Origin: Patescibacteria group bacterium
Lineage (GTDB): Bacteria > Patescibacteriota > Patescibacteriia > UBA9934 > GWF2-40-263
Assembly (NCBI GenBank): GCA_041661745.1
Contig: JBAZTR010000002.1
Location: 4,368 to 68,367 of the forward strand
Direction: 5' to 3'
DNA: 64,000 nucleotides
Shown here: one piece after another, positions 1 to 64,000 of the stretch
Layout of the letters: each line of letters begins with the position of its first letter
How positions within the stretch are numbered: position 1 is the first letter of the stretch
The notes under the pieces: generated by a model
Databases searched by the model: none
Seen by the model: the letters and a program-made list of their open reading frames with translations, nothing else
What the model was told of the DNA's origin: nothing
Program-made: the position numbers and the translations under genes

Positions 1-1326
1 TTCGCTGTCTTTAACAGTTTTGGTAGCATCGCCGGTTCCCACAATACATGGCACACCAAGTTCGCGACTGACAATGGCGGCATGTGAGGTTCGACCACCG
101 CCATCGGTCACAATGGCCGCGGCTTTCTTCATGATCGGCTCCCAGGCCGGATCAGTCATCTTTGTCACTAAAACATCGCCTTCTTTAAAGGCACTTAATT
201 GTTTTGGACTTTTAATCAGGCGAGCTCGACCAACGCCAATTTTTGCGCCAACTGAAATTCCTTTAGTAATAACTTTTCCGCGGTGTGCCAAACGATAAGT
301 TTCAATAACATTTTGATCCTTGCCGGCTTCAACGGTTTCCGGCCGAGCCTGAACAATAAAAAGTTTTTTACTGACGCCATCTTTGGCCCATTCGATGTCC
401 ATGGGTTTACCAAACATCTTTTCAATTTCCACGGCCCACTTGGCCAACTGTAAAACCTCGTTATCACTAATTGAAAATTCAATGCGCTCAGCCGGCGTGG
501 TTGGAACAATGACACTGCCACGTTCTTCATCGGAAACAAACTTTAAAAGTTTGCTGCCTAATTTCTTTTCGATAATTGGCCGATGTGTCTTTAACGTATC
601 TTTGAAAACAACATAGTGATCTGGCACCACTTTACCTTGAACAATCGCCTCGCCATAACCAAAAGACGAATCAACCTGCACCACGCGCGGGAAACCGGTT
701 TCCGTATCAATGGTAAAAATAACACCAGAGGCGCCATTGTTGGAACGAACCATCATTTGCACCCCGACCGACATGGAAACTTTGCGGTGTTTGAATTTTT
801 TATTAACGCGATATGAAATGGCGCGATCGGTAAAAAGCGAGGCAAAACATTTTTGTACGGCCACCACCACATTAGCTGCCCCACCAACGTTTAAAAATGA
901 ATCATGCTGGCCGGCAAACGAAGCCCCAGGTAAATCTTCGGCCGTGGCACTGGAACGCACGGCTACTTTAAGATTAGATATTTTGACTTGGTGACAAAGT
1001 TCGGTGTAAGCCTGGGTTATTTCCTTTACCAACTTTTCCGGCATGGGCACGGCCATGATCATGTCCCGAAGTTTCTTCCCTTCCTCGGCTAATTGCTGAG
1101 TATTGGTTACATCAATCGCTTCAACAGTTCGCCAAACTTTATTTTTTATTGCACTCTCTGTTAGGAATAATTGAAAGGCATTGGCCGTAACCGCAAAACC
1201 CGACGGAATGGGAATATTCTTACGGCTTAAAAGTTTGGTCATTTCACCGAGTGAGGCGTTTTTGCCGCCCACCTGCCCAACCGAACTTGAACGAACTTGT
1301 TTAAACCAAAGAATATTTTTTGCCAT
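1..1326 (-). CDS. ppsA: phosphoenolpyruvate synthase (pyruvate, water dikinase), N-terminal ~440 aa; the 3' end lies outside the window
   Basis: Minus-strand translation from the ATG at 1326 reads MAKNILWF...GGKNASLGEM (PPDK_N-type ATP-grasp start). At the window edge it reaches the PEP-utilising mobile His domain AAIVTDGGGRTSHAAIVSRELGVPCIVG. It is absent from the ORF track only because it runs off the edge. Confidence 0.8.
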   Translation of the reverse strand, partial: MAKNILWFKQVRSSSVGQVGGKNASLGEMTKLLSRKNIPIPSGFAVTANAFQLFLTESAIKNKVWRTVEAIDVTNTQQLAEEGKKLRDMIMAVPMPEKLVKEITQAYTELCHQVKISNLKVAVRSSATAEDLPGASFAGQHDSFLNVGGAANVVVAVQKCFASLFTDRAISYRVNKKFKHRKVSMSVGVQMMVRSNNGASGVIFTIDTETGFPRVVQVDSSFGYGEAIVQGKVVPDHYVVFKDTLKTHRPIIEKKLGSKLLKFVSDEERGSVIVPTTPAERIEFSISDNEVLQLAKWAVEIEKMFGKPMDIEWAKDGVSKKLFIVQARPETVEAGKDQNVIETYRLAHRGKVITKGISVGAKIGVGRARLIKSPKQLSAFKEGDVLVTKMTDPAWEPIMKKAAAIVTDGGGRTSHAAIVSRELGVPCIVGTGDATKTVKDSE

Positions 1327-1327
1327 A

Positions 1328-2716
1328 CTAAATTTCTTTAACCTCGACAAAGTTGACGCGCTTGCCAACCGGTTGACCGGCCAGAACAATAACTTGGCCA
1401 CCTTTTTTAACCAAACGCTGTTTTTTAATTTGACTGGTTGAAGCGGCAATCAATTGATCGATATTTTTTGCTTTAGGCACAACCACCGGGCGAACCGACC
1501 AAGAAAGACAAAGTTGATGACGGACAAATTCCGAAGCCGTAGCCGCGATGATCGGCAACTCGGGACGAAAACGACTGACCAATCGAGCAGTACTGCCAGT
1601 TAAAGTGGCGACCAGAATAGCGTCGGCTTTTAAAGTGCGCGACAACATGTTGGCCGCTCCGCCAATCGCGTCTTCAACCATTTTTACGAACTTAGAAGTT
1701 TCATCAATGGTCACGTCATCAAACGGCGAAGCCTCAGTTTCCCGGACAATTTTTGCCATGGTGGCCACGGTTTCAACCGGATATTTACCGGTGGCCGTTT
1801 CGCCTGACAACATGACGGCATCGGTATGATCAATAACCGCGTTGGCCACGTCGGAAACTTCGGCCCGAGTCGGCCTGGGGTTGCGAATCATGGAATCAAG
1901 CATTTGGGTGGCGACAATAACCGGTTTACCGGCGGCCCGACATTTTTCAATAATTTCTTTTTGAACGAGCGGCACTTGCTCGGCCGGAATTTCCACACCC
2001 AAATCGCCGCGAGCCACCATAACCCCATCAACGGCTTGCAAAATTTTATCAAATTTTCTTACGGCCTCGTGCTTTTCGATTTTGGCAATAATCATGGGAA
2101 CTGGTTGACCTGGTTTAACCGCGCTTTTTAAAATGCGGCGCAGAGCATGAACGGCCGACGGATCAATAACAAACGACAAGGCCACATAATGTGTGCCGGC
2201 CTCTGCACAAAATATCGCATCTTTCTTGTCTTTAGGGGTAAGCGAACTAATTTTAAGCGTTGAGTCGGGAAAATTTAACCCCTTATGCGACATTAATGTG
2301 CCGCCGACATGAATTTTAATTTTCAGTTTTCCTTTGCTACCGCCGGCACAAACGCCATCCATTAAACCATCCTCCATCAAAACACGATCGCCGCGTTTAA
2401 CATCGCGATAAAGATTTTCGTAAGTCACGGGAATTTCCACGGTCGCCCCTTTAACTAATTTGATTCCTTCAACCGGCACTTCCCCCACCCTAATTTTGGG
2501 CCCCTGTAAATCACCAATAATGGCCACCGATTCATGGGCGGCTTTTTCCGCGGCCCGAATGTGACCGATTATTTTTTTGTGTTCAGCATAAGTGCCGTGC
2601 GAAAAATTAAGCCGAGCCACATTCATGCCAGACAAAATCATGCGCTTTAGAATTGGCGACGTCGCCGAAGCCGGACCGATAGTACAAACAATCTTTGTTC
2701 GTTTTTCCGTTTTCAT
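1328..2716 (-). CDS. pyk: pyruvate kinase
   Basis: 462-aa ORF beginning KIVCTIGPAS...NVARLNFSHG, with characteristic pyruvate-kinase motifs (MVARGDLGVEIP). Confidence 0.9.
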   Translation of the reverse strand: MKTEKRTKIVCTIGPASATSPILKRMILSGMNVARLNFSHGTYAEHKKIIGHIRAAEKAAHESVAIIGDLQGPKIRVGEVPVEGIKLVKGATVEIPVTYENLYRDVKRGDRVLMEDGLMDGVCAGGSKGKLKIKIHVGGTLMSHKGLNFPDSTLKISSLTPKDKKDAIFCAEAGTHYVALSFVIDPSAVHALRRILKSAVKPGQPVPMIIAKIEKHEAVRKFDKILQAVDGVMVARGDLGVEIPAEQVPLVQKEIIEKCRAAGKPVIVATQMLDSMIRNPRPTRAEVSDVANAVIDHTDAVMLSGETATGKYPVETVATMAKIVRETEASPFDDVTIDETSKFVKMVEDAIGGAANMLSRTLKADAILVATLTGSTARLVSRFRPELPIIAATASEFVRHQLCLSWSVRPVVVPKAKNIDQLIAASTSQIKKQRLVKKGGQVIVLAGQPVGKRVNFVEVKEI

Positions 2717-2726
2717 AAATTATTTT

Positions 2727-3914
2727 TTATTCACTCTCCTTATACTCTTCAAGGGTAACGGAAATTTCTATTTCAGTTCCCGAACGTAAAACCGTCATTT
2801 TCAAAGTCTCACCAGGCATATGTTCACGGACTATTTGCGACAAAGTTTCGTCTTCAGTTAAAGCCTGTCCATCAATCTTGGTAATTATATCACCCTCCTT
2901 TAAGCCGGCCTTGGCCGCTGGGCCGTCGGCCACCACGGCTGAGTCGCTACCATCGGTTGTAATCAAAGCGCCGCTATCAACTGCCAAATCATTCTCCTTG
3001 GCGTAATCTTTAGATATCACAACAAAACGCACCCCAAGCCATGGCCGAACAATTCGCCCTTCCTCTTGAACACTGGAAACGGCTTGTTTAATTTCACTAA
3101 CCGGAATAGCAAAACCCAAACCCTGGCCATTGGAGCTAACTGCTGTATTCATACCAATCACCTCACCCATCAAATTGATAAGCGGCCCGCCGGAGTTGCC
3201 GGGATTAATGGCCGCATCGGTTTGAATAGCTCCTTCGATGACTTCACCACCACTAGTGTAATCGTAAGCCGAAATGCGGCGATTAACACCAGAAACCACA
3301 CCCTTAGTCACGGTATTTTGATATTGTGAGAGAGCATTACCAATAGCAATGACAGTTTGGCCGACCTGAATATTTTCAGAATCGCCAAAAGTAACGGTGG
3401 GAAAATTAGCGCCTTCAATTTTCATTATGGCAATGTCAAAGAACGGATCCATATCAACCACTGTGGCGTCGTACTCTTGATCATCGTTGGTCACTACGGT
3501 AAAGACGGCTTCTTTAACATCGGCCACGTGACGATTGGTAACGATGTAACCGTCACTGGTCACAAAAAAACCAGTGCCTGCTCCGACCTCAATCAATTCA
3601 TCGGAAGCCGAACTGTCCGAAGGCGCTTGTCCGTAAAAATAATCGTTAAACGAATTGGCTTGTGGAACACTGGCCTTCTGTTTAATAATAATACTAACCA
3701 CGGCCGGAGTAACACTGTCGACGACACTGATCGTAGATGATTCTTCTTCAATCATGCGAACAATATTTTTATCAGCTTCGCCATTGAAAGACAATTCTGA
3801 TGATAAAGAAAGAAACTGGCCGGCCAAAAATCCGCCCAGGCCGCCAAAAGCGGTGGAGATAAGCACGGTCACGGCTAAAAGAACGATGAAAGTGGTAGAA
3901 CGTGGAGTTTCCAT
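2727..3914 (-). CDS. htrA: HtrA/DegP-family trypsin-like serine protease with a C-terminal PDZ domain
   Basis: N-terminal TM segment, GTGFFVTSDGYIVTNRHV (His box), GNSGGPL (Ser box), and a PDZ-like C-terminus. Confidence 0.85.
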   Translation of the reverse strand: METPRSTTFIVLLAVTVLISTAFGGLGGFLAGQFLSLSSELSFNGEADKNIVRMIEEESSTISVVDSVTPAVVSIIIKQKASVPQANSFNDYFYGQAPSDSSASDELIEVGAGTGFFVTSDGYIVTNRHVADVKEAVFTVVTNDDQEYDATVVDMDPFFDIAIMKIEGANFPTVTFGDSENIQVGQTVIAIGNALSQYQNTVTKGVVSGVNRRISAYDYTSGGEVIEGAIQTDAAINPGNSGGPLINLMGEVIGMNTAVSSNGQGLGFAIPVSEIKQAVSSVQEEGRIVRPWLGVRFVVISKDYAKENDLAVDSGALITTDGSDSAVVADGPAAKAGLKEGDIITKIDGQALTEDETLSQIVREHMPGETLKMTVLRSGTEIEISVTLEEYKESE

Positions 3915-3951
3915 AATAATGGGTGAATTAATAACCGGTTAATTATACTAC

Positions 3952-3983
3952 AAAAAAAGAACCGCCGGAAGTTGGTGGCGGTC
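3952..3983 (-). terminator. rho-independent terminator downstream of ftsZ and the structured element, upstream of the htrA promoter
   Basis: On the minus strand, GACCGCCACCAACTTCCGGCGGTTC hairpin followed by TTTTTTT. A TATAAT -10 for htrA follows at about 3947-3942. Confidence 0.6.
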
Positions 3984-4150
3984 TTGGTTTTAGGCGACGT
4001 TCGGGGGTTGATTGGTTTGCTGGGCAGTATGACTTGGACAGTTGGTATTCGGGCGTTATAGGGCGCTAAGGCAAGGAAAATATTTCTTCAATAAAGCCCT
4101 TTAATGCCCGAGCGCCGCCTAACCAAACCGACCCCCGAAGGCCACTCAAA

Positions 4151-5410
4151 TTACATCATTTTCTTTCTGATAAATGCTGGGATTTCCAATTCTTCCTCTT
4201 CAGTCGGCGGGGCCACCGGAGCCGGGCGTGGTGTTGGTCTTGGTTGTGGTTGTGGATTTATAGGAATATTTCTTAGTGGCATTGGCTCTTCGATAAATCT
4301 AGGTTTCATCGGTTGTGGCTGAACCGGCGGGGCGGCTGGTTTAGCCTGACGTTTTTCGTCTTCTTGGCGCGAGAAGAACGAGCTTGGGGTCCAAGTGCCT
4401 TGTGACTGCACCTCCACTCCACCACCCGGACGACGACGTTCGCGCTGATCAAAACCGGTCGCGACCACAGTAATACGAACTTCGTCTTTCATGTCTTCAT
4501 CAATATTGGCACCAAAGATAACCTTGGCATCTTCATCAGCCGAACTGGTAATAACCTTAGCCGCTTCGGCCACTTCGTGCATACCAAGATCTTTACCGCC
4601 GGTGATGGTAAACAAGACGCCGCGAGCGCCATCAACCGAAAGCTCAAGAAGCGGACTGGCAATAGCTTGCTTAGCGGCTTCCACGGCACGATTTTCACCT
4701 GAAGCGCGACCGATACCCATGAGAGCTGAACCAGCATCTTCCATGATCGCCTTAACATCGGCAAAGTCAACGTTAATTAATCCGGGCACGGTAATCAGTT
4801 CAGAGATTCCCTGCACACCCTGACGCAAAACATCATCAACAATATTAAAAGCGTCAATGAGAGAAGTTTTCTTATCAATAATTTGTAAAACACGATCGTT
4901 TGGAATAGTAATCACGGTATCAACAAATTGAATCAGTTGGTTATAAGCTTCATCAGCAATGCGGCGGCGTTGTGCACCTTCAAAACCAAAAGGTTTGGTA
5001 ACCACGGCAATTGTAAGAGCCCCAATGTCTTTAGCCAGTTTGGCAACTTCAGGAATTGCCCCGCTACCAGTGCCGCCACCCAAACCGCAAGTCAAAAAAA
5101 CCATATCCGCACCATTCAAGGCATTGCGAATATCGTTTTGACTTTCTTCGGCCGCACGGCGACCAAGCTCGGGATTCATGCCAGCCCCTAAACCGCGGGT
5201 GATAGTTTTACCAATGGCAATTTTGGTCGCAGCCAAGTTGGTATGAAGAGCCTGAACATCGGTGTTGATGGAAATAAAATCAACACCTTTTATTTTATCG
5301 TTGATCATGCGGTTGACCGCGGCACCACCACCACCACCAATTCCGCAAACTTTTATCTTGGCGTAGGTTTGAATGTCGGGTTTAACTTCGGCCATATATT
5401 TGGTATTCAA
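4151..5410 (-). CDS. ftsZ: cell division GTPase FtsZ
   Basis: GGGTGSG tubulin signature. Pro-rich C-terminal linker and the conserved C-terminal peptide EELEIPAFIRKK. Confidence 0.95.
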   Translation of the reverse strand: MNTKYMAEVKPDIQTYAKIKVCGIGGGGGAAVNRMINDKIKGVDFISINTDVQALHTNLAATKIAIGKTITRGLGAGMNPELGRRAAEESQNDIRNALNGADMVFLTCGLGGGTGSGAIPEVAKLAKDIGALTIAVVTKPFGFEGAQRRRIADEAYNQLIQFVDTVITIPNDRVLQIIDKKTSLIDAFNIVDDVLRQGVQGISELITVPGLINVDFADVKAIMEDAGSALMGIGRASGENRAVEAAKQAIASPLLELSVDGARGVLFTITGGKDLGMHEVAEAAKVITSSADEDAKVIFGANIDEDMKDEVRITVVATGFDQRERRRPGGGVEVQSQGTWTPSSFFSRQEDEKRQAKPAAPPVQPQPMKPRFIEEPMPLRNIPINPQPQPRPTPRPAPVAPPTEEEELEIPAFIRKKMM

Positions 5411-5503
5411 ACTAATTAAACGTGAACACTAATTTTCGTCAGTTTCCTCCATGCAGAAATACTTTATGGCTCAAGAGGGTTGTTGTAAAGGTGAAGCTGT
5501 GGA

Positions 5504-5530
5504 CAAAAAAAGACGGAAGCGTTTCCGTCT
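5504..5530 (-). terminator. rho-independent terminator between ftsA and ftsZ
   Basis: On the minus strand, AGACGGAAACGCTTCCGTCT hairpin followed by TTTTTTTG. Confidence 0.6.
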
Positions 5531-5553
5531 TGTCTTAATTTTAAATTATCGGG

Positions 5554-6813
5554 TTACGGCCTGAGCGATTTGAACCATCCACCAACCACTCCGGCAACAT
5601 TTTTTACCCCTTTCATTTTGTTAAAAATCTGACCAAACTTGCCATCGTGAACTTGGGCCATAGTGTTGTGCCCCCACAAAACCAAACCAATAGCCGTGGC
5701 CATACCCGGGTCATTCACCCGTTCAACAACCGAAGTAACACCAATTGGCGTACCAAGGGAGGCTGGCAGGCGCAGAGTCTTTTTAGCGGCTTCAACAATG
5801 CCATGCATTTTAGCTCCGCCACCGGTTAAAATAACACCGGCCGGCAACATACCGGACCGGCCGATCTTACGCAACTCCTCATCAACTTTTTCAAAAATTT
5901 CCGAAACACGAGCTTCGGCAATGTCAGCAATAAAACGACGACCAACAATTTCTTCCTCAACCGCGCCCAAGTCAGCCAAGTTTACCTCTTCTTTTTTATT
6001 AATCTCCTCTGGCGAAGCACTGGCATAACGCAATTTGGCCTTTTCTGCTACCTCAATCGAGGTTCTAAGACCGATAGCAATATCAGAAGTAATATGAGCC
6101 GCCCCAATCGGCAGAACCGCGGCGTGTAAGACATCACCTTCTTCAAAAACAATTAAACCAGTGGTCGAGGCCCCGATGTTAATAACACAGGCCCCAAGAT
6201 CTTTTTGTTTGGCAGTGATGACCGCATCGGTCGTTGCCAAAATAGACAAAACAACATCTTCGATATCAATTCCCGTGCGATGAATAGCTTTTGTAATGTT
6301 TTTGATTTGCGTTGTTTGGCCTTGAACAATAAGTGCATCCACTTCAAGACGAATGCCGGTCATACCAACCGGATCTTTAATGCCCCGCTGGCCATCAACA
6401 GTAAAGCTGCGCGGCAAGACATGTAGGATTTCGCTGTTAGCCGGCATAGCCACGGTACGGGCCGCATCAATGGCACGATCAACGTCGTCATCACGAATTT
6501 CGCTGTCGCCACGGGCCACTCCGACCACTCCGCGACTTTCCTGGCAGCTGATATGAGTTCCATTAATTCCCACCCAGGCTCGGCTCATTGGTAAACCGGT
6601 CAGACGCTCGGCTTGTTCCAAGGCCCGGGAAACCGAAGAAACCGCATCTTCAATGCTGGTGACGTTTCCTTTATTTACTCCTTCGGAAGGAATTTCAACG
6701 GCTCCGATAATATGGATAACATCTTTGCCCTCCTCGGCTGGCAAAGGCTGGCCAACCACAACCCGAACGGCGTGTGAGCCAATATCCAATCCGACAATTA
6801 TGTCTTCATTCAT
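5554..6813 (-). CDS. ftsA: cell division protein FtsA (actin-like ATPase)
   Basis: MNEDIIVGLDIGSHAVRVVVG start and actin-fold motifs, located immediately upstream of ftsZ. Confidence 0.9.
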   Translation of the reverse strand: MNEDIIVGLDIGSHAVRVVVGQPLPAEEGKDVIHIIGAVEIPSEGVNKGNVTSIEDAVSSVSRALEQAERLTGLPMSRAWVGINGTHISCQESRGVVGVARGDSEIRDDDVDRAIDAARTVAMPANSEILHVLPRSFTVDGQRGIKDPVGMTGIRLEVDALIVQGQTTQIKNITKAIHRTGIDIEDVVLSILATTDAVITAKQKDLGACVINIGASTTGLIVFEEGDVLHAAVLPIGAAHITSDIAIGLRTSIEVAEKAKLRYASASPEEINKKEEVNLADLGAVEEEIVGRRFIADIAEARVSEIFEKVDEELRKIGRSGMLPAGVILTGGGAKMHGIVEAAKKTLRLPASLGTPIGVTSVVERVNDPGMATAIGLVLWGHNTMAQVHDGKFGQIFNKMKGVKNVAGVVGGWFKSLRP

Positions 6814-6864
6814 ATCGCATTATAACCAGGCGCTACCTGTTGTTTTTATAAGTATATCGACTTT

Positions 6865-7236
6865 TCAAGCCGCGAACAAGCGGATGATGTGTGGAAAAAA
6901 AATAATAAGGCCGATAATCGCAGAAAATATCGAAGCCACTAAAACCGCCGCGGCCATAATATCTTTAATTTCTCCGACAATCGGATTAAGTCGCGGTTTA
7001 AAAGCATCAACAATTCTTTCAAAAATACTATTAATCATTTCCAGAATTAAAACCAAAGCCACCAACAAAAAGACGATAATTTTTTCAAAAGCCGTTATTG
7101 GAAAAAAGACGGCAAAAAACACAACTAGAACACCGGCTAAAAGTTGTAGACGAAAACTTTGCTCGGTTTTTGCCAAAGTCTTAATACCACGCAAAGCGTG
7201 CGAAAAACTTCTAAAGAGGGATCTAAATTTAACCAT
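6865..7236 (-). CDS. dgkA: diacylglycerol kinase / undecaprenol kinase family (DgkA)
   Basis: 123-aa protein with three TM segments and the DgkA-type EMINSIFE motif. Confidence 0.7.
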   Translation of the reverse strand: MVKFRSLFRSFSHALRGIKTLAKTEQSFRLQLLAGVLVVFFAVFFPITAFEKIIVFLLVALVLILEMINSIFERIVDAFKPRLNPIVGEIKDIMAAAVLVASIFSAIIGLIIFFPHIIRLFAA

Positions 7237-7660
7237 ATTCGGGAATCGACCAGTCGATTTTTAAACTTTTTAAAATTTTTTGTTGCAAAGTGAACATTTT
7301 TTCCGCTTCTGTTTTCTTCATATGATCAAAAGAAAACAAATGGAGCAAGCCGTGAACTAAAAGAATAACTACTTCGTCTTCTGTAGAATGACTGTATTGC
7401 CTTCCCTGCTTTTTGGCCCTGTCTAAACATATCACCACCTCACCGGCCATTGATGGATCATTAAAAGGAAAGGATAAGACGTCGGTTACTTTGTCGACCC
7501 CGCGATACTCCCGATTAAGCCGGCGAATGACCGTTGGTGAAACAAAGGCAAGCGATACCCCAACCTTCTTTTTTAATCTTAAAAAAGAAGAAACTTGTTT
7601 TAAGGTTTTTTTAAAAACTTTTTCCGACAAAAAAGGGGCTTCACATTCAACTACCAACAT
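7229..7660 (-). CDS. ybeY: rRNA maturation RNase YbeY
   Basis: HGLLHLFSFDH zinc-binding motif (HxxxHxxxxxH). Confidence 0.85.
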   Translation of the reverse strand: MLVVECEAPFLSEKVFKKTLKQVSSFLRLKKKVGVSLAFVSPTVIRRLNREYRGVDKVTDVLSFPFNDPSMAGEVVICLDRAKKQGRQYSHSTEDEVVILLVHGLLHLFSFDHMKKTEAEKMFTLQQKILKSLKIDWSIPEYG

Positions 7661-7662
7661 AA

Positions 7663-8736
7663 CTATGGCGCAAGCGTTAAATTATTCATCATCATTTCAA
7701 AAGTCGTCAAATAATCAACACTGGCTTTTACCGTGTTTTGATAACTCACAACAATCACCCTGGTCCCAGACTCAATGTAAACAGTCATCTGGTCTTCGGC
7801 TTCTAAAGTTGAATAGCCTTGTTTGGTTTCGCCGGAGGTAACTTTAACCTCAGAACTAAGATTTGTTCCACTGAACCAGTCGGCTAAGCTTACTCCGACC
7901 TCTTTACTTTCAAGGCCAATGGTTATGGTTTCACCGCTTGGGACAACAAAGGTTGTGCTTCCATCAGTTCCTTCACGAACTGTCCAGGCTTGGGGATATA
8001 AAATCTCGAAAACCCCCATCTTTTGATAAAGCGTAACAACCGAGGAATCACGTAGATGCGCCGGGTCTGGAGAATTCGGATCATAACCATTAAAAACTTC
8101 GTTACCGTCAAGAAAGCCATCGCTATCAGTATCAGGTTTTTTGGAACTTGTTTTATAAAGAATTTCTTCAGCGTCGGTCAAACCGTCGCTGTCAGTGTCG
8201 CGACCGGGCTGCGAATTATTGGGAAACGGCGAAGCTGAGTTTGTCGACGGTTGATTTGTTGCCTGATTAGTATTGGTATTGGTTGCCGGCTGATTAGTGG
8301 GTTTGTTTACATTAACTGAATTATTAGTTGTTGTGTTAACTAGAGGTGTAGTTGTTACTGGTTTAAAAACAAAATAAAGATAAACTCCGGAACCAACTAA
8401 AACTACCAGCAAAACTACCCCAGCAATTAAAAGAGCTCGGGTAGTTTTTGACATTCCCTTCTTTTTTCCCCTCACCCCTGTCCCCTCTCCCTTAGGGAGA
8501 GGGGTTGGGGAGAGGGGTCGAGGCGCTGGGACAAGCGGCGGCGGCAAAGCGGCTGGGCTAGCGGCGGCCGCTGGCTTCATTGTCGGCGGATTTACCCGAG
8601 CCGCCAAGCCGCGAAATTTTTCCGGCATGGAAAAAACCTGCGGCGCGCCTGCGGAAGCCTTGGCAGTTGGCGGAACCTCGATCTTTTTTTGTCCGGCATC
8701 TTCAAACATACTTTTTAAAATTTTCAATTTGTCCAA
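7663..8736 (-). CDS. hypothetical single-pass membrane protein with a Pro-rich cytoplasmic N-terminus, extracellular Ca-binding DxDxDG (thrombospondin-3-like) repeats and an unknown C-terminal domain; paralog 1 of 3
   Basis: Shares the MFED start with the next gene. TM helix LLIAGVVLLVVLVGSGVYLYFVF, then DTDSDGLTDAEE and DTDSDGFLDGNEV repeats. Contains an in-frame copy of the hairpin repeat at 8471-8517. Confidence 0.6.
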   Translation of the reverse strand: MDKLKILKSMFEDAGQKKIEVPPTAKASAGAPQVFSMPEKFRGLAARVNPPTMKPAAAASPAALPPPLVPAPRPLSPTPLPKGEGTGVRGKKKGMSKTTRALLIAGVVLLVVLVGSGVYLYFVFKPVTTTPLVNTTTNNSVNVNKPTNQPATNTNTNQATNQPSTNSASPFPNNSQPGRDTDSDGLTDAEEILYKTSSKKPDTDSDGFLDGNEVFNGYDPNSPDPAHLRDSSVVTLYQKMGVFEILYPQAWTVREGTDGSTTFVVPSGETITIGLESKEVGVSLADWFSGTNLSSEVKVTSGETKQGYSTLEAEDQMTVYIESGTRVIVVSYQNTVKASVDYLTTFEMMMNNLTLAP

Positions 8737-8743
8737 TTATCAA

Positions 8744-9361
8744 CTAGTTATTTCCCGGCAGTTCAAACAATTTTCCGGCCCCGTTGGGATTATAACCGCT
8801 TTTGACTTCGGCTCCATCAAGATAACTGTCGCCGTCAGTATCAGGATTAAGCGGATCGGTTTTATAGACATCAACTTCCTCTCGGTCAAACAGTCCGTCG
8901 TCGTCAGTATCGGTTTTTTGGGCACTGGTACCAAGCTCGGCTTCGCGGGCGTCGGTTAATCCATCTTTATCAGTATCGACTTCCACAACGGTTTCTGGCA
9001 CAACTTCCTCTACGAGAGTCTCTTCCTCCTCAACATTTGTAGTTTGCTCCACAGCCGCGTTGTTGGCAATATTGGTTAAACTTTCGGTAACCGGCTCGCG
9101 GCTGCCTAAAATCATTGTCGACAACCATGCTCCGACGGCAATTACTATCACGGCGCCCATAATAATAATGATTGGTTTCCAACCTGAACTATGATTAATC
9201 ACCGGCGCTGTTTGCGGCGGCATTGGGGTTGGCGCGGAAACGAGCGGTGGCACTGAAGGGGTGGCGACCGGTCGTTGCGGCGGACGAAAAGGTGGCGGAA
9301 CATCCTCGGGTTTATCGGTTTCGGCAAAAATATCCGGTGGCTGTTTTATATCTTCGAACAT
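8744..9361 (-). CDS. hypothetical single-pass membrane protein with C-terminal Ca-binding DxDxDG repeats; paralog 2 of 3
   Basis: MFEDIKQ start, Pro-rich segment, one TM helix. DTDKDGLTDAREAE, DTDDDGLFD and DTDGDSYLDGAEVKSGYNPNGAGKL repeats. Confidence 0.6.
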   Translation of the reverse strand: MFEDIKQPPDIFAETDKPEDVPPPFRPPQRPVATPSVPPLVSAPTPMPPQTAPVINHSSGWKPIIIIMGAVIVIAVGAWLSTMILGSREPVTESLTNIANNAAVEQTTNVEEEETLVEEVVPETVVEVDTDKDGLTDAREAELGTSAQKTDTDDDGLFDREEVDVYKTDPLNPDTDGDSYLDGAEVKSGYNPNGAGKLFELPGNN

Positions 9362-9396
9362 AATTTTATTTTCTAATTTTTAATTAAGAAAAAATT

Positions 9397-10296
9397 TTAT
9401 AATTTTCCCGGACCCAAAGGATTATAACCACTTTCCAATTCGTCTTTGTCGCTATAACCGTCACCGTCAGTATCAACTTTAGACGGATCAGTGTGATAAA
9501 GATTATATTCGTCGGCATCGGATAAACCATCGCCATCCGAATCAAGACTGGTATCACTCGAACCAAGCGAAGCTTCTAACTCAGCATTCAAGTCATCGTG
9601 ATCACGATCGCCGGAACCAACCGTATCAAGACAAGTCCCTTGGTCACCACTGTCGGATAAAGCCGCGCAGCGATCAGGATCTTCGCTGGCTACTGCTTCG
9701 GCTAAATTTTTCTGCTGATCGCAAACTGTCTGATCAACTCCAGTACCAGAACAGCCTTTGGTTTTAGCGATTTCTTCAGACAAAGTACTGACACAACGTT
9801 CTCTGGTTATATCGCCGGAAATTTGCTCACACCGAGAAATATCTAAATCCCGTAAAGCTAAGGCGCGATAAACTGAATCAGCACATTCTTTTTGAGTTTC
9901 GTTATCATCAATTAAATCGCAAGCAGCCGCTTGGTAACTTTCCCGGGCAACTTTCCACACACAAGAAATCATAGCTTGGCCTTCCAGTTCAGTACAAACT
10001 TCGGCCACCCCATTATTTTGGGCGGCCGCCTCAATCAAAGTAGCCCGGCAGGCCTCGGGGTTTCTTTCTTCGTCACACGTGGACAAGGCTTGGTTTAATT
10101 CTTGTTCAGCTAAAAGCGCGGCGGCCTCATTTTGCGTCGCTTGGTTTCGGTTTTGTACTAACCAACTTACACCCATAATTATCGCGGCAATTAAAACCAC
10201 GGCCACGGTAATAATTATGATTAGCTTCCAAGTTACTTTTGGCTTACTCGGCATTTCGTAACTAGGTGGGGTTTGGTAATAGGAGGGGGTATCCAT
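9397..10296 (-). CDS. hypothetical single-pass membrane protein with a Cys-rich ectodomain and C-terminal Ca-binding DxDxDG repeats; paralog 3 of 3
   Basis: TM helix LIIIITVAVVLIAAIIMGV. Multiple Cys in a helical region. Ends DSDGDGLSDADEYNLYHTDPSKVDTDGDGYSDKDELESGYNPLGPGKL, the same terminal motif as paralog 2. Confidence 0.6.
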   Translation of the reverse strand: MDTPSYYQTPPSYEMPSKPKVTWKLIIIITVAVVLIAAIIMGVSWLVQNRNQATQNEAAALLAEQELNQALSTCDEERNPEACRATLIEAAAQNNGVAEVCTELEGQAMISCVWKVARESYQAAACDLIDDNETQKECADSVYRALALRDLDISRCEQISGDITRERCVSTLSEEIAKTKGCSGTGVDQTVCDQQKNLAEAVASEDPDRCAALSDSGDQGTCLDTVGSGDRDHDDLNAELEASLGSSDTSLDSDGDGLSDADEYNLYHTDPSKVDTDGDGYSDKDELESGYNPLGPGKL

Positions 10297-10304
10297 AGAA
10301 TATT

Positions 10305-13300
10305 TTACGGGAAGAACATGTCTTCAATTGATGACGAATCGCAATCATCGCCACAGGTATTAGCTACACAAGTCCCAGCTGTAGTTCCCCACACACCACT
10401 AGTTACACCGCAATAAAGGCTGGCCGACGACGAACCAACAACACATAGTCTATTTGTGTAGTCATAAAGAACTGGTGGCAAAATAAGTCTACGTGATCCA
10501 CCATCACAAATTCCCAAATCATCAGCGGCCATGGCAGAATAACCAGGGCCAAACAAAGAACAATCGCAAGTAGCTGTGTCAGTACAACTGGAAGCAAGTT
10601 TAATAACACGCGAGGCTGGATTAGTGGCACCTCTAACGCAATAAATATCCTCAAAAGCTGTTTCGTCACAAGACTCGCCACCGTCTATTATACTATCGCC
10701 GCAGACCGGCAAATAAGCCGACAGTGTATCGGTAGAACAAGTGCCATCACAAGTATTTGCCTTGCAGACTCCAGCATCGGCCCCAGAGCCGCACATTGCC
10801 TCGGACCACGAAGTTGACGTATAGCAAACCGCGCTATCAAAATCATAACCACCGGTTGTTCCGCCACTACAAATGCCCAGAATGTTTCCATAATTTTCGG
10901 CATAACCGGCGTCACAACCAGTATCTGATCCAAGAGCATAAATATCTCGCAGGCTTGGATCTTCATCAAAGTTAACGCAATATTTTGGAAAATCTCCCCC
11001 GTCACAATATTCACCGTCGGCCGTATCAATTCCACCATCACCGCAACCGGAATCGCAGGCATCACCGATTCCGTCACTGTCAGCATCGGCCTGACTAACA
11101 TTAACAACACTCGGACAATTATCTTCCACGTCAACAATTCCATCACCATCAGTATCAGCTAAAGTTTCGCCGCCGCCGACCGAGCCGACCGAGCCGGCCG
11201 CCCCCTCACAAACATCACCAATTTCGTTTAAGTTTGCGTCTGCTTGATCTTCGTTAGCATCGTTCGGACAATTATCATTAAAATCAAGAACGCCGTCACC
11301 GTCTGAATCTATAGTCGAAGACGCCCCGGTTCCAACACTAGCCGAGCTGGCCGGACAATAGGAAAGTTTAATATCACTAATATTCACGGTTCCTTCGCCG
11401 CTGAAAGAAATACGGAAAGGAATATTCCATTCGTTCTCTGTGTCACAGCCGAAGCCCTCGGGAAATGGAATAACAACATCATCGCCATCAAAAACTTCAT
11501 CCGAAGTCAAAGTGGTTTCTCCGGCAAAGTCAGTGGTGAAAGTCATGGTCAAACCAATAATACTGTCGGCGATTTGTTGATACATTTCGTCGAGGTCATC
11601 GGAGGAGCTGGCACTAAAAGCATATTCGATATCATCAGTTACCGAACAGTCGGCGACATTGCTATAAGCAGTTTCGGACGGATCGTTCTCGAGACAAGAA
11701 TCAGACGACCAATGGGCCATTTTACCAATAAGCGCATCAGTGGTCATGAGTGCTGCGGTATAAATTTCAATACCGTTAGCAATCGCCGCATTTCTAATGT
11801 CTTGAATTTCTTCGTAATATTTATAAGCCGAGGTATAGGTACTGCTATCAATAAGAACGTTTGGATCCCCATCACTTAAAAGAATAATGATTTGATCATC
11901 AGCCTCACTATCCTCAAGTATATTTGCCGCGCACTGCAAACCGGCCGATAAAGGTGTACTACCTCCAGTTCTTGTTGAATAACTTTCCACACTGTATTCA
12001 CCATAAATCAACTGTGATTCGTTTGTTGTTAAATCGCTATCAATCCAAGCCAATCCAGTCGTTCCGGCGGAATTGGTTATGCAAGCATCGGCCAAAGTGA
12101 TTGCTCCATCGTTATTATGATCCGAGCCATCTTCTAAAGTATTGGTAAAGCTAACCAAACCAATTTGCAAATTACTATAATCATCAAAGGCATTAAATAG
12201 TTCTTGAATAGCTGACGAGATTGAATTAACCGTTGCTTCAATCTTTGTCGAAGACATGCTTCCCGATAAATCAGTCACAAAAACAATATCAACATCCAGC
12301 GGAATAATATTAGTTGTGTCGATATCGGCCGTCAGTGATGTGCCGACCGAACAGGCTGGTAAGAAAATAGAAGCCGTGTCAGGACTATCTCCCGAATTAT
12401 AACTGTAAAGATCAGCCGAGGTTTCTTCAGTTGCTCCGGCCAATTCGGTTTGAATGGAAACCGAAGTCGTTGAATAGGAAAAAGGACAGGTGGCACTGCA
12501 AGTGGCCCCGCAGTCGGCAACCATACAAGTTCCACCGCTAGAATCAATTCCGCAGTCATAGCCGGAAGAGCCAGTCCCGGCGACACATGGTGCGCCGTTG
12601 TAATCATAATAACCGTCTAATGTACAAATAAAATCGCCACAGACAGACGCTTGACGCCAGCCGCCATTACAAACACCGACCTGTTCCAAACAGTGGTAAT
12701 TATTATCCGTATCGCAGTCGGCGTCAGTTTCACAAGCCGAAGTCGAGATTCCGCGCTCGTCGGGATTTGTCCCAGCCAAATAACAATACTTTGGCAAATC
12801 CGAACCATCACAGAATTCACCGGTTTGCATTACCCCGTCACCACAATAAGAACCGGACATCGTAGTGTATTGGCAATTAACATTACAATAATTACAGGTG
12901 CCACTATAATCAGGTGAACAAACCGTGCCGTTTTCCAATCCATCGTCGCAAGTTTCATGGCCGGCATAAACCGCATCATCACCACAAATATTAAATTTAC
13001 ATTCCGCAGTACAGTCGTCGGTATTATCGTCGTTGCCATCATCACATTCTTCATCACCTTCAACACTGCCGTTGCCGCAAATTTGCGTGCCACCCAAACA
13101 AGCACTCCAGGTGTTCCAACCACAAGCGCCGCCAGTGCCATCGTCACAAGTTCGATAACGAGAAAGTTGATATTCAAAAGACGTCTTGCAGTCGCCGCCT
13201 CCGGTACAATCAGCGTCTTCACTACATTCTTCATTGTCACGATCGCCGCCATCACAAACCGCAGAAATCGGACAAGCAGCATAAACTGTGCCGCAATCGG

Positions 13301-16300
13301 TTTCATCACAATCAGCATCGGTTGTACAGGTCGCATAATTATCAGCTGCGCCGCACAAAGCCCCATTCCATGCTTCACTATTACCATCACATGATTCATC
13401 GCTATTCACTTCCCCATCGCCGCAAGACGGCCCGGGATAAGAGCAGTCGTAGGCGCAAGTGTGTGCCGCGTCAGCATCGTAAATGCCGTTAGCGTCCGCG
13501 CAAGAATTAATTGTTGACCAACTGGAAGTATCGGCGTGGACATCGGTCCAATTGGCAGTTGAACCGCAATCACATTCTTCGCCGCCGGCTAAATAACCAT
13601 CACCGCAATACCAGGCGTTATCCAAACCACAGTCACTGTCACAATATCCGTATTCTCCATTATTTGTTCCGTCATCGCAAGTTTCACCAGGATCAAGAAC
13701 ACCATTGCCACATTCATAAGGTGAACAAGAGCCACCAGCTGCTTCGGCTTCGGATTCATCCATGTAATCAGAACAATCAGAAAGACACGGAGCGTCCATT
13801 GTCCCATTGTTATCATCGATGCCGTCGTCGTCGCTATCGTAGGTACAAGAAATTGTGTCGGTATTACCTAATTCACAAATTTCACTTAAACCACGCACGC
13901 CATCACCGCAACGTGTCGAGGTTCCCAAATTTGAACCATTACAGAACTCACTATCAATTCTAAACCCATTTGCCACGTCTTCCGCATTGGCAAACTCCGC
14001 ATAAACAGTGGCATTATCAGTTGAATCGTCATCAATCGGATAAGCCCAATAATCACCAGGGGAATCTTCAAGTTGCACTGAAAGAATATATTCCTCACCG
14101 CCAATACTTTGATAAAGATAGGTATTAGAATCTTCGCTGCAAGAAAAAGTGCCGGCCGTTGAATCCCAACAATAAGTTTGATCAGTATAACCGGGACAAT
14201 AGAATTCGTTTAGAGGATCAGTAGGAATAGCTGTACCAAGGGCATTACCCAACTCAGCGTTCCATGATGGCCAAGTACTGGTGGAGAAAGCGGAAAGAAA
14301 TGTCCCGCTTTGAATTTCTGGCACTTCGGCCATACAGGTTTCATCATCGCCCGGACAATCATCATCCTCACTGCAATCCTGGCCTTTTGTTACCGAGCAG
14401 TGACGATTTTCTTCGCCGTAAGCGGCCAAGTCAGAGGCAATTTTACGAGCATCGGTTAAGCGTACCATGTTGCGACGCAGTTTTCCTTTTTCCGCATCAC
14501 AGAAAGCCGAAGCGTCGCTTAATTCACTAATACAATCCAAATTAGAAACACACGAAACATAATCACCTTCGGCGTTAACCGCGTAATCTCCGTCTGAAAC
14601 ACAGACATTAATGTCACTTACTTCAAGATCGCCAGAACTATTAAGACCGGCATTAAATTTCCAGTTCTCTAAAACCTGTTCAACAATGGCATCAGTTTCT
14701 TCACCAGCTCCTTCGTTATAAGAAATTACATAAATATTCGGATAATTGGTGACACTTGAAGAACTGTAATTAGCCGCTGAAACATAATAAGTATTACCGT
14801 CCTGAACCGCCTCATAGCCGTCCACTGTCGTTTCACTAGGTGAACCGGAAAAACCTTGAACATCAAACCAGGCCGATGGTGAAAGATAGTCCTCGTTGGA
14901 GAAAACCCGGACACCGATAGCGTCGCTGGTGCCATCAATTAAAAAGAGTCGCTCTTGAAGAATGTCCACGCCGCTCGGGGTAACCGGCGGTTCAACTTCG
15001 ATAAGCTCTGGTAAATTATCGCTTCCCTCTTGGTCGCGACAATAATAAAAGGAGAAATTAGAATAATCTTCAAGATACGGGAAAGCGGCGGTCATCGGAT
15101 TTGGCCACAAGGTTTCGCACATGTTCGCCTCCAGTTCAGCCGAACCGGTTACAATTGTGCCGTCAGAAACCACTGTGGCCGAGGCCGAGGCTAATTCCTC
15201 ACCGTTCACTCCCGAGGAGGTGACGGTGGTTGTTACATCATCGACATTGATCACTTCAATTACTGTCTCGGCCGACTCGTCGCCCCAACCCCAAGTCCAT
15301 GAGTAGTCATCGATTTCTTGAATTTCTTCGGCCGAAGCACCATCTAAAGTATAAGACGCGGCCAAAAGTGTGTGTTCTTCACCGGATTCGGTAAACAAGT
15401 ACGCACTCGGCTCGTCAAAAATATCCTTCAATTCGGTTTTACCAGTATCTTCAACGGAAACCATTTCCAAAGCGCAAATTTCCGTACCAACTTCAAAATT
15501 AACAATTTCACCATCGTAAATCGCCACGCCGTTGGTATTAACAACCCCTTCAACAATATTATCTAGTGGGTCACCGGCTGACTCGCCTAAAGCCACCAAA
15601 TTATAAGTTCCACTTTCAAGAGCCTGAGAAAAATCAAGATCAATTCTTGAACCATCACCAAGCTCGGATAAAGTATAAGAAACCGGAACAAGACATGCAC
15701 CAAACGTCTCCGCGTGAACCCCAAGAATTCTCAAAACGTTTTGAGCCAGCCATCCCCAAGCCCGGGAAAATAAATTATCACCCGAATCGTTGCGAGCAAT
15801 CAGCAAAGTAGTATAAGTGGTTGGACAGTTTGTTTCGTCGACAGCAATAGCAGTTGGTCCGGTGCCGATAGAAACAAATTCCAAATACAAAGCTCGTGAA
15901 TCATTTAGTCCGCCAGCGTCCATGGTTTGATCAAAATCCATGTAAACTGAAGTATTGCGACACACACCAGTTGACCCGGCAACCGGGTAATAGTCAGTAA
16001 TGGCCGGGCGTTTAAAACAACAAGCGGCATCGCCACATCCATAAGTTATACCACTGGTGTCACAGTTATAATCAGAGACACATGAACATTCCAGAGTGAA
16101 AGTCGCTGACCCCTCAGCCTCACTTGAACCCTCGGTCGCCACAATAGATGTAATGGCAATATTTTCACCGGAAGCCAAAACTTCTTGTGGTGCTTCTTCG
16201 GAAATTTCAGCAATGGTAAATGGGGCAACGCTGGTCACCCCGCTCGCTTCACACTCCTCACCAGCCTCGGTTTCTAAATCAAGGTCACCGCAAATTGAAC

Positions 16301-19300
16301 CATAATCTTCGTCCGATCCTTCACTCAAGCAAAGAGATGAACAACCGTCGTCATCGGTGGTATTGCCATCATCACAATCTTCGCCGGTTCCGATTTCACC
16401 ATCGCCACAAGCTGAAGGAATAGAGTAAGACGATGACGAACCTTCGTTTAGGCAAGACGACGAACACCCATCGCCATCGGTGGTGTTGCCGTCATCGCAA
16501 TCTTCGCCGTGTTCCGGGTCACTGCCATTGCCGCAGACACCATAAAAATTATCAATCGTTTCAGAACCTTCATTCAGACAATTGGCTGAGCAGTTATAAG
16601 CGGCTTTATCTTCACCGTAATCACACTCTTCCCCGCCAATCATATTGCTGTGAGCCACGAGACCGTCACCACAATCATATCCCAGGGATGAAGCCCCTTC
16701 GTTCAAACAAATAGACGAACAACCGTCATTGTTTGAAGTATTACCTAATTCGTCGCATTCCTCACCGATTCCTACTGCGCCATCACCGCAAACCGAAGGA
16801 GTACTGTAACTTCCACCGGAACCCAAACGAAGACAAGAAGAAGAACAGCCTTCCGTACCATCACAATCCTCCCCAAAGTCAATTTCACCATCACCACAAA
16901 CAGCTATCGGAGTTTCGGTTCCAATATGCAAACAATCTAAAGAACAACCATCGGCTAAATTATTAGAAATCATGATTGCCCCGCCACCAACCAAGTCGGC
17001 AATATTAGCCGTTGGCAATTCATCAGTTTCATCAATGGCCACCCAGGTTTCCCAGGTGTAGCCAGCGGCTATTAGTCGTTGGCCTTCGGCTGAACAGGCA
17101 TCGGGTGAGCCGTACGGCACAGCCGTAAAACGTTGAATTGTCCCAACCCGAGTGGCTGTGGCTTCGTTTGGTTCAACTTCTACTCGATCGACAGTACAAG
17201 CCTCAGCTTTAGTCGTAAAGGTCCATGACAAATCACCGTACCAAGCCAGGTCACCGGCCGCTTCACTTAACAACGAACCGCTCTCTGATTCAGCTTCACC
17301 AGAAATGATCACGCGATAAGAAGTATCAATCAACAAATTTCCGGGCGGAACAATTGTCAGTATGTCAGTTTCGTCATCGTAACTCGAGGCGACTGAACTA
17401 ATTTCTACTAGTTCATCAGGGGCACAACCTGGATCCTCGCAACTAAACAATCTAACTATTTGTTCACCACCACTATCCGTTCCGGAAAAAGTTCCGGCGG
17501 CCATTGGAATATTAAAAGTTGCGCCGATTTCCGCATCCAGGCAAGCTTCGGTACAACTCGGCCAGTAATCAGTAATTTTTGGATCAGTAAAGCTGATGGT
17601 TAAATATCCGTCATCACTGACACTGTAACCATCGGGCTGAGCATTAATCGCAACCGGGCCATCGGTGCCGGTTTCTTCCTCGGCTATAACCATCGCCCCA
17701 CAGCCGACAACACTACCAACACTTGCCTTACTCGAATCGCTGGAAGAAAAATTCCAGGTGTAAGGTGAACAGTCTAAAACCGTGCACTGATATTCCGAAC
17801 TGGTCGGCGCAGCACTATAAGCAATTTCCTCGTTTTGTATGTTTGAAGTCTTTTCGCCTGGCGAAACAATAACTCCACCAATTTCACAAGCGTCTCCAGA
17901 AGCCGCAGTTTCAAATTCCCAAATAACGTCTTCAAGCATTACTAAACCTTCGATACTTTGTATTGTTCCGACCTCACCACCATAAACGGTCACGCGATAT
18001 CGAGTATCGGCGGCCCAATCAGACGCGGGTATCCAGGTAAAACCACTTTCATTATAAGAAGTCGGCGAACTTTCCATTTCCACAGCCGCGGTGTCCGAAC
18101 AGGTTTTATCAGTACACTGCTCTACCAAAAAGCCGGCAGTTGAATATGAAAGCGCGTCCATGTCTTCGGTGAAACTGACACTTAAAGCCGCGTTAGAACA
18201 AATCTTTGTTCCGCCATCCCAACCTTCCCAAGGTGTCGGGGAAACCCATGTTTCATCACACTCAATGCGAACATCTGGCGCTTCAGGAATATCACCGGTG
18301 GAAAAATAATAGGCGTAATGTGAAACAGTCTCAGGGTCAACGCATTCCGTTGCTGAACAAGCCCCACTAGCACAACAAGTTTCACCCGAGCCGCAAGAAA
18401 AATCAACGTTACAAACGCCAACAGTAAAATTAACTTTGTTGGATTTCTGAGCATCACTGTCAATTACAATAACCGGACCACTGTTTGTGTCAGCAGGAAC
18501 AACCACGCCGGTTGTTTCACCAATTGCTCCACTCGTCCAATCATCAGTTGTGGCTGTTTGATCATTGAAAAAAGAAATCGAGCCGACCGTGGTACCAAAC
18601 CCCTCACCATATAAAGTAACCGCTGTGCCGACCGGACCGGAATTGGGAACAATGGCACAAAATCCGGGGGCCGCTTCGCCAGTAGTCACAACAAAGTTAA
18701 CTGCTTCGGATTTTAAACCATCTTCGGCCCGCTGTATGTATAAATCATGAGTAATCGCATCAACCGAATTGGTGTTGCTGTATTTCGCGGGAACTTTAAT
18801 AATAATTTCAGTATCACTCCAAAAACTGTCTTCGCATTCATCGGGAAAATTTGTGTCGCCTAAAGCTTCGTAATCTGTGCTTTGGCTAACAAACCGAACC
18901 GTTCCTTCGCTGGTACCAAAACCAGAACCATAAATGGTTAAATATTGGCCAATCGGGCCTTCTTCAGGATCAACCTGACTAATTACCGGAAGTTCCTCCT
19001 CAGTAACCGAAGTGGTAACAAATTGGAGTTCGTTAGAGCCCTCACGAGCATCGCCACTGCCGGTAAACAATTGAATATCGAAAATTCCGGCATCCAATAA
19101 CGGCGACACGGCCCCGAAAGATGTTGTTGACCAATCGCTGTAACTGGCCGCTTCATAAGAATCAAAATAAAGCGTAGCGTCAGTGCTTGATTCCCCAAGG
19201 TTAATACCGTGAAGTGTAACGGCAGAGCCAGCCTCGCCGCTTTCCGGATCAATAGAACAAAGGCCGGGGCGAACTGTTTCATTAACTTCAAAGTCGCTGA

Positions 19301-20870
19301 TATAAGAACCGTTTTCGTCGTTGGTTTGATCGTATTTGCCATCGGCAGCAATTAATTTAATCGGGCCGCTTTCGGCTTCGTCTTTTAATTGAATAATCAC
19401 TTGGCTATCACTCCAAGCTTCCACGCATTCCTCGCTGGAGTAAGCCGAATGACTAACTTCGGTCGTTGTCCCTAGAAAGACAACACTGCCCGGCGCTTCA
19501 CCAAAGCCTTGGCCAGAAATAGTAATTAAGTTACCAGGAGCGCCATCACCGGGCGAGACGGCTTCGATTTCCACTTCCTCTTCGCAAACACCATCAACAC
19601 ATGATCCGGAAGAGCAATCAGAGCTGTCAGTACATTCTTGGTTTTCGCAAGCGCCGCAATAAGAATCCGCCGATGAACTGCCACCACAATCAATCCCACT
19701 TTCACTTTCGTCTTGTACACCATTGTGGCACGAAGCGGCCCGTAACATCACGCTAATTTCCGCATCAACATCGTTACCGGCGCAATCAGAACCCTCGGCC
19801 AAAATACTATGGTCATCGTTGGTAAAATATCCGGCCGTGTCCCATTCGCTGTCAAAATAACCATCACCTTCGATGTCATTAACTGTGCTATTAATTCCGG
19901 TATCAATATAGAAATCAACCGAGGCTACCCCAGTATCATCAACCGCATATGCTTGAAGCATAGCGGCTTCGTCAGCGTAAACTGACTCGCCATCATCAGG
20001 CGCCGTAATTTCAAAAACCGTTGGCGCGGCTAAATCAAACCCCGTGCCCGTGGTAAAAGTAAATTCACACGGGTAAGCGGTTGAGCATTGAAGATCATAA
20101 CCACTGGAGCTTTGCAAAGCCGAACTGATGGTAATGTTATAGGTCGTTTCCGCTTCAAAACAATTAACTGAATAATCATCTTCGGCAAAACAGATTGCCT
20201 CAGGAGTAAAAGTAAACGAAGTGGCGCTGGCCGTGGTTGAGCGTCCAACCGCGGCAAAAGTGCCAGCCACTTCTTCCCCACCCTTGCTGATAGAAATGCC
20301 GGTGCCATCAACAACATCTTCCGTGGCTACGCGCTGACTGAAAATAAAACGCAACTCCAAATTTTGCAAACTTGAAGCGCAATCGGTATTAACACTGGTT
20401 AAAACAAAGGAATGGGCGTAATCAGGAATATCGCCACCGCCGCCCCCGCCGCCAACTTCAGTCCCGACGCCGCCACCAATTGAGCTAGTTAGTCTTGATA
20501 AAACAAATTGAGCGATGGTAAAAGAAGAAAGCATTATCAAAAGTCCGATAAGGCCGTTCTTTAAAACTTTTTTAGCTTTGGCTATTTTTTCTTCTTCACC
20601 ACCGGCCGTGACCCACAAAAAGCCAGCGTACAAAACAACAATTACCGCAACAATTCCCAAAAAGCCCAAAAAGGTTCGAATCGCTCGGGCAATCATTAAA
20701 ACCAGACTGCCGCTAGCCAAACCGGACGAGGCGGCAAAAGTTTCGCTATCGCCGCCAAACATTTGATTAGCGGTGAGAGTTTCGGCCAGAGCCGGAGTAA
20801 CAAACAAAAGGCCAAGGGCCACGCCTAATCCGACAATTATTAATAAAGATAAGAGACGATTTTTTTTCAC
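10305..20870 (-). CDS. giant (3521-aa) secreted or surface protein with a TrbC/VirB2-type pilin-like N-terminal membrane anchor, then IPT/TIG domains, tandem myxococcal Cys-rich repeats, a vWA domain and thrombospondin type-3 Ca-binding repeats
   Basis: Signal peptide ending ALA, then two TM helices around YAGFLWVTAGGEEEKIAKAKKVL and a poly-Gly linker. IPT-like GxGFG segments (ISGQGFGEAPGSVVF, TIYGSGFGTSEGTVRF, TLYGEGFGTTVGSISF). At least 10 CGDG-x-GE-CDDGN-x-DGCS-x-C repeats. vWA MIDAS DIVFVTDLSGSMS...SDGDP. DSDGDGVLDFNDNCPNDANEDQAD and DTDGDGIVDVEDNCP thrombospondin-3 repeats. Starts 4 nt downstream of the preceding gene. Confidence 0.8.
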   Translation of the reverse strand: MKKNRLLSLLIIVGLGVALGLLFVTPALAETLTANQMFGGDSETFAASSGLASGSLVLMIARAIRTFLGFLGIVAVIVVLYAGFLWVTAGGEEEKIAKAKKVLKNGLIGLLIMLSSFTIAQFVLSRLTSSIGGGVGTEVGGGGGGGDIPDYAHSFVLTSVNTDCASSLQNLELRFIFSQRVATEDVVDGTGISISKGGEEVAGTFAAVGRSTTASATSFTFTPEAICFAEDDYSVNCFEAETTYNITISSALQSSSGYDLQCSTAYPCEFTFTTGTGFDLAAPTVFEITAPDDGESVYADEAAMLQAYAVDDTGVASVDFYIDTGINSTVNDIEGDGYFDSEWDTAGYFTNDDHSILAEGSDCAGNDVDAEISVMLRAASCHNGVQDESESGIDCGGSSSADSYCGACENQECTDSSDCSSGSCVDGVCEEEVEIEAVSPGDGAPGNLITISGQGFGEAPGSVVFLGTTTEVSHSAYSSEECVEAWSDSQVIIQLKDEAESGPIKLIAADGKYDQTNDENGSYISDFEVNETVRPGLCSIDPESGEAGSAVTLHGINLGESSTDATLYFDSYEAASYSDWSTTSFGAVSPLLDAGIFDIQLFTGSGDAREGSNELQFVTTSVTEEELPVISQVDPEEGPIGQYLTIYGSGFGTSEGTVRFVSQSTDYEALGDTNFPDECEDSFWSDTEIIIKVPAKYSNTNSVDAITHDLYIQRAEDGLKSEAVNFVVTTGEAAPGFCAIVPNSGPVGTAVTLYGEGFGTTVGSISFFNDQTATTDDWTSGAIGETTGVVVPADTNSGPVIVIDSDAQKSNKVNFTVGVCNVDFSCGSGETCCASGACSATECVDPETVSHYAYYFSTGDIPEAPDVRIECDETWVSPTPWEGWDGGTKICSNAALSVSFTEDMDALSYSTAGFLVEQCTDKTCSDTAAVEMESSPTSYNESGFTWIPASDWAADTRYRVTVYGGEVGTIQSIEGLVMLEDVIWEFETAASGDACEIGGVIVSPGEKTSNIQNEEIAYSAAPTSSEYQCTVLDCSPYTWNFSSSDSSKASVGSVVGCGAMVIAEEETGTDGPVAINAQPDGYSVSDDGYLTISFTDPKITDYWPSCTEACLDAEIGATFNIPMAAGTFSGTDSGGEQIVRLFSCEDPGCAPDELVEISSVASSYDDETDILTIVPPGNLLIDTSYRVIISGEAESESGSLLSEAAGDLAWYGDLSWTFTTKAEACTVDRVEVEPNEATATRVGTIQRFTAVPYGSPDACSAEGQRLIAAGYTWETWVAIDETDELPTANIADLVGGGAIMISNNLADGCSLDCLHIGTETPIAVCGDGEIDFGEDCDGTEGCSSSCLRLGSGGSYSTPSVCGDGAVGIGEECDELGNTSNNDGCSSICLNEGASSLGYDCGDGLVAHSNMIGGEECDYGEDKAAYNCSANCLNEGSETIDNFYGVCGNGSDPEHGEDCDDGNTTDGDGCSSSCLNEGSSSSYSIPSACGDGEIGTGEDCDDGNTTDDDGCSSLCLSEGSDEDYGSICGDLDLETEAGEECEASGVTSVAPFTIAEISEEAPQEVLASGENIAITSIVATEGSSEAEGSATFTLECSCVSDYNCDTSGITYGCGDAACCFKRPAITDYYPVAGSTGVCRNTSVYMDFDQTMDAGGLNDSRALYLEFVSIGTGPTAIAVDETNCPTTYTTLLIARNDSGDNLFSRAWGWLAQNVLRILGVHAETFGACLVPVSYTLSELGDGSRIDLDFSQALESGTYNLVALGESAGDPLDNIVEGVVNTNGVAIYDGEIVNFEVGTEICALEMVSVEDTGKTELKDIFDEPSAYLFTESGEEHTLLAASYTLDGASAEEIQEIDDYSWTWGWGDESAETVIEVINVDDVTTTVTSSGVNGEELASASATVVSDGTIVTGSAELEANMCETLWPNPMTAAFPYLEDYSNFSFYYCRDQEGSDNLPELIEVEPPVTPSGVDILQERLFLIDGTSDAIGVRVFSNEDYLSPSAWFDVQGFSGSPSETTVDGYEAVQDGNTYYVSAANYSSSSVTNYPNIYVISYNEGAGEETDAIVEQVLENWKFNAGLNSSGDLEVSDINVCVSDGDYAVNAEGDYVSCVSNLDCISELSDASAFCDAEKGKLRRNMVRLTDARKIASDLAAYGEENRHCSVTKGQDCSEDDDCPGDDETCMAEVPEIQSGTFLSAFSTSTWPSWNAELGNALGTAIPTDPLNEFYCPGYTDQTYCWDSTAGTFSCSEDSNTYLYQSIGGEEYILSVQLEDSPGDYWAYPIDDDSTDNATVYAEFANAEDVANGFRIDSEFCNGSNLGTSTRCGDGVRGLSEICELGNTDTISCTYDSDDDGIDDNNGTMDAPCLSDCSDYMDESEAEAAGGSCSPYECGNGVLDPGETCDDGTNNGEYGYCDSDCGLDNAWYCGDGYLAGGEECDCGSTANWTDVHADTSSWSTINSCADANGIYDADAAHTCAYDCSYPGPSCGDGEVNSDESCDGNSEAWNGALCGAADNYATCTTDADCDETDCGTVYAACPISAVCDGGDRDNEECSEDADCTGGGDCKTSFEYQLSRYRTCDDGTGGACGWNTWSACLGGTQICGNGSVEGDEECDDGNDDNTDDCTAECKFNICGDDAVYAGHETCDDGLENGTVCSPDYSGTCNYCNVNCQYTTMSGSYCGDGVMQTGEFCDGSDLPKYCYLAGTNPDERGISTSACETDADCDTDNNYHCLEQVGVCNGGWRQASVCGDFICTLDGYYDYNGAPCVAGTGSSGYDCGIDSSGGTCMVADCGATCSATCPFSYSTTSVSIQTELAGATEETSADLYSYNSGDSPDTASIFLPACSVGTSLTADIDTTNIIPLDVDIVFVTDLSGSMSSTKIEATVNSISSAIQELFNAFDDYSNLQIGLVSFTNTLEDGSDHNNDGAITLADACITNSAGTTGLAWIDSDLTTNESQLIYGEYSVESYSTRTGGSTPLSAGLQCAANILEDSEADDQIIILLSDGDPNVLIDSSTYTSAYKYYEEIQDIRNAAIANGIEIYTAALMTTDALIGKMAHWSSDSCLENDPSETAYSNVADCSVTDDIEYAFSASSSDDLDEMYQQIADSIIGLTMTFTTDFAGETTLTSDEVFDGDDVVIPFPEGFGCDTENEWNIPFRISFSGEGTVNISDIKLSYCPASSASVGTGASSTIDSDGDGVLDFNDNCPNDANEDQADANLNEIGDVCEGAAGSVGSVGGGETLADTDGDGIVDVEDNCPSVVNVSQADADSDGIGDACDSGCGDGGIDTADGEYCDGGDFPKYCVNFDEDPSLRDIYALGSDTGCDAGYAENYGNILGICSGGTTGGYDFDSAVCYTSTSWSEAMCGSGADAGVCKANTCDGTCSTDTLSAYLPVCGDSIIDGGESCDETAFEDIYCVRGATNPASRVIKLASSCTDTATCDCSLFGPGYSAMAADDLGICDGGSRRLILPPVLYDYTNRLCVVGSSSASLYCGVTSGVWGTTAGTCVANTCGDDCDSSSIEDMFFP

Positions 20871-20874
20871 AAAA

Positions 20875-22749
20875 TTATTGGCCTAAAATTTTTGTACTTT
20901 CTTGAGTATAACAAGGTGAGCCACTTGAACTGCCGTTGCAACAGTAGGGTTCTGTTTCCGTGGCGCAATCAGGCGAGGTGTTTAATTCGTTCTCTGGCCC
21001 AAACGATGGGAACATACAAATCTGATAAGCGCTTTGAACATCGTTGGTGATAACCGGGTAGTAATAATATAAGGTCGTTGAACCATCTTCGTTCTCCACA
21101 CTCTCCCACAAAGTTCCGTGATCAATGGTTGTTTTGGAATTACCGCCTTCTAAAGTTTCACTACTTAACGAAAACCACACATTTTGATATGCCTCGGAAG
21201 GATCGGCTGAATTGTAATCGGATTCCAATCTAATGTTACTGGTATTTAGGGTGGCCGAGCGCATGGCAATATCAAAAGTAATTTCAACTTCATCATCGAC
21301 GCCAAACTTATCGTTGTCTTCCAAAGAAGGAAACAACTCACTAATAACCGGTACCTCGTCATTGACTTCACTGGTGGTTACAAAATTCCAAGCATAATCA
21401 TCACCGGCTTCACCGTCGGTTGTGCCCCAGTCACCATCGCCGTCTAAAGAATTGCCGGCGGCATCAGCCAAACCATCAAATAAGCCGCTAACTGATACTG
21501 CCTGCGGTGCTTCGTCGCCGTTTACCGTGGCGGCCCGCGCCTCAACATTAATATTTTCGCCATACGGCAAACAATAAATAGTGTTGCCGCAAGGATCTTT
21601 GGCACATTCAAAAGTCGGAACAAACTCAACTGTCCGATACTGGTTGGAAATACTGGAGGCGCCATCAATATTTTCTCCAGTACCTTCGCTTAAAACGGAA
21701 AAATTAGTAAAAGTTTTGCCATCGCCATAGGTGCCGCTGGCCGCAACCGGATCCATGGCTTCACTAAAAGTTATTTGAACCACCACGTTGGGTGCCTCCG
21801 TACTTTCATCCACCGGTATAATCGAAACTACTGTTGGTGGGGTTAAATCAACCTCAGTCGAAACTTCAAAAGTCCACTCGTAACCACCATCTTCAGTGCC
21901 AGTAAAAGCGGCAACCGCTTCGCCATCGTTGTTAATTTTTTGAATTCCTGAGCCAAGAAAAACAGTATAACTAGTATCCTCAGTTGAGCTGCCTAAATAA
22001 TCAATCGGGGCAAAGACAAAAGTTTGCAAATCTTCGGTAAAAGAAACAACCACCTCAGTGCTACCCAAGGCAACATCGGCCGCGGTAACTCCTGTATCTT
22101 CATTAACTTCGTTGGTGGGATAAATCAAAACGTTTTCAGTGTTTAAAGCAAAAGTAGTCGAACCGACTTCCACGGCAGCGGCATAATCAGAAACAATGGA
22201 ATTGACGTCGATTACCTCTTTAAAGGTAACTGAAATGCGCGTGTTGCGAGGAATATCCAAAGCGTTGCGAGCCGGATAATGACTTTCGATTATGCCGGCG
22301 CCAAGCGAGCCGGACAACGGTTCGGAATAATTTGTTCCGGCTGTTGAAACTCCCCCGCCCATACCAGCCGCACTAAGCAACGCGTTTAAAACAAAGGTGG
22401 TTATGGCAAAAGAAGAAAAAATTATCAGCAAACCAATAACCGCATTTTGTAAAATCTTTTTGGCTTTTTTAATTGGTTCCTCTTCGCCGCGTGAGGTTAG
22501 ATAAAGGAAACCGGCGTAAAGAACCAAAAGCACGGTAAGAATACCCAAGACCCCAAGAATTGCCCGAATAATTCGCGCAATCAAAATTGGCAAAGAGGTT
22601 GTGGGCAAACCAGAAGCCGCGCCAACTTCTCCCAAAGAATCGTTGACTGCCGCGAAGACTGAATCGACCGGTAAAAATATCAAAATCGCCGCCAGACTTA
22701 GTCCGGCGACCGCGGCCCAAATCGCCGCTTTCTGCCATCGCTTTAACAC
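20875..22749 (-). CDS. 624-aa protein with a TrbC/VirB2-type pilin-like N-terminus fused to Ig-like/beta-rich extracellular domains
   Basis: Its N-terminus (IIRAILGVLGILTVLLVLYAGFLYLTSRGEEEPIKKAKKILQNAVIGLLIIFSSF) is paralogous to the N-terminus of the giant protein. GTG start in the ORF track. Cys-rich C-terminus. Confidence 0.7.
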   Translation of the reverse strand: MLKRWQKAAIWAAVAGLSLAAILIFLPVDSVFAAVNDSLGEVGAASGLPTTSLPILIARIIRAILGVLGILTVLLVLYAGFLYLTSRGEEEPIKKAKKILQNAVIGLLIIFSSFAITTFVLNALLSAAGMGGGVSTAGTNYSEPLSGSLGAGIIESHYPARNALDIPRNTRISVTFKEVIDVNSIVSDYAAAVEVGSTTFALNTENVLIYPTNEVNEDTGVTAADVALGSTEVVVSFTEDLQTFVFAPIDYLGSSTEDTSYTVFLGSGIQKINNDGEAVAAFTGTEDGGYEWTFEVSTEVDLTPPTVVSIIPVDESTEAPNVVVQITFSEAMDPVAASGTYGDGKTFTNFSVLSEGTGENIDGASSISNQYRTVEFVPTFECAKDPCGNTIYCLPYGENINVEARAATVNGDEAPQAVSVSGLFDGLADAAGNSLDGDGDWGTTDGEAGDDYAWNFVTTSEVNDEVPVISELFPSLEDNDKFGVDDEVEITFDIAMRSATLNTSNIRLESDYNSADPSEAYQNVWFSLSSETLEGGNSKTTIDHGTLWESVENEDGSTTLYYYYPVITNDVQSAYQICMFPSFGPENELNTSPDCATETEPYCCNGSSSGSPCYTQESTKILGQ

Positions 22750-22777
22750 ATGTTTTTTTGCTTAAGAAACTGTGTTT

Positions 22778-22824
22778 ATTTTATCACAAAAACAAAAAAA
22801 CCGCCCTTATTTTGTCGAGCGGTT
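22778..22824 (-). promoter_or_regulatory. terminator hairpin (AACCGC...GCGGTT plus T-run) after the 116-aa pilin gene, followed by an extended -10-like TGaTAAAAT for the 624-aa gene
   Basis: On the minus strand, AACCGCTCGACAAAATAAGGGCGGTTTTTTTTG, then GTGATAAAAT about 28 nt upstream of the GTG start. Confidence 0.45.
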
Positions 22825-22843
22825 GTGGATAATAATCTATTTG

Positions 22844-23194
22844 TTACGTTGCCAAAAGATTTATAAGCCATGACGAAGCCAATATATACAAAAAAATCAT
22901 CACCACAACCCCAATTCCCCCGGTTACTATCATACGCCGACTTTTAGACACGGTCTCATCACGCCCCGAAGACACAATGTATTTAAAAGCACCTTGTAAT
23001 ATGGTTAGAAGAAACAAAAGTCCAAAAAAAACCGCAGCCACTCGCAAGCTACGAAAAACAAATTCCATCGGCAGCATTGACGACGAGGCAAAAAAAGAAC
23101 CAGTCGACGAAACTGTTGTTTCATTCACCGCCGCTTGGTTTGATTGATTGGTCGCGTTAATTGATTTAACCACGGCCAGCAAAGTTTCCTTCAC
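22844..23194 (-). CDS. small TrbC/VirB2-type pilin-like protein (116 aa)
   Basis: Signal/TM segment, the central SSGRDETV motif between two hydrophobic helices, and a size typical of T4SS pilins. First of three consecutive pilin-like genes. Confidence 0.6.
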   Translation of the reverse strand: MKETLLAVVKSINATNQSNQAAVNETTVSSTGSFFASSSMLPMEFVFRSLRVAAVFFGLLFLLTILQGAFKYIVSSGRDETVSKSRRMIVTGGIGVVVMIFLYILASSWLINLLAT

Positions 23195-23197
23195 ATC

Positions 23198-23641
23198 TTA
23201 ACTTAAAATTTTTTCCAACAATTCTTTGACACGATTACCACCAGCCTGGCCAGCCACAGCTTTCATAACCGCCCCCATAGCCTTGCCCATGTCGGCTTTG
23301 GTCGAGATACCAACTTCGGTCAAAGCGGCCCGAACAGTCTTTTCCAAATCTTCATCGGACATTTCGGCTGGTAAATAACTCTCGAGCACGGCCAGTTCGG
23401 CCTTGCTTTTATCAATCAGGTCAGCGCGACCAGCTGATTCGAAAGACATCAGAGCGTCTTTGATCTGTTTAATCTGCGTACGAATAACCGCCAGCCCTTC
23501 TTCTTCCTTTAGTTCGTGCATTACTTCTATTTGTTTGTTTTTTAGGGCAGAACGCAACATTCTAAGAATAGAAAGGTCAATTTCCTTTTTTTCCTTCATG
23601 GCCGAAGTAAAATCGGCGTTTATTTTTTCAAAAAGTGTCAT
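23198..23641 (-). CDS. yqeY: GatB/YqeY domain protein
   Basis: 147-aa protein with a YqeY-like helical-domain sequence. Commonly linked to rpsU, as it is here. Confidence 0.7.
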   Translation of the reverse strand: MTLFEKINADFTSAMKEKKEIDLSILRMLRSALKNKQIEVMHELKEEEGLAVIRTQIKQIKDALMSFESAGRADLIDKSKAELAVLESYLPAEMSDEDLEKTVRAALTEVGISTKADMGKAMGAVMKAVAGQAGGNRVKELLEKILS

Positions 23642-23685
23642 ATGAAATGATTATAGCAAAAAGGCGGCCAAGGCCGCCAGTTTGT

Positions 23686-23937
23686 TTATTTACGATGGAG
23701 TTTATTTTTTTTCTCTTCTTCTTCAGTCAACCGACCTGTCTTTAACAAATATTCGCGGTGCGTGGCGGTTTCCAAACGACGCAAGGCACTCTTTTTCTGT
23801 GAGGTCTTGTTTTTATCTTTAGTGTGGAAACGATGTTTTTTAACTTCAAGCAAACGCCCGGAAAGCTGAACGCGCTTGGTAAAGCGACGCAACAGGGCAT
23901 CAAAACTTTCTCCTTTTCTTCGTTTAACTTCTAACAT
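23686..23937 (-). CDS. rpsU: 30S ribosomal protein S21
   Basis: MLEVKRRKGESFDALLRRFTKRVQLSGRLLEVKKHRFHTK matches the S21 pattern. The start is probably the internal Met of the listed ORF. Confidence 0.85.
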   Translation of the reverse strand: MLEVKRRKGESFDALLRRFTKRVQLSGRLLEVKKHRFHTKDKNKTSQKKSALRRLETATHREYLLKTGRLTEEEEKKNKLHRK

Positions 23938-23981
23938 AATAATCACCTTCCTTTCAAAATTTCTACATTATCTTGCCTTTT

Positions 23982-25415
23982 TTACGCCGGAATGTCAAGG
24001 GTTTTAACTACTTCAAGCTTTTTCCTCATAATTTGGACGATTTTACCGGCATCAACGATTTCTTGCGCCCCTGATTCCATATCGCGAACAATAATTGTTC
24101 CATCAAGAACTTCCTTTTGACCAAGAATTAAGGTATATGGAACATTCAGTTTATTGGCAATTTCCAACTGGGCTTTAAGTGAGCCCTTGCCGAAAGCCTC
24201 ACGAACACTGATTCCCGACTGACGAAAATCTTCAAAAACCCGCAAACCAACACGACGAGCCGAATCACCAAGCTGAGCAAAGAAAACGTCGATCTTTTTC
24301 GCTGGCGGCTGAATCTTTAATTCCTTCATGGCCAAAATTATGCGTTCCACTCCCAAAGCCACACCACACGCCGGTGTCCCTTCCCGACCGCCCAAGAGCT
24401 CGATCAAACCATCATAACGACCACCGCCGCCAAGGGCGTTTTGCGAACGTTCGCCTTCGTCACCAGTCACCCAAACCTCGAAAACGGTTCGGTTATAATA
24501 ATCCAAACCGCGCACCAAATATGGGTCTAAGGCGTAAGGCGTGCCGGCTTCATCTAAAAATTCCAGGACCCGCATGAAATGATTTTTTGATTCCTCATCA
24601 AGCCAATCTAAAATTTGCGGGGCGTTGGCACGCACCGCCTGACACTGTTCCATTTTGCAATCAAGCAAACGCATGGGATTTTTTACCAAACGGCGTTTAC
24701 AATCATCACAAATTTGATTTCGCTTTGTTCGATAATACGAGGCGAGTTCAACTTTATATGTTCGACGGGTTTCTGGCGTGCCAATGGAGTTCATGCGCAC
24801 GGTTGTTTCCAACCCCATGCTTTTTAAAAAGTTGTAAACCATGACAATTATTTGCGCGTCGATGACCGCTTCGCTACTGCCAATTGATTCAAAACCAACC
24901 TGATTAAACTGACGATAACGGCCGGCCTGCGGACGATCGTAACGAAAGGTCGGACCAAAATAAAACATCTTGACCGGCTGTGACATGTTAAGCATGCCGT
25001 GGTTAATATAAGCGCGAGCCGCGGAAGCGGTCATTTCCGGTCTTAGGGCCACTTTGTCACCGCCCTTATCTTCAAAAGAATAAATTTCTTTTTCTACAAT
25101 GTCGGTTTGCTTGCCAACAGTGCGCACGAATAATTCTTCCTTTTCCAAAATCGGAAATTCAATTCGTTCAAAGCTATAAGATTCGGCAATATCCTCAGCC
25201 GCCCGGCGCAACCACTCCCAATAAACCTGCTCGTCTGCCAAAACATCACGAAAGCCGCGCAAAAGTTCCGGGGTTTTTCGCCCCTTGGGTTGTGGAACAA
25301 CAACCGGTACTTCTACTTTTTTCTTTAATTCTTCCGGTTCTTCCTCTTTTTCTTTTTCCTCGAGCTTAACCGGTTTACCTACCTTTTTAGGGGCAATGAT
25401 CTTTTTTAATGGCAT
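23982..25415 (-). CDS. hisS: histidyl-tRNA synthetase, with a ~50-aa Lys/Glu-rich N-terminal extension
   Basis: Class II motifs, the GGGRYDGL signature and a C-terminal anticodon-binding domain. Confidence 0.9.
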   Translation of the reverse strand: MPLKKIIAPKKVGKPVKLEEKEKEEEPEELKKKVEVPVVVPQPKGRKTPELLRGFRDVLADEQVYWEWLRRAAEDIAESYSFERIEFPILEKEELFVRTVGKQTDIVEKEIYSFEDKGGDKVALRPEMTASAARAYINHGMLNMSQPVKMFYFGPTFRYDRPQAGRYRQFNQVGFESIGSSEAVIDAQIIVMVYNFLKSMGLETTVRMNSIGTPETRRTYKVELASYYRTKRNQICDDCKRRLVKNPMRLLDCKMEQCQAVRANAPQILDWLDEESKNHFMRVLEFLDEAGTPYALDPYLVRGLDYYNRTVFEVWVTGDEGERSQNALGGGGRYDGLIELLGGREGTPACGVALGVERIILAMKELKIQPPAKKIDVFFAQLGDSARRVGLRVFEDFRQSGISVREAFGKGSLKAQLEIANKLNVPYTLILGQKEVLDGTIIVRDMESGAQEIVDAGKIVQIMRKKLEVVKTLDIPA

Positions 25416-25418
25416 AAA

Positions 25419-26066
25419 TTACAAGTTATATAAGGGTGATTCAAAAAATCCAGCTCGCGAGGCAGGCAGACCGCGCAACCAAACGCGGCCGATAATTACC
25501 TCGGAAGTTATTGCTCCAAAAACCCTGGAATCAAGACTGGCATCGCGGTTATCGCCCATGACAAAATACTCATCGGAACCTAGAGTGGTCTTTTTTCGAC
25601 CCGGGGTAACCGTATCCTCCGGCAGATAAGCCGATTCGTCAAGAACCAAACCATTAGGATGCTCTTCGTTATAAATAATCACCAAACCGTTAGCGACCTC
25701 GATTGTTTCGCCCGGCAAGCCAATAATCCGCTTAATAAAAAACTCGGAAGGGTCATTAGGATAACGAAAAACTAAAACCTGGCCACGCTCTGGTTCGGAA
25801 AAACGATAACCTAATTCATCAATAATCAAATATTCGTGATCGTAAAAACTTGGCTCCATTGAAGCCCCTTCAACATAAAAGGGTTGAACCAAAAAATAAC
25901 GAACCGGAATTATTATAGCTAGAGCAATAACAACAATTTGGACAAATTCCAGAACAAACAAGATAACCGTTCCAGCCGGCGTGCCGAACTTACGGTGCCA
26001 AAAAGTGTCGTTATTATGCTCTTGATTACAGAATAATTTCATAGTATTGGCTACAAAATACACCAA
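25419..26066 (-). CDS. lepB: signal peptidase I
   Basis: GASMEPSF (Ser box), VMGDNRDASLDSR, and an N-terminal TM segment. Confidence 0.85.
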   Translation of the reverse strand: MVYFVANTMKLFCNQEHNNDTFWHRKFGTPAGTVILFVLEFVQIVVIALAIIIPVRYFLVQPFYVEGASMEPSFYDHEYLIIDELGYRFSEPERGQVLVFRYPNDPSEFFIKRIIGLPGETIEVANGLVIIYNEEHPNGLVLDESAYLPEDTVTPGRKKTTLGSDEYFVMGDNRDASLDSRVFGAITSEVIIGRVWLRGLPASRAGFFESPLYNL

Positions 26067-26170
26067 TTAAAAAGAAAAATCAAGTTTTCAAGGAAAAGGC
26101 TAAAAAATAAAAATCGGCCCAGTCTTGAAACAGGACCGAAGGTAAAGTCTGCCCGCACCTGATTGTGCTC

Positions 26171-26602
26171 CTACTTGGTCTCCCCCGAAAGAGCCGTACG
26201 GACACAGCTAGTGAGTTTGGCACGATCGCCGTCCCTGACCGCCTTTTCCAAGGCAGTGGCAAGACGATTGTCGGGAAAGGCCTTGACCAGAACCTGGGCG
26301 ACCTCTTGGGCTTCACGACAACGTCGAATGAAAGAGGTGGTGTCGAAACGGGGGTTCGATCCCTCGAGTCCACCGACAATCGCCTTTTCCAGGTCCTGCC
26401 AGGCCCGGAAGAGTTCACGCTGCCAGCCGGCCAGCCCTTCCCCATCAACCCCGGGAATGGTCGGATTCCATTCTTCTTCTTCGGGGACAAGGAACAAGTT
26501 GTTCTCCGGCGAGGTCTGGCGTGGCGGCTTGGCCGCGGCGGTAAAATCAAAAACTTCTTGTGCTTTTAACATTTCTCCACCTTGCCTTGGTTTTAGCGAC
26601 AT
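26171..26602 (-). CDS. hypothetical protein encoded in a visibly GC-rich island; it may start at an internal Met near 26572
   Basis: Four mutually overlapping ORFs occur on both strands here, which is typical of GC-rich DNA. This frame has the most protein-like composition and is followed by a terminator-like hairpin plus T-tract at about 26100-26140 on the minus strand. Confidence 0.35.
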   Translation of the reverse strand: MSLKPRQGGEMLKAQEVFDFTAAAKPPRQTSPENNLFLVPEEEEWNPTIPGVDGEGLAGWQRELFRAWQDLEKAIVGGLEGSNPRFDTTSFIRRCREAQEVAQVLVKAFPDNRLATALEKAVRDGDRAKLTSCVRTALSGETK

Positions 26603-26690
26603 ACTTTTTTAGAATAACAGAAAAAGAACCTTTATGGGAGAGGTTAGCTTGAAATAATCCACAGATAATGATATTCTTCATGCGCAAAAA

Positions 26691-26767
26691 GGGCGCATAG
26701 CTCAGCTGGTTAGAGCGTCGCATTCACATTGCGAAGGTCAGAGGTTCGAGTCCTCTTGCGCCCACCA
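26691..26767 (+). tRNA. tRNA-Val (anticodon CAC)
   Basis: GGGCGCA acceptor stem, GCTC/GAGC D-stem, anticodon loop TTCACAT, T-arm AGAGG-TTCGAGT-CCTCT, CCA encoded. A hairpin with T-run follows at about 26775-26805. Confidence 0.9.
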
Positions 26768-26814
26768 TGGTAAAACCGTCCTAAAAGGGCGGTTTTGCCT
26801 TTTATAAATCCATC

Positions 26815-26843
26815 TTGTCCAAACCGTCTTTTTCCTCTATAAT
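26815..26843 (+). promoter_or_regulatory. sigma70-like promoter for the LCP-family gene (TTGTCC, 17-nt spacer, TATAAT)
   Basis: Consensus -10 TATAAT at 26838-26843 with -35 TTGTCC 17 nt upstream. The ATG is at 26864. Confidence 0.5.
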
Positions 26844-26863
26844 GTGGTCGAGAACACGCGTTT

Positions 26864-28450
26864 ATGGATCAACACAAAATTGACTTCTTAAAAGAGCAAC
26901 ATCGTCTGCATATTGTTCGACGACAACCTTCAAACTTTTTGAAGAAATTTTTTATTATCGCTCTGTTAGCGGTGGCCGGTCTTGGAACAACTCTTTCTTT
27001 AAATATCGAAACCGGGGGCGAAACTTCGACTGCTAATACCAAATCTTTTTCACTTTTTTCAACTTTACGTGATCTTATTTCTTCAAACGATTATAAGTTA
27101 CAGGGCGAAGAAAACGATCGAGTAAATTTTCTTTTGTTGGGGGTTGGTGGGGCTGGCCATGATGGTCCACAACTAACTGACACCATTATTTTCGCCAGTT
27201 TGCGACCGTCCGATAAATCCGTTGGCATGATGTCGATTCCCCGCGATTTAACCGTCCCAGTACCTGGCGAAGGATGGCGCAAAATCAATGCTGTCAATGC
27301 TTTAGCTGAGGCAAACGAAAAAGGCAGCGGCCCGGCCGCGGTAAGCGACGTAATCAAACCAATTTTTAATCAAGACGTTAATTATTATGTTAAAGTCGAC
27401 TTCGATGGCTTTGCCGATCTTATCGACGAACTCGGCGGTCTTGATCTTTATGTTGAAAATCCTTTCACTGATTACGAATACCCTATCGACGGAATGGAAG
27501 AGGCTGATTGTGATGGCTCATTAGCCGCGGCTGAAGCGGCCGCAGAAATTTCTGAAACAGAAACCGGACTGGCCGAAACCGTCGAGCCGGCCGCGCCGAT
27601 TGATTACAGTTGTCGTTTCGAGGTTTTGTCTTTTCAGGAAGGCTGGACACACATGGACGGCACCACGGCGCTTAAATACGTCCGCTCGCGTCACGGTTCT
27701 AATGGCGAGGCTTCCGACTTTGCTCGCAGCCGCCGTCAACAAAATCTTCTCTTGTCATTAAAAGAAAAAATTCTTAGTTTAAATACTCTGAGTAGCCCGA
27801 CCAAAATCAGCGCAATCCTTTCAACCCTGGGCGAACATATTCAAACCAATATTTCGTTAGGTGAATTAATTACTTTGGGCACAGAATATATTGATATCGA
27901 TCGGGAAAAAATTGTTAACCAGGTTCTTGATACTTCAGAGGGCGGGCCACTTTACGCCACTTCCATGAACGGGGCTTACGTAATTCTGCCAAAAAATGAT
28001 GATTGGACTCCCCTGCAACAATTGGCAGCCAATATTTTTTCGGTCACCGCGGCCACTGATTCGTTTGCCGGGGCAACCACTACGCCGTATTTCGCAAGCA
28101 TTGAAATCCAAAATGGCACAACGGTCGCTGGTTTGGCTTTCCAGATTTCTCAAATCTTAGCAAGCCAAGGTTTTGATGTAACAAAAATCGGCAATGCCGA
28201 AGAACGCGGTTTTACTCACACAGTTATTTATGATCTGACCGATGGTCAAAAGGCGGATGAATTAAAATCGCTCCAGGAAACTCTTTCCGCCGAAGTGGTT
28301 ATGTCAACCACGGGCTGGGTTTTTTCAAGCGAGGTAGTACCGAAAGAAATTTCTGTCACCGACGACTCTTACTCTCAAAAAACAACCGTTGATAATATTG
28401 ACTTTTTAATAATCTTGGGCGAAGACAGCTCTGGCCTTGTTAGAAGGTAG
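26864..28450 (+). CDS. LytR-CpsA-Psr (LCP) family cell-envelope phosphotransferase with a C-terminal LytR_C-like domain
   Basis: N-terminal TM segment. LCP core LLLGVGGAGHDGPQLTDTIIFASL...MMSIPRDLTVPVPGEGWRKINA...VKVDFDGFADLIDELGGLDLYV. Confidence 0.8.
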   Translation: MDQHKIDFLKEQHRLHIVRRQPSNFLKKFFIIALLAVAGLGTTLSLNIETGGETSTANTKSFSLFSTLRDLISSNDYKLQGEENDRVNFLLLGVGGAGHDGPQLTDTIIFASLRPSDKSVGMMSIPRDLTVPVPGEGWRKINAVNALAEANEKGSGPAAVSDVIKPIFNQDVNYYVKVDFDGFADLIDELGGLDLYVENPFTDYEYPIDGMEEADCDGSLAAAEAAAEISETETGLAETVEPAAPIDYSCRFEVLSFQEGWTHMDGTTALKYVRSRHGSNGEASDFARSRRQQNLLLSLKEKILSLNTLSSPTKISAILSTLGEHIQTNISLGELITLGTEYIDIDREKIVNQVLDTSEGGPLYATSMNGAYVILPKNDDWTPLQQLAANIFSVTAATDSFAGATTTPYFASIEIQNGTTVAGLAFQISQILASQGFDVTKIGNAEERGFTHTVIYDLTDGQKADELKSLQETLSAEVVMSTTGWVFSSEVVPKEISVTDDSYSQKTTVDNIDFLIILGEDSSGLVRR

Positions 28451-28476
28451 TTTAATTTCCCCTAACCGAAAGTTTT

Positions 28477-29838
28477 ATGTCCAGAACCCCAGTTGTCGCC
28501 ATTGTCGGCCGAACCAATGTCGGTAAATCAACACTTTTTAACCGTTTGGTTGAAGAGCACAAAGCTTTAGTTTCAAATGTCCCGGGAACAACCCGCGATC
28601 GCAACGAAGCTGAAGTTTTTTGGCGCGGTAAAATTTTTAATATTGTGGATACCGGCGGCACGGACAGCGAATTTGGCCCGGTCATTGAAAAAGCTACTCA
28701 CGAACAAATTTGGCGCGCCGTAGAAGGCGCCGACATTGTTCTTTTTGTGGTTGACTTAAAAACCGGTCCCATGCCACAGGAACGCGCCCTGGCCAAAAAA
28801 CTTAAAACCGTTAACAAGCCTATTATTGTTGTCGGTAACAAAGCTGAAACCCCAAACTTGGTTGCTTCGGTTCATGCCACAGAATGGCGCTTGGCCGGCT
28901 TACCATCACCTTTCGCTGTTTCCGCTTTACGCGGCACTGGCACTGGCGACTTGCTTGATTTGATTCACAAAGCTTTGCGCAAAGTTAAACATCCGGCCGT
29001 GGAAAAAAAGAAAGAACCGGTTACCCGAGTGGCCATTATTGGCAAACCCAATGTCGGTAAATCTTCCATTGTTAATTCCATTCTGGGCGAAGAGCGGGTT
29101 ATTACCAGCCCCATGGCCCACACCACGCGTGAACCAATTGATACAACAATCGAGGTCAACGGCAAAAAATATATTCTGATCGATACGGCTGGTATGCGTA
29201 AAAGTGGCAAGGTTAAACAAGCCGGCGGTTTGGAAATGGCCGGAGTTAAACGTACCAAGGACGCCGTTGAACACGCTGACGTAGTTTTACTTGTTCTTGA
29301 AGCCAACGAACAAATCGGGACACAAGACAAATCCATTGCCGGAATTTTAGACGGCTCAACAGCCGGAACAATCATTGTGGCCAACAAATGGGATTTGGTA
29401 CTAAATAAAACCCCTAGCACCATCAATGATTACGAACGTTATGTTAATGGCATGATGCCGTTCATTGCCTATGCCCCGATTGTCTTTACTTCAGCTAAAA
29501 CCGGCCAACGAATTGAAAATATCTTTACTTTAATTGACCAAGTTCAAGCCGCCCGTCATCGCGAAATTTCCGAGGAAGACTTAGAAAAATTTTTCCGACG
29601 AATGATCGCTCACCGCTCACCGATTCGTGGCAAAGTGGTCAAACCACCAAAAGCTTTGGGTCTGCGACAAACCGGCACTTGCCCGCCATCTTTTGCCGTG
29701 ACCATTAAAGCCAAGCGCGAGGATGCTATCAGCCAAAGCTATTTACGTTATATTGAAAATCGTTTGCACGAAGAATTTGATTTTAACGGCACACCGGTTG
29801 TGGTCCGAGCTCGCTTACCAAGAATAACTGCAAGTTAA
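28477..29838 (+). CDS. der: ribosome-associated GTPase Der/EngA (tandem GTPase domains plus KH-like domain)
   Basis: Two P-loops, VAIVGRTNVGKSTLFN and VAIIGKPNVGKSSIVN. Confidence 0.9.
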   Translation: MSRTPVVAIVGRTNVGKSTLFNRLVEEHKALVSNVPGTTRDRNEAEVFWRGKIFNIVDTGGTDSEFGPVIEKATHEQIWRAVEGADIVLFVVDLKTGPMPQERALAKKLKTVNKPIIVVGNKAETPNLVASVHATEWRLAGLPSPFAVSALRGTGTGDLLDLIHKALRKVKHPAVEKKKEPVTRVAIIGKPNVGKSSIVNSILGEERVITSPMAHTTREPIDTTIEVNGKKYILIDTAGMRKSGKVKQAGGLEMAGVKRTKDAVEHADVVLLVLEANEQIGTQDKSIAGILDGSTAGTIIVANKWDLVLNKTPSTINDYERYVNGMMPFIAYAPIVFTSAKTGQRIENIFTLIDQVQAARHREISEEDLEKFFRRMIAHRSPIRGKVVKPPKALGLRQTGTCPPSFAVTIKAKREDAISQSYLRYIENRLHEEFDFNGTPVVVRARLPRITAS

Positions 29839-29841
29839 AAT

Positions 29842-30366
29842 ATGTGTCTTATTGTCGGCTTGGGTAATCCCGGCAAAAAATACGACCGCACGCGTCACAA
29901 TGTCGGCTTTTTAGTTCTAGACCAGTTGGCCGACATGGTTGATGGCAAATTTAAAAACAAACGCGAATTAAATGCGGCCGCGGCCGAAGTTATTTTTGGC
30001 AATAAAAAAGTTGTTCTCTTGAAACCGCAAACCTTCATGAATCTTTCGGGTGAAGCTGTTGGCGGGGCCGCGCAATTTTGGCATATTCCAAAAGAAAAAA
30101 TTACCGTAATCTTTGACGATGCTAATTTACCCATTGGGAAAATCCGCGTGCGTACGAGCGGTTCAGCCGGCGGTCACAATGGCATGAAATCGATTATTGA
30201 AAAAATGGGCACGGACGAAATTCGTCGGATTCGCATTGGTATTGGTCGCCCGGCGGAATCAAAAGCCCCGCTCGACAAATGGGTTTTGGGCAAATGGAGC
30301 AAGGCTGAATGGAAAGAAATTACCGAAGCTGCTCACAAAGTGGCTAAAATGGTTACTGATGATTAA
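29842..30366 (+). CDS. pth: peptidyl-tRNA hydrolase
   Basis: LIVGLGNPGKKYDRTRHNVGF signature. Confidence 0.9.
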   Translation: MCLIVGLGNPGKKYDRTRHNVGFLVLDQLADMVDGKFKNKRELNAAAAEVIFGNKKVVLLKPQTFMNLSGEAVGGAAQFWHIPKEKITVIFDDANLPIGKIRVRTSGSAGGHNGMKSIIEKMGTDEIRRIRIGIGRPAESKAPLDKWVLGKWSKAEWKEITEAAHKVAKMVTDD

Positions 30367-30372
30367 CGCGGT

Positions 30373-31467
30373 ATGTCTCTACAAGATCTGGGCTTTCTGT
30401 TGGCCTTGATACGCTTTCCAAAATTTGGAGCAGTTCGCCTCGCAAAATTGCGAGGATTTTTTCCCTCCATGGCCGCGGCCTTTGCGGCTGGCCAGAACGA
30501 ATTAATGGCCGCCGGAATCGATGCAACGACGGCCGAACAATTTATATCGCTTCGTCCAAAACTCTCGCCAGAACGAGAGTTGTTTTTAATTGATAAATAC
30601 AAAACCAAAGTTATTCTTAGAGATGATCTTGATTACCCACCGCTTCTAAAACAAATTCACGACCCGGCGGCCGCTTTATTTGTTCGTGGCACCTGGCCGG
30701 CCGTGGCCTTGCCAAGTTTGTCAGTGGTCGGTTCGCGCCAAGCCACACCGTATGCCGAGCGCGCCTCTGAAACCATCGTCAAACCACTCGCTCGAGCCGG
30801 ACTAGTTATTGTTTCCGGTTTAGCTCTTGGCACCGATGCTCTGGCTCATGAAGCTGCCCTTCAGGCCGGTGGAAAAACCATTGCCGTTCTTGGCTCGGGC
30901 ATCGACGATTATCATATCTTCCCTTCCTCTAATAGATATCTGGCACGAAAAATCATTGAAAACAACGGCGCGGTTATTTCTGAATATCCACCGGAAACCG
31001 AACCGCAAAAAATATTCTTTCCCATCAGAAATCGCATTATTGCCGGCATGTCACGCGGCACCATGGTTATCGAGGCTGGAATAAAATCAGGGGCGCTTAT
31101 TACGGCCAGAGCTGCTCTGGAAAACGGTCGTGAATTATTTGCCGTGCCCGGGCCCTTTCATTCGCCATTTTCCGAAGGCACCAACAATCTTATTAAAACT
31201 GGAGCGCATCCGGTGACTGAAGCTAATGATGTTCTTTTTGCCTTGGGTCTACGGTGCTTTGAGGAAAACAAAAAAAATAAAAAACCCGAAGCTGGCAGTC
31301 CGGCCGAAGCGGCCATCATTCAACTCTTAAGTGCCCAGCCAATTCACGTCGACGATTTGGCTCACGCCACTGGCAAAAATATTTCCGAAATCTCCCATTT
31401 ACTTACGCTAATGGAGATGAAAGGCACAGCCAGACATGTAGGAAATTTATACTACACAATTAACTAA
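30373..31467 (+). CDS. dprA: DNA processing protein DprA (Smf)
   Basis: Rossmann-like core GSRQATPYAERASETIVKPLARAGLVIVSGLALGTDALAHEAAL. Confidence 0.85.
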   Translation: MSLQDLGFLLALIRFPKFGAVRLAKLRGFFPSMAAAFAAGQNELMAAGIDATTAEQFISLRPKLSPERELFLIDKYKTKVILRDDLDYPPLLKQIHDPAAALFVRGTWPAVALPSLSVVGSRQATPYAERASETIVKPLARAGLVIVSGLALGTDALAHEAALQAGGKTIAVLGSGIDDYHIFPSSNRYLARKIIENNGAVISEYPPETEPQKIFFPIRNRIIAGMSRGTMVIEAGIKSGALITARAALENGRELFAVPGPFHSPFSEGTNNLIKTGAHPVTEANDVLFALGLRCFEENKKNKKPEAGSPAEAAIIQLLSAQPIHVDDLAHATGKNISEISHLLTLMEMKGTARHVGNLYYTIN

Positions 31468-31530
31468 ACCTTGACTAAACGTAAAAAATACCGCATTATC
31501 TTATCGTCTTAGTATTATTTCATTCGATCC

Positions 31531-31619
31531 GTTCAACTTGTTCAAGTGTTCAAAATGTTCACTGTCGACCGATCTACAAAACCAAAAATGAACAATTTGA
31601 ACATATGGACACTTGAACA
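31531..31619. repeat. near-palindromic array of 8-9-bp periodic GTTCAA/TGAACA motifs (copy A; 4 forward plus 3 inverted units)
   Basis: GTTCAActtGTTCAAgtGTTCAAaatGTTCAC ...26 nt... TGAACAattTGAACA..TTGAACA. The architecture and periodicity match copy B at 43484-43575. Confidence 0.6.
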
Positions 31620-31629
31620 AAAAAACAAC

Positions 31630-33873
31630 ATGTCATACTCATTAGTCATCGTCGAGTCTCCGGCGAAAGCAAAAACTATCTCCAAATACCTGGGCAGTAA
31701 ATACAAAGTACTGTCCTCTTTTGGTCATGTCCGCGATTTGCCACAAAAGGAAATTGGCGTGGATACCGAACACGGCTTTATCCCAAAGTACGTGGTTTCA
31801 CGCGATAAAATGAAGCAGGTTAAACTGCTTAAAGAAGGGGCAGCCAAGGCTGACGAAATTTTATTCGCAACTGATGAAGACCGTGAAGGAGAAGCTATTT
31901 CTTGGCACCTGGCCCAAATTCTTAAGGTTGACCCAGCCAAATTAAAACGCATTACTTTCCACGAAATTACCAAACGGGCCATTGATCACGCTATTGAAAA
32001 TCCACGTAATCTTGATTTGAATTTGGTTAACGCCCAACAAGCGCGCCGTATTCTTGACCGCTTGGTTGGTTACGAGCTATCGCCGTTTTTGTGGCGCAAG
32101 GTGCAGAAAGGTTTGTCCGCCGGCCGCGTGCAATCGGTCACCGTGCGCTTAGTAGTGGAACGCGAACGTGAACGTGAAGCTTTTAAGCCGCAGGATTTTT
32201 GGACTATCGACACTCTCTTTAATAAGGATCAGATTTCCTTCCCCGGCAAACTGCACGCTATTGGTGAAAAAAAGTTAGATAAACTTGGAATTGATTCTGA
32301 AGTCGAAGCGGAAAAAATTCTTGAAGCTTTAAAGAATGGAAAATACGAAGTCGCCGAGGTAACTAAAAAAACCGTTAAGCGTTCGCCGGCTCCGCCGTTT
32401 ACCACATCAACTCTACAACAAGAAGGCAATAACAAACTTGGTTTTGGTGCCAAGGAAACCATGATGCTCGCCCAAAAGCTTTATGAGGGGGTCACTCTGC
32501 CCGGCGAAGGTCAGGTTGCGCTTGTCACCTACATGCGTACCGATTCGACCAATCTTTCTGAACTTTTTATTAATGAAGCGCGAACTTTTATTTCCGACAA
32601 ATTCGGGGCTGATTATCTTTTGGATAAACCGCGAATTTTTAAAACAAAAGACAAAGGGGCACAAGAAGCGCACGAAGCTATTCGCCCAACCGATGCCTCA
32701 CGCACGCCTGATTCCATTAAAGACGCCTTGGATCGCGACTTGTGGAGGCTTTATGATCTAATCTGGCGCCGGGCGGTTGCCACCCAATTACCCGAAGCTA
32801 TCTTTGATTCCACTTCGGCCGACATTGCCACCGGTGAATATATTTTCCGCTCGACTGGCTCGACTATTAAATTTGACGGTTTCCTAAAAGTCTACGAAGA
32901 AAAACGAAAAGATTCTCTTTTGCCGGAGTTGGCCAAAGGCGATGCCGTGGCTTTGGAAAACCTGGAAAGTAAAAAGCACACCACTGAACCGCCGGCTCGT
33001 TACTCTGATGCTTCGCTGGTTAAGGCTTTGGAAGAACACGGCATTGGTCGCCCGTCCACTTACGCCCCAACTATTTCCACCATTTTGGAACGCGGCTATG
33101 TCGAACGTGACGAGGCTAAAAAATTAAAACCCAACCAAGTGGCCTACACAGTTACTGATCTCTTGGTCGAACACTTTCCAAATATTGTTGACTTGGCTTT
33201 CACGGCCAAAATGGAAAAAGATTTAGACCAAGTGGCCGAAGGTAAAGCCGAATGGGTCCCGGTCCTGCAAGAATTTTACGGCCCATTCCATGATAATTTA
33301 AAAGAAAAGGAAAAGTCAGTGGTTAAACTAAAGCCGGCCGACAAGCCGACCGATCAAGTCTGCGAAAAGTGCGGCAAGCCCATGGTTATTCGTGGTGGCC
33401 GCTTTGGCGATTTCTTGGCTTGCAGTGGTTTTCCGGAATGTAAAAACACCAAACCTTTAGCACAAAATGCCAACGGCGAGGCCGTGGCCGCTGAACCAGA
33501 GGTGGTGGAAGATCTTTGTCCAACCTGCGGCGCGGCCATGATTATGAAACGCGGTCGTTTTGGCCCATTCATCTCATGTTCCAAATATCCGGAATGTAAA
33601 ACCATTAAAAAAATCGAAAAGAAAACCGGGGTCAAATGTCCGCAATGTGGCGAAGGTGAGATTGTCGAAAAGAAAGGCCGGAGCGGCCGCCCGTTCTTCA
33701 GCTGCAACCGTTATCCTGATTGTAAATTCGCCTTGTGGCAAAAACCAACCGGTGAAAAATGTCCCACCTGCAGCAGTCTTATGACCTTTGCCGCCAAGGG
33801 TATGACCCAATGTTCCAACAAAGAATGCGGTTTCAAAAAGAGTTTGGAAACATCGGAAACACCAGAAACCTAA
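31630..33873 (+). CDS. topA: DNA topoisomerase I with C-terminal zinc-ribbon repeats
   Basis: MSYSLVIVESPAKAKTISKYLG Toprim start and several C-terminal CxxC...CxxC fingers. The ORF-track start at 31546 would run through the GTTCAA repeat array, so the internal Met at 31630 is preferred. Confidence 0.9.
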   Translation: MSYSLVIVESPAKAKTISKYLGSKYKVLSSFGHVRDLPQKEIGVDTEHGFIPKYVVSRDKMKQVKLLKEGAAKADEILFATDEDREGEAISWHLAQILKVDPAKLKRITFHEITKRAIDHAIENPRNLDLNLVNAQQARRILDRLVGYELSPFLWRKVQKGLSAGRVQSVTVRLVVEREREREAFKPQDFWTIDTLFNKDQISFPGKLHAIGEKKLDKLGIDSEVEAEKILEALKNGKYEVAEVTKKTVKRSPAPPFTTSTLQQEGNNKLGFGAKETMMLAQKLYEGVTLPGEGQVALVTYMRTDSTNLSELFINEARTFISDKFGADYLLDKPRIFKTKDKGAQEAHEAIRPTDASRTPDSIKDALDRDLWRLYDLIWRRAVATQLPEAIFDSTSADIATGEYIFRSTGSTIKFDGFLKVYEEKRKDSLLPELAKGDAVALENLESKKHTTEPPARYSDASLVKALEEHGIGRPSTYAPTISTILERGYVERDEAKKLKPNQVAYTVTDLLVEHFPNIVDLAFTAKMEKDLDQVAEGKAEWVPVLQEFYGPFHDNLKEKEKSVVKLKPADKPTDQVCEKCGKPMVIRGGRFGDFLACSGFPECKNTKPLAQNANGEAVAAEPEVVEDLCPTCGAAMIMKRGRFGPFISCSKYPECKTIKKIEKKTGVKCPQCGEGEIVEKKGRSGRPFFSCNRYPDCKFALWQKPTGEKCPTCSSLMTFAAKGMTQCSNKECGFKKSLETSETPET

Positions 33874-33917
33874 AATTAAAAACACGCTCGCCGAAAATTG
33901 ACGAACGTGTTTTTGAT

Positions 33918-35450
33918 TTATTTTTTACTTTTATCGTCCTGGCGATCCAGAGCTTTGCCCTTCAATCTTTCATATTCCTTCGCCGCCTCTTCTTCTTTCT
34001 CGTCCAAAGTCTTAAGCCCGGGTTTATAACTCTTAGAAATCATACCGCCGAATTTTTTTTGCCAACCGTATAATGTTCTGTCCAACCAATTCATTCCCGC
34101 GCCAACCGCTCGAAGTGGTAATTCTATTGCTGCCGCCAAACCTAGAATTCCCAAACCGCCGGCTAATTGCCCGGCCGCTCGGCCGTAAGTTTTAACCATG
34201 TCTAATCCGGTTACGCCGGTTCTTTTTACCAAAGAATCACTTGAGCCGCCCACTTGATCATAACCATGAAGCTGCCTTCGCAATATATAATCGGTAACCA
34301 TGGTGGAATCGCGCAAGTGCGGTTTTAGGCGATCGGTAAACGGAATATCCCAACCTCGGCCATGATAAGCCCGCTTGGCCCAATACGGACCCCACAGGCC
34401 GGTAAAAAGACCGGTAAAGGTTAAGTACTGTATTTTTTCCGCACTAACGGCCGGCCGACCCAACAACAAAAGGTTAGTTCGAGTATCGTCGTAAGGATAA
34501 ACAAGATGTTTCTGACGTTCCATGGTTCGTCGTAATAATTCCTTTCGGAAGGCCAAAGACGAACCGTAAGCCTCATAAAGATCGTGGCCTGTTGCTTCCC
34601 CAAAGACCGCAGCTTTTTCTTCTGTCAACAGATTAACCTGGCCCTCGGCTGAGCACCAAGCCGCCGAATGTTCGGTTTCTAATTTTCGATATTTTTTTCT
34701 AACATTTATAAAATCAACACGGCCTTCTGAAAAATCGGTTTGGAGTTCTTTTGAATCGTCTTCTAGTTTTTTCCGTTTTTCGATTTCTTTTTTGATAATT
34801 TTTGCCGAAACCGTGGCTTCTTCGGTTTCCACCAGTTTCTTTTTTTTGCCCTTACCGCCACCAACTTCTTTTTTAACCACATGAGTTTCCAAAGCCCCCA
34901 AAGCCCGAAGAGTTTCTCGAATCAAAAAAGGAAACTCGGCTGGTGGTAAATCAAGCGGAACAGTAATCTCGGCCGTTTCTGTTTCACGTCCACCAATGGT
35001 TTCTTTTTTTAAAGCAACTCGCAAACTTTGCCCATAGACAAAAGACAGTTGCGCGGCTTTTTCTTTTTCTACCCCTAAAGCTTCGGTAATTGTTTTAATT
35101 TCACCGGTCGCGGTTTCTATACCAATGGCGGCCACACCGCCATTTTTTCGGTCACCGCCAGCCAAATAAAAATCCGCGCCGCTGGTTCTTTCAACCCCGG
35201 CCGCAACACGATGTGCCGCCTCTTGAGCCTCTTTAATAGCGGCTCGCGCTTGTTCCTCACGAGTTTGACCCTCTAGACGGCGGGCCGCTAAATATTTTTC
35301 ACGGACCGTGTCTTTTTTTTCAACATCCCCTTCCCCTTCGTCCCCCTCCTCCACCCCGTCATGTTCTTTATCAGAATCAGACGAATATGGCTTTCTCTCG
35401 AAATCTCGATCTGGTGTATAAGTTCTCCGTCTTGGCTTTGGGTCTGGCAT
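33918..35450 (-). CDS. hypothetical protein (510 aa) with no recognisable domain
   Basis: Long ORF with an acidic N-terminus, Lys-rich coiled-coil-like segments and a Gly/Ala-rich C-terminal region. Divergent from relA. Confidence 0.55.
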   Translation of the reverse strand: MPDPKPRRRTYTPDRDFERKPYSSDSDKEHDGVEEGDEGEGDVEKKDTVREKYLAARRLEGQTREEQARAAIKEAQEAAHRVAAGVERTSGADFYLAGGDRKNGGVAAIGIETATGEIKTITEALGVEKEKAAQLSFVYGQSLRVALKKETIGGRETETAEITVPLDLPPAEFPFLIRETLRALGALETHVVKKEVGGGKGKKKKLVETEEATVSAKIIKKEIEKRKKLEDDSKELQTDFSEGRVDFINVRKKYRKLETEHSAAWCSAEGQVNLLTEEKAAVFGEATGHDLYEAYGSSLAFRKELLRRTMERQKHLVYPYDDTRTNLLLLGRPAVSAEKIQYLTFTGLFTGLWGPYWAKRAYHGRGWDIPFTDRLKPHLRDSTMVTDYILRRQLHGYDQVGGSSDSLVKRTGVTGLDMVKTYGRAAGQLAGGLGILGLAAAIELPLRAVGAGMNWLDRTLYGWQKKFGGMISKSYKPGLKTLDEKEEEAAKEYERLKGKALDRQDDKSKK

Positions 35451-35535
35451 ATAAGAAATTTAAAACAAAAAAATTATAGCAAAAAAACTAAGGTTTGTCA
35501 TATTATCGGCAAAATGCTAAGGTAAAAAAGCACAT

Positions 35536-37059
35536 ATGTTGGAAACCGTCCGAACTTTTGAAGATCTGGAACAGCTCATTAAAAATAATTACATGAAGCC
35601 GGATTTAGAATTGGTCGAACGCGCCTACAGGCTAGCCGAAAAGGCCCACCAAGGTGAAATTCGCTTTTCCGGCCACCCTTTTATTACCCATCCCTTGGCC
35701 GTGGCTTACAAATTGGCGGAAATGGGTTTCCACACCAACATGGTTGTAGCCGGACTTCTGCACGACGTGGTCGAGGACACCGAGGTCACTCTTGATGATA
35801 TAAAAAAAGAATTCGGCGACGACGTGGCTGGTTTAGTAGAAGGGGTTACTAAACTGAAAAAAATAAAATATCAGGGTGTGGAACGATATGTCGAAAACAT
35901 GCGGCGCATGTTTATGGCCATGGCTTCTGATGTCAGAGTAATCTTTATAAAATTCGCCGATCGTTTACACAATCTTCAAACCCTTTACGCTCGACCCGGC
36001 CATAAGCAGGAAAGAATTGCTCGGGAAACCTTGGAAATTTATGCGCCCATTGCCAATCGTTTGGGGATGGGGGAAATAAAAGGCGAGTTAGAAGATTTGG
36101 CCTTCAAATATCTTTTCCCGAAAGAATATGATTGGATGGTTCAGATTATGGAAACCAAGGTGCGCGAAAAAGGCGCACAAATTTCCCGTCTGATTGACCG
36201 AGCCAGCAAAGTTTTGGGTGAAGCAAAAATTGAAACAAATCAAATTCACGGTCGGGTCAAGCGTCTTTATAGTTTATATAAAAAACTGCAGCGTTATAAT
36301 AATGACTTGGCCAAAATTCACGATTTGGTGGCGGTGCGCGTTATTGTAAAAGATGTCGAGGATTGTTACGCTGCCCTGGGCCTTGTTCATCAAGAATGGC
36401 ATCCGGTTCCAAACCGCATTAAAGACTATATTGCTCAACCAAAACCCAACGGTTATCGCTCTTTACACACAACGGTTTTTTGTGGCGATGGTGAAACAGC
36501 CGAATTCCAAATCCGTACCGAAGAAATGCACGAATTTGCCGAATATGGTATTGCCGCCCACTGGCGTTATAAAGAAACCGGTTTTTCACCGCCAAAAAAT
36601 CTGCGTTGGATGGAGGAAATGGTGGTAATTCAAAAGGCTCTAGAAGACAAAAAAGACTTTTTTGAACAAATGGAGGTTTTAAAAATTGATGTTTTTAAAG
36701 ACCATATTTTTGTTTTCACCCCGCAGGGCGATGTGATCGATTTACCAGAGGGGGCCACCCCGGTTGACTTTGCTTACGCTGTCCACACCGATGTCGGTCA
36801 CAAATGTGTCGCTGCTAAGGTCAACGATCAACTAGTTAATCTTGATTCAACCTTAAATTCCAACGATGTTGTAGAAATAATCACTGACAAAAATCGCCGC
36901 GGCCCTAACCCCGATTGGCTGAAATTCGTCAAAACCAATCACGCTCGGGAATTGGTTAGAGAGGCGGCAAAAAAAAACATGAGGTCGTGGCTTTCAGCCA
37001 TGATTTCCAAACCTGCTAATCCTGCCAAAAAAGAAAAGAAAGGCAAGAAAACAAAATAG
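35536..37059 (+). CDS. relA: RelA/SpoT-family (p)ppGpp synthetase/hydrolase, short form (HD, synthetase and TGS domains; no ACT domain)
   Basis: HD motif LLHDVVEDT, synthetase domain RVKRLYSLYKKL...VAVRVIV, TGS domain IFVFTPQGDVIDLPEGATPVDFAYAVHTDVGHKCVAAKVNDQLV. Confidence 0.85.
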   Translation: MLETVRTFEDLEQLIKNNYMKPDLELVERAYRLAEKAHQGEIRFSGHPFITHPLAVAYKLAEMGFHTNMVVAGLLHDVVEDTEVTLDDIKKEFGDDVAGLVEGVTKLKKIKYQGVERYVENMRRMFMAMASDVRVIFIKFADRLHNLQTLYARPGHKQERIARETLEIYAPIANRLGMGEIKGELEDLAFKYLFPKEYDWMVQIMETKVREKGAQISRLIDRASKVLGEAKIETNQIHGRVKRLYSLYKKLQRYNNDLAKIHDLVAVRVIVKDVEDCYAALGLVHQEWHPVPNRIKDYIAQPKPNGYRSLHTTVFCGDGETAEFQIRTEEMHEFAEYGIAAHWRYKETGFSPPKNLRWMEEMVVIQKALEDKKDFFEQMEVLKIDVFKDHIFVFTPQGDVIDLPEGATPVDFAYAVHTDVGHKCVAAKVNDQLVNLDSTLNSNDVVEIITDKNRRGPNPDWLKFVKTNHARELVREAAKKNMRSWLSAMISKPANPAKKEKKGKKTK

Positions 37060-37095
37060 GGAACAAAAATTTTTGTTCCCTATTTTGTTTTTATT
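37058..37095. terminator. bidirectional rho-independent terminator between convergent relA and parB
   Basis: Perfect palindrome AGGGAACAAAAATTTTTGTTCCCT flanked by A-runs and T-runs on both sides. Confidence 0.7.
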
Positions 37096-37975
37096 ATATT
37101 TCGGATAATCTGGCCAACAATTCCATTAAGTCTTCTTTTGAATAAAAATGCATGGTGATTGTCCCCTTCCCGACACGTTCACGAATTTCTACCTTGGTTC
37201 CCAGAATCTCTTGCAACCTTTTTTCGTGCGCCACTAAATTAGGATCAACCCGACGACCAAACACTGACTTGGGGCGATGTCCGGCCACCGTGTGCTCGGC
37301 GGAACGAACTGTGACCTTACCGGTTAACATGGCCTGAAAAAGTTCTTTTTGTTTAACTGGGTCATTTTCCGAGAGCAACGTGCGTGCATGACTCTTGGTA
37401 ATCTTGTCCTCTTTAAGAGCGTCTTGAATGTATTCAGGTAATTCTAGCAAACGCAGAGTATTGGCCACGGCCGGTCGACTTTTTCCAACTCTAACTGCTG
37501 CTTCTTCTTGGGTAAAATTAAATTCATCCATCAAGGTTCGATAAGCCAAAGCTTCTTCCAATGGATTAAGATCAGCTCGTTGCAAGTTTTCAATCAAAGC
37601 CCACTCAATTTTTTGTTGTTTTGTGGCATCACGAACAATAACCGGCACGGTTTTTAAACCAAGGGCTTTGGCCGCTCGCCAACGTCGTTCCCCGGCAATC
37701 AATTCATACTGATTATCACAAAAAGTCACCACCAGTGGTTGAAGAATACCGTGCTCTTTAATTGAGCTGATCAAATCATCTAAATCAGCCGCGGCAAAAT
37801 GCCGACGTGGCTGATGCGGATTGGGAACAATGTCGCCAACCGGAATTTCTTTAATCTCTTGATGGCCGACAACCGAGGTAACAACCTCGGAAACTTTTTT
37901 GGTGGGAATGAGCGAACCGAGGCCCCTCCCAAGCACTGGTTTTGTAATCATAACTTTATAAATCACCGTTTTCAC
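37094..37975 (-). CDS. parB: chromosome partitioning protein ParB/Spo0J
   Basis: ParB box GERRWRAAKALGLKTVPVIVRD and an HTH region. Confidence 0.9.
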   Translation of the reverse strand: MKTVIYKVMITKPVLGRGLGSLIPTKKVSEVVTSVVGHQEIKEIPVGDIVPNPHQPRRHFAAADLDDLISSIKEHGILQPLVVTFCDNQYELIAGERRWRAAKALGLKTVPVIVRDATKQQKIEWALIENLQRADLNPLEEALAYRTLMDEFNFTQEEAAVRVGKSRPAVANTLRLLELPEYIQDALKEDKITKSHARTLLSENDPVKQKELFQAMLTGKVTVRSAEHTVAGHRPKSVFGRRVDPNLVAHEKRLQEILGTKVEIRERVGKGTITMHFYSKEDLMELLARLSEI

Positions 37976-38729
37976 GCATCAAAAATTCTTGTGCCAAACG
38001 TTCGTAGGCTCGGGCGGCTTTTGATGTGGGATCGTAATGAAGAATAGTTTTACCAAATGACGGCGCCTCGGCCAAGCGAACACTGCGCGGCACAACCGAA
38101 CGAAAAATGTTGTTAGGAAAATACCGATAAAGCTCTTCTAAAACCTCTTTTGAAAGTTTGGTGCGCGAATCATACATGGTAATAACCGCGCCCATGACTT
38201 TCAAATCAGGATTAAGTTGTTCGCGAATAAGATCAACTGTACCAAGAAGTTGTCCCAATCCTTCAAGCGCATAATATTCGGCCTGCACTGGAATTAAGAC
38301 TGAATCAGCGGCCGTAAGACCATTAACGGTTAAAAGACCGAGTGAAGGCGGATTGTCAATTAAAACATAATCAAAATCGTTTCGCACTTCCAAAATACCC
38401 TTACGCAAGCAGTGTTCGCGTTCCTCGGCTCCAACCAATTCAACAGCCGCCCCGGCCAAAGCTTGCGTTGCTGGAATAAGTTTTAGTCCTTCGTGTGCTG
38501 TCGGCATAATCAAATCGCGCATGCGATGTGTACCGATCATGCCTTCATAAATACCCGCCGGTACATTACGATAATCTATTCCTAAACCGGAAGTGGCGTT
38601 GGCTTGCGGATCCAAATCAATTAATAAAACAAACTTGCCCAGGTGAGCAAGGTAGGCGGCCAAACTCAAAGAGGTGGTGGTTTTCCCCACTCCACCCTTC
38701 TGATTTACAATCGAAACCACGTGTGCCAT
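37956..38729 (-). CDS. parA: chromosome partitioning ATPase ParA/Soj
   Basis: Deviant Walker A, VVSIVNQKGGVGKTTTSLSLAAYLA. Overlaps parB by 20 nt. Confidence 0.9.
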   Translation of the reverse strand: MAHVVSIVNQKGGVGKTTTSLSLAAYLAHLGKFVLLIDLDPQANATSGLGIDYRNVPAGIYEGMIGTHRMRDLIMPTAHEGLKLIPATQALAGAAVELVGAEEREHCLRKGILEVRNDFDYVLIDNPPSLGLLTVNGLTAADSVLIPVQAEYYALEGLGQLLGTVDLIREQLNPDLKVMGAVITMYDSRTKLSKEVLEELYRYFPNNIFRSVVPRSVRLAEAPSFGKTILHYDPTSKAARAYERLAQEFLMRENGDL

Positions 38730-38810
38730 AAGCGGCTATATTATAGCAAAAGGGTTGAAGAGGTGGAAGAGGAAAAACAAAAACACCTGACAAACGAAGT
38801 CAGGTATTTT

Positions 38811-38887
38811 TGGTTGCGGGGGCCGGATTTGAACCGGCGACCTCTTGGTTATGAGCCAAGCGAGCTGCCAGGCTGCTCTACCCCGCG
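38811..38887 (-). tRNA. initiator tRNA-fMet (anticodon CAT)
   Basis: CGCGGGG...CCCCGCAACCA with the C1:A72 mismatch that marks bacterial initiator tRNA, anticodon loop CTCATAA and T-loop TTCAAAT. The sequence closely resembles canonical bacterial tRNA-fMet. A terminator hairpin lies at 38786-38815. Confidence 0.85.
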
Positions 38888-38916
38888 GTGTTTTATTGTT
38901 AACTCTGGTAGCGGGG

Positions 38917-38936
38917 GTGGGGATCTCACATTCCAT
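38917..38936 (-). repeat. 20-nt exact duplicate of the 3' end (T-loop half through CCA) of the tRNA-Met(CAT) gene at 39067-39143
   Basis: TGGTAGCGGGGGTGGGGATC is present at 38917-38936 and again at 39067-39086. The first copy lacks the rest of a tRNA. Confidence 0.6.
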
Positions 38937-39066
38937 AAGGGAACGTCGTTCCCCTCTGGCGGCCGGCCGAGCCGGCCTGTCACCCCTCCTCTACTATTGG
39001 TGGGGAAACAACGTGTTTCCCCAAACCCCTTCCGGTTCGATTCCCACCACTAACAGAAAATTTAAC

Positions 39067-39143
39067 TGGTAGCGGGGGTGGGGATCGAACCCACGACCTC
39101 GGGCTTATGAGTCCCACGCTCTAGCCAACTGAGCTACCCCGCC
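39067..39143 (-). tRNA. tRNA-Met elongator or tRNA-Ile2 (anticodon CAT)
   Basis: GGCGGGG acceptor stem, GCTC/GAGC D-stem, anticodon loop CTCATAA, T-arm GTGGG-TTCGATC-CCCAC, CCA encoded. Confidence 0.8.
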
Positions 39144-39171
39144 GTTTCGCGAGCTAAATCATAACAAAATC

Positions 39172-39200
39172 TTGTAAAAAACGCAAGGGTATGTTAGTAT
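39172..39200 (+). promoter_or_regulatory. sigma70-like promoter for tRNA-Leu (TTGTAA, 17-nt spacer, TAGTAT)
   Basis: Hexamer spacing is good. A related AAGGGTAT spacer motif also appears in the putative tuf promoter. Confidence 0.45.
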
Positions 39201-39218
39201 TTTCAACACAATGAGATT

Positions 39219-39305
39219 GGGCGAGTGGCGGAACTGGTATACGCGCAGGACTCAAAATCCTGTTCTCGCAAGGGATTGAGGGTTCGATTCCCTCCTCGCC
39301 CACCA
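39219..39305 (+). tRNA. tRNA-Leu (anticodon CAA), class II with a long variable arm
   Basis: GGGCGAG/CTCGCCC acceptor stem, anticodon arm CAGGA-CTCAAAA-TCCTG, 14-nt variable arm, T-arm GAGGG-TTCGATT-CCCTC, CCA encoded. Followed at 39306-39335 by a terminator (ACCTCAAATTACTTGAGGT plus TTTTTT). Confidence 0.9.
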
Positions 39306-39392
39306 AAAAAACCTCAAATTACTTGAGGTTTTTTGTTATCCACTAAACCCTTTAAAAAAACTCCCAAAAGTGTTATCCTATAGGCGTTAACT

Positions 39393-39857
39393 ATGACACT
39401 TACTGCTCACGCGGCCATGGGTGCGGTTATTGGTGAGGCCGTTGGCAATCCTTTACTTGGATTCATTATCGCTATTGCGGTGCATTTTCTGGTTGATATA
39501 ATTCCGCACGGCGATAATTTTCTTTCCAACAATTATCGGATCCTAAAACGCCATCGCAAACAAGCTGTTGCTTATGTAACAATTGATGCCGCTTGCGCCA
39601 TTCTCTTTGTCTTGTTTATCGTCAATGTGCGCGATGTCGCTCTAATTCGTCCCATTAGTCTTGGTATTGTCGGTTCAGTTCTACCCGATCTTCTGGTTGG
39701 CCTCTACGATTTAACTAAAATAAAATATCTGCGTTGGATTTTTAATCTGCATTTCGCTTTTCATAATTTCATAATAAAAAAACGCGGTGATGTTCCGCTC
39801 CGCTATGCCTTAATCGCCCAAGCTGTTCTAGTTGTTCTCCTACAAACCAGATTGTAA
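39393..39857 (+). CDS. hypothetical polytopic membrane protein (possibly a YdjM/DUF457-like membrane-bound hydrolase)
   Basis: 154-aa protein with four predicted TM helices and a conserved-looking HFLVDIIPHGD motif. Confidence 0.55.
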   Translation: MTLTAHAAMGAVIGEAVGNPLLGFIIAIAVHFLVDIIPHGDNFLSNNYRILKRHRKQAVAYVTIDAACAILFVLFIVNVRDVALIRPISLGIVGSVLPDLLVGLYDLTKIKYLRWIFNLHFAFHNFIIKKRGDVPLRYALIAQAVLVVLLQTRL

Positions 39858-39873
39858 AACAAAAAACGTCCAG

Positions 39874-40395
39874 CTAGGCTGGGCGTTTTTTTATTTCTTT
39901 TTCTAATTCTTGCCACAACGGACTGTCGGCTAAAAGTTTTTCTGACAGGTTTAAAATCTTCGGCCCCTTAACCTCGTGCATGTAAACGGCTCGTTCCGGA
40001 CTTAAGGCATACGAATCACCGATGTTGTCGACTAGATCGGCAATCTTAATTGCCCAGGCGTCGCGGTCATTAACCTTGGCTAAATTACCAATCATCGCCG
40101 CCCAACGGACATCACCGGCCGGCAAGCTTTTGTCAAAGCTGCATAATCGTACTAATTCCACCACGCGTGGCGAAAAACCGAGGTGCGATAGTTCCTCAAA
40201 AGAAACATTACCGTCCTCGTAAACATCGTGCAAAAGCCCGGCCAAAACTACCTCATCAGAAAAACCGAACGAGCACAAAATCTCCGCCACATCCAAAGAA
40301 TGTTTGTAATTAGGAATATCAGGCAAGCCTTTACGTGAACCAGTAATGGCTGTGCGCACCAGATGTTCAGCTTTTTCCAAAAGAAATTGATCCAT
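39874..40395 (-). CDS. HD-domain phosphohydrolase
   Basis: H...HD...D pattern (HSLDVAEI...LLHDVYEDG). Confidence 0.7.
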   Translation of the reverse strand: MDQFLLEKAEHLVRTAITGSRKGLPDIPNYKHSLDVAEILCSFGFSDEVVLAGLLHDVYEDGNVSFEELSHLGFSPRVVELVRLCSFDKSLPAGDVRWAAMIGNLAKVNDRDAWAIKIADLVDNIGDSYALSPERAVYMHEVKGPKILNLSEKLLADSPLWQELEKEIKKRPA

Positions 40396-40398
40396 ACT

Positions 40399-41472
40399 TT
40401 AAAAAACTTTTAGCAATCTTTCGGCTGTTTTTAACCAAGAAAACTCCTTGGCTTGAATCAAGCCTTTTTCAATGAAACCCCTACGAGTAGCCTCATCGGT
40501 CATTTCCTCCATTGCTTGAGCTAATTCGTTTGGCTCACTCGTCGCAACATAACGAACGGCTTCACCGCAAACTTCGGGCAAAGCCCCGGCGCGAGTGGTA
40601 ATAACCGGAATTCCAATAGTCATCGCTTCGAGTGGCGGTAAACCAAAACCCTCGTAGAGCGAAGGAAAAATAAGGGCTTGTGCTCCGGCCAATAACGAAA
40701 GCTTTTCCTCGGGAGAAACATAACCAATCTCTTGAATAAAATCAGCTCCGACAAATTCGTCCGTTATTGCCTCGTATTTCCAACCGCGCTTTCCGGCCAC
40801 CAATAATTTATATTCGGGAAACTTCTCGTGGAAAATTTTAATAGCGTGCGCTGCCAAAATAAAATTCTTACGCGGTTCGATTGTGCCAAGACATAAAAAA
40901 TATTTATCCGCTCGTTTTGAAGGTACGTCGGTCACGGTCACAGCTGGATAAACAACCGCAACCTTATCGCCTGAAATTTTAAAAAGACGTATTAAATCTT
41001 TTTTTGTTGCTTCCGAGACAGAAACAATTTTCTCGGCACAACGAAGACTTCGCGGCACAACGAGTTTAGTCGAAAACCAGTGGGAGAAACCACCAGGAAA
41101 CCATTCCGGATGATCATAAATAGCCAAATCATGAACGGTAATTACCGCTTTACCCTTCCAGCCGAGCGGCAGTTGTCCGTGTGGTACAAAGAAAATATCA
41201 GGCCGATAAGAACGCACAAGTCGAGGAAAAGAAAAATGATTAAAAAAGAAATTTCCTCGCTTTACTGGCACGCGGACAATTTCGACAGCCGCGGCCGCGC
41301 CGGCCAAGTCACCGGAATATTTATCAGAAAAAAATAAAACGAACTTATTGTCCGTTTTTAGCGCCAACAAAGCGCGAACCAGCCCGTCGGTATATTCCGA
41401 AATGCCGCCAAACTGTCCATTAGTCGGATCAAGAACATAACGACAGTCGATAGCGATTTTCATATCATCCAT
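40399..41472 (-). CDS. glycosyltransferase family 1 (GT4-like)
   Basis: C-terminal E-x7-E region, EGFGLPPLEAM. Confidence 0.8.
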   Translation of the reverse strand: MDDMKIAIDCRYVLDPTNGQFGGISEYTDGLVRALLALKTDNKFVLFFSDKYSGDLAGAAAAVEIVRVPVKRGNFFFNHFSFPRLVRSYRPDIFFVPHGQLPLGWKGKAVITVHDLAIYDHPEWFPGGFSHWFSTKLVVPRSLRCAEKIVSVSEATKKDLIRLFKISGDKVAVVYPAVTVTDVPSKRADKYFLCLGTIEPRKNFILAAHAIKIFHEKFPEYKLLVAGKRGWKYEAITDEFVGADFIQEIGYVSPEEKLSLLAGAQALIFPSLYEGFGLPPLEAMTIGIPVITTRAGALPEVCGEAVRYVATSEPNELAQAMEEMTDEATRRGFIEKGLIQAKEFSWLKTAERLLKVF

Positions 41473-41945
41473 GCCAAAAATCCTAAGGCCCCGCTAACAA
41501 TCAAGGAAACGATAATGCCGGCAACAATAACCCCGGCCACCACAGCCGGAAACGAGTATCGTTTCTCAATTTTAAAGATAACCGCCAAGGCCGCGCCGGT
41601 CCAGGCGCCGGTCATGGGGAGCGGGATGGCGACAAAAATTGCCAAAGCTAGGGCCCCGTACTTATCATAAGAATCCTTAAACTTTTCTTTTTTCTTTTCC
41701 AAATAAACCACCATGACTCGATGAAGCCACGGCCAATGTTTTTCCGCCCAAGACAAAACTTTCGGTAAAAGATAAAAGATAGCCGGGACCGGTAAAATGT
41801 TTCCAACAACGGAAAACAAAAAGGCCGACCAAATCGGCAAGCCAAAAACCGTAACCCCAATCGGAATCGAGCCACGAAGTTCGGTAAGTGGAGCGGCCGC
41901 CAACAGCAAAGTTAAAATTTCTGATGATAAGGTCATAATTACCAA
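41460..41945 (-). CDS. small membrane protein, putative small multidrug-export family (COG2426-like)
   Basis: Four TM helices and the ELRGSIP motif typical of that family. Confidence 0.5.
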   Translation of the reverse strand: MVIMTLSSEILTLLLAAAPLTELRGSIPIGVTVFGLPIWSAFLFSVVGNILPVPAIFYLLPKVLSWAEKHWPWLHRVMVVYLEKKKEKFKDSYDKYGALALAIFVAIPLPMTGAWTGAALAVIFKIEKRYSFPAVVAGVIVAGIIVSLIVSGALGFLAWMI

Positions 41946-42907
41946 TCAAAAGTGTTATAAGTCCAAACCGTCAAAGCTTTTACATCGCGCAACCGACCGG
42001 CAGCTGAGTCAGAACCAAGAACAACAACAAAAATATCTTTGCCGCCGTCTTTTTGTGCTTCCACTCCAAGACAATATCCAGCCTCGGGCAGATAGCCGGT
42101 TTTTCCGCCGACAATCTTATAAGGCTCTTGATTTACAAAACCGGTTAAAAGTTCGTTGGTGTTTTCAAGCTGATAGTTATTCCCCTCAGCGTCGGTAATC
42201 GTGGCCGCCGCTTGTTCGGTGGCAAAACGAATGGTTTCATTTTGCAATGCCGCCCGCAACATGGCCACTAAATCCGGCGCCGTCGAACGATTTTCCGAAG
42301 ACAAACCAGTGGGATCGGCAAAAGTTGTTTGAAGCATACCGATCTCGGCCGCTTTTTCGTTCATGCGCGCCACGAAATCGCCTTCTGAAAAACCGGATAA
42401 ACGCGCCAGGGCGGCCGTCGCTGTGTTGTCCGAAGAAATTAAGCTGGCCAAAAGCAAATCTTTTATTGTTACTGTCTGACCGGCCGGAATATGTTGTTTA
42501 CCACCTTCACGATAATCACTTGATTCAATTATAGCCGTCGTGTTGAGATCAGGGTTTCCTGAAAGAAACACCAGAGCTGTCATAAGCTTGGTCATACTGC
42601 CAATGGAGCGTGCTTCTTCGGCGTTCTTTTCGTACAGAACTGTGCCGCTGGCTGAATCCATAACCAAAGCCGTGGTGGCCGCCGTAATCACTCCAATACT
42701 TTCCGGATTATTTTTTTTCGGAGCCCGAGCCACATCTACTGCCACCGGGAAACTCGGCCGCATTGCCGTCATGGCCGCACCAAAACTGGTTTCGATTGTT
42801 TCCGTGTCAGCGGCTTTTACGTATGACTCAACCACCCCGGCGTCAACCGGAAAAATTTGAACCAAACTGATGGCCAAAATAATTTCAACAAAAGCTTTAT
42901 AAATCAT
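41939..42907 (-). CDS. dacA: D-alanyl-D-alanine carboxypeptidase (peptidase S11, PBP5-like)
   Basis: Signal peptide, the SIGSMTKLMTALV (SxxK) and SSDN motifs, and KTG. Confidence 0.8.
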   Translation of the reverse strand: MIYKAFVEIILAISLVQIFPVDAGVVESYVKAADTETIETSFGAAMTAMRPSFPVAVDVARAPKKNNPESIGVITAATTALVMDSASGTVLYEKNAEEARSIGSMTKLMTALVFLSGNPDLNTTAIIESSDYREGGKQHIPAGQTVTIKDLLLASLISSDNTATAALARLSGFSEGDFVARMNEKAAEIGMLQTTFADPTGLSSENRSTAPDLVAMLRAALQNETIRFATEQAAATITDAEGNNYQLENTNELLTGFVNQEPYKIVGGKTGYLPEAGYCLGVEAQKDGGKDIFVVVLGSDSAAGRLRDVKALTVWTYNTFDW

Positions 42908-43476
42908 ACTATTTGTTTTTCGGCCGGAACAGTTTCTGCCCCGCTTAATTCCCGAATCATTTGATCAATTTGCGGATTGTTATTAAAGTTTTCAAATTCC
43001 GGCAATTCCGAAACATTTTTAACCCCAAGATGCCGCAAAAAATCCAAAGAAACCGAATAAACCGACTGTAATTTGGTTGAATCATCTTTTTCTTCAATCA
43101 ACCCGCGCATTAAAAGATTGCGCAAAATTAAAGTACAGTTAATGCCGCGAATCTGCTCAATTTCCGGCTTAGTCATGGGCCCACGGTAAGCAATAATCGT
43201 CAGCGTTTCCAGCGATGGTCGGGTTAATTCCCCACCCATATCTTCTTTGGCAAAAATCTTAACCGCCTCAGCCGCGGCTGGGTTAGTGGCCAGCTGTAGT
43301 TTGCCTTCTTGTTCCAAAAAATGAATGCCTGAACTTTCAACATTGCGAAGATTTTTAAGTTCTTCAATCGCTTCGCGCAAAGTTTCCTGATTAGTATTCA
43401 AGGCTTTAGCCAAAGTTTTAATATCAAGTGGTTTAGCCGCGGCAAAAAGTATGGCTTCAAGAGTGGTGGTTAACAT
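42904..43476 (-). CDS. scpB: segregation and condensation protein B
   Basis: Winged-helix repeats LEAILFAAAKPLDIKTLAKAL and IAYRGPMTKPEIEQIRG. Confidence 0.85.
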   Translation of the reverse strand: MLTTTLEAILFAAAKPLDIKTLAKALNTNQETLREAIEELKNLRNVESSGIHFLEQEGKLQLATNPAAAEAVKIFAKEDMGGELTRPSLETLTIIAYRGPMTKPEIEQIRGINCTLILRNLLMRGLIEEKDDSTKLQSVYSVSLDFLRHLGVKNVSELPEFENFNNNPQIDQMIRELSGAETVPAEKQIV

Positions 43477-43483
43477 ATTTTTG

Positions 43484-43575
43484 GTTCAAAATGTTCAATT
43501 GTTCAAATTGTTCACTTTTGGCTTACAGCTCGATCCGATAGTGAACAAGTTGAACAGGTTGAACAAATTGGACAA
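43484..43575. repeat. near-palindromic array of 8-9-bp periodic GTTCAA/TGAACA motifs (copy B; 4 forward plus 4 inverted units) filling the scpA-scpB intergenic space
   Basis: GTTCAAaatGTTCAAttGTTCAAattGTTCAC ...27 nt... TGAACAagtTGAACAggtTGAACAaatTGGACA. Confidence 0.6.
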
Positions 43576-44334
43576 TTATTCATTCCTAGTAAGCACGATT
43601 TCTTCAAAAGCTTCAGGTTGTTGAACTTTAATTATTCTTTGTTTTACTAATTCAAGCAGGGCTAAAAAACTCACCACCACTTCAGCCCGCGATTTGGCCG
43701 CGCCAACCACATCGGAAAACATAAACCTGGCCCGTTTCATTATTGCCTCGTGGATGTCGCGAATACGCTCCTCAACCGAGGCGACTCGTTCCAGCGAAGC
43801 TTGGCGTAAAGCGAAAAAAGGTTCCAGACGTTTAATCAGACCACGGAAAGCTTCGGCCAAAACATTTGTTGTCACGTTTTCCGGCGGACGAAAACCAACT
43901 TCAACCGGCAACGGCACATATGGCCGGGCAAACAACACTGCCCCGCCCAAATACATATTTTCCAATTTGCCGGCCACGTCCACAAAAGTGCGATAAAGTC
44001 TAAGCTGGGCGGCTAAATTGCTTTGCTCAACTGCCTCTTCAAGTGGGACAGGCAAAATGGAATTAGATTTAATCAGCAATAAACGCGCGGCCACGGTTAA
44101 AAAATCTGCCAGCTCTTCGGCTGGAACATTATTTTCGTTTATAAACTTAAGATAATCGCCAGTAACTTGGGCCAGCGACACCTCGGAAATCGGCAACTCC
44201 TCCTTTTCAATTAAAGTAAGCAGCAAATCAAGCGGACCGGAGAATTTTTCTATTGAAACTTCGTAAGACACAATTTTATGGACGCAGTCTTTGAACATCG
44301 CGAGGGAAAAGAGTGGCTTCTTTGATGTTATCAA
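43576..44334 (-). CDS. scpA: segregation and condensation protein A (kleisin)
   Basis: FSGPLDLLLTLIEKEEL N-terminal motif. The 5' end overlaps the 3' end of the upstream aaRS gene, so the true start may be the internal Met. Confidence 0.85.
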   Translation of the reverse strand: MITSKKPLFSLAMFKDCVHKIVSYEVSIEKFSGPLDLLLTLIEKEELPISEVSLAQVTGDYLKFINENNVPAEELADFLTVAARLLLIKSNSILPVPLEEAVEQSNLAAQLRLYRTFVDVAGKLENMYLGGAVLFARPYVPLPVEVGFRPPENVTTNVLAEAFRGLIKRLEPFFALRQASLERVASVEERIRDIHEAIMKRARFMFSDVVGAAKSRAEVVVSFLALLELVKQRIIKVQQPEAFEEIVLTRNE

Positions 44335-45586
44335 GACCGAGAATGTTTTGCGTCATTCTTTGTAAACCCATACCAAATCCACCTTCTGGCGGAATACCGA
44401 ATTTATGCATCATTAAATAATCTTCAAAGTCGGCCGGATTCAATCCTTTGGCTTTAATTCTTTCCACTTGCTCGTCATAGCGGTTAATACGTAAACCACC
44501 GGAAATTATCTCGCTACCAAAACCGATTAGGTCAAAACTCAAAGTTGAGGTTAAATCTTCTGGATCAACCACTGTATAAAACGGCCGTTTCTTTTCCGGA
44601 TAGTGTGTTACAAAAACAAAACCGCAATTATGTTCTTTTGGCCCCCAAACCGTTGATAGCCATTTTTCGGCCGCCGGCGAAAGGTCCGGCTCGGCTGTTT
44701 CATCAATCCCCGTTCCTTGCTTATAAAGCTCCAGAGCCTCGGTCAACCTGATACGCGGAAATTTTTCACCAAGCGGTGGCAGAGTTGTATTTAATAGTGA
44801 CAATTCCGTCTGACAATCCTCGGAAACGGTTTTCAACATCGTTCTAATGGAAGCCTCGGCGTAGTTCATGATGTCTTCCATATTATCAACGAAACCGACT
44901 TCGAATTCCAATTGGTTAAATTCCGTTAAATGCCGCGAGGTGGCAAATTTTTCAGCCCGGAAAGAATACGAAACTCCATACACCCCTTCGAAAACGCCCA
45001 TGGTAATTTGTTTGTACAGCTGTGCTGACTGGGAAAGGGTGGCTTCGCGGCCGTAATAATCAACTTTAAAAAATTCCGCTCCACCTTCGGAAGCCGCACC
45101 AGCCAAAACCGGAAAAAATATCTCTGTAAAATCTTGGCTGTCCATGTAAGTGCGGAAGCCTTTAACTAAAGCCGCCTGCACGCGAAAAATTGCCCGCTGT
45201 TTTGGATGACGCAAGGTTATAACCCGATTATCAAGAAGCGTTTCCAATTGAACTTCCAAATTATCTTTGTTTATTTCAACCGGCACCACGTCTTTTACTG
45301 GTGACAACACTTCCACCTTGGTTGCCTGTACTTCAACTTCGTTGGCGTTTGGATCTTTGCTTTGTTTTTTTACCACCCTACCGGTAACCCGTAACACGGT
45401 TTCCATTTGCAGGTCTTTAATTTGCCCGAGCTGGTCGGCATCAAGCACCACCTGCAATAATCCGGTGCGATCGCGCAAAATAGCAAAACCAAATTTGTTC
45501 AAATCGCGTAAACGATGAAGCCAACCGGCAACGATTACTTCTTCACCAATCTTTTGAGCAACATCTTTGTTTAAAACTCGATTCAT
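44276..45586 (-). CDS. aspS: class IIb aspartyl-tRNA synthetase (archaeal/non-discriminating type) or a second AsnRS-like enzyme
   Basis: OB-fold N-terminus, motif 2 FRAEKFATSRHLTEFNQLEFE and motif 3 GGFGMGLQRMTQ, and the ending LFPRDVQRLRP. At 436 aa it is too short for a bacterial-type AspRS. Confidence 0.7.
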   Translation of the reverse strand: MNRVLNKDVAQKIGEEVIVAGWLHRLRDLNKFGFAILRDRTGLLQVVLDADQLGQIKDLQMETVLRVTGRVVKKQSKDPNANEVEVQATKVEVLSPVKDVVPVEINKDNLEVQLETLLDNRVITLRHPKQRAIFRVQAALVKGFRTYMDSQDFTEIFFPVLAGAASEGGAEFFKVDYYGREATLSQSAQLYKQITMGVFEGVYGVSYSFRAEKFATSRHLTEFNQLEFEVGFVDNMEDIMNYAEASIRTMLKTVSEDCQTELSLLNTTLPPLGEKFPRIRLTEALELYKQGTGIDETAEPDLSPAAEKWLSTVWGPKEHNCGFVFVTHYPEKKRPFYTVVDPEDLTSTLSFDLIGFGSEIISGGLRINRYDEQVERIKAKGLNPADFEDYLMMHKFGIPPEGGFGMGLQRMTQNILGLDNIKEATLFPRDVQRLRP

Positions 45587-45600
45587 ATAAAATTTATTCT

Positions 45601-45637
45601 CCCTCTCCTTACGAAGGAGAGGGTTGGGGTGAGGTTA
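45601..45637. repeat. hairpin repeat element, copy 1 (CCCTCTCC-TTACGAA-GGAGAGGG-TTGGGGTGAGGTTA); its last TTA is the stop codon of asnS
   Basis: Perfect 8-bp stem with a 7-nt loop. Lies between two co-directional genes. Confidence 0.7.
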
Positions 45638-46936
45638 GGGGGTAATTCTGTTGATCAGTCTTGGAAATGGAATGGATTCGCGAACATGTTCAAGGCCGCA
45701 AATCCAGGTAACCAGACGTTCAAGACCAAAACCAAAACCAGAATGCGGCACTGAACCGTATTTGCGTAAATCCAGATACCATTGAAAAGCGTCGAGCGGC
45801 AGATTGTGTTCTTTAATGCGCGCCAACAATATTTCGTAATCATCTTCACGTTGACTGCCACCGATGATTTCGCCATAACCTTCCGGGGCAAGCAGGTCAG
45901 CACAAAGAGCACGCGACGGATCAGCTGGATCGCGCTTCATGTAAAAAGCTTTCACCTCGGCTGGATATTTTTCCACAAAAATCGGGCGATCGTATTGCTT
46001 GGTCAAAATCGTTTCATCATCACCGCCCAAATCATCCATTTCCCCAATGTCGCTACCGAGTTCGTGGAGTTTGGCCACGGCTTCGGCATGGGTCATACGG
46101 ACAAACGGGGCCTGAATTTTTTGCAATGGTTCAATGGATCGCTCCAAAACTTTCAACTCGTGCTGGTTCTTTTCCAAAACATCTTTGACAATGCGGCAAA
46201 CCAATTCTTCTTGAATCTTCAAGTTCTCGTCGTGCTCAACAAACGCTGCTTCGGCATCCATCATCCAAAATTCTGTCAGGTGACGGCGAGTCTTTGATTT
46301 TTCAGCGCGAAAAACCGGACCAAAATCAAAACACTTGCCCAAGCTCATCACTCCGGCTTCCAAATACAATTGACCAGACTGGGCCAGGTACGCTTTGCCA
46401 ACATCAAAATAATCCATTTCAAAAAGTTCCGTTGTTCCCTCGCAGGCATTCGGGGTCAAAATCGGCGTATCGAATTTTACAAAACCGGTTTCCTTAAAAT
46501 AATCGTAGGTGGCACGAATAATGGTGTCGCGAACGCGTTGAATGGCCCACTGCTTTTCAGCGCGGAGCCACAAATGACGATTGTCGAGCAAGAAATCCGG
46601 ACCGTGTTCTTTTTTACCAATTGGATAATCCTCGGGTGCGAGCTGAACAATTTCAACCAAAGTGCCATCAAGTTCAAAACCCGAAGGGGCGCGTGGTTCG
46701 GCCTTAACCGTGCCATGAATAATAACCGAAGATTCAATGCGAAGGGTGGTTAATTTTTCCCACTGTTCAGCCGGCAAACTGGCCGCCGAATAAACGATTT
46801 GTACTCGGCCGGTGCCATCGCGAAACTGCAAGAAAAAAATCTTACCGCTGGAGCGGAAGTTGTAGGCCCAACCCTTAAGTTCGACCTCCTGACCGACGTA
46901 TTTTTGGATCTCGGAAACAAATGTATATTTAGGCAT
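45635..46936 (-). CDS. asnS: asparaginyl-tRNA synthetase
   Basis: FRAEKSKTRRHLTEFWMMDAE motif 2 (AsnRS-like), GFGFGLERLV motif 3, and the ending FPRLINRITP. Confidence 0.8.
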   Translation of the reverse strand: MPKYTFVSEIQKYVGQEVELKGWAYNFRSSGKIFFLQFRDGTGRVQIVYSAASLPAEQWEKLTTLRIESSVIIHGTVKAEPRAPSGFELDGTLVEIVQLAPEDYPIGKKEHGPDFLLDNRHLWLRAEKQWAIQRVRDTIIRATYDYFKETGFVKFDTPILTPNACEGTTELFEMDYFDVGKAYLAQSGQLYLEAGVMSLGKCFDFGPVFRAEKSKTRRHLTEFWMMDAEAAFVEHDENLKIQEELVCRIVKDVLEKNQHELKVLERSIEPLQKIQAPFVRMTHAEAVAKLHELGSDIGEMDDLGGDDETILTKQYDRPIFVEKYPAEVKAFYMKRDPADPSRALCADLLAPEGYGEIIGGSQREDDYEILLARIKEHNLPLDAFQWYLDLRKYGSVPHSGFGFGLERLVTWICGLEHVRESIPFPRLINRITP

Positions 46937-47084
46937 AATGCACTGGTTAGTTTAGCGTAATTATTGGATTTGGTGAAGTGGAAAACCAGGCGGAAAACAA
47001 GAGGAAAAATAGCGAAAATTAGACAAAAAAATCGACCTGTTTAAAGCGGGTCGATTTTTAAAGTCTTGACCCTCATCAAAAGTA

Positions 47085-47122
47085 TTGACAAAAACAAAAA
47101 AATGGCTTAATCTAGCCATGGC
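47085..47122 (+). promoter_or_regulatory. sigma70 promoter (TTGACA, 17-nt spacer, TAATCT) with a perfect 10-bp palindrome AGCCATGGCT immediately downstream of the -10 (putative operator)
   Basis: Consensus -35 at 47085-47090 and -10 at 47108-47113. The palindrome at 47113-47122 overlaps the expected +1. AGGAG RBS at 47181-47185, 5 nt before the GTG start. Confidence 0.5.
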
Positions 47123-47190
47123 TTTTCGGAGTGGTTCCGTTAGCCAATTCCCCGCGGCGATCACCCACTGACCGCCCATAAGGAGCTCAC

Positions 47191-47616
47191 GTGTCCCTCG
47201 GCTATTCTCCCCCCTCCCAACCCTCGGCCACTGACCTTCTCGCCCGCGCCGCCCACATCGCTCCATCGAGCATCCTCAGCGCTCGGCGAGCCAAGTGCCA
47301 CCCCGCGGTACTACGGGAAGTCTGTCGGAACCCTGGCGATCGGCCGGTCTACTCGCACCTGCGTCACGTGGTGCAGTGCCTGGCCTACACCTACGATCCG
47401 GCCTGCCTTCAGCTCGTCATCGACGAGTGTGGCAGCGATGCTGATGCTCTGGCCCTGGCCGTGATCACGGTCAATCGGCGCCCGGAGCTTCGCAACGTTC
47501 TGCCGGCAATCTTCGGAAACGACACGGTCAGCCTGGTCGTGAGCCGCTTCACGGATCGGGTCAGCCCGAAGCTGATCCGTGAGTGGAACGAATTCCTCCG
47601 GCCCCGCCGCCGCTAG
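47191..47616 (+). CDS. hypothetical 141-aa protein in a strongly GC-rich island; GTG start, own promoter, RBS and terminator
   Basis: Clean ORF on the opposite strand to all its neighbours. The Ala/Arg/Pro-rich composition reflects the high GC content. I recognise no domain. Confidence 0.55.
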   Translation: MSLGYSPPSQPSATDLLARAAHIAPSSILSARRAKCHPAVLREVCRNPGDRPVYSHLRHVVQCLAYTYDPACLQLVIDECGSDADALALAVITVNRRPELRNVLPAIFGNDTVSLVVSRFTDRVSPKLIREWNEFLRPRRR

Positions 47617-47636
47617 TCGTTTCGCTTCATTTCCTC

Positions 47637-47675
47637 CGTCGTCATCCCTCAGGGACTGACGACTTTTATTTTTAC
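47637..47675 (+). terminator. rho-independent terminator of the GC-rich cassette
   Basis: GTCGTCA-TCCCTCAGGGAC-TGACGAC hairpin followed by TTTTATTTTT. Overlaps the last codons of recO on the other strand. Confidence 0.65.
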
Positions 47676-48445
47676 AAGTTACAGGCCGCGCGCAAAGTCG
47701 TGGCTGGAATTGTCGGAAAGTGGGCCACAAGTAATCCTTCCACGGCTTCGTGATATTCACCCAAAATTTCACCATTCAATCTTGGCCGCAACAATTCATT
47801 AAATCTTTCACTTAAAGCAAAACGCATTAATTTTAAAACATCATCTGATAATGGTCGTGCCGAAAACCATTGTTCCCCGTCGGCCTGGACGCAGGCGCGA
47901 CAAACCACCCCACCCTTCAACGCATGCCAATGAAACTCGCCGGGACGAATTGTTTCGCGACACTGCAGGCATCCGCCGAGTTCCGGACGATAACCAAGCA
48001 AGGCTAAAAGTTTAAGGGCAAAAGCAGAAAGTAAAAAAGCGGCGCGTTCCGAAGTTAGGTCTGGTGCTTTATGTAAAAAAATAAGAAAATTTTTCACTTC
48101 GTCGTATAAAGACCAATCAATTTCGTGTTCACGTGTCCCCAAATCAACCAACTGCAGCATGTGATGCGCCACCAGCGATTTTGACAAATCGTCATACAAA
48201 CCGGCAAACGATCTTAATCTTTCCACTCCAGCCACGGTCTCATGGGCTCGTCCGTGGACCACCAGCAAATCAACTTCAGCGCAAAACTCCAGGTGTGGAG
48301 AAAGTTTAGCCAAAGGCTTACGCGCCCCCCGACCAATAATTTCCACCTTGCCGTGTTCGCGGGTTAAAACAGAATAAACGCGATCTGACTCCCGCCAGTC
48401 GCGTTTATTTAAAACAATGCCGGTTGTGTGATAAAGAATCGACAC
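47672..48445 (-). CDS. recO: DNA repair protein RecO
   Basis: N-terminal OB fold (TTGIVLNKRDWRESDRVYSVLTREHGKVEIIG) and a C-terminal Cys4 zinc motif. Confidence 0.85.
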   Translation of the reverse strand: MSILYHTTGIVLNKRDWRESDRVYSVLTREHGKVEIIGRGARKPLAKLSPHLEFCAEVDLLVVHGRAHETVAGVERLRSFAGLYDDLSKSLVAHHMLQLVDLGTREHEIDWSLYDEVKNFLIFLHKAPDLTSERAAFLLSAFALKLLALLGYRPELGGCLQCRETIRPGEFHWHALKGGVVCRACVQADGEQWFSARPLSDDVLKLMRFALSERFNELLRPRLNGEILGEYHEAVEGLLVAHFPTIPATTLRAACNL

Positions 48446-48450
48446 AAAAG

Positions 48451-48852
48451 TTACTCTTCAAATCGTCTAGAAAAAAACTGCTCCAAAATTAACATCGCCG
48501 CCAAAGCATCTTCTTCTGCCACCGCCCCTTCTTCTCTTTGCAAACGAATACTCTCCGAAGTTGTGTACGATTCGTCTTCTTCGAACACCGGAACAGCTAC
48601 GGCTGCCCTTAGTCTTCCAATAAAAGCCTGGGTCTTCTGCAACTGTTCCGGCCCATGATGTCCGCCATTGGCCAAAGGAACACCTACAACAATCTGATCC
48701 ATGTTTTCAAGATGAACCTTTTTGGCCAAATCTTTAATTGTCTCATCGCCGTTGTTGGTAATTACCTCGAGCGGCAAAGCTACCCCGGCGGTTGATTCGC
48801 CGAAGGCTAAGCCAATTTTTCTATCGCCGTAATCGATACCTAAAATACGCAT
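48451..48852 (-). CDS. ruvX: Holliday-junction resolvase-like RNase YqgF/RuvX
   Basis: MRILGIDYGDRKIGLAFGE. Confidence 0.9.
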   Translation of the reverse strand: MRILGIDYGDRKIGLAFGESTAGVALPLEVITNNGDETIKDLAKKVHLENMDQIVVGVPLANGGHHGPEQLQKTQAFIGRLRAAVAVPVFEEDESYTTSESIRLQREEGAVAEEDALAAMLILEQFFSRRFEE

Positions 48853-48857
48853 AAAAA

Positions 48858-49379
48858 TTAACTTTTATTTACTTTATATCTAACCTGCAATATATCGTCA
48901 GCAATTTTTACAGAGTCAATAAAAGATAGTCGTTTTTCAAAATCCTTCTCTGCAAAAAGAGGTACGCCACTCCCAATAATTGCTGGCTCGATATCTAGTA
49001 TTACTTCGTCAATCAAATTCTCGCCTAAAAACACACTATTAATTGTGCTTCCACCTGTTAGAAGTACTTCCTCGAAATTCATAGACGCGGCTTTTTCGAC
49101 GGCTTCCTGGGGCGAACTAACCGCTATAAACGGTGGGTCTAACTTTAAATCCGTATTGGTAGAAACGACCATCTTTAATTTGGCATCAATATCGTCAAAA
49201 TTATAATCCGGCCATTTTTGAACGGCTTCATAAGTTTTCCGACCGATAATAAAACAACCACGTTGTTTTGCCAATTCAGCAAACGACTCCCAATTGGTTT
49301 CCGATAAAAAATTTTCATCACCGTTTTTACTGGCGATCATTCCATTCAAAGACATGGCCATGAACAAAGTAACTTTCAT
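48858..49379 (-). CDS. dihydrofolate reductase family protein (RibD C-terminal-like / YwjB-type)
   Basis: MKVTLFMAMSLNGMIA...FIIGRKTYE pattern. Confidence 0.65.
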   Translation of the reverse strand: MKVTLFMAMSLNGMIASKNGDENFLSETNWESFAELAKQRGCFIIGRKTYEAVQKWPDYNFDDIDAKLKMVVSTNTDLKLDPPFIAVSSPQEAVEKAASMNFEEVLLTGGSTINSVFLGENLIDEVILDIEPAIIGSGVPLFAEKDFEKRLSFIDSVKIADDILQVRYKVNKS

Positions 49380-49407
49380 ACAAAAAATGAAAAATATTTT
49401 TTATTTT

Positions 49408-49444
49408 CCCTCTCCTTACGAAGGAGAGGGTTAGGGTGAGGTTA
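49408..49444. repeat. hairpin repeat element, copy 2; its terminal TTA is the stop codon of map
   Basis: CCCTCTCCTTACGAAGGAGAGGGTTAGGGTGAGGTTA. Confidence 0.7.
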
Positions 49445-50215
49445 TGGCAATGGTGTAAGAATTTCGTGTCCGTTTTTTGTAATAACAATTGTTACTTCAA
49501 AATGCGCAGCAATGCTGTTATCTACGGTTATCGCTGTCCAACCATCATCAGCGGTTTGCACTTCACTATTGCCCATGGTAATCATCGGTTCAATTGCTAA
49601 ACACATACCGGGTTTAAGCGGGACACTTGGCTGCCGCGGGTAAGTGTAATTAGGCACATTAGGTGCTTCGTGCACAGCGTGGCCAACCCCATGGCCAACT
49701 AATGCCGTAACAATACCGAAGCCGTGCGGCTTAACATGTTTTTCCACGGCCGCACTAATGTCTCGAACATCGCCTTTAGGTTTAGCCGCAGCCACCCCGG
49801 CAAACAAGGCCTCACGGGTGACCCGCATTAATTCTTCGTCCTCAACGGAAATTTTTCCAACCGGCACGGTTACCGCCATATCAGTAAAGCGTCCTTGATA
49901 TTCGCAACCAATGTCTAAACTAACAATATCACCCTCTTTTAATTTAATTTTACGATTAGCTATGCCATGCACAACTTCGGGGCCAATGGAGATACAAAGG
50001 GTAGTCGGAAAGGCCGGTTCGTTTCTTGAACCACGATAACCTTTAAATGACGGCACCGCGCCATCCGCGCGCAAGGACTTCTCAGCAATTTCTTCCAACT
50101 CACTAATAAAAATCCCGGGGCGCACGGCCTTTGCCGCTGCGGCCAAAGCCCGCGAAAGAATTTTTCCACCCTCGCGCATGGCTTTAATGTCTTCATCGGA
50201 TTTTATTAGTGACAT
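49442..50215 (-). CDS. map: methionine aminopeptidase type I
   Basis: Pita-bread fold with its metal ligands (D..D..H..E..E pattern). Confidence 0.9.
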   Translation of the reverse strand: MSLIKSDEDIKAMREGGKILSRALAAAAKAVRPGIFISELEEIAEKSLRADGAVPSFKGYRGSRNEPAFPTTLCISIGPEVVHGIANRKIKLKEGDIVSLDIGCEYQGRFTDMAVTVPVGKISVEDEELMRVTREALFAGVAAAKPKGDVRDISAAVEKHVKPHGFGIVTALVGHGVGHAVHEAPNVPNYTYPRQPSVPLKPGMCLAIEPMITMGNSEVQTADDGWTAITVDNSIAAHFEVTIVITKNGHEILTPLP

Positions 50216-50218
50216 AAA

Positions 50219-50842
50219 TTAAATAAAAATTTTATTTACGATTGTCGCAACTTCCTCAATCGTTCCGGAACCATCGACACGATTTAAAATTCCCATTTCC
50301 TCAAATCTTTTAGCAACAGGTTCGGTCTCGGTATGATAAATTTCCAGTCTTTGTTTAATAAGCTCGGGGGTATCATCGGAACGTTTAACCAATTCGCCAC
50401 CACAAGCTTCGCAGACTGGATGAATTGTTTTGTGCTTCTCTTGATAGCCACGATGACAATTGGCACATTGCAAGCGGCCGGCTAAACGTTCAAGCGATTG
50501 TTCGTCGGAAATTTCCAAAAGAACGGCGTGGGTTGGCTTTACCGCTTCAAGAAATAATTCAGCCTGACTTAAGATACGTGGAAAACCATCAAGAATCCAA
50601 CCATTGGCCGCATCCGGGTGGTTTAAACGTGATTTAATTATTTCAATCATTAACTCGTCTGGTACCAAAGTTCCGCTTTCGGTATATTTGGCTACCTCGT
50701 AACCCAGATCGGTTTTTTCGGTAACCTCTTTCCTAAGAAGCGCCCCAGCGGAAATCGCTGGAATATTCAACTCCTTAGCTAATAATTCGGCCTGTGTCCC
50801 CTTTCCTGCCCCTTGTGGGCCCATGATAAGAATTTTATACAT
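50219..50842 (-). CDS. adk: adenylate kinase with a Cys4 zinc LID
   Basis: P-loop GPQGAGKGTQA. LID CANCHRGY...CEACGG. Confidence 0.9.
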   Translation of the reverse strand: MYKILIMGPQGAGKGTQAELLAKELNIPAISAGALLRKEVTEKTDLGYEVAKYTESGTLVPDELMIEIIKSRLNHPDAANGWILDGFPRILSQAELFLEAVKPTHAVLLEISDEQSLERLAGRLQCANCHRGYQEKHKTIHPVCEACGGELVKRSDDTPELIKQRLEIYHTETEPVAKRFEEMGILNRVDGSGTIEEVATIVNKIFI

Positions 50843-50893
50843 AACGGCTGTAGTATAGCAGAGTGATTAAGGGAGGTTAAGGGGCTGCGACGT

Positions 50894-50925
50894 AAACTAA
50901 AAAACCGTCCATCATTGGACGGTTT
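50894..50925 (-). terminator. rho-independent terminator after secY
   Basis: AAACCGTCCAATGATGGACGGTTT followed by TTTT on the minus strand. An adk promoter candidate (TTAACC, 17-nt spacer, TATACT) follows. Confidence 0.55.
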
Positions 50926-50926
50926 T

Positions 50927-50971
50927 CCCCCTCTCCTTACAAAGGAGAGGGGGGTTCGGGGGGTGAGGTTA
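50927..50971. repeat. hairpin repeat element, copy 3; its terminal TTA is the stop codon of secY
   Basis: CCCCCTCTCCTTACAAAGGAGAGGGGGGTTCGGGGGGTGAGGTTA. Confidence 0.7.
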
Positions 50972-52228
50972 GAGCTCGTACTCGCGCATCGTTAACTGGG
51001 CCTCAATCTGTTTTACTGTTTCAATAACCACGTTGACCACGATCAGGACTGAGGTTCCACCAATAACCAAACTGGCATTACCTGTAAAGCCCTGCAAAGC
51101 GACCGGCATTACAGCAATGGCTGCCAAGAACAAAGCACCGGCCAGCAAAATACGGTTGGAAACATAGTTCAGATACTCAGCCGTTGGCTTGCCTGGACGA
51201 ATACCAGGGATAAAGCCACCTTGATTTTGCAAATTCTCGGCCACCCGATCAGGATGGAAAATAACTGCTGTGTAAAAATACGAGAAGAAGAAAACTAAAA
51301 GGAAATAGGCAATGCCGTAAAACAACTGATTATCAAACATGGTCATGGTAAAGTTGGCCGCCTCACGTAACCAATCGCTCTTAGCACTGGTAAAAAATTG
51401 AGCGAACACCCGAGGAAACAAAATAATGGAAATAGCAAAGATAATCGGGATAACGCCGGCCATGTTCACCTTGAGTGGCAAATGGTTAGCCACGGCGCCG
51501 TAACGGGAAACCCGACCGCCACGAGCGTACTGGATTGGCACGTTTCGTTGTGCCTCGTGCATAATCACCACACCGATAATCGTCAAACACACCACCAAGA
51601 CAAAAAGAATCAAAGTTATCATTTGTGAACGGTCGTATACAGCCAACGAGCGTTGAAAAAACTGTGGCAACCCGGCAGCAATACCGGCAAAAATCATGAT
51701 AGAAACCCCGTTACCAACGTGCTTTTCGGAAATCAATTCACCGAGCCACATGATAAATATTGTACCAGCACTCATGGACAAAATGGCAATGAGAATTGTT
51801 AACCAACTCAAATCTTGAAAAACGTCCGGAACCTGCTGACGCAAAAGTAGAATCATGCTGTAACCCTGAAACACGGCCAAAGGCACGGTTAGCCAACGCG
51901 TCCACGAGTTAATCTTTTGGCGACCCTGCTCTTCCTTTTGCATTTCCTCAAACTTCGGAACAATCATGGCTAACAACTGGAAGATAATTGAAGCGGTAAT
52001 GTACGGGGCCACTCCCAAAGCCACAATGGAAAAATTTTCCAAGGTACCACCGGAAAAAATATTAAGTAAACCGAAAAACTGATTACTTTGAAAAAATGAG
52101 GACAGGGCTCCGGCGTCCATACCAGGCACGGGGATGTGCGCGGCGACCCGGAAAATCGCTAGCATGGCGAGAACGAACAAAACACTGTTTCTCACCTCAG
52201 GCGTTCGAAAAACACGCTGAAGGATCAT
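50969..52228 (-). CDS. secY: preprotein translocase SecY
   Basis: 419-aa protein with 10 TM helices and SecY signature regions. Confidence 0.95.
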   Translation of the reverse strand: MILQRVFRTPEVRNSVLFVLAMLAIFRVAAHIPVPGMDAGALSSFFQSNQFFGLLNIFSGGTLENFSIVALGVAPYITASIIFQLLAMIVPKFEEMQKEEQGRQKINSWTRWLTVPLAVFQGYSMILLLRQQVPDVFQDLSWLTILIAILSMSAGTIFIMWLGELISEKHVGNGVSIMIFAGIAAGLPQFFQRSLAVYDRSQMITLILFVLVVCLTIIGVVIMHEAQRNVPIQYARGGRVSRYGAVANHLPLKVNMAGVIPIIFAISIILFPRVFAQFFTSAKSDWLREAANFTMTMFDNQLFYGIAYFLLVFFFSYFYTAVIFHPDRVAENLQNQGGFIPGIRPGKPTAEYLNYVSNRILLAGALFLAAIAVMPVALQGFTGNASLVIGGTSVLIVVNVVIETVKQIEAQLTMREYEL

Positions 52229-52237
52229 AAATTTATT

Positions 52238-52681
52238 TTAAGCGGCAATAATTTCACCGCCGGCTTTGATAATTTTTTCTTCGGCTGGCTTTGAAACATG
52301 ACAACCCTTAATCACCAAACGATGTTTGATTTCTCCTTGACCCAAAATCTTGACGCCACCTTCCAATTTAGAAATCAAACCCTTAGCTAAAAGAATTTTT
52401 GGGGTAATGGTTGCTGATTCAGAAAAATGCTTAGCTAAAATTTGCAGGTTAATCACAACCGGCTTGTCTTTTAGACCTTGAAAGCCGCGTTGTTTTGGCA
52501 ACTTCAACATAAGGGAACGTAAACCCTTAAGCTGAAGGCCGGAACGACCGCCCGAACGAGCGCGTTGACCCTTAACACCGCGACCGGAATATGAGCCGGT
52601 CGAGCCAAGACCACGGCCAATGCGCTTTTTTCCTTTTTTAGCGCCAACCGATGATTTTATTTTATGCAAAGCAAGAGACAT
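52238..52681 (-). CDS. rplO: 50S ribosomal protein L15
   Basis: GRGLGSTGSYSGRGVKGQRARSG. Confidence 0.9.
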   Translation of the reverse strand: MSLALHKIKSSVGAKKGKKRIGRGLGSTGSYSGRGVKGQRARSGGRSGLQLKGLRSLMLKLPKQRGFQGLKDKPVVINLQILAKHFSESATITPKILLAKGLISKLEGGVKILGQGEIKHRLVIKGCHVSKPAEEKIIKAGGEIIAA

Positions 52682-52685
52682 AATT

Positions 52686-53312
52686 CTATTTTACTTCAGA
52701 AACGGATTTTGTGGGAAGACGGAGCCGTTTCATGGCATTAATCGTGGCTTTGGCCACATTGATTTTATTTGAAGAACCGAAAATTTTACTAACCGCATTC
52801 GGGACACCGCCAAGTTCCAAAACCACCCGAACTGCCCCACCGGCCTTAAGCCCAGTACCTTTTGGCGCTGGTTTAAGAAGAATAATGGCCGCGCCAAATT
52901 TTTCTTGAACAGCATGAGGTACGGTTTCCTCAACCATAGGAATGACAAAAACTTTTTTCTTGGCTTGGCGGAAAGCTTTTTCTACGGCCATTGCCACGTC
53001 AGCTCCCTTGGCCACACCAAAACCAACCTTACCGGCCCGATTGCCAATAAGAACTGCCGCACGAAAACGCATGCGTTTGCCGCCGGCCGTCACACGAGTG
53101 ACGCGCGAAAGCTCAAGGATCTTTTGATCGTATTCCTTGGGTTCACGGCTATCACGGCTGTCGCGACCGCGTCCGCGGCCACTACCACTACCGCCACGAC
53201 GGCGATCACCGCCACCGCGACCGCCTCGTGTCGGTCGATTCGGTTTATCCGAAATCGGCGCCGCCACTGGCGTTTCGTTTTTTACGACTGGAGTTGTGTT
53301 TTCTTCCGACAT
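52686..53312 (-). CDS. rpsE: 30S ribosomal protein S5, with a ~60-aa Arg/Gly-rich N-terminal extension
   Basis: S5 core TRVTAGGKRMRFRAAVLIGNRAGKVGFGVAKGADVAMAVEKA. It lies 4 nt from rplO, so there is no L30 gene. Confidence 0.9.
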   Translation of the reverse strand: MSEENTTPVVKNETPVAAPISDKPNRPTRGGRGGGDRRRGGSGSGRGRGRDSRDSREPKEYDQKILELSRVTRVTAGGKRMRFRAAVLIGNRAGKVGFGVAKGADVAMAVEKAFRQAKKKVFVIPMVEETVPHAVQEKFGAAIILLKPAPKGTGLKAGGAVRVVLELGGVPNAVSKIFGSSNKINVAKATINAMKRLRLPTKSVSEVK

Positions 53313-53318
53313 ATCATT

Positions 53319-53681
53319 TTAGAAATTTAAACCGCCTTCACGAGCCCCGTCGGCTAAAGCCGCGACTAACCCATGATAGCGATAACCACCGCGATCAAAA
53401 ACCACTAATTCGATTTTCTTTTCTTTGGCGCGGCTAGCCAAAAGCTTGCCGATCTCTTTGGCAACTTCGAGCTTTGTACCCTTTTCTTTAATTTCAGAAT
53501 CAGAAGCCGCCGCTAAAGTTTTGCCGACAGTGTCGTCAATCAATTGAGCGTAAAGATGCTTTAAACTGCGCTTAACTGTAAGCCGTGGCTGTTCGGCCGT
53601 GCCCTTTGTGCGAGCACGAACACGCGCCGCACGTAATGTGGCTAAGCGACGTTTTTTTTCAATGGGATTTTTTACCTTCAT
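53319..53681 (-). CDS. rplR: 50S ribosomal protein L18
   Basis: [17 protein letters not shown]. Confidence 0.9.
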
Positions 53682-53692
53682 ATGATTAATCT

Positions 53693-54241
53693 TTAAGCGG
53701 CGCCAGCCTTACCGGCCTTACCAGCCTTGCGGCGGACAATTTCATCCGTGTATTTAATACCAGTACCTTTGTATGGTTCCGGTGGACGGATACGACGAAT
53801 GCTAGCAGCTGTTTCTCCGACTAACTGTTTGTCGATGCTACTCAAGGTGACAACGTTCTTATCAATCACCGCGGTTACGCCATCAGGCAACGGAAAATTT
53901 ACTTCATGGGAAAAACCGACTTCTAAAACAATCTTCTTGCCAACCAAATTGGCACGATAACCAATACCATTAATTTCAAGAGCTCTGGTAAAACCAACGG
54001 TCACGCCTATAACCATATTCTGCAAAAGGGCACGAAAGGTTCCCCACAATGCTTTTTCTTTTTTGATTTCCGGATGGGCCACCGATAATCTTAATTCCTC
54101 ACCATCACGAACCAAAGTCACTGCGACTGGCAAGCTAAGCGAAAGACTGCCCTTCGGTCCTTTGACCGTGACATTTTGTCCGTTCTGCGTCACTTCGACG
54201 CCAGAAGGAATAGTAATCAGTTTTAATCCAATGCGAGACAT
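53693..54241 (-). CDS. rplF: 50S ribosomal protein L6
   Basis: [17 protein letters not shown] start. Internal Met preferred over the listed ORF start. Confidence 0.9.
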
Positions 54242-54248
54242 ATTAGTT

Positions 54249-54641
54249 TTAGGCAATTTCACAAAGAACTTCGCCACCAAGTTTTCTGGCGCGCGCTTCT
54301 TTGTTAGTCATTAAACCGTTAGAGGTGGAAACAATGGAAAAACCAAGACCGGAAAGGACGCGTGGTAATTCGTCATTTTTCATGTAGACGCGGCGACCAG
54401 GCTTGGAAATACGTTTAATCATGTGGATAGCTGGTTCACGACGAGTGTACTTCAAAACCATGCGAATAACTGGTCGGCCAGCTTCGGTGGTTTGGTCAAC
54501 CTGGGCAATAAAACCTTCCCGCTCCAAAATTTTGGCCAAACTGAATTTAAGTTTGGAAAATGGCAGGATGATTTCCGGCTTTCGTACAGCTTGCGCGTTA
54601 CGAAGGCGGGTTAACATGTCAGAAATTGGATCAATCAACAT
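54249..54641 (-). CDS. rpsH: 30S ribosomal protein S8
   Basis: DPISDMLTRLRNA. Confidence 0.9.
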   Translation of the reverse strand: MLIDPISDMLTRLRNAQAVRKPEIILPFSKLKFSLAKILEREGFIAQVDQTTEAGRPVIRMVLKYTRREPAIHMIKRISKPGRRVYMKNDELPRVLSGLGFSIVSTSNGLMTNKEARARKLGGEVLCEIA

Positions 54642-54652
54642 ATTTTCAAAAA

Positions 54653-54838
54653 TTACCAGCTAGACTTTTTAATGCCAGGAATTTCACCGCGATTAGCTAA
54701 TTCGCGGAAACAGATACGGCACAACTCAAAATCGCGCATGTAACCATGCCGACGGCCGCAACGCCAACAACGGTTGACGCGGCGATTGGTATATTTCTGT
54801 TTGCGGCGCGTTTTAGCGCGCTGATTTTCAGTTGACAT
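54653..54838 (-). CDS. rpsZ: 30S ribosomal protein S14 type Z (zinc-binding)
   Basis: 61-aa protein with CWRCGRRHG...CRICFRE. Confidence 0.9.
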
Positions 54839-54841
54839 AGG

Positions 54842-55393
54842 TTACTTCTTTTTTTCATCTTTCTTAAACGGAAAGCCCAGAGCAGTCAAAAGCGCTTTGC
54901 CTTGTTCGCTAGTCTTGGCTGTAGTGGAAATCGTTACCTGAAGACCGTGAATGACTTCGATTTCGTCTGGTTTAATTTCCGGAAATGACATGTGCTCGCG
55001 GAAACCAATGGAATAGTTACCATTCGCATCAAAAGCATCAGCCGAAATTCCGCGAAAGTCGCGCACGCGTGGCAAAGTTATATTGATCAGCTTGTCTAAA
55101 AAGTGCCACATTCTTTGGCCACGCAAAGTAACTTTCATACCGATGACCATCCCTTTTCTAATCTTAAAGTTAGAAATGGAAATACGCGCCTTGGTTTTAA
55201 CCGGATGTTGACCGGTGATTCGACGCAGGGTTGCTTCGGCCGTGTCGATAAACTTAGCCTCCTTAATTCCCTGCCCTAAGCCAACGTTAAGAGTAACCTT
55301 GGTAATCTTCGGCACAGCCAAGGTGTTTTTGAGCTCAAGCTCTTCGGCAAGCTTAGGCGCTACGGTTTCTTTGTAGAAAGTTTGCAATGACAT
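54842..55393 (-). CDS. rplE: 50S ribosomal protein L5
   Basis: Position in the operon and sequence. Confidence 0.9.
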   Translation of the reverse strand: MSLQTFYKETVAPKLAEELELKNTLAVPKITKVTLNVGLGQGIKEAKFIDTAEATLRRITGQHPVKTKARISISNFKIRKGMVIGMKVTLRGQRMWHFLDKLINITLPRVRDFRGISADAFDANGNYSIGFREHMSFPEIKPDEIEVIHGLQVTISTTAKTSEQGKALLTALGFPFKKDEKKK

Positions 55394-55395
55394 AA

Positions 55396-55728
55396 TTATT
55401 CGATATCTTCAGACTTTTTTCCACGGTGAATTATTCTGACTGAAGTTTTTTTACCGGCCTTTTCAATGTTTTTCCAACCAACCCGACCAGCATTACCACT
55501 TTTCGGAGAAATCAATTGAACGTTGGAAATTTGAATCGGCGCCGGAAAGGAAATTTTTTGTCCAGCCTCGCCGCGACGGCGACCCTTTAGGTGGCGGGTT
55601 GCTAAATTAAGACCCTCAACCACAGTACGGTTAAGTTTTGGGAAAACTTGCAGAACCTTGCCCTGCTTCCCTTTGTCTTTTCCAGTGATAATCCGGACAG
55701 TGTCGCCGGTTTTGATTTTTAACTTCAT
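55396..55728 (-). CDS. rplX: 50S ribosomal protein L24
   Basis: KIKTGDTVRIITGKDKGKQGKV (KOW motif). Confidence 0.9.
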   Translation of the reverse strand: MKLKIKTGDTVRIITGKDKGKQGKVLQVFPKLNRTVVEGLNLATRHLKGRRRGEAGQKISFPAPIQISNVQLISPKSGNAGRVGWKNIEKAGKKTSVRIIHRGKKSEDIE

Positions 55729-55732
55729 ATGA

Positions 55733-56104
55733 TTAAAGAACCTCCGGGGCTAAAGAAATTATCTTAGTAAAACCCTTAACACGCAGTTCTCGAGCCACCG
55801 GCCCAAAGATACGTGTACCTTTTGGTTCCTTGCTTTTTGGATCAATGATCACCGCGGCGTTCTCGTCAAAACGAATGTAGGTACCATCAGGACGACGGGT
55901 TTCTTTGCGAGTTCTAACAATAACGGCGTGAACAACGTCGCTTTTCTTAACCGTCGCGTGCGGCACAGCGTCTTTAACCGTAGCTGTAACCACATCACCT
56001 AAACGGGCGTAGCGTTTTCGATAACCACCTTCAACCCGCCACATTTGGAGTTTGCGGGCACCAGAGTTATCGGCCACATTTAACATTGAACGTAACTGAA
56101 CCAT
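55733..56104 (-). CDS. rplN: 50S ribosomal protein L14
   Basis: [19 protein letters not shown] start. Internal Met at 56104 preferred. Confidence 0.9.
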
Positions 56105-56112
56105 ATAAAAGA

Positions 56113-56376
56113 TTAAACGGTTGTTTTCAAAACTTTTAATAAACGCCAACGCTTGTCGCGGGACAACGGACGAGTTTCGACAAACTGAACAGTGTCGCCA
56201 ACCTTGGCCTGCTTTTGAGCGTCATCTACCATATAACGGCGGCTAGTGATATAGCGCTTCTGATATTTCTTATGAAGAACAGTGCTATCAACCCGAACCA
56301 CGATCGTTTTCATCATTTTGTCTGAAACGACCACGCCGGTCAAAACACGTTCAGTTTTATTTTTTTCTTCCGTCAT
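56113..56376 (-). CDS. rpsQ: 30S ribosomal protein S17
   Basis: [19 protein letters not shown]. Confidence 0.9.
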
Positions 56377-56381
56377 ATTTT

Positions 56382-56570
56382 TTAAGCGGCTCCCTGCCTA
56401 AGATAGGTTTTAATTTTGGCGATGGTCTTTTTCGCCACACGAAGCTTTCTAACTTGAGAAAGTTGATTGGCCGAAAGTGAGGCACGTAAACCACGAATGT
56501 TATCTTCACTTTCTCGCAAGGCTTTCTTTAAAACTTCCGGGGAAGCTTTTTTTAAATCTTTGTCTTCCAT
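56382..56570 (-). CDS. rpmC: 50S ribosomal protein L29
   Basis: 62-aa helical protein in the conserved position. Confidence 0.85.
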   Translation of the reverse strand: MEDKDLKKASPEVLKKALRESEDNIRGLRASLSANQLSQVRKLRVAKKTIAKIKTYLRQGAA

Positions 56571-56571
56571 A

Positions 56572-56988
56572 TTATTCTCCTTTTACCAAAAATTTACTCT
56601 TAACCGGCAGTTTATACGAAGATAGACGAAGGGCTTCTTTGGCCACTTCGCGGGTCACGCCGTCCATTTCAAACATAATCGTTCCGGCCCGTACAACGGC
56701 AACATAATGATCAACGGCTCCCTTACCTTTACCCATAGGCATTTCCGCGCCCTTGGTGGTAACCGGGTGATCGGGGAAAATACGAATCCAAATCTTACCG
56801 CCACGTTTAATAGAACGCGTCATGGCCCGACGAGCGGCTTCGATTTGTCTTGAGGTCACCCAAGATTCTTCCATAGCTTTAAGACCATAAGAACCAAAAG
56901 CCAGAGTATTTTTTCGGGTTGCCAAACGCAGACCGCGGCGGCGGCCCTTATGCCATTTACGATGTTTGACTTTCTTTGGAATCAACAT
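56572..56988 (-). CDS. rplP: 50S ribosomal protein L16
   Basis: [19 protein letters not shown]. Confidence 0.9.
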
Positions 56989-56998
56989 ACCTTATAGA

Positions 56999-57670
56999 TT
57001 ATTCTTCCATTTTGGTTTCAGAACCGCTTTTTTCAAAAATTTCTCCGCGGTTAATCCAAACTTTTATACCAATAGCTCCATAAATCGTTCTAGCGGTAAC
57101 TGTGGCGAAATCAATATCAGCACGCAGGTTATGAAGTGGAACCTTACCGTGGGCTAAAGTTTCAACTCGAGCAATTTCTGCCCCGTTCAAACGACCGCCC
57201 AGAGTAATTTTAACCCCTTCGGCACGGGCCTTCAGAACGCGTTCAATTGCTTGTTTCATGGCGCGACGGAAAGGAAAACGCTTTTCAATATCCGAGGCGA
57301 TTTGTTGACCAACAATCTGTGCCGACAACGATGGACGAGCGACCTCTTTAACATTTAACGACAAGGCCACACGGCGACCGCGATAAAACTTAACCAAAAT
57401 TTTCTTCTTCAAATCTTCGATTCCAGCGCCGGCCCGACCAATGATAAATCCTGGCTTGGCCGAGAAAATAACAATATTTATTTGCTGGCGGGTGCGTTCA
57501 ATTTCAACACGATCAACCAAGGCTTCCTTTAATTCTTTGCGCAAAAAATCACGAATACGAACATCTTCGCGCAACAATTCTGGAAAGCCTTCCTTTTTGG
57601 AAAACCACGCGGAATCCCAACCACGGATGGTTGATAGACGGAAAGCTTTTGGATGAACTTTATGACCCAT
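56999..57670 (-). CDS. rpsC: 30S ribosomal protein S3
   Basis: MGHKVHPKAFRLS start and a KH domain. Confidence 0.9.
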   Translation of the reverse strand: MGHKVHPKAFRLSTIRGWDSAWFSKKEGFPELLREDVRIRDFLRKELKEALVDRVEIERTRQQINIVIFSAKPGFIIGRAGAGIEDLKKKILVKFYRGRRVALSLNVKEVARPSLSAQIVGQQIASDIEKRFPFRRAMKQAIERVLKARAEGVKITLGGRLNGAEIARVETLAHGKVPLHNLRADIDFATVTARTIYGAIGIKVWINRGEIFEKSGSETKMEE

Positions 57671-57673
57671 ATA

Positions 57674-58063
57674 TTATTTCTTTTTGGCTGTTTTCTTTTC
57701 GACCGCTTTAACGACATCTTTCTTCACTTCTTCCTTTTCCGACAGAACCAGAGAAAGATGCGAAGTGCGATGACGAATCGGGGTAGCACTACCGAAGGCT
57801 TTAGGCGTCCAGCGTTTGTAGACTGGGCCACCGTCAACCATCAGGGTTTTTACGAAAAGTTTATCAGCGGAAATTTTAAAGTTATGCTCAGCGTTAGCTA
57901 TGGCCGATTTCAAAAGTTTAGTAATCGGCGTGGCCGCTTGTTGTTTCATGACCGAAAGTCGTGCCAGAGCTTCGCTAACAACAAGACCGCGAACTGAGTC
58001 CGCCACTAAACGCACCTTACGCGGTGACATGCGAATAAATCTTGCTTTGGCTGTGATATCCAT
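57674..58063 (-). CDS. rplV: 50S ribosomal protein L22
   Basis: AKARFIRMSPRKVRLVADSVRG. Confidence 0.9.
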   Translation of the reverse strand: MDITAKARFIRMSPRKVRLVADSVRGLVVSEALARLSVMKQQAATPITKLLKSAIANAEHNFKISADKLFVKTLMVDGGPVYKRWTPKAFGSATPIRHRTSHLSLVLSEKEEVKKDVVKAVEKKTAKKK

Positions 58064-58093
58064 AGATAGTAGAAATTGCGAATCGAGAAAAAA

Positions 58094-58438
58094 TTATTTC
58101 TTTCCATTTTTGGCCGCCGGCGCCGCCGCTGGAGCAGCCGAAGCAGCCCCTGGCGCGGTCGAAGCTTCTTCAGCTTTCTGAATTTTACCGCCGTGACGAA
58201 CAAATTTTCTAGTTGGAGAAAATTCGCCTAACTTATGTCCGACCATTTCTTCGGAAATCCGAACATTGATATGTTCTCTTCCGTTGTGCACGCCAATGGT
58301 AAAACCGACCATCTCAGGTGTGATGGATGAAGCGCGTGCCCAGGTTTTAATAATCGTGCGGCTACCTGGTCCAAGCTTTTGAATTTTTTGTAAAAGCTTT
58401 TCGTTTACGAAAGGCCCTTTTTTTGAGCTACGGGACAT
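58094..58438 (-). CDS. rpsS: 30S ribosomal protein S19, with an Ala/Pro-rich C-terminal extension
   Basis: [11 protein letters not shown]...MVGHKLGEF. Confidence 0.9.
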
Positions 58439-58450
58439 AATTTAAGCTAA

Positions 58451-59305
58451 TTATTTAACCGAACTTCCGACAAAGCGACCCTTAGGACGACGCTGAACAA
58501 TCATTTTATCGGAAAACTTCTTCTTTCGTGTCTTTACACCCAAGGCTGGTTTGCCTTGTGGGGTTTTTGGATGTTTCAAACCGATAGAGTTACGACCTTC
58601 ACCGCCACCGTGTGGGTGATCAACTGGGTTCATAACCTTACCGCGAACGGTTGGACGAATTCCGCGATGACGTGTTCGGCCGGCTTTGCCCCAACGAATC
58701 AAACCATAATCAGGGTTGGAAACAACACCGACAGTTGCCAAACATTCTTTAGCTACCATACGAACTTCGCCAGACGGAAGTTTCAAAGTCGCCATATTAC
58801 CCTCAACAGCCATAATCTGAGCTGTGGCTCCAGCCCCACGAACCATTTGGCCACCCTTCCCTGGTTCCATTTCAACGTCGTAGACGTTAATACCAACTGG
58901 GATATTCTCCAAAGACAAACGGTTTCCGATTTTAATTTCACCCTTACCTTTAGTTGAAACAACTGAATCACCAACATTCAAACCTTGTGGGGCCAACATG
59001 TAACGCTTTTCACCATCAAGATACTGAATCAACAAAAGACGGGCCCCGCGATTCGGGTCATATTCAACAGCCACAATTTTCGCGGGCATGTCGAATTTAT
59101 CACGACGAAAATCAACAAGACGAGTATAACGTCTGGCGCCGCCGCCGCGATGACGAACGGTTATCTTACCTAACGAACGACCGGATTTTTGATTGCGAAA
59201 AGCCACCAGTGCTTTTTCAGGTTCCTTCTTGGTAATATCCTTAAAGGTTTGAACACTGGAAATTCGGCGAGCGTTAGTTGTTGGGCGGTAACTCTTAACT
59301 GGCAT
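58451..59305 (-). CDS. rplB: 50S ribosomal protein L2
   Basis: 284-aa protein with the HPHGGGEG motif. Confidence 0.95.
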   Translation of the reverse strand: MPVKSYRPTTNARRISSVQTFKDITKKEPEKALVAFRNQKSGRSLGKITVRHRGGGARRYTRLVDFRRDKFDMPAKIVAVEYDPNRGARLLLIQYLDGEKRYMLAPQGLNVGDSVVSTKGKGEIKIGNRLSLENIPVGINVYDVEMEPGKGGQMVRGAGATAQIMAVEGNMATLKLPSGEVRMVAKECLATVGVVSNPDYGLIRWGKAGRTRHRGIRPTVRGKVMNPVDHPHGGGEGRNSIGLKHPKTPQGKPALGVKTRKKKFSDKMIVQRRPKGRFVGSSVK

Positions 59306-59310
59306 ATTGC

Positions 59311-59763
59311 TTAAACACCTTCGTGAACATTAATAGTTTTACCTTTTGGCAAACGAACAATGGCTTTCTTCCAAGCTTTCTGCATTCCGCGATGACGACC
59401 AAAACGAACGGGCTCGCGACGCATGTTCAAAATACCAACACTTGTCGGTTTAACACCATAAAGGGCAAAAACCGCAGCCGCAACTTCGCGACGATCGGAT
59501 TTTGGATTTATTTCAAAGACATACTGTCCGAACGAAGTCTGGGTAGCTGATTTTTCTGTCACCAAGGGACGAATCAAGACCCTGGCCAAAGTTTCAGAAA
59601 TTTCTTTTTTAGAAGTCTTAGCTGTCTTTTCTTTAGCAGCTTTTACCTTAGGTTTGGCTTCTTCGATTTTTTCAGGAACATTTTTTTCAGCCACAACCGA
59701 CGTCGAAACTTTTTTTTCGACTTCTTGTTCTTTTTGCTTCTTAAAACGGTCTAGAAATCCCAT
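59311..59763 (-). CDS. rplW: 50S ribosomal protein L23, with a Lys-rich N-terminal extension
   Basis: L23 core LIRPLVTEKSATQTSFGQYVFEI. Confidence 0.85.
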   Translation of the reverse strand: MGFLDRFKKQKEQEVEKKVSTSVVAEKNVPEKIEEAKPKVKAAKEKTAKTSKKEISETLARVLIRPLVTEKSATQTSFGQYVFEINPKSDRREVAAAVFALYGVKPTSVGILNMRREPVRFGRHRGMQKAWKKAIVRLPKGKTINVHEGV

Positions 59764-59773
59764 AACTTTTTAT

Positions 59774-60430
59774 TTATTTCGCCGAAGCTTTAACCGAGGC
59801 GGACTTAGCGTAAGTTTTTTCCAAAATTTCAAGGGCTGCACTAGAAATAACCAAGGTGTCATTAGACAAAATTTCAACCACGTTCAAACTTTTAACTGAA
59901 ATCGGAGTGACACTCGGGATATTTCGTACAATCTTTTGAAAAATTTTATTTTCCGGTTCCAAAACAACCAAATTGTGGCGACCGATTGGCATCTTTTTGA
60001 GTAAAGCCGCGGCTAATTTTGTTTTAGCTTCTGGCATAACCAACGAATCGACGACAATAAATTTATTTTCTAAAACTTTATCCGATAAAACCATGGCCAA
60101 AGCCTTACGGCGTTCGGTTCGGTTAAATTTAATGGAAAAGTTGCGCTCGTTGGTCGGACCGAAAGTGATACCACCACCAACCCAAATAGGTGAGCGTCGT
60201 GATCCATGACGGGCTTGACCTGTTCCTTTTTGTTTCCAAGGCTTACGACCACCACCACGCACTTCGCCGCGGCCTTTGGTGTGAGCCAAAACCTGACGGC
60301 TATTTGCTTGTTGGGCGACGACAGCACGGTGAACGAACGCTTCGTCCGGTTTCACCTCAAAAAGTGACGGGTTAAGATCAACCTCGCCGATTTTATTACC
60401 TTCCTGATTGTACAGCTTTACTTTTGCCAT
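59774..60430 (-). CDS. rplD: 50S ribosomal protein L4
   Basis: Position in the operon and sequence. Confidence 0.9.
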   Translation of the reverse strand: MAKVKLYNQEGNKIGEVDLNPSLFEVKPDEAFVHRAVVAQQANSRQVLAHTKGRGEVRGGGRKPWKQKGTGQARHGSRRSPIWVGGGITFGPTNERNFSIKFNRTERRKALAMVLSDKVLENKFIVVDSLVMPEAKTKLAAALLKKMPIGRHNLVVLEPENKIFQKIVRNIPSVTPISVKSLNVVEILSNDTLVISSAALEILEKTYAKSASVKASAK

Positions 60431-61044
60431 ACGGATTTTCCTTCACGAGTTTTAATAAGTAATAACGAACCGCGCGCTCCGGGAACGGCGCCTTTGATTG
60501 CCAAAAGCTGCTTTCCAGAATCGACGGAAATAATCTCTAAATTTTTAACGGTCACCTGTGCATCACCCATATGACCACCCATGCGTTTACCCTTAGCAAC
60601 AGGACCTTGGCGACGTGAACCAATTGAACCAGGCATACGCAACTGGTCTTTGTGTCCGTGGGAAGCCGGCGAACCATGGAAACCATGACGTTTAACAACG
60701 CCTTGAAAACCATGTCCTTTAGAGGTACCAACAACATCAATACGGTCACCAGGGACAAAAATAGAAACTTCAATTTTGTCGCCGCGCTTCAAATCAGCAG
60801 CTGCAGTATGAAACTCGCGCAAAGTCGCGACGGCCGGCAAATCTTTTAAATGGCCGGCTTCCGGTTTGTTTAAACTTTTTGTTTCTTTACTACCGATTTG
60901 AACGGCAACATAACCGTCTTTTGCTTCCTCTTTAATCTGTGTAACGACACAAGGTGTCGCTTTAACCAAAGTTACCGGCACGACGATACCGTCATCTCGG
61001 AAAATTTGGGTCATTTCAATTTTTCTTCCAATAATGAATTTCAT
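60418..61044 (-). CDS. rplC: 50S ribosomal protein L3
   Basis: MKFIIGRKIEMTQIF. Confidence 0.9.
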   Translation of the reverse strand: MKFIIGRKIEMTQIFRDDGIVVPVTLVKATPCVVTQIKEEAKDGYVAVQIGSKETKSLNKPEAGHLKDLPAVATLREFHTAAADLKRGDKIEVSIFVPGDRIDVVGTSKGHGFQGVVKRHGFHGSPASHGHKDQLRMPGSIGSRRQGPVAKGKRMGGHMGDAQVTVKNLEIISVDSGKQLLAIKGAVPGARGSLLLIKTREGKSVWQK

Positions 61045-61328
61045 ACGGACTAATTTAAAAGCCAGAAGTCGTCCCGCACTTTTTTCTTTTTATAATGAAA
61101 AAGTTGCGGGATAACTTCTAGCCTCTACTTGATAAAGGCAATTTTTATTAAAATTTAATGAATCGGGCCTCTTTATATACGATCTCGGAAGCTTCGGGAA
61201 GGTTTTCGTGATCTTTTACTTTCATTATTCTCACGAGCTTTCTTCCCCGTTCTTCAATCGTTTGATTGGTTAATTTATCCCCCTTCGCTCCGGGAGCTTC
61301 GGAGGATTCCGTCGAGCTAAGCTCGACT

Positions 61329-61667
61329 TCACATCTTCACTTCAATATCCACACCAGCTGGCAAGTTTAAACTCATCATGGAATCCATTGTGCGTTCGGT
61401 TGGATCTAAAACATCGATCAAACGCTTATGGACGCGCATTTCGTACTGTTCGCGGGCATTCTTATACACGAAGGTGGAACGGTTAACTGTGTATTTGCGC
61501 GTTTCTGTCGGTAGCGGAATCGGTCCCAAGACCTTGGCCCCGGTGCGCTCGGCTGTACGCATAATGGTTTGCGCGGCTTGGTCAATAATCTTGTGATCGT
61601 AGGCGCGAATCTTGATGCGAATGCGCTGACGAACTTCTTCTTCTGTTTTCTGGATTTTAGTGGACAC
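61329..61667 (-). CDS. rpsJ: 30S ribosomal protein S10
   Basis: [16 protein letters not shown]. Confidence 0.9.
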
Positions 61668-61726
61668 AGTAGTGAAAGATCATTTTTTATAGGGGCGGAA
61701 AATTTCTCCGCCCCTATAGAAATTAT

Positions 61727-62920
61727 TTATTTTAGAATCTTAGTTACCGAACCGGCACCAACTGTTTTGCCGCCCTCGCGGATAGCAAAACGAGTATTGT
61801 CTTCCAAAGCAACCGGTTGGATTAACTTAACAGTAATATCGGTGGTATCACCAGGCATAACCATTTCGGTTCCGGCCGGCAAAGTCAATTCACCAGTCAC
61901 GTCAGTGGTACGGATATAAAACTGCGGTTTGTAACCATTGAAGAACGGCTTGTGACGGCCACCTTCTTCTTTAGTTAAGGCCACAATTTTAGCTTCAAAC
62001 TCTGTATGAGGAGTAACTGAACCTGTCTTAGCCAAAACCATACCGCGTTCAATATCTTCTTTTTTGGTACCACGAAGAAGCAAACCAGCGTTGTCGCCAG
62101 CGACACCTTCGCTCAAAGATTTATTGAACATTTCAACACCAGTGACAACTGTTTTGGAAGTTTCCGGTTTCAAACCAACGATTTCAACTTCCTCGTTAAT
62201 ATGAATGGTTCCACGTTCAATACGACCAGTGGCCACAGTGCCACGACCTTCGATAGAGAAAACGTCTTCGATAGCCATCAAAAACGGCTTGTCGACTTCG
62301 CGAACTGGCTCAGGGATAAAGGTATCCAAAGCGTTCATGAGATCCATGATCGGCTTGGAGGCAGCTTCGTCGGTTGGATTTTCCAAAGCTTTCAAAGCTG
62401 AACCACGAATGATCGGGGTGGTATCACCAGGAAATTCGTATTTTTTCAAAAGATCGCGGATTTCTTCCTCAACCAAATCCAAAAGCTCCGGATCATCAAC
62501 CATGTCAGTTTTGTTCATGAAAACGACAATAGAAGGCACACCAACCTGACGAGCCAAAAGAATGTGCTCGCGGGTTTGTGGCATCGGGCCGTCAGCGGCA
62601 GAAACAACCAAAATTGCGCCATCCATTTGAGCCGCACCAGTAATCATGTTTTTGATATAGTCGGCGTGTCCTGGACAGTCAACGTGAGCGTAGTGACGCG
62701 CTTCGGTTTGGTACTCGCAGTGAGCGGTGGCAATTGTAATACCACGGGCCTTTGATTCAGGCGCCTTATCAAGGTCGTCAACACCCTTCTTTTGGGCAAT
62801 AAGACCTTTGGCGTTTAATACTGCCAAGATGGCGGCAGTCAATGTGGTTTTGCCGTGGTCAACGTGGCCGATTGTACCGACGTTAACGTGCGGCTTATTG
62901 CGTTGGAAAACTTCTGCCAT
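61727..62920 (-). CDS. tuf: elongation factor Tu
   Basis: [31 protein letters not shown] start. Internal Met at 62920 preferred. A promoter candidate (TTGCGT, 16-nt spacer, TATACT) lies at 62978-62951. Confidence 0.95.
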
Positions 62921-63027
62921 ATTTTTATTTAAGATTAAATAGCGGCAATAGTATAACAATACCCTTTAAAAAACGCAAGGGGGCGGCCTTTCCACAGGTT
63001 ATCCGCTTACAAACGTCTTATTTTGGC

Positions 63028-63519
63028 TTATTCTACAGGTTCTAAGTAAAATTGCTCCTCGCCAGGTTCTTCATCATCTTTTTTGCTTGGTTGAGAGGAA
63101 AAATCTGGTTTTTCGAACTTCTCCTCGACCACTTTCTTATCAGCATCGTTAAATTTTTCAGGATTCCAGGTCTCGGTTACTTCCCCAGCCGGGGGCATAA
63201 CCTCCCAAATATTCTTGGAAACAGATTCGTCGATTTTTTCACGAGGCATTTCTTCAGGAACCGCCCATTCGGGTTTGATCTTATCGCTGAATTCTTCTTT
63301 ATCGTAATCGTCATCGTAATAATCATCTAAGAAATCGTCGTCAAAACGGTGTGGTTTATCCTGTGGTTCGGGATCCACCATCGGCAAGCTGTCGGCCAAT
63401 TTTTCATAAGCCTCAAGACCCATGAGTACATAGGTATCTTCACCGTTTGGATCAGTCACCACCAGACGATCGCCGGTGCGGCGAACCAGGTCTAGGAGAC
63501 GTTTTAATTGATGGTCCAT
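63028..63519 (-). CDS. hypothetical highly acidic protein (163 aa) inserted between fusA and tuf
   Basis: Clean ORF with its own upstream TTGACA -35, downstream of a terminator hairpin. Asp/Glu/Tyr-rich with no recognisable domain. Confidence 0.55.
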   Translation of the reverse strand: MDHQLKRLLDLVRRTGDRLVVTDPNGEDTYVLMGLEAYEKLADSLPMVDPEPQDKPHRFDDDFLDDYYDDDYDKEEFSDKIKPEWAVPEEMPREKIDESVSKNIWEVMPPAGEVTETWNPEKFNDADKKVVEEKFEKPDFSSQPSKKDDEEPGEEQFYLEPVE

Positions 63520-63551
63520 ATTGAGCTCATTTTGCGGCGAGCAAGAGATAA

Positions 63552-63584
63552 TGTCAAGTTACAAAAACACCCGCCAACTGACGG
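63552..63584 (-). terminator. rho-independent terminator after fusA
   Basis: AAACACCCGTCAGTTGGCGGGTGTTT followed by TTGT. A-runs and T-runs on both sides give it a bidirectional appearance. Confidence 0.55.
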
Positions 63585-63605
63585 GTGTTTTTTGTATAAT
63601 TTGCT

Positions 63606-64000
63606 TTATCGCCTCACTCCAGTTCGGGCGGCAACGATAGTTTCAGTAACATTGCGTGGAGTTTCTTCGTAGTGATCAAATTCCATGTTGTAACTAGCGC
63701 GACCTTGCGTTAAAGAACGAAGTGAAGTGGCGTAGCCAAACATTTCAGCTAACGGAATAACTGACTTGATGACTTTAGAGCCAGCGCGATCCATCATTTC
63801 CAAAATCTGTCCGCGTTTGGCATTAATGTCGCCAACGACTTGACCCATGAAATCTTCAGGAGTAACAACCTCAACTTTCATGACCGGCTCTAGCAAAACC
63901 AAACCAGCTTTTTTACAACCATCTTGGAAAGCCATAGAGCCAGCGATTTTGAAAGCCGCTTCGGATGAGTCAACTTCGTGATAGCTACCATCAAACACCG
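63606..64000 (-). CDS. fusA: elongation factor G, C-terminal ~130 aa; the 5' part lies outside the window
   Basis: [23 protein letters not shown]...[17 protein letters not shown]...[12 protein letters not shown] are EF-G domain IV/V sequences. Confidence 0.9.

Follow-up and report, generated by a model that had tools for sequence, protein, structure and literature searches.

What is the periodic array of GTTCAA words that lies just upstream of topA in this Patescibacteria genome: part of the gene, a site bound by a protein, a mobile element, or a by-product of mutation? The original prediction, made on the same window (the whole 64,000-nucleotide stretch of DNA analyzed here), described a probably noncoding, near-palindromic element and likened its geometry to iterons, transposon-end arrays, or a MITE more than to a promoter. 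Here, we examined the array itself, its sister copies, and the corresponding gene junctions in related genomes.

Layout of the array

The array, referred to here as array A, spans positions 31531 to 31619 upstream of topA, as reading the sequence confirmed. It reads cGTTCAAct-TGTTCAAg-TGTTCAAaa-TGTTCAC, followed by a 26-nt center and then TGAACAatt-TGAACAta-TGGACAct-TGAACA; the repeat unit is the heptad TGTTCAA plus a spacer of 1 to 2 nt. In the 5′ arm (31531 to 31562, plus strand), recognized by sequence reading, pair count, and density scan, the units are cGTTCAA, TGTTCAA, TGTTCAA, and TGTTCAC. Their GTTCA cores start at 31531, 31540, 31548, and 31557, the fourth unit being GTTCAC, and this bears out the four direct GTTCAA(A/C) units at 9-8-9 bp spacing that had been described. 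The 3′ arm (31589 to 31619, plus strand), recognized by sequence reading and density scan, has inverted TGAACA units at 31589, 31598, and 31614 and a degenerate unit, TGGACA, at 31606, with 9-8-8 bp spacing. The mirrored arm of the original prediction therefore stands, but its count of three inverted units missed the degenerate one, and the design is 4+4 rather than 4+3. The center, TGTCGACCGATCTACAAAACCAAAAA, occupies 31563 to 31588 (plus strand) when counted after the C that closes the last 5′-arm unit, TGTTCAC, and is 27 nt long (31562 to 31588) when counted between GTTCA and TGAAC; the gap of about 26 nt originally given thus holds only if that last C is excluded. The two arms are 83% complementary over 23 nt.

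The arrangement is far from what base composition would produce. Pairs of the form GTTCA-N2-5-GTTCA number 11 in the window, where 0.71 would be expected (a count reached in 0 of 100 shuffles), and nine of these pairs fall in two arrays, A and a second one, B. GTTCA alone is at background in the window (149 occurrences versus 144 expected), and a density scan of the 64 kb returned only two GTTCA clusters, array A and the interval 43484 to 43574.

Position relative to topA

Upstream of array A is dprA (30373 to 31467, plus strand; Pfam DNA_processg_A and DprA_WH), whose stop codon occupies 31465 to 31467. Downstream, the 3′ end of the array lies 11 nt before the ATG at 31630, which we take as the true start of topA (31630 to 33873, plus strand; Pfam Toprim/Topoisom_bac) on the strength of the NCBI protein, the Pfam domains, and orthologue N termini. 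The product read from this ATG is 100% identical to a 747-aa NCBI protein from a MAG, and the seven TopA orthologues all begin MSYSLVIVESPAKA or MS(K/H)xLVIVESP at the ATG.

An open frame does lead from a GTG at 31546 through the array into topA, and array A could on that basis encode an N-terminal extension of TopA, MFKMFTVDRSTKPKMNNLNIWTLEQKNN, giving a 775-aa protein. This is hardly credible. Because the seven orthologues begin at the MSYSLV/MSxxLV methionine, we regard the frame as an ORF artefact; the annotated protein is the 747-aa form, the 28-aa stretch matches no Pfam family, and the sequence upstream of topA is unconserved and, in the relatives L003, L249, and L250, too short for such an extension. 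The same artefact lengthens a JGI ScpB call in another genome (L262, 2501 to 3184, P0242), which reads through an array. The expectation that array A is noncoding was thus correct, and for annotation the arrays are noncoding and cause over-extended N termini in gene calls (TopA, 775 versus 747 aa; ScpB, 227 versus 190 aa). Array A is a real, nonrandom, noncoding DNA element.

Nor is array A itself a promoter, as had been foreseen. A promoter scan placed a sigma-70-type promoter-like site, TTGACT-17-CATTAT, upstream of it at 31471 to 31499 (plus strand), and TTGACN-17-CATYAT is found upstream of topA in the window and in six relatives (L001, L002, L003, L248, L249, and L250). As the array is downstream of a promoter-like site that recurs in seven genomes, it probably lies in a topA 5′ leader of ~120 nt; its placement is read from the sequence, and we infer its transcription. 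Between the array and the ATG is an A-rich stretch, AAAAAACAAC (31620 to 31629, plus strand), which carries no Shine-Dalgarno motif, is unpaired in the predicted fold, and is host sequence common to the array-free relative L003 (AAAAACAA). Promoter and terminator scans detected no terminator-like site at array A or B and no promoter inside either. An intrinsic-terminator test on the two arrays returned 0 sites, and the sense strand continues with an A-run rather than a T-run.

The window belongs to a Uhrbacteria-like Patescibacterium, and its topA locus is a conserved chromosomal neighborhood in the six relatives for which topA loci were fetched. Convergent with topA in the window is a 510-aa gene without a Pfam match (33918 to 35450, minus strand), and a no-Pfam gene of 409 to 540 aa occupies the same position beside topA in all six relatives examined. 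Elsewhere, the window encodes a giant protein of 3,521 aa (10305 to 20870, minus strand) with faint or weak Big_5, TSP_3, and VWA domain matches, and two adjacent Asp/Asn-tRNA-synthetase paralogues upstream of scpA (44276 to 46936, minus strand).

A dispersed family of GTTCA arrays

Array B (43484 to 43574, minus strand) is a sister copy of array A. Read on the plus strand, it has four GTTCA units at 9-8-9 spacing, a 27-nt center, and three TGAACA units plus one TGGACA, so the two arrays have one design, 4+27+4. Array B fills the 99-nt gap between scpA (43576 to 44334, minus strand; Pfam ScpA) and scpB (42904 to 43476, minus strand; Pfam ScpB) and, in gene orientation, ends 7 nt before the scpB ATG at 43476. 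When oriented by the downstream gene, the centers of A (plus) and B (minus) are similar (CTGTCGACCGATCTACAAAACCAAAAA versus CTATCGGATCGAGCTGTAAGCCAAAAG), and that of array A is partly conserved with its sister copies (TATCGGATCG...AACCAAAAG). Even so, between A and B the cores are far better preserved than the unit spacers and centers: 14 of 16 cores are perfect GTTCA despite the diverged center.

The original prediction had proposed a search for further copies and made its reading depend on finding copies or conservation in related genomes. Copies were found in the window (array B), in other genomes, and in metagenomes, whereas conservation at topA itself is absent. A genome-collection search with the pattern TGTTCAAN{1,2}TGTTCAAN{1,2}TGTTCA gave, among the matches listed, mostly unrelated tandem 8-mers in Bacteroidota and others; the useful ones were a MAG, L053, and examples from Saccharibacteria and Fluviicola. 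The relative L002, whose TopA is 82% identical, has a GTTCA copy between parA and parB (16473 to 16562). In L053, a copy lies in opposite orientation between murI and a GNAT gene; a metagenome contig, L169, has flanks near-identical to those of L053 and is apparently the same locus, and a further family member is in L206. The six copies (A, B, and those in L002, L053, L169, and L206) align with 68% mean column identity and a shared center, with the consensus ...TGTTCAACTTGTTCAC-TATCGGATCGAC..AAACCAAAAG-TGAACAATTTGAACA..., and, with L053 and L169 apparently one locus, the gene contexts that they occupy include at least four that are unrelated. By sequence comparison, array A is a member of a dispersed family and not a topA-specific site. 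Three of the four or five independent CPR copies precede chromosome-maintenance genes (topA, scpB, and parB), which a purely selfish model does not predict. The part of this genome that we examined comprises the 64 kb and about 15 kb more.

Breadth in metagenomes and placement in gene gaps

A metagenome scan for two direct and two inverted GTTCA units around a 26- to 29-nt center found mirrored arrays in at least 120 contigs. These are real arrays because most of the matches listed carry extra flanking units; they occur in AT-rich and GC-rich backgrounds alike. Among the matches listed with two clear flanking ORFs, 41 were in codirectional, 11 in convergent, and 4 in divergent gaps, and the arrays among the matches listed typically fit within 5 to 30 nt of the flanking ORFs. 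The placement of GTTCA arrays is generic and REP/MITE-like and avoids promoter regions. Mirrored GTTCA arrays are also present in Saccharibacteria, Fluviicola, Flavipsychrobacter, Saprospiraceae, and Rhodospirillaceae MAGs. CGGAT/ATCCG is present in 19 to 22 of the 93 array centers listed, against an estimated 4 or so expected, a count inflated by kinship among copies. In viral contigs, control pentamers gave 1 to 3 matches versus 4 for GTTCA, which is not demonstrably special there, and for this reason we make no claim that GTTCA itself is special.

GC-richer soil and groundwater contigs (L146, L135, L140, L214, and L230) carry GTTCAAGNC-type 9-bp mirrored arrays with a conserved center (..GGCCGGATTGGTCGACG..). 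One of them, L146, appears to be Candidatus Binatia-like, judging by a single named homologue (85% identity); its two copies (3920 to 4010 and 6711 to 6792) are less than 3 kb apart, one in a convergent and one in a divergent gap.

Turnover at orthologous junctions

Orthologous gene junctions were compared across relatives. At topA, the leader of L003 (TopA 80% identical) is 39 nt long, lacks an array, and can be aligned to the window sequence to either side of the insertion (..ATTTCA(T/A)T / AAAAACAA..). L001, L002, and L248 have long topA leaders occupied by other short-period arrays: CTCCAAATCACAAA in four copies in L001, TTTCCAAAT in three and AATAATTA in four copies in L002, and TCCCAAA in four copies in L248. 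The notion of a topA-specific element thus fails, since close relatives have either no array or an unrelated one in its place. More distantly, in L249 and L250 (TopA 66 to 72% identical), the −10 box is only 7 to 8 nt from the ATG and topA looks leaderless; this suggests that insertion or expansion of arrays is what lengthened the topA leaders in the window clade. The sites in these two genomes read TTGACG-17-CATYAT, 7 to 8 nt, and then the topA ATG (L249, 9900 to 10010; L250, 6500 to 6570).

The parA/parB junction varies in the same way. In the window (parB/parA, 37094 to 38729, minus strand; Pfam), 4 nt separate stop from ATG and there is no array; the junction is likewise empty in L249 and, by gene coordinates, in L001 (5-nt gap). 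In L002, it holds the GTTCA array described above; in L003 (8832 to 8938), four to five GTAGA units, a center, and four to five TCTAC units; and in L248 (8877 to 8960), a CTAAT/ATTAG array. The centers of these three arrays all begin TTGGA. At scpA/scpB, the window has GTTCA, L262 (2440 to 2612) has GGGATT/AATCC, L263 (2380 to 2482) has GGAGT/ACTCC, L265 (2425 to 2497) has GTAAA/TTTAC, and L264 (2420 to 2500) has none. These differences between orthologous junctions of sister genomes show that gain, loss, and re-wording of arrays outpace about 15 to 20% protein divergence, while mirror symmetry persists.

Several words also coexist in single genomes. L002 by itself holds mirrored GTTCA, GTAAA, and CGAAT arrays. 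L261, an independent assembly that overlaps the window with identical proteins and is taken as the same genome, has two arrays just outside the window: a mirrored CTTGTAG/CTACAAG array (1065 to 1213) that ends 5 nt before the ndk ATG and a direct (ACTACTC)x4 array (5355 to 5405) that separates a TATAAT box from the start codon of a gene for an M50 peptidase. L263 has a mirrored CGAAT array before scpA whose center resembles that of the L002 GTTCA array (..CGATCCAACA). At the convergent ends of topA and its neighbor in L002 (12229 to 12330), a perfect GC hairpin (CCGTCGGAT..ATCCGACGG) is bordered by GTAAAAAC/TTTTAC arrays, a layout that resembles a bidirectional terminator whose T-rich tails are periodic.

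Predicted folding and start regions

Array A is predicted to fold at −27.3 kcal/mol (z = −5.1) and array B at −29.8 kcal/mol (z = −5.5), and values for the arrays of relatives go as low as −54 kcal/mol (z = −9 to −10). Every array tested is predicted to form a long hairpin (z = −4 to −10) in which the last 3 to 19 nt before the AUG stay unpaired. Shine-Dalgarno motifs (GGAG, GAGG, or AGGA upstream) precede only 5 of 60 window genes, and since such motifs are almost absent, start regions must rely on being unstructured and A-rich. Several window genes (e.g., those starting at 38729, 23641, and 50842) have a TATAAT-like box about 9 to 10 nt before the ATG, which suggests leaderless mRNAs or mRNAs with very short leaders. 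With such folds and start regions, it is plausible that a leader or intercistronic hairpin acts at the RNA level, on processing, stability, or ribosome entry.

Two comparisons that looked for selection at the RNA level were both negative. Complementarity between the arms is no higher for spacers of the same rank than for those of different rank (51.9% versus 54.6%), and sense and antisense folds show no consistent bias, the GTTCA family folding worse in sense. Judged from these comparisons, conservation falls on the unit word and the mirror layout and not on a finely compensated stem, a pattern that fits concerted evolution of tandem units and also a sequence-specific binder. In an Rfam search, only tRNAs reached the gathering threshold and the arrays matched no family; at E ≤ 10, they drew only spurious miRNA-hairpin matches far below thresholds.

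Alternative explanations

A sequence-specific binder would make the arrays operator- or centromere-like sites in double-stranded DNA, each heptad being bound at 8- to 9-bp phasing on both mirrored arms by an oligomerizing small protein, either of the ribbon-helix-helix kind (omega, ParG, or MetJ) or ParB-like, that coregulates topA, scpB, and parB. We consider this unlikely, although it would account for the retention of the core word while spacers and center drift, for the lack of rank-specific compensation between arms, for a sense RNA that is not the better folder in the GTTCA family, and for copies before topA and scpB in the window and parB in L002; known binding by omega, ParG, and MetJ, moreover, uses arrays of 7- to 8-bp units, direct or inverted. 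It has difficulty with topA loci that have no array (L003, L249, and L250) or unrelated words (L001, L002, and L248), with at least three or four core words in one roughly 1-Mb genome, which would need as many specific proteins, and with the L053/L169 copy in an unrelated and oppositely oriented context (murI/GNAT) and other mirrored GTTCA arrays between convergent genes. Array A is also downstream of a promoter-like site and array B inside an operon, and no candidate binder or partner gene was found, nor any canonical parS in the window. The suggestion that ParB might bind array A found nothing to link the two. parS is a 16-bp palindrome, TGTTNCACGTGAAACA, bound by ParB; its only match in the window, at 34980, has 3 mismatches and is at chance level, and array A has no contiguous 16-bp palindrome. 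The comparison with iterons fared no better, as no rep gene or origin is among the flanking genes examined and the neighbors are dprA and topA. Iterons are direct repeats of about 17 to 22 bp beside a rep gene, with an AT-rich unwinding element and DnaA boxes; plasmid or phage replication iterons were rejected on the 8- to 9-bp units, the center that is not AT-rich, and the conserved chromosomal neighborhood. Other ideas were dropped as without any support: an integron attC site (GTT/AAC polarity reversed), LexA/Cheo or alphaproteobacterial GTTC-N7-GTTC boxes (which differ in spacing and symmetry), tRNA T-arm mimicry, mimicry of the 16S 3′ tail by the GGATC center, DNA uptake sequences, and small translated ORFs across array A.

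Two further explanations concern how the arrays arise. A classical MITE, a nonautonomous transposon whose arms are multisite transposase-binding ends mobilized in trans by an insertion sequence or transposon, seems improbable, yet descriptively the MITE label of the original prediction suits a small, palindromic repeat of about 90 bp with mirrored arms, multiple copies within and between genomes at nonorthologous sites (A, B, L002, L053/L169, and L206), and both filled and empty sites at topA, parA/parB, and scpA/scpB (the L003 topA leader and the parA/parB gap of the window being empty). Depletion from divergent, promoter-containing gaps is likewise a trait of REP and MITE elements. The label falters on mechanism, and the transposon-end comparison of the original prediction finds no support: A, B, L002, and L146 show no visible target-site duplication (duplications of 1 to 2 bp would escape the filled/empty comparison at topA), and at the loci examined the ORFs and precomputed Pfam annotations gave no sign of a transposase gene. 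Nor do A and B look like young MITE copies, their spacers and centers having drifted much further apart than their cores, and in L002, L003, and L248 the core word changes while the TTGGA.. start of the center and the junction stay, which looks like in situ turnover rather than repeated insertion. Rapid turnover at fixed junctions would instead be expected if the arrays were a purely mutational by-product, minisatellite expansion combined with quasi-palindrome template switching under weak repair, arising independently at each site with neither function nor mobility. Many unrelated core words, mirrored or not, do fill gaps in L002, L003, L248, and L261, and the ancestral topA leader contains TTTCAAT, a possible seed. 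We nevertheless find this account distinctly unlikely, since the GTTCA family shares its word, the 4+27+4 layout, and the 27-nt center across loci and genomes (B versus L053: TATCGGATCG..AACCAAAAG), and a layout and center shared at unrelated loci argue for common descent and spread, not independent origin.

Relation to known repeat elements

Array A falls within a known kind, the dispersed intergenic short-repeat and palindromic elements, from which its foldback architecture distinguishes it. Its closest analogues are the cyanobacterial STRR (short tandemly repeated repetitive) heptamers, the TAACTGA heptamers, and hairpins of the REP/MITE kind. The TAACTGA repeats, found in Beggiatoaceae, Cyanobacteria, and Bacteroidetes (MacGregor 2015, PMC4679880), occur in sets that are almost all direct (169 direct and 1 indirect) and lie just upstream of starts without ribosome-binding sites, where a posttranscriptional role has been proposed but is unproven (PMC4679880). 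An RNA-level effect of the hairpins would parallel that proposal, as the arrays, too, are just upstream of starts lacking ribosome-binding sites. Like STRR and TAACTGA repeats, the arrays consist of short (7- to 9-nt) units present two to six or more times in intergenic DNA, mostly a few nucleotides before such starts, and they share with them downstream genes that have no common functional theme and a patchy distribution among phyla. Cyanobacterial genomes hold several STRR word families side by side. The window clade likewise has several words per genome, in tandem intergenic units of 8 to 9 nt in A and B and of 7 to 9 nt in the same and sister genomes. Unlike the direct-only STRR, A, B, and most of their relatives are mirrored, and unlike TAACTGA sets, the arrays form two arms with an 8- to 9-nt period around a partly conserved center, and at a given junction their core word differs from one sister genome to the next.

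With REP/BIME and MITE-type repeats (REP, ERIC, Correia, and RUP), the arrays share small size, noncoding and hairpin-forming character, dispersal, and a position in transcribed gaps at gene ends or between cistrons, with underrepresentation in divergent promoter regions. REP/BIME and MITE-type repeats can affect mRNA stability or processing. A REP is a 20- to 40-nt imperfect palindrome with a 5′ GTAG or GTGG head and is associated with a RAYT gene; array A does not have this form, its arms being built of tandem subrepeats with no GTAG head, and no RAYT, transposase, or target-site duplication was seen at the loci examined. The copy number per genome also appears low compared with REP and MITE types (2 in 64 kb). 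Eukaryotic foldback (FB) transposons have inverted arms of tandem short subrepeats around a central loop, and the arrays resemble them in having inverted arms of short tandem units around a center; FB transposons, however, are kilobase-scale and eukaryotic and have known transposases, and the likeness comes without shown homology or shared mechanism. Finally, short units with 7- to 11-bp phasing, both direct and inverted, are known from the omega heptads of pSM19035, the ParG ACTC boxes (8-bp period), the 8-bp metboxes of MetJ, and iterons/parC. Ribbon-helix-helix arrays and iterons sit at promoters or centromeres beside the gene of the protein that binds them, with which they are conserved, whereas the arrays described here have no partner gene, are downstream of a promoter-like site or within an operon, and are unconserved. 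In the literature on the motif words, on tandem repeats in Patescibacteria, and on bacterial foldback and MITE elements, we found no description of this element.

Interpretation and implications

With moderate confidence, we interpret array A as one copy of a dispersed, fast-turnover, hairpin-forming foldback short-tandem-repeat element and not as a dedicated regulator of topA. On this interpretation, it would be a foldback element of about 90 bp, with four TGTTCAA heptads at 8 to 9 bp, a 27-bp center, and four inverted heptads, noncoding and placed between the recurring promoter-like site and the topA start, and it would be transcribed in the leader if that site is a promoter. Its class would be hypervariable mirrored miniarrays in the tight intergenic gaps of this Patescibacteria clade, occupying promoter-to-ATG gaps, stop-to-start gaps inside operons, and some convergent 3′ ends. 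Such arrays may arise and be homogenized by slippage-type duplication plus copying between arms, and some families, such as GTTCA with its TATCGGATCG...CCAAAAG center, may have spread to new sites. The main consequence would probably be at the RNA level, where a long imperfect hairpin ending 7 to 11 nt before the AUG would leave an A-rich, unpaired, Shine-Dalgarno-free start region. The hairpin could modulate mRNA processing, stability, or translation entry, or it could be nearly neutral.

A stronger version, which we think quite improbable, is that mirrored hairpins 3 to 19 nt before starts are functional expression modules in these Shine-Dalgarno-less, leaderless-prone Patescibacteria. Cleavage by a double-strand-specific RNase would then free near-leaderless mRNAs for scpB, parB, and topA, or, alternatively, the hairpin could serve as a structured platform presenting the unpaired A-rich start region. 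Arrays would be kept at the same junctions while their sequence was continually reinvented by concerted evolution of both arms.

For topA, array A provides no evidence for supercoiling- or ParB-linked control. More broadly, the arrays show the scarce intergenic nucleotides of ultrasmall CPR genomes to be a hot spot for mirrored miniarrays whose core word is swapped from one sister genome to another at fixed promoter-to-ATG and stop-to-start junctions. If the arrays affect processing or translation in a genome nearly devoid of Shine-Dalgarno sites, they would constitute a lineage-specific layer of gene expression control; if they have no such effect, they would offer a clean natural system for the concerted evolution of palindromic minisatellites.

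Follow-up and report, generated by a model that had tools for sequence, protein, structure and literature searches.

A dispersed palindromic repeat with periodic arms in the scpA-scpB spacer and at other gene junctions of Patescibacteria

An array of short repeats separates scpA from scpB in a Patescibacteria condensin operon, and the question raised by this locus is what the array is and how it came to lie there. Both genes are on the minus strand of the window (the whole 64-kb stretch of DNA that was analyzed; GC content 45.7%), with scpA (PF02616; SMC_ScpA) at positions 43576-44298 and scpB (PF04079; SMC_ScpB) at 42904-43476. The window forms part of a 151.7-kb metagenome contig (ena:ERZ27249449:k141_528855), and subtracting 3496 from a contig coordinate gives the window coordinate. 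The spacer between the two genes, 99 bp long (43477-43575), is occupied by a 93-bp non-coding element, referred to here as copy B (43483-43575). The scpA stop codon (TAA, 43576-43578) abuts the element, and 6 nt (43477-43482) separate its other end from the scpB start codon (43474-43476). Copy B consists of 33-bp inverted arms flanking a 26-nt core. On the plus strand, the left arm (43483-43515) reads GGTTCAA, TGTTCAA, TGTTCAA, and TGTTCAC, with GTTCA at 43484, 43493, 43501, and 43510 (start spacing 9-8-9 bp). The right arm (43542-43575) reads TGAACAA, TGAACAG, TGAACAA, and TGGACAA at a start spacing of 9-9-9 bp, with TGAAC at 43542, 43551, and 43560 and the variant TGGAC at 43569, so that each arm has three exact units and one variant unit. 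The core between them (43516-43541; TTTTGGCTTACAGCTCGATCCGATAG) is asymmetric, and contains TTTTGG and CCGAT(A/T)G motifs that are common to the members of the family described below. Its orientation (TTTTGG...CCGATAG) places the element on the plus strand, antisense to scpAB; the nhmmer score was 84.5 bits on that strand and 54.6 bits on the other. A first-pass annotation of the locus had listed four GTTCAA units, a 27-nt spacer, and four TGAACA units. The array and its spacings are as described there, but the fourth unit is GTTCAC, the core is 26 nt long, and the last unit is TGGAC.

Counting of GTTCA and TGAAC words revealed a maximum of seven per 90 bp, attained in copy B and in one further cluster, copy A, which are the only two such clusters in the window; elsewhere no more than three or four such words stand close together. 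In 300 dinucleotide-preserving shuffles the maximum was four. The identical spacer sequence was also found in an independent Logan assembly. We therefore conclude that the array is real; chance similarity or AT-rich low complexity, which had been named as possible trivial causes, never gave such a cluster in these shuffles, and copies A and B are, moreover, 75% identical to each other.

Copy A (31529-31620) lies between dprA and topA, in the 5' leader of the latter gene (31630-33873, plus strand; Toprim, Topoisom_bac, and Zn_ribbon_Top1 domains; true start MSYSL), with 9 nt between its end and the topA ATG at 31630. It scored 82.1 bits on the minus strand. Its units begin at 31531, 31540, 31548, and 31557 in the left arm, and at 31589, 31598, 31606 (TGGAC), and 31614 in the right arm. 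The two copies had been thought to share one architecture, and this holds for the left-arm spacing and for the distance from arm to arm, but not for the right arm, which is spaced 9-8-8 in A and 9-9-9 in B. Because the central core is asymmetric, the copies align better when A is reverse-complemented (72 of 96 positions identical, 75%) than in the orientation used originally (66 of 96, 69%). Relative to the gene that each of them directly precedes, topA and scpB, respectively, the two copies have the same orientation. A candidate topA promoter, TTGACT-17-CATTAT (31471-31499, plus strand), conserved in three relatives, is located upstream of copy A, which would thus be inside the transcribed leader.

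Several familiar identities were examined. No intrinsic terminator (a GC-rich stem followed by a U tract) was found in 43300-43800 or 31350-31750, and no σ70-like promoter was found inside array B, the promoter at copy A being upstream of the array. In an Rfam search of the window only tRNAs passed, with the best E-value-mode match on the array reaching 22 bits against a 50-bit threshold. A DnaA-box cluster or oriC was rejected: the window contains 17 matches to TTATCCACA with at most one mismatch (13.5 expected), none of them clustered at the arrays. Reading the units themselves as DnaA boxes (TTGTTCAC versus TTGTCCACA) was rejected as well, since the lineage retains a canonical GTGGATAACA box near the tRNA/parA region and the units vary between relatives. 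GC skew is negative across the whole window, which therefore contains no origin-type switch.

Copies A and B belong to a family. Among the matches listed and the relatives fetched there are at least eight copies on seven contigs: the two in the window and those in L149, L166, L196, L214, L227, and L255 (our labels for the sequences of other organisms). All follow one design, in which arms of three to five units of the form (T)TGTTCA(A/C), 8-9 bp each, enclose an asymmetric core of 18-26 nt with the motif TTTTGG-N-(C/T)CGA(T/C). Copies range from 3+3 to 5+5 units, the two arms being roughly equal throughout. The eight copies scored 72-85 bits against the family profile in the orientation of the core, and 46-59 bits when reversed. 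Compared pairwise, they are 85% identical in unit columns, 60% in the other columns of the element, and 32% in the flanks. This pattern indicates that the copies are homologous over their whole length, with the units under extra constraint. Besides the scpA-scpB spacer and the topA leader, copies are found between parA and parB in L255, ahead of rpsL in L227, between an SDR and a HAD gene in L214, between murI and a 140-aa ORF in L149, and between two convergent genes in L196. The core may face either way with respect to the gene downstream (six versus three).

The contigs that carry the copies range in GC content from 37 to 46%. Their hosts are in part distant from one another: L255 TopA is 82% identical to TopA of the window, and L227 EF-G is only 53% identical to the EF-G of the window over the C-terminal 116 residues. 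Persistence of the family across distant Patescibacteria requires either horizontal spread or a conserved host factor. In the genome studied here only two copies were seen in 78 kb, and, being merely 75% identical, they give no sign of recent activity; judging from this identity, both appear to be old. The family HMM detected no copies beyond the eight in approximately 200 kb of Uhrbacteria sequence. No core-bearing element was found in viral contigs, and blastn searches of plasmid and phage collections returned nothing similar to the element. A scan of genome contigs with four GTTCA units matched at least 120 loci; none of the 120 listed had the two-arm architecture of the family, and the matches inspected were coding 9-bp tandem repeats. 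Literature searches on MITEs of the candidate phyla radiation, on intergenic inverted-repeat hairpins of Patescibacteria, and on bacterial MITEs with sub-terminal repeats returned no relevant description.

The scpA-scpB junction was next compared with that of seven related genomes, whose ScpB proteins are 88% to 62% identical to that of the window; relatives by ScpB and TopA carry Candidatus Uhrbacteria or Patescibacteria names, and the organism of the window is assigned to this group accordingly. GTTCA units are absent from this junction in all seven, and the same site is filled by unrelated units of like architecture. In L123 (ScpB 88%) it holds a 170-nt composite of GGGATTTTT units, in L265/L266 (84%) a GTAAAA element with 4+4 units, in L124 (81%) GGAGTC units with an 8-bp period, in L263 (73%) GTAAAA units, and in L264 (62%) GAAGGC-type units. 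The exception is L125 (79%), with no significant hairpin at the junction (z = -0.5). A long spacer, which had been noted as unusual for scpA and scpB, is indeed so in general, but within this clade its length is always 75-170 bp, and in seven of the eight genomes, the present one included, it contains some periodic palindrome. Such occupancy exceeds what random insertion predicts, and points to selection or to a strong hot spot. In L265/L266, of which L266 is from the same sample as the window, the GTAAAA element stands between a GAATAA end and CCAAAAATATG, and in the window the GTTCA element stands between the same two sequences. These homologous flanks indicate that, from the stop codon to the A-rich leader, one cassette has been cleanly exchanged for another.

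Other junctions are filled in some genomes and empty in others. parA and parB are separated by 4 bp in the window genome, by 5 bp in L123, and by 10 bp in L264. In L124 the distance is 113 bp, with a 105-bp palindrome of CGTAGAA units exactly between stop and start, and in L255 it is 121 bp and includes a GTTCA element. At the aspS-scpA junction the genes overlap or abut in the window, L125, and L263, while an ACGAAT element is present in L124 and other palindromes are present in L123 and L264. Four genomes share the topA promoter (TTGACn-17-CAT(C/T)AT) but differ in the leader behind it: that of L254 is short and empty, that of the window carries a GTTCA element, that of L255 a TTTCCAAA-type element, and that of L253 an array of 14-bp units. 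In L254 the point equivalent to the insertion is directly upstream of the A-run before the ATG. The element is thus a dispersed palindromic repeat with insertion polymorphism (the parA-parB junction and the topA leader) and replacement polymorphism (the scpA-scpB junction). No target-site duplication was recognizable at three filled/empty pairs, whose boundaries abut A/T runs that could mask a duplication of 1-2 bp. Pfam searches of the window and of approximately 200 kb of sequence from Uhrbacteria, which cover only a small portion of each genome, revealed no transposase, RAYT, or other mover, and no RAYT gene was seen in approximately 78 kb of the present genome.

Units other than GTTCA are also dispersed. 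ACGAAT elements with GGGG...CCCC termini occupy three different loci in L124, L255, and L125, with either 4+4 or 6+6 units, and GTAAAA elements occupy at least five loci in L263, L265, L255 (twice), L124, and L166. A single genome may contain several unrelated unit families together within 17-22 kb, and in L166, arrays of GGATTTT, GTAAAA, and GTTCA units are found side by side. One-armed tandem arrays are frequent in the relatives.

Based on these observations, we consider it likely that array B represents a dispersed palindromic repeat of about 95 bp, non-coding and of the MITE or REP/REPIN style, copies of which reside in the short gene spacers of Uhrbacteria and other Patescibacteria. Of the two possibilities raised in the first-pass annotation, a mobile miniature element and a dedicated binding array, the former is well supported by the occurrence of copies at unrelated sites and by orthologous sites that are empty or otherwise filled; the link to chromosome organization that accompanied the latter is not. 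Originally, stop and start would have been only about 10 nt apart here (TAA...CCAAAAATATG), and the element would have inserted immediately 5' to the A-rich scpB leader, which lacks a Shine-Dalgarno (SD) signal; we infer that insertion occurs, or is tolerated, at such positions. It would now be transcribed together with scpAB and form a long, imperfect hairpin (about -30 kcal/mol) in the mRNA. By analogy with REP hairpins in E. coli operons, this hairpin probably breaks the translational coupling of scpA and scpB, and may buffer mRNA decay. The greater conservation of the units and the analogy with phage P4 considered below suggest that the units are putative binding sites of a sequence-specific protein responsible for copying or moving the element. 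Their recognition would resemble that of the sub-terminal repeats read by transposases, or of the TGTTCACC iterons bound by the P4 alpha protein. The position of the element inside a condensin operon is probably incidental to its origin.

Comparison with described repeats helps to place the element. MITEs such as Correia/NEMIS of Neisseria are likewise non-coding, about 100-150 bp long, built of inverted arms around a core, found in spacers and operons, co-transcribed as hairpins, and polymorphic (filled or empty) between relatives. Those MITEs, however, have one 26-bp terminal inverted repeat, where each arm of the present element is a tandem of three to five units of 8-9 bp; in addition, neither a TA duplication nor a parent IS was found here, and few copies were seen. 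The REP/BIME/REPIN sequences of gamma-proteobacteria, for instance the malE-malF REP, are also extragenic palindromes inside operons that form mRNA hairpins; they are species-specific in sequence, often occupy conserved spacers, and contain no classical transposase. Here, unlike in REP/REPIN, which come in hundreds of copies together with a RAYT (Y1 transposase) gene, no RAYT and no GTAG-type 5' motif were seen, the arms are periodic, and several unit families share one architecture in one genome. MIRUs, too, are short repeats in intercistronic operon spacers that abut stop and start codons, but they are direct tandem repeats of 46-101 bp with small coupled ORFs and without inverted hairpin arms. 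We regard the element as a MITE/REP-like palindrome whose periodic arms are iteron-like.

The closest sequence analogue of the units is provided by P4-type origin iterons. The repeats annotated as "ori type 1 repeats" in the ori and crr of phage P4 (TGTTCACC/GGTGAACA) have nearly the same unit (TGTTCAC/A), recur with a period of 9-11 bp in direct and inverted groups, form two arrays some kilobases apart, and are bound by the alpha primase-helicase. P4 differs in that its repeats lack the TTTTGG...CGAT core, while in the present case no replication gene is nearby or detectable and the copies lie in core operons. When JGI metagenomes were scanned for a pattern of two inverted unit pairs, at least 119 loci were recovered, with few expected by chance. 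Three kinds of protein recur next to such metagenome arrays: an AAA_25/DnaB-like helicase with a C-terminal HTH (at least 36 ORFs at at least 35 loci, often within 60 bp), a DUF6371 protein (at least 17 loci), and a P4-alpha-like Toprim_3+DUF3987 protein (at least 9 loci). From these recurring neighbors, many GTTCA arrays outside Patescibacteria are probably origins of mobile replicons. When 67 array-associated helicase/primase proteins were compared by tblastn with the Patescibacteria loci collected here, no match was obtained. The same architecture built of other units gave two, zero, and five matches in viral contigs, compared to five for GTTCA; other units being about as frequent, the resemblance may reflect a generic design. 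For both reasons we treat P4 as an analogue for the way in which the units may be read, and not as evidence of membership.

The strongest alternative to a dispersed repeat is that the scpA-scpB junction, and the topA leader, need a long intercistronic stem-loop, and that any periodic-arm cassette serves, whatever its origin, by uncoupling the cistrons, protecting mRNA ends, or helping initiation on leaders without SD motifs. The high occupancy of the scpA-scpB junction involves strong hairpins of five unrelated unit families at exactly this position, and the RNA folds of the relatives other than L125 have z values of -4.4 to -6.6. For the window, the predicted sense-strand fold of copy B is -29.8 kcal/mol (z = -4.1) and that of copy A is -27.3 kcal/mol (z = -3.4). 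A distance of 6-16 nt remains between the elements and the start codons, which keeps the A-rich leader free, in a genome that is SD-poor (a motif in 4 of 50 ORFs, against a background of 5.5%). There is an established precedent for REP hairpins in E. coli operons, such as that in the malE-malF spacer, which can buffer mRNA decay. Against selection for a hairpin as the explanation, one relative (L125) does without it, the orientation of GTTCA copies relative to genes is mixed, in A as well as in B a better fold is obtained for the antisense strand than for the sense strand, and the inner-stem mismatches follow no transcribed-strand rule, G.U pairs not being consistently on the transcribed strand. 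In addition, the unit sequence is conserved beyond what base pairing needs, and the parA-parB and aspS-scpA junctions lack any element in several genomes. We regard this explanation as possible but unlikely. Much the same may be said of a broader proposal, that Patescibacteria carry an undescribed class of interchangeable hairpin cassettes comprising many families, each with its own 8-9-bp unit (GTTCAA, GTAAAA, ACGAAT, GGATTTT, GGAGTC, and others). Such cassettes would be kept at operon junctions as insulators or initiation platforms on SD-less mRNAs, and would spread without a conventional transposase, either by structure-directed hairpin copying or with the help of a modular unit-reading protein; we offer this only as a tentative idea.

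An operator array, in which a host regulator binding TGTTCAA would co-regulate topA and scpB as a DNA-topology regulon, is considerably less probable. Such a regulator would account for the like placement and gene-relative orientation of the two window copies and for units that are more conserved than linkers, and the period of 8-9 bp recalls the cooperative binding of ribbon-helix-helix proteins such as omega, MetJ, and ParG. Yet relatives whose TopA and ScpB are 80-89% identical to those of the window are without GTTCA units at either site, or carry different units in their place, the L255 copy is at parA-parB instead, and further copies are by rpsL, murI, and HAD genes. Patescibacteria-type genomes are small and reduced, and the several unit families per genome would demand many dedicated regulators in such a genome.

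It is more doubtful still that the array is an origin or cis-acting replication site, recognized by a primase-helicase of the P4-alpha type and belonging, for instance, to a satellite or integrated replicon. The unit TGTTCA(A/C), its period, and the inverted arms match the type 1 repeats of P4 ori/crr as well as the many metagenome arrays adjoining helicase and primase genes, but no such gene is near any Patescibacteria copy, the copies lie inside core operons, and viral contigs contain arrays of this architecture made of other units about as often.

Purely local slippage, by which a terminator-like palindrome would have grown in place through 8-9-bp tandem duplication in both arms, with no dispersal, has very little to recommend it as the sole cause. 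The variable but roughly symmetric unit numbers, in the ACGAAT elements as well as in the GTTCA family, and the many one-armed tandem arrays would fit it, but it is contradicted by shared arms and an asymmetric core at unrelated loci, and by an identity of non-unit columns well above that of the flanks. Slippage may nevertheless be the source of the periodic arms and of changes in unit number after dispersal. The least probable reading of all, to the point that we set it aside, is that of a ParB-bound site, either a centromere resembling parS or a loading site for condensin. It was suggested originally by inner units (TTGTTCAC/GTGAACAA) one base short of parS half-sites and by parAB and scpAB nearby, and it would fit with the lack of a canonical parS in the window. 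Against it, 26 nt lie between the half-site-like units, which bears out the earlier caution that this is not a simple parS (a 16-bp palindrome, TGTTNCACGTGNAACA, for which the window has four matches with at most three mismatches, 3.0 being expected), the inner unit is GTTCAT, with T in place of the CAC-type C, in four of eight copies, copies are also found far from par and scp genes (by rpsL, murI, and SDR/HAD), and relatives with near-identical gene order and 73-88% identical ScpB have unrelated units.

If array B is indeed a copy of a dispersed repeat, then long spacers in the tightly packed operons of reduced genomes would mostly be the footprint of one class of palindromic elements. This matters for annotation, as gene callers take the arrays for N-terminal extensions, for example in a 227-aa ScpB (L123) and in a 772-aa TopA (ENA gene call), and a tempting link between the array and the loading of ParB or condensin is removed as unsupported. 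The finding also bears on the expression of operons in organisms without Shine-Dalgarno signals, and on the mobile DNA of uncultivated lineages, where periodic, iteron-like arms imply a putative sequence-reading protein.

The palindromic arrays were taken for coding sequence by gene callers, both in the window and in L123, a locus from a related genome. The ENA call lengthens TopA to 772 amino acids by running through array A, the GTTCA palindromic element of the topA leader (window 31546-31629 called as coding), and the JGI call lengthens the L123 ScpB to 227 amino acids by running through the spacer element of that locus (L123 7644-7754). Comparison of the sequences with those of relatives places the true starts at MSY... 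for TopA and ML... for ScpB.

A one-armed, 9-bp periodic array lies immediately upstream of the parA extended -10 element (TGCTATAAT). Its position is kept in three genomes, those of the window (about 14690-14735 of locus L001, or about 38740-38790 of the window), L123 (about 15940-16010) and L124, another related locus (12739-12787); the mobile cassettes, i.e., the dispersed palindromes of ca. 95 bp found in gene spacers, differ in this respect. The units are CCTCTTnnn (three copies) in the window genome versus ATCCCTT (five copies) in L124. The array may be UP-like or may bind a regulator. A weaker periodic inverted array, with GTAGTAA and ACTACTC units on both sides of a TGCTATTATAAT promoter, is present in the same genome as the window, in the divergent rpmB-peptidase M50 region (L251 5291-5388, corresponding to about window 68130-68230, just past the window end).

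Convergent relA and parB are separated by a perfect 44-bp palindrome (AAAACAAAATAGGGAACAAAAATTTTTGTTCCCTATTTTGTTTT; window 37048-37091). At this site, the related loci L124 and L255 carry a different terminator hairpin, flanked by arrays of GTAAAA units. Another dispersed repeat family in the window is a GC-rich hairpin, CCCTCTCCTT-ACGA-AGGAGAGGG, followed by TTGGGGTGAGGTTAGGG, with three copies (45593-45640, 49400-49447, and 50921-50968) that are 69-94% identical. A C/G-rich palindrome resembling this repeat occupies the aspS-scpA spacer of L123.

The 3'-terminal 20 nt of tRNA-Met (TGGTAGCGGGGGTGGGGATC, plus strand) occur twice, as exact copies 161 bp apart (window 38906-38925 and 39067-39086). 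The segment separating the copies is GC-rich and structured and contains a T-arm-like GGTTCGATTCCC; no gene was called in it by ARAGORN. Possible explanations are an att-type scar and a tRNA fragment.

The D1-D4 direct-repeat families originate from a 3521-amino-acid ORF with Big_5/TSP3-type repeats (window 10305-20870, minus strand), after which comes a 624-amino-acid protein with Big_5 and T4SS_pilin domains. The contigs L153 and L156 (JGI Ga0194116/Ga0194130) are made up of repeated GTTCAGAAT-armed palindromes alternating with a constant 20-nt segment; this is a satellite-like or CRISPR-like hairpin array in an unrelated organism.

Long tandem arrays were observed in L125, which belongs to a relative: ca. 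17 copies of the 9-bp GAGAGGCTT (L125 2196-2350), and ca. 25 copies of GGTT adjoining GAAAGGCTG units (3745-3895). The L125 arrays thus show that the lineage of the window is generally prone to short-period tandem expansion.

Follow-up and report, generated by a model that had tools for sequence, protein, structure and literature searches.

The window analysed here, i.e., the whole 64,000-nt stretch of DNA, carries three near-identical repeat copies on the plus strand (c1 at 45601-45636, c2 at 49408-49443 and c3 at 50927-50970), in number and position as described in the first-pass annotation. They adjoin minus-strand ORFs encoding AsnRS (asnS, 45635..46936), Map (49442..50215) and SecY (50969..52228), with the genes for a non-discriminating AspRS (aspS), a RibD_C/DHFR-like protein and adk, respectively, following downstream. 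In c1, the Y arm CCCTCTCCTT (45601-45610) is separated by the loop ACG from the R arm AAGGAGAGGG (45614-45623), which is followed, after the loop TTG, by the third strand GGGTGAGGTT (45627-45636). Copy c2 (Y arm 49408-49417, loop ACG, R arm 49421-49430, third strand 49434-49443) has TTA as second loop and otherwise equals c1. In c3, the Y arm CCCCCTCTCCTT (50927-50938), the R arm AAGGAGAGGGGG (50942-50953) and the third strand GGGGGTGAGGTT (50959-50970) are connected by the loops ACA and GTTCG, and each of the three segments bears two extra G/C in parallel. Near identity of c1-c3 extends over 36 nt. A fourth copy, c4, had been overlooked; it is located on the minus strand at 8469..8517, hence in opposite orientation to c1-c3, and lies within coding sequence. 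It is of the two-sided H-Y-R-H, canonical type and reads on the plus strand CCCTCACCCC tgt CCCCTCTCCC tta GGGAGAGGGG tt GGGGAGAGGGG. As previously annotated, a true terminator follows only the secY copy: an intrinsic terminator (AAAACCGTCCAATGATGGACGGTTTTTT in mRNA sense; 50900..50926, minus strand) is found directly after c3 and is kept in the relative L121, which lacks c3. According to the GC skew, the plus strand is the C-rich (lagging) strand all along.

The measured stem comprises 10 bp in c1 and c2 and 12 bp in c3, in each case with a 3-nt loop, and not the perfect 8-bp hairpin initially assigned. The third G-rich segment, which had not been recognised as part of a three-segment triplex motif, brings the succession of arm, loop, arm, loop and arm to lengths of 10/3/10/3/10 in c1, c2 and c4 and of 12/3/12/5/12 in c3. 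The 10 Watson-Crick pairs of c1 are accompanied by 10 valid purine-motif triplets (10/10), and all triplets are likewise valid in c2 (10/10), c3 (12/12) and c4 (10/10, on either strand). The tripartite class II (Y-R-H) order on one strand, with C-rich arm, loop, G-rich arm, loop and second G-rich arm, is present in all four copies. The 21-nt hairpin core occurs at three sites versus 0.00 expected from 100 dinucleotide shuffles, and the four copies per 64 kb of the window are likewise set against 0.00 expected, while the 3.5 kb of contig sequence beyond the window contain no additional copy.

By these features, c1-c4 are members of the already described pan-bacterial BoxC / PIT ("potential intrastrand triplex") / TMECO repeat family, an identity also missed by the first-pass annotation. 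BoxC/PIT/TMECO elements are short G/C-rich interspersed repeats occurring across bacteria (Bergler 1992; Hoyne and Maher 2000; Holder et al. 2015, PMC4666352), with the published TMECO pattern being CCCTCNCCC-N3-6-GGGNGAGGG-N3-GGGNGAGGG and 23 E. coli K-12 sequences tabulated (PMC4666352). In comparison with the published TMECO table and K-12 DNA, c4 matches the consensus in full, while c1-c3 match at 8/9 positions per arm, the ninth being changed coordinately to T / A / T. Between c2 and E. coli K-12 TMECO no. 2, all stem and loop-2 bases are equal with the exception of the ninth triplet, where C:G*G is changed to T:A*T on all three segments; in addition, loop 1 differs. In common with the described elements, the window copies show the succession of Y arm, loop, R arm, 3-nt loop (TTA/TTG, "type A") and second G-rich arm, the core CCCTCTCC / GGAGAGGG / GGGTGAGG with all triplets valid for a class II purine-motif triplex, and a multi-copy, mainly intergenic occurrence at loci variable among close relatives. 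They deviate in having T:A*T instead of G:C*G as ninth and tenth triplets, in residing in Patescibacteria (CPR) and not in Enterobacteria or Cyanobacteria, in a 2-nt overlap with stop codons, compared with distances of 10-310 nt between ORFs and the E. coli copies, and in that one copy, c4, is translated within a CDS, whereas the E. coli copies are "always intergenic". The motif was found at at least 120 loci in genomes of many phyla and metagenomes, and also in viral contigs. Searching Rfam at gathering and permissive thresholds returned only tRNAs and chance matches, none to the repeat.

With this architecture, the G-rich DNA strand, when single-stranded, could form a hairpin in whose major groove the third segment would run antiparallel; the triplets G*G:C, A*A:T and T*A:T would then constitute a class II purine-motif triplex, the second purine-rich arm mirroring the first. 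In the local variant, the stem is longer by two T:A pairs, and the third strand correspondingly ends in TT. Among 308 copies from public collections, a C:G pair is matched by a third-strand G in 105/108 copies and a T:A pair by T in 9/9; in searches whose pattern prescribed TT:AA and left the third-strand base open, that base is T in 135/147 and A in 9/147. In line with this, the three segments are correlated in the length of their G/C runs (Spearman 0.59-0.72), albeit common ancestry of subfamilies possibly inflates these covariation counts. The analysis demonstrates a triplex-compatible architecture with three-way covariation. RNA does not form purine-motif triplexes (PMC4666352), ViennaRNA folding predicts the hairpin alone, and the constraint keeping the third segment probably acts on DNA. 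No triplex was observed in living E. coli (PMC4666352), so that the proposed DNA-level constraint is founded on covariation only. Covariation of the third arm with the duplex directly supports, on comparative grounds, a constraint acting on all three segments.

Among other repeat systems, REP/BIME of Enterobacteria and Pseudomonas are likewise short multi-copy hairpin repeats in spacers at gene ends and in operons, and a REP-like action of an RNA hairpin near a stop codon is conceivable. RAYT-associated REPs are defined as imperfect palindromes bearing a conserved GTAG/CTAC head, in genomes where REPs flank a RAYT (Y1 transposase) gene. In contrast to REPs, the window copies show no GTAG/CTAC head but possess a third mirror segment, and REPs are species-specific whereas the BoxC-type core is nearly invariant across phyla. 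MITEs such as Correia and ERIC/IRU are also small non-autonomous interspersed repeats able to overlap gene signals, but the BoxC-type element is far shorter and shows neither terminal inverted repeats apart from the central hairpin nor, at the sites compared, a target-site duplication. We know of no parent IS for the BoxC-type element. Accordingly, of the REP/MITE-like behaviour initially proposed, the assignment to a REP-like class of true short interspersed repeats is retained, while comparing filled with empty sites yielded no MITE features. H-DNA mirror repeats share purine/pyrimidine mirror symmetry and the capability of forming triple helices, and both have been tied to genome instability in the literature; however, H-DNA is a duplex mirror repeat with half of it left unpaired, whereas in BoxC-type elements one DNA strand supplies all three, in the form of a hairpin and an additional third segment. 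In-frame translation of c4 gives ..PLSPTPLPKGEGTGVRG.. within the CDS ending at 7663 (P0121), which is backed by aligned orthologs; hence, 3/4 window copies are intergenic and c4 is coding. The protein is real, and the insertion site falls in a linker of variable sequence and low complexity; some orthologs contain the c4 insertion while others do not. Such a translated insertion in a variable linker, present or absent among orthologs, resembles Rickettsia palindromic elements (RPE), but there is no sequence relationship, c4 measures about 36-49 nt versus about 100-150 nt for RPE, and only a single coding copy was seen here.

The TAA stop codons of asnS (45635..45637), map (49442..49444) and secY (50969..50971), all on the minus strand, each have 2 nt in common with the respective copy, the two A's of the asnS stop being complementary to the TT that closes the third strand of c1. 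The first-pass annotation had equated a terminal TTA of the element with the TAA stop of the upstream gene; physical overlap is indeed found, but the A is not the element's own. In 147 related copies, the last bases are TTA in 18, TTT in 32, TTC in 18 and TTG in 9, and TTA as a conserved end was rejected: conserved is T, often TT, which is the end of the third strand, with the A outside the element. Co-directional spacers in the window have a median length of 10 nt, vacant asnS-aspS spacers in relatives measure 1 nt and 5 nt, and 39/50 long ORFs of the window (78%) stop with TAA. In this compact Uhrbacteria-like Patescibacteria genome with few-nt spacers and about 78% TAA, the intergenic copies abut the upstream gene, the AA of the native TAA doubles as complement of the element's terminal TT, and the C-rich strand is found in the mRNA for all three. 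Due to compaction plus the 2-nt overlap, the flush contact is largely explained. How far the overlap extends is not fixed, as the map copy in L121 reads TAA-A-CC... and thus differs by one base in the A run.

Counting against this explanation, flush contact in 3/3 intergenic copies exceeds what compaction alone predicts, with a chance estimated by us at about 3e-5 for random placement in the present spacers and at roughly 1e-3 for plausible pre-insertion spacers. Furthermore, two variant copies in L121 have a TAA stop at most 1 nt upstream in the same orientation. All in all, we consider it probable that BoxC-type repeats in a compacted genome, with gene ends left native, a constraint at the DNA level and copies that are tolerated or selfish, account for the observations.

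The copies are labile elements that arise, decay and disappear among close relatives, and turnover is evident from the aligned loci. Comparing six relatives, the asnS copy is intact in the window only; L121 and L371 have a decayed version of it, and L370, L372, L123 and L126 have none. An orthologous map copy exists in L121, with its third-strand part decayed and its hairpin 22/22 identical to the one in the window, despite an identity of no more than 0.53-0.61 at third codon positions in the genes on either side. Hence, either selection, gene conversion or recent re-copying has to be assumed at this diverged locus, which also counts against the favoured explanation. The copies appear to be tolerated or selfish structural repeats and not devices needed by asnS, map and secY.

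Alternatively, the repeat might be an RNA-level cis element, in keeping with the mRNA stabiliser or attenuator suggested in the first-pass annotation, with the hairpin serving as 3'-exonuclease barrier or processing site, as modulator of termination or ribosome stalling, or with the 3' arm AAGGAGAGGGAG as a Shine-Dalgarno module. Under the favoured reading, too, a hairpin of 10-12 bp would inevitably arise in the mRNA, 11-14 nt beyond the stop, and as a secondary effect it may shield the 3' side or disturb termination; Liang, Rudd and Deutscher reportedly found in 2015 that E. coli REP hairpins within 15 nt of stop codons modulate termination or ribosome stalling. Folding of the spacer segments is in favour of this idea, with minimum free energies of -17.1 (c1), -19.2 (c2) and -39.6 kcal/mol (c3, segment including the adjacent terminator hairpin) and z values from -3.7 (c1) to -5.9, as is the common orientation of the three intergenic copies relative to transcription. 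Also the perfectly kept map-copy hairpin stands out from a near-saturated neutral background, while the third-strand part was given up in L121. In mRNA sense, an AGAAT tail (45596..45600, minus strand) directly follows the c1 hairpin and recurs after copies and remnants in the lineage; combined with the G's that end the arm, this tail forms a Shine-Dalgarno-like GGGAG, which may play a role before the next cistron. In L121 variants, GGGAG lies 7-10 nt ahead of the next start codon, a placement hinting at a local expression role. In c1 and c2, however, the spacing is poor, with 12 nt to the aspS ATG and 28 nt, respectively, and relatives' aspS functions with a spacer of 1-5 nt lacking the element. 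Moreover, no U tract follows c1 and c2, where AGAAUAAA and AAAAUAAA are found, c3 needs the separate conserved terminator, and PIT elements displayed neither promoter nor terminator activity in E. coli (PMC4666352). A hairpin in RNA gives no reason for a covarying third segment, and the asnS copy is freely lost; the missing Rfam match points in the same direction. Family-wide, copies between co-directional genes show no preferred orientation (15 vs 12, 6 vs 5 and 11 vs 8), which speaks against a dedicated RNA role but does not exclude a hairpin role because the hairpin is the same in both orientations. Overall, an RNA-level function as the primary explanation seems rather unlikely.

Less likely still, the BoxC-type element could have been co-opted in Uhrbacteria-like Patescibacteria as an intercistronic "punctuation" unit, or its insertion could be targeted 3' of TAA. 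If this were true, such a unit would have its end in common with the stop codon, place a stable hairpin where the terminating ribosome ends, 11-14 nt further downstream, and, by the 3' arm and AGAAT tail, offer GGGAG to the next cistron, thereby tuning termination, mRNA 3' ends or re-initiation in genomes almost devoid of spacer DNA.

A mobile REP/MITE-like element inserting in gene ends, replacing native 3' termini and supplying its own TAA would conform to the direct continuity of TAA and element in 3/3 intergenic window copies, and exactly the same arrangement follows other genes in the unrelated metagenomic contigs L136, L143 and L202. Likewise, lineages with an asnS element or remnant use TAA while 3/4 without it use TAG or TGA, although this contrast stems from a small sample (hypergeometric estimate, p about 0.11), and the identical loop in c1, c2 and the L121 map copy suggests recent copying. 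Examination of the C-termini, however, contradicts the replacement proposed in the first-pass annotation. All AsnRS orthologs (120/120) share their last residue and the terminal motif ...FPR(L/M)xxRxxP, the match to the NCBIfam asnS profile runs through to the end of the profile, and the SecY (..REYEL*) and Map (..ILTPLP*) ends are exactly as in relatives without the element, whose stops are mostly TAA. In these alignments, stop codons and protein C-termini are native with nothing replaced, and the "replacement" of gene ends is largely refuted by them. A "stop-donating" element is also unnecessary, as SecY orthologs lacking it have TAA at the same codon and TAA is the default stop, and the A of TTA varies within the family. 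In addition, comparing filled with empty or remnant asnS, map and secY sites revealed no target-site duplication and no terminal inverted repeats, the central hairpin being the only inverted repeat, and a family-wide spike at the upstream stop was rejected with an offset of exactly 0 in only 2-3/71 cases, although the T:A subfamily shows a wider excess within 10 nt of the upstream stop (14/71, versus 3/58 on the other side). Taken together, a mobile supplier of stop codons is very improbable.

Finally, chance G-rich sequences, the case named in the first-pass annotation as speaking against its own proposal, or ordinary intrinsic terminators, in either case not forming a repeat family, can be dismissed: although one scan rule flagged c1 as terminator-like via a weak A/T tail, the number of terminator-like structures in the region equals the shuffle expectation, and the excess of core sites over 0.00 expected, the 36-nt near identity and hundreds of relatives elsewhere contradict it.

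The favoured reading as BoxC-type repeats in a compacted genome removes a tempting but wrong story, in which essential genes had their ends rewritten by a repeat, and replaces it by the identification of the family. A triplex-prone motif of 30-odd bases from E. coli and cyanobacteria is thereby placed in a genome of the candidate phyla radiation, where its copies are squeezed against stop codons and, in one case, translated within a protein. Compact genomes that retain BoxC/PIT elements, with filled, decayed and empty sites to compare, would be useful for studying the function and mode of spread of the family.

A 21-nt hairpin core occurs at exactly three sites in the window against 0.00 expected from shuffles, bearing out the three copies of the first-pass annotation as a repeat family rather than unrelated G-rich sequences. 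All are given on the plus strand. Copy c1 (45601-45636) reads CCCTCTCCTT ACG AAGGAGAGGG TTG GGGTGAGGTT, copy c2 (49408-49443) differs from it only by TTA as second loop, and copy c3 (50927-50970) reads CCCCCTCTCCTT ACA AAGGAGAGGGGG GTTCG GGGGGTGAGGTT. The stems, previously put at 8 bp, comprise 10, 10 and 12 bp, respectively, with a loop of 3 nt, and a fourth copy of slightly different type and opposite orientation (c4, 8469-8517) had been overlooked. Pfam and NCBIfam matches confirm the identities assigned to the adjoining minus-strand ORFs, namely AsnRS (45635..46936) followed by a non-discriminating AspRS, Map (49442..50215) followed by a RibD_C/DHFR-like gene (48858-49379), and SecY (50969..52228) followed by adk. 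Together with the next base, the end of c1, c2 and c3 indeed forms TTA, the reverse complement of the TAA stop of these ORFs, and a canonical terminator (50900-50926) adjoins c3 only.

Full-text literature searching with the arm sequences identified a motif described by Holder et al. (2015; PMC4666352) and successively named BoxC, PIT (potential intrastrand triplex) element and, in that paper, TMECO. The window element belongs to this family, in a new host (a Uhrbacteria-like Patescibacteria MAG) and as a T:A*T-extended variant (duplex pair, then third-arm base). The published pattern, CCCTCNCCC-N3-6-GGGNGAGGG-N3-GGGNGAGGG, corresponds to a class II purine-motif intrastrand triplex; in Escherichia coli, the G-rich strand on its own folds into a stable triplex in vitro, an in vivo triplex was not detected, copies are always intergenic without strand bias, loci bearing them are more variable among strains, a link to phages or plasmids was not reported, and the function is not known (PMC4666352). 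At the published coordinates, the TMECO 1/2 pair of E. coli K-12 (164547-164631) is located 12 nt past the hrpB stop and lacks RefSeq annotation. Apart from the ninth triplet, c2 matches TMECO no. 2 base for base in its two stems, its TTA second loop and its third arm; at that triplet, C, G and G are replaced by T, A and T, a coordinated substitution in all three segments that leaves a valid triplet. A script checking Watson-Crick and reverse-Hoogsteen compatibility found 10, 10 and 12 valid triplets in c1, c2 and c3 and 10 on either strand of c4, which has a third arm on both strands. The last third-strand bases of c1 to c3 are the TT of the TTA formerly assigned to the element.

In contrast to the invariably intergenic E. 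coli TMECO copies, c4 lies in frame and is translated inside a CDS (P0121, matching a hypothetical protein of a Patescibacteria MAG) encoding a membrane protein whose N-terminal region aligns with orthologs. The encoded segment (PLSPTPLPKGEGTGVRG; in-frame translation PLPKGEGTGVRG) falls into a variable proline-rich linker ahead of the membrane helix. In an ortholog with 65% identity, the corresponding residues are GKGEGLGVRG, encoded by a longer-loop copy (L249, contig of a related genome, 3550-3610), and about 12 residues are missing at this segment in more distant orthologs. The protein is one of three paralogous small TSP3-repeat membrane proteins encoded after a cysteine-rich surface protein of 3521 aa that contains TSP3, Big and TIG repeats (10305-20870).

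The degenerate pattern CCTCTCC N3-9 GGAGAGG N1-10 GGTGAGG retrieved at least 120 loci from species-representative genomes, with Planctomycetota, Chloroflexota, Bacteroidota, Cyanobacteria, Proteobacteria, Acidobacteriota, Verrucomicrobiota and Omnitrophica among the matches listed, and at least 120 from viral contigs, while a narrower pattern with TT:AA extension retrieved at least 120 from metagenomes. The viral loci are on IMG/VR contigs (L250-L329 and further loci), some of which (L264, L272 and L317) carry five copies within 3-12 kb. Among the matches listed, and with counts inflated by shared ancestry of subfamilies, 105 of the 108 genome-set copies that have a C:G pair beside the core carry third-arm G and all 9 that have a T:A pair carry T, the pattern leaving the loop unconstrained in this set; in the metagenome set, where TT:AA was fixed, T occupies the free third-arm position in 135 of 147 copies and A in 9, the latter covered by A*A:T, also a valid triplet. 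G/C run lengths likewise correlate among the three segments (Spearman 0.59-0.72, matches listed, with the same inflation). This covariation has the direction that a triplex, or at least a mirror constraint, would predict and an RNA hairpin alone would not. In the listed metagenome matches, TT comes next in 77 of 147 copies and is followed by a variable base (TTT 32, TTA 18, TTC 18, TTG 9). Since this base is not conserved, TT is part of the element and the A is not.

While the observed stop contact stands, the interpretation given to it is only partly supported, as the proposed replacement of native 3' ends and donation of the stop both fail on comparison with orthologous regions from the relatives L121, L123 and L126 (AsnRS identity to the window 91, 90 and 81%). 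The asnS profile aligns through to its end in the window AsnRS, and the end IPFPR(L/M)xxRxxP is found at one residue in all of the best 120 homologs (120/120), including genomes without the element. SecY ends in QLTMREYEL in the window, L121 and L123 and, at equal length, in RQYDA in L126; its stop is TAA in all four, with an element at secY in none of the three relatives. Map ends in ILTPLP in the window and L121 and extends 1-3 residues further in L123 and L126. Because the C-termini are unchanged, secY of relatives without the element also uses TAA and this stop is common (39 of 50 long ORFs in the window), the stops are the genes' own. Gene and element overlap by just two nucleotides, the AA of TAA complementing the third-arm TT.

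Comparing the window with six relatives, the asnS copy is intact in the window only, decayed through C-to-T and G-to-A changes in L121 and L371, and absent from L370 (stop TGA), L372, L123 (stop TAG) and L126. The secY copy was not found in L121, L123 or L126; the sequence of its neighboring terminator is conserved in L121, and L123 and L126 have hairpin-plus-T-tract terminators of their own. L123 bears two other repeats (11303-11407 and about 4755-4800), an inverted ACTACGAAA-type repeat in the asnS-aspS spacer, unlike the window element, and a G-rich, G-quadruplex-like tandem repeat, (GGTAGGGA)x4, after secY. The window has a promoter-like minus-strand site (50852-50880; TTAACC-17-TATACT with TG extension) in the stretch from the secY terminator to adk; conservation of its CTGCTATACTACA..CCGTTATG stretch in L123 suggests that adk may begin its own transcription unit. 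The map copy is common to the window and L121, with an identical 22-nt hairpin and four changes in the third-arm part, at a third-codon identity of only 0.53-0.61 in the flanking genes, a pattern for which selection acting on the hairpin, gene conversion between copies and a recent round of copying are possible causes, not separable from one another. Gene content differs from L121 exactly at two of the three element sites: the RibD_C/DHFR-like gene adjoins the map copy in the window only, L121 running straight into ruvX, and an additional ORF of 252 aa separates secY from adk in L121 (3931-4689), in line with the published tie to variable loci (PMC4666352). Two long-loop variants in L121 (12667-12735 and 15648-15760), oriented like c1 to c3 with the C-rich strand in the mRNA, each lie 1 nt past a TAA stop and are followed by the Shine-Dalgarno-like GGGAGAAT 7-10 nt ahead of the next start codon; the AGAAT tail after them also follows c1 and the asnS remnants. 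Two further copies in opposite orientations occupy the ftsA-ftsZ spacer of L249 (6505-6650), the first 8 nt past a TAG stop and followed by a T run.

Contact with stop codons is largely a matter of space in this extremely compact genome. The median co-directional spacer of the window genes is 10 nt (55% at most 10 nt), and empty asnS-aspS spacers measure 1 nt in L126 (TAGTATG) and 5 nt in L372; with spacers so short, any insertion between such genes is necessarily near a stop. As the mRNA-sense end of the element is AA, trimming in an A run would fuse it with TAA. The extent of overlap is not fixed, since the orthologous map copy of L121 (TAA-A-CCTTAC) has one A more than that of the window. 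Other low-GC contigs (L136, L143 and L202) likewise show exact contact, downstream of unrelated genes, and among the T:A-subfamily copies listed, an offset of 1-9 nt is common (14 of 71), with exact contact in 2-3 of 71. The probability of flush contact in 3 of 3 intergenic window copies under compaction alone, roughly 1e-3 to 3e-5 depending on the assumed spacer, indicates an excess over what compaction yields, and locally favored placement on the 3' side of TAA, or selection, may contribute.

At the transcript level, c1 to c3 necessarily form hairpins beginning 11-14 nt past the stop (minimum free energies of the spacer segments -17.1, -19.2 and, including the adjacent terminator hairpin, -39.6 kcal/mol); a REP-like influence on termination or on mRNA 3' ends is plausible. 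A dedicated terminator or attenuator is argued against by the missing U tract after c1 and c2, the separate terminator of c3, the free loss of the asnS copy, and the absence of promoter and terminator activity of PIT elements in E. coli assays (PMC4666352). On balance, the element is best read as a DNA-level interspersed repeat prone to triplex formation, which would be tolerated at gene ends in this compact genome, its 2-nt overlap with the native TAA being passive.

What the first reader, a model, noticed from the sequence alone, without database searches (positions are those of the whole stretch)
47040..47680. Self-contained, strongly GC-rich gene cassette on the opposite strand from all its neighbours
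A ~600-bp segment between asnS and recO is far more GC-rich than its flanks (by eye above 60% against roughly 47%). It carries a near-consensus sigma70 promoter (TTGACA, 17-nt spacer, TAATCT), a perfect 10-bp palindrome AGCCATGGCT at the predicted +1 (operator-like), a strong AGGAG RBS, a GTG-initiated 141-aa ORF and a canonical hairpin plus U-tract terminator whose 3' end overlaps the recO stop. Both the strong SD and the GC content are foreign to this genome, so this looks like a recently acquired single-gene module, possibly from a high-GC donor. It could be a toxin/immunity-type protein or a phage moron.
Basis: partly seen in the sequence, partly recalled or inferred. Interest (0 to 1): 0.7.

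Follow-up and report, generated by a model that had tools for sequence, protein, structure and literature searches.

The report
Hypervariable GC-rich helical-repeat gene beside recO
The GC-rich segment is a real, self-contained gene for a small helical-repeat protein that sits next to recO in nearly all sampled Uhrbacteria (uncultured ultra-small bacteria), so it is not a recent foreign insert; its coding body differs almost completely between close relatives, while its promoter, leader and terminator stay the same.

Summary
Window 47120-47673 is 63% GC against a 45.6% background (z = 6.5). It carries a promoter, a 71-nt structured leader, AAGGAG, a GTG-started 141-codon ORF, and a terminator that shares its T-tract with the recO stop. 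In the 13 distinct related recO loci (Candidatus Uhrbacteria; L014 stops inside recO), 11 hold a gene in the same slot with the same conserved "shell". In 10 of the 11 its third-codon-position GC exceeds that of the adjacent recO; the eleventh was not compared.

The ORF is translated: the ortholog in L011 is 53% identical, codon-position differences are 50/36/69, and dN/dS is about 0.4. AlphaFold gives a confident model (pLDDT 91) of an all-alpha solenoid with a disordered Pro/Ser-rich tail. No sequence or fold library gives a specific match.

The ORF body is hypervariable. Genomes with 93-97% identical RecO carry ORFs only 24-36% identical, and homology breaks sharply just inside the leader and just before the terminator.

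The most likely reading is a strongly expressed binding protein under diversifying selection, with alleles exchanged by recombination. Its function is unknown. The excess of C-ending codons and the Shine-Dalgarno site in a genome that largely lacks them remain unexplained.

The parts
47032..47059 (.). Hairpin TCGACC/GGTCGA with an A-run before it and a T-run after it. It is a terminator-like insulator between the cassette promoter and the asnS start. On the - strand it would stop recO read-through.
   Evidence: Read directly from the sequence. It also appears as a stem in the - strand fold.
47085..47113 (+). Promoter: -35 TTGACA (47085-47090), a 17-nt A-rich spacer, and -10 TAATCT (47108-47113).
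   Evidence: The -35, the A-rich spacer and a -10-like hexamer are conserved in position in 11 cassettes. The consensus scan did not call it because the -10 matches only 3 of 6 positions.
47103..47123 (.).
   Evidence: reported as a terminator-like site on the - strand. The repeat is shared with L011 and L004, weaker in L008, and absent in L009, L001 and L002.
47120..47190 (+). Predicted 71-nt 5' UTR. It holds a 5'-terminal hairpin (47120-47145), the CCCCGCGG motif (47150-47157), a second hairpin (about 47156-47176) and the SD AAGGAG (47180-47185).
   Evidence: Fold. Every one of the 12 cassettes has a hairpin starting at or next to the predicted +1, with compensatory changes in the outer stem (G-C to A-U, C-G to U-A). 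12 of 12 have an SD-like core.
47191..47616 (+). CDS, GTG start, 141 aa. Residues 1-12 form a disordered Pro/Ser-rich tail and residues 13-136 form nine helices (alpha-solenoid). C45, H56, H59 and C63 are invariant within its subclass.
47160..47630 (+). Hypervariable body. There is no detectable nucleotide homology here with the closest relatives (L008, L009), although the flanks on both sides align.
   Evidence: The same pattern holds for L001 vs L002.
47638..47673 (+). Intrinsic terminator: hairpin 47638-47663 and T-tract 47664-47673. The T-tract contains the recO stop codon (47672-47674 on the - strand).
   Evidence: It is about 77% identical to the L008 terminator. All cassettes end in a hairpin plus T-run.
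47672..48445 (-). recO, the conserved convergent neighbour that anchors the locus.
45635..46936 (-). asnS, the other conserved border of the variable recO-asnS gap.

Best explanation
The segment is a genuine, autonomously expressed, monocistronic protein gene. It is ancestral to its lineage (Candidatus Uhrbacteria, Candidate Phyla Radiation), not a recent import.

A conserved sigma70-type promoter starts a transcript near 47120. A hairpin at the very 5' end probably protects the mRNA. An SD, rare in this genome, drives translation from GTG 47191. An intrinsic terminator ends the transcript inside the recO stop codon.

The product is a roughly 15-kDa soluble all-alpha helical-repeat (HEAT/ARM-like solenoid) protein with a disordered Pro/Ser-rich N-terminus. 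This is a binding scaffold rather than an enzyme.

Across relatives the promoter, leader and terminator form a conserved 'shell'. The ORF body falls into deeply divergent allele classes that do not follow the RecO relationships. Alleles are therefore most likely exchanged by homologous recombination through the shell and flanks, or sorted from tandem arrays such as the one in L004, under diversifying or frequency-dependent selection. That pattern points to a role in an antagonistic or recognition interaction, such as inhibitor, immunity, anti-defence or partner recognition.

Shown: the anatomy, translation, synteny, hypervariability with sharp break points, the compositional anomaly as a family trait, and the predicted fold class.

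Inferred: the start site, mRNA stabilisation, high expression, the recombination mechanism, and the biological role.
For: Anatomy.

Translation: window vs the L011 ortholog is 53% identical at the protein level over 135 codons. Differences by codon position are 50/36/69, with dN 0.42 and dS 1.02. GC3 > GC1 > GC2. An SD plus a start codon sit at the same place in 12 of 12 cassettes.

Synteny: 11 of 13 distinct recO loci carry the cassette convergent to recO.

One family: an HMM built from the other classes scores the window protein above 1000 of 1000 shuffles. An HMM of the window's own class scores L006 and L002 above 500 of 500 shuffles. hhalign between two of the other classes (the class of L008/L009/L004b vs the class of L001/L004a/L002/L013) gives E = 6e-5.

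Hypervariability: RecO is 97% identical between L001 and L002 but their cassettes are 27% identical. For L001 vs L003 the figures are 95% and 24%. For the window vs L008 they are 92% and 27%, whereas the window vs L011 is 78% and 54%. Break points lie just after the first hairpin and about 30 nt before the terminator.

Tandem copies: L004 carries two cassettes, each with its own shell.

Family-wide GC3 excess: 0.55-0.83 against 0.25-0.62 for the adjacent recO. The excess is specifically in C-ending codons: C3 is 0.45 against 0.21 in core genes, while G3 is unchanged. It is not expression-linked, because ribosomal protein genes show C/(C+T) of 0.40 against 0.67 in the cassettes.

Against: No function is demonstrated and no partner gene is linked.

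Homology between the window's class and the others rests on weak profile signals. hhalign gives E = 0.009 against one class and nothing against the other.

The structure model rests on only 5 sequences.

Isoelectric points range from 4.5 to 10.1 across members, so no single conserved ligand such as DNA is likely.

There is no transcript or protein evidence.

Gene callers disagree on the ORF: 82, 86 and 168 aa, and an antisense 139 aa.

Sharp break points could also arise from in-place rapid divergence with purifying selection acting only on the regulatory shell.
Confidence: 0.7

Rival explanations
1. Recent horizontal acquisition of a single-gene module, or a phage moron, from a high-GC donor.
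For: GC content, C-ending codon usage and the SD are foreign to the genome. In relatives the recO-asnS gap also holds other GC-rich genes. One of them, the P-loop protein of L011, has more than 800 homologs in unrelated phyla, so the gap does receive foreign DNA. The codon usage of the cassettes correlates with those island genes (RSCU r = 0.87) and not with core genes (r = -0.03).
Against: The gene, its shell and its compositional excess are present at the same site in lineages down to 58-60% RecO identity. An exhaustive phmmer search of 1.84 billion representative proteins finds relatives only at recO-adjacent Uhrbacteria loci. There is no phage or PHROG match and no viral contig match. A well-sampled high-GC donor would have left homologs in these databases.
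Confidence: 0.12
2. The alleles diverged in place through locally accelerated evolution, with no allele exchange. One possible cause is a strongly transcribed head-on gene suffering conflicts between transcription and replication. Selection would preserve only the promoter, leader and terminator.
For: It is the only + strand gene in a 24-kb run of - strand genes, and the GC skew indicates that the - strand is the leading strand. It has a strong promoter. dN/dS is 0.4-0.7 within classes.
Against: Divergence does not scale with RecO divergence: RecO 93% goes with a 36% identical cassette, while RecO 78% goes with 41-54%. The window's allele class recurs in the distant L011 and L016, but not in the close L008 and L009. 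L004 carries two classes side by side. Break points are abrupt.
Confidence: 0.13
3. The functional product is an RNA, either a structured non-coding RNA or an antisense/convergent regulator of recO, and the ORF is incidental.
For: The region is GC-rich in a lower-GC genome. The full transcript folds better than shuffled sequence (z = -3.2), and some cassette bodies also do (z down to -4.8). The cassette is convergent with recO. recO has no U-tract terminator of its own, so recO read-through would be antisense to the cassette up to the hairpins at 47119-47102 and 47054-47032.
Against: There is no Rfam match at gathering or permissive thresholds. Neither sequence nor structure is conserved in the body, yet the substitution pattern is codon-periodic. 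Body z-scores are inconsistent: -0.1 for L011 and -1.45 for the window. The SD and start codon are conserved. The protein model is confident.
Confidence: 0.05

Closest known systems
Replacement-type flexible genomic islands, i.e. hypervariable loci between conserved core genes such as O-antigen or capsule loci and strain-specific defence or immunity slots (own knowledge)
   Same: The core flanks (recO, asnS) are conserved. The content is unrecognisably different in very close relatives. Composition is atypical. The content's relationships disagree with those of the flanks, which implies exchange by homologous recombination.
   Different: Here the slot holds one small cytoplasmic protein. All alleles belong to a single divergent family. 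The promoter, leader and terminator are part of the conserved frame. The compositional anomaly persists in every lineage.
HEAT/ARM-type alpha-solenoid repeat proteins
Phage morons and other single-gene insertion modules with their own promoter and terminator
   Same: It is an autonomous promoter-ORF-terminator unit with composition unlike its surroundings.
   Different: It is not in a prophage, has no phage homologs, and is conserved in synteny across the lineage.
Variable gene families with a conserved 5' expression region, such as Mycoplasma vlp/vsa-type loci (own knowledge)
   Same: The promoter and 5' region are conserved, the coding bodies are divergent, and copies can be tandem (L004).
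   Different: Those encode surface lipoproteins with signal peptides and vary by repeats or phase switching. This family has no signal peptide, no repeats and no switching element.
5'-terminal stem-loop mRNA stabilisers, such as the ompA, ermC and aprE leaders (own knowledge)
   Same: The hairpin begins at or next to the predicted +1 in all 12 leaders, with compensatory base changes.
   Different: The transcription start is only predicted, and stabilisation has not been tested.

Membership tests
Recently acquired island / phage moron | Absent from the orthologous site in close relatives | tested here: not met
   The cassette is present downstream of recO in 11 of 13 distinct related loci. It is absent only in L010, and L005/L015 hold a short AT-rich ORF instead.
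Recently acquired island / phage moron | Prophage context or phage homologs | tested here: not met
   The neighbours are asnS, aspS, recO, ruvX and map. PHROGs, the phage tblastn search, BFVD fold search and a viral-contig scan for the shell were all negative.
Recently acquired island / phage moron | Composition unlike the host genome | tested here: met
   GC z = 6.5. GC3 is 0.78 against 0.431 +/- 0.06 for the window's ORFs.
Toxin-antitoxin or toxin-immunity pair | Two adjacent co-transcribed genes | tested here: not met
   The gene is monocistronic, lying between its own promoter and terminator, and the flanks are asnS and recO.
Toxin-antitoxin or toxin-immunity pair | Match to a known toxin, antitoxin, immunity or defence model | tested here: not met
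   PADLOC, Pfam and NCBIfam give no consistent hit for 11 members.
HEAT/ARM alpha-solenoid proteins | Stacked antiparallel helical-repeat fold | tested here: met
HEAT/ARM alpha-solenoid proteins | Sequence match to the HEAT or Arm repeat profiles | tested here: not met
   No Pfam repeat family matches at E up to 10, apart from one member with Ank_2 at E = 0.18.
Known structured RNA (Rfam) | Match to a covariance model | tested here: not met
   There is no hit in the element at gathering thresholds, and only chance-level hits (E at least 1.8) at permissive thresholds.
Integron gene cassette | Promoterless ORF followed by attC, expressed from a common Pc promoter | tested here: not met
   Every unit, including both tandem units of L004, has its own promoter, leader and terminator.
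Integron gene cassette | Adjacent integron integrase | not tested
   The immediate neighbours are housekeeping genes. The rest of the genome was not scanned.
Target of a diversity-generating retroelement | Template repeat matching the variable region, with a reverse transcriptase nearby | tested here: not met
   No second copy of any part of the cassette exists in the 64-kb window. In addition, variation spans the whole ORF, not a short C-terminal variable region.

The most novel reading that the evidence does not exclude
The locus is a dedicated single-slot 'expression shell'. The conserved promoter, 5'-hairpin leader and terminator would serve both as expression signals and as homology arms. 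Through them, highly diverse binder ORFs would be swapped in from a gene pool that is compositionally distinct from the Uhrbacteria core genome, being rich in C-ending codons and using SD sites. That pool might be an unsampled mobile element or the bacterial host of these episymbionts. The result would be an integrase-free, integron-like system that diversifies a recognition or inhibitor protein. A related reading is that a persistent local process, such as biased gene conversion at a recombination hotspot, keeps GC3 high.
Probability: 0.12. Interest if true: 0.75.

Novelty: new variant of a known kind. Interest (0 to 1): 0.5.

Why it matters
Candidate Phyla Radiation bacteria have tiny genomes, and little of their strain-level variation is understood. 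This locus appears to be kept across a lineage, is probably strongly expressed, and turns over its coding content faster than almost anything around it. That pattern marks proteins involved in conflict or recognition with phages, hosts or kin.

The gene is almost invisible to standard pipelines. Gene callers truncate it, extend it, or call the antisense strand, and only four distinct true family members exist as called proteins in the two libraries searched (5.8 billion clusters and 1.84 billion representatives).

The compositional anomaly is also a clean natural case. Synonymous sites are saturated between orthologs, yet C-ending codons and an SD persist in a genome that largely lacks SD sites. 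This allows a test of whether recombination-linked GC bias, repeated import, or selection on mRNA maintains atypical composition in bacteria.

Tried and rejected
- Known RNA: Rfam at gathering and permissive thresholds gave nothing in the element.
- Protein libraries: Pfam, PADLOC, PHROGs, NCBIfam and a PDB sequence profile gave no consistent match.
- Phage link: the phage tblastn search, a viral-contig scan for the promoter/leader pattern, and a BFVD fold search were all negative.
- Fold search: Foldseek against PDB gave no hit with E of 0.001 or better. The afdb50 library was unavailable.
- P0006: this 4582-aa protein hit (E = 5e-10 over 31 stretches) was rejected as a compositional or repeat artefact. 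It is made of beta-rich Ig/cadherin-like repeats.
- tblastn hit at window 8609-8758: rejected because it lies antisense to a real gene.
- Diversity-generating retroelement: no template repeat in the window.
- Expression-linked codon bias: rejected because ribosomal protein genes have GC3 of 0.37-0.44.
- Selection for mRNA structure in the ORF: z-scores are inconsistent, from -0.1 to -4.8.
- SD occlusion in the leader: P(paired) is 0.61-1.0 in all 12 leaders, but there was no composition-matched control, so the result is inconclusive.
- A general link between high GC3 and SD presence across all loci: not significant with automatic start calls (Fisher p = 0.12).
- Strain variation: an exact-protein lookup of RecO found only a 100% identical contig, so it gave no strain-level information.
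- Literature: searches found nothing on this locus.
Full report
**1. The observation**

The segment is real and far from chance.
- The predicted transcript (47120-47673) is 63.0% GC and the ORF is 65.7% GC. The best 500-nt window reaches 0.65, against mean 0.456, sd 0.03 and maximum 0.556 elsewhere in the window, giving z = 6.5.
- On the + strand the sequence reads as follows: TTGACA (47085-47090), a 17-nt A-rich spacer, TAATCT (47108-47113), the palindrome AGCCATGGCT (47114-47123), AAGGAG (47180-47185), GTG at 47191, 141 codons to TAG at 47614-47616, a hairpin at 47638-47663, and a T-tract at 47664-47673 that contains the recO stop.
- The -10 matches TATAAT at only 3 of 6 positions, and the consensus scan did not call the promoter. 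'Near-consensus' holds only for the -35.
- The flanks are asnS (535 bits against the equivalog model) and recO.
- Every other ORF between 39874 and 64000 lies on the - strand.

**2. Where it comes from**

RecO-anchored scans of reference genomes and metagenomes returned 14 loci, 12 of them distinct. L012 duplicates L004 and L015 duplicates L005. The named loci are Candidatus Uhrbacteria, part of the Candidate Phyla Radiation. One further locus, L016, came from an exhaustive protein search. L014 ends inside recO and is uninformative, which leaves 12 informative distinct relatives.

In all informative loci except L010 and L005/L015, the DNA immediately downstream of recO is GC-rich. It carries, on the opposite strand, a unit with the same build: TTGACA, an A-rich spacer, a -10-like hexamer, a hairpin at the predicted +1, a second hairpin, an SD-like core, a start codon, a 120-175-codon ORF, and a hairpin plus T-run next to the recO stop. 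L004 has two such units in tandem.

**3. It is translated**
- The window ORF and its ortholog in L011 are 53% identical over 135 codons. Differences by codon position are 50/36/69, with dN 0.42 and dS 1.02.
- GC1/2/3 are 0.70/0.50/0.78.
- All 12 cassettes have GGAG, GAGG or AGGA at SD distance from the start.
- Rfam finds nothing, and the ORF bodies share neither sequence nor consistent folding excess.
- Gene callers handle the locus badly. They give 82 aa (JGI), 86 aa (NCBI), 168 aa running through the leader (JGI), and an antisense 139-aa ORF (Logan). This explains why the family is nearly absent from protein databases.

**4. The protein**
- A single-sequence AlphaFold run was poor (pLDDT 54).
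- With a five-sequence alignment the model is confident (pLDDT 91.2, pTM 0.84). It shows a disordered N-terminal tail of about 12 residues followed by nine short helices.
- No sequence library matches.
- Members share a Pro/Ser-rich tail, which contains PPP or PPPP in 5 of 12, and one invariant proline.
- Isoelectric points range from 4.5 to 10.1.
- The window's subclass keeps C45-x10-H56-x2-H59-x3-C63 invariant. That this is a metal site is inference only.

**5. One family, extreme divergence**

The cassettes fall into sequence classes: window/L011/L016; L008/L009/L004b; L001/L004a; L002/L013; and L003 and L006 each on their own.
- hhalign links the L008/L009/L004b class to the L001/L004a/L002/L013 classes at E = 6e-5. 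It links the window's class to the latter only at E = 0.009, and shows no link to L008/L009/L004b.
- A composition-controlled test is clearer. An HMM of all other classes scores the window protein above 1000 of 1000 shuffles. An HMM of the window's class scores L006 (16.7 bits) and L002 above 500 of 500 shuffles.

I treat them as one family. The structural confirmation is still missing.

**6. Hypervariability inside a conserved shell**

| Pair | RecO identity | Cassette identity |
|---|---|---|
| L001 vs L002 | 97% | 27% |
| L001 vs L003 | 95% | 24% |
| L002 vs L013 | 93% | 36% |
| window vs L008 | 92% | 27% |
| window vs L009 | 89% | 24% |
| window vs L011 | 78% | 54% |
| window vs L016 | 69% | 36% |

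- Column-wise alignment of L001 and L002 shows about 90% nucleotide identity through recO, the terminator, the promoter and the first 25 or so nucleotides of the leader. Identity is at chance level in between and upstream of the promoter.
- The window against L008 behaves the same way, with break points near 47160 and 47630.
- Cassette relationships therefore disagree with RecO relationships. This favours allele exchange through the conserved shell and flanks, or sorting from tandem arrays, over clock-like divergence in place.

**7. The compositional anomaly is a family trait**
- Cassette GC3 exceeds the adjacent recO GC3 in all nine loci where the two were compared directly: for example 0.66 vs 0.25 in L009, 0.81 vs 0.49 in L011, and 0.83 vs 0.62 in L006. 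L016's cassette GC3 is 0.48, but its recO was not measured; L013 was not compared.
- The excess is in C-ending codons. C3 is 0.45 against 0.21 in core genes, while G3 is 0.21 against 0.22.
- Ribosomal protein genes in the window do not share it. In two-fold Y boxes C/(C+T) is 0.40 for them against 0.67 for the cassettes, and their GC3 is 0.37-0.44.
- Synonymous sites between orthologs are saturated, so a one-off foreign signature should have decayed.
- The same codon usage (RSCU r = 0.87) occurs in other GC-rich genes that occupy the recO-asnS gap in some relatives. One of these, a P-loop protein with no Pfam domain, has more than 800 homologs in unrelated phyla.
- The gap is thus a variable hotspot, 0.3 to 4.3 kb long.
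- Only 3-4 of 56 window genes have an SD-like core.
- Candidate causes are recombination-linked GC bias (PMC4450053, found), repeated import from an unsampled pool, and selection on the mRNA. None is demonstrated. A strand-symmetric process does not easily explain an excess of C without G.

**8. Regulatory details**
Its right half is the 5' arm of the leader hairpin. Its left half pairs with ATGGCT upstream of the -10, and on the - strand this looks like a weak terminator.
- The outer stem of the leader hairpin shows compensatory changes between cassettes.
- The hairpin at 47032-47054, with A and T runs on either side, would insulate asnS.
- recO has no U-tract terminator of its own, so antisense read-through across the cassette is possible.

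**9. Verdict**

It is wrong on recency, on the operator and on the moron.

The best reading is an ancestral, lineage-restricted, probably highly expressed gene for a small alpha-solenoid binding protein. Its coding body is exchanged or sorted among deeply divergent alleles within a conserved expression shell. It plausibly serves an antagonistic or recognition interaction.

The biochemical function and the cause of the C3 and SD anomaly remain open.

Noticed in passing
window, the starts of 56 genes (for example - strand starts at 23641, 38729 and 50842): The genome is almost free of SD sites: 3-4 of 56 genes have an SD-like core. Several genes have TATAAT ending about 8 nt before the ATG, which suggests leaderless mRNAs.
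   Followed up: partly
L011 5488-6567 (+); L004 8845-9879 (+); L010 from about 4960 (+): A very GC-rich (GC3 0.88) P-loop protein of 344-359 aa (motif LIALPASGKSE) sits in the recO-asnS gap of some relatives. It has no Pfam or NCBIfam match but more than 800 homologs at about 40% identity in unrelated phyla (Actinomycetota, Erysipelotrichaceae, Polyangiaceae). It is an uncharacterised, widely distributed family.
   Followed up: partly
L004 7361-8563 (-); L008 5700-6732 (+ strand of the locus); L002 1982-2815 (+): GC-rich acidic secreted or lipoprotein genes with Asp-rich repeats lie in or near the same hotspot. They share the cassette's C-ending codon usage.
   Followed up: partly
L009 5532-7150: In this relative the gap also holds a LysE-type exporter and a 309-aa class II aminoacyl-tRNA-synthetase-like paralog that lacks the anticodon-binding domain (AsnA-like).
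   Followed up: partly
L004 about 7100-7290 (- strand): A tandem array of an approximately 18-nt unit (CTCTCAAGCCTCTCCAAC) lies immediately upstream of the promoter of the first cassette.
   Followed up: no
window 47311-47775 (-) and L017 1706-2125: A long antisense ORF shadows the cassette, as is typical of GC-rich genes. One pipeline called it as the gene (139 aa), and other pipelines truncated or extended the true ORF.
   Followed up: yes
window 10305-20870 (-): A giant 3521-aa ORF.
   Followed up: no
window 44276-45586 and 45635-46936 (-): Adjacent paralogous class II synthetases: a non-discriminating-type aspS and asnS.
   Followed up: partly
5' UTRs of the cassettes (window 47150-47157): The motif CCCCGCGG, or a close variant, is conserved 30-40 nt into most leaders, at the point where homology between alleles ends. 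Its C-run can pair with the SD in predicted folds.
   Followed up: partly
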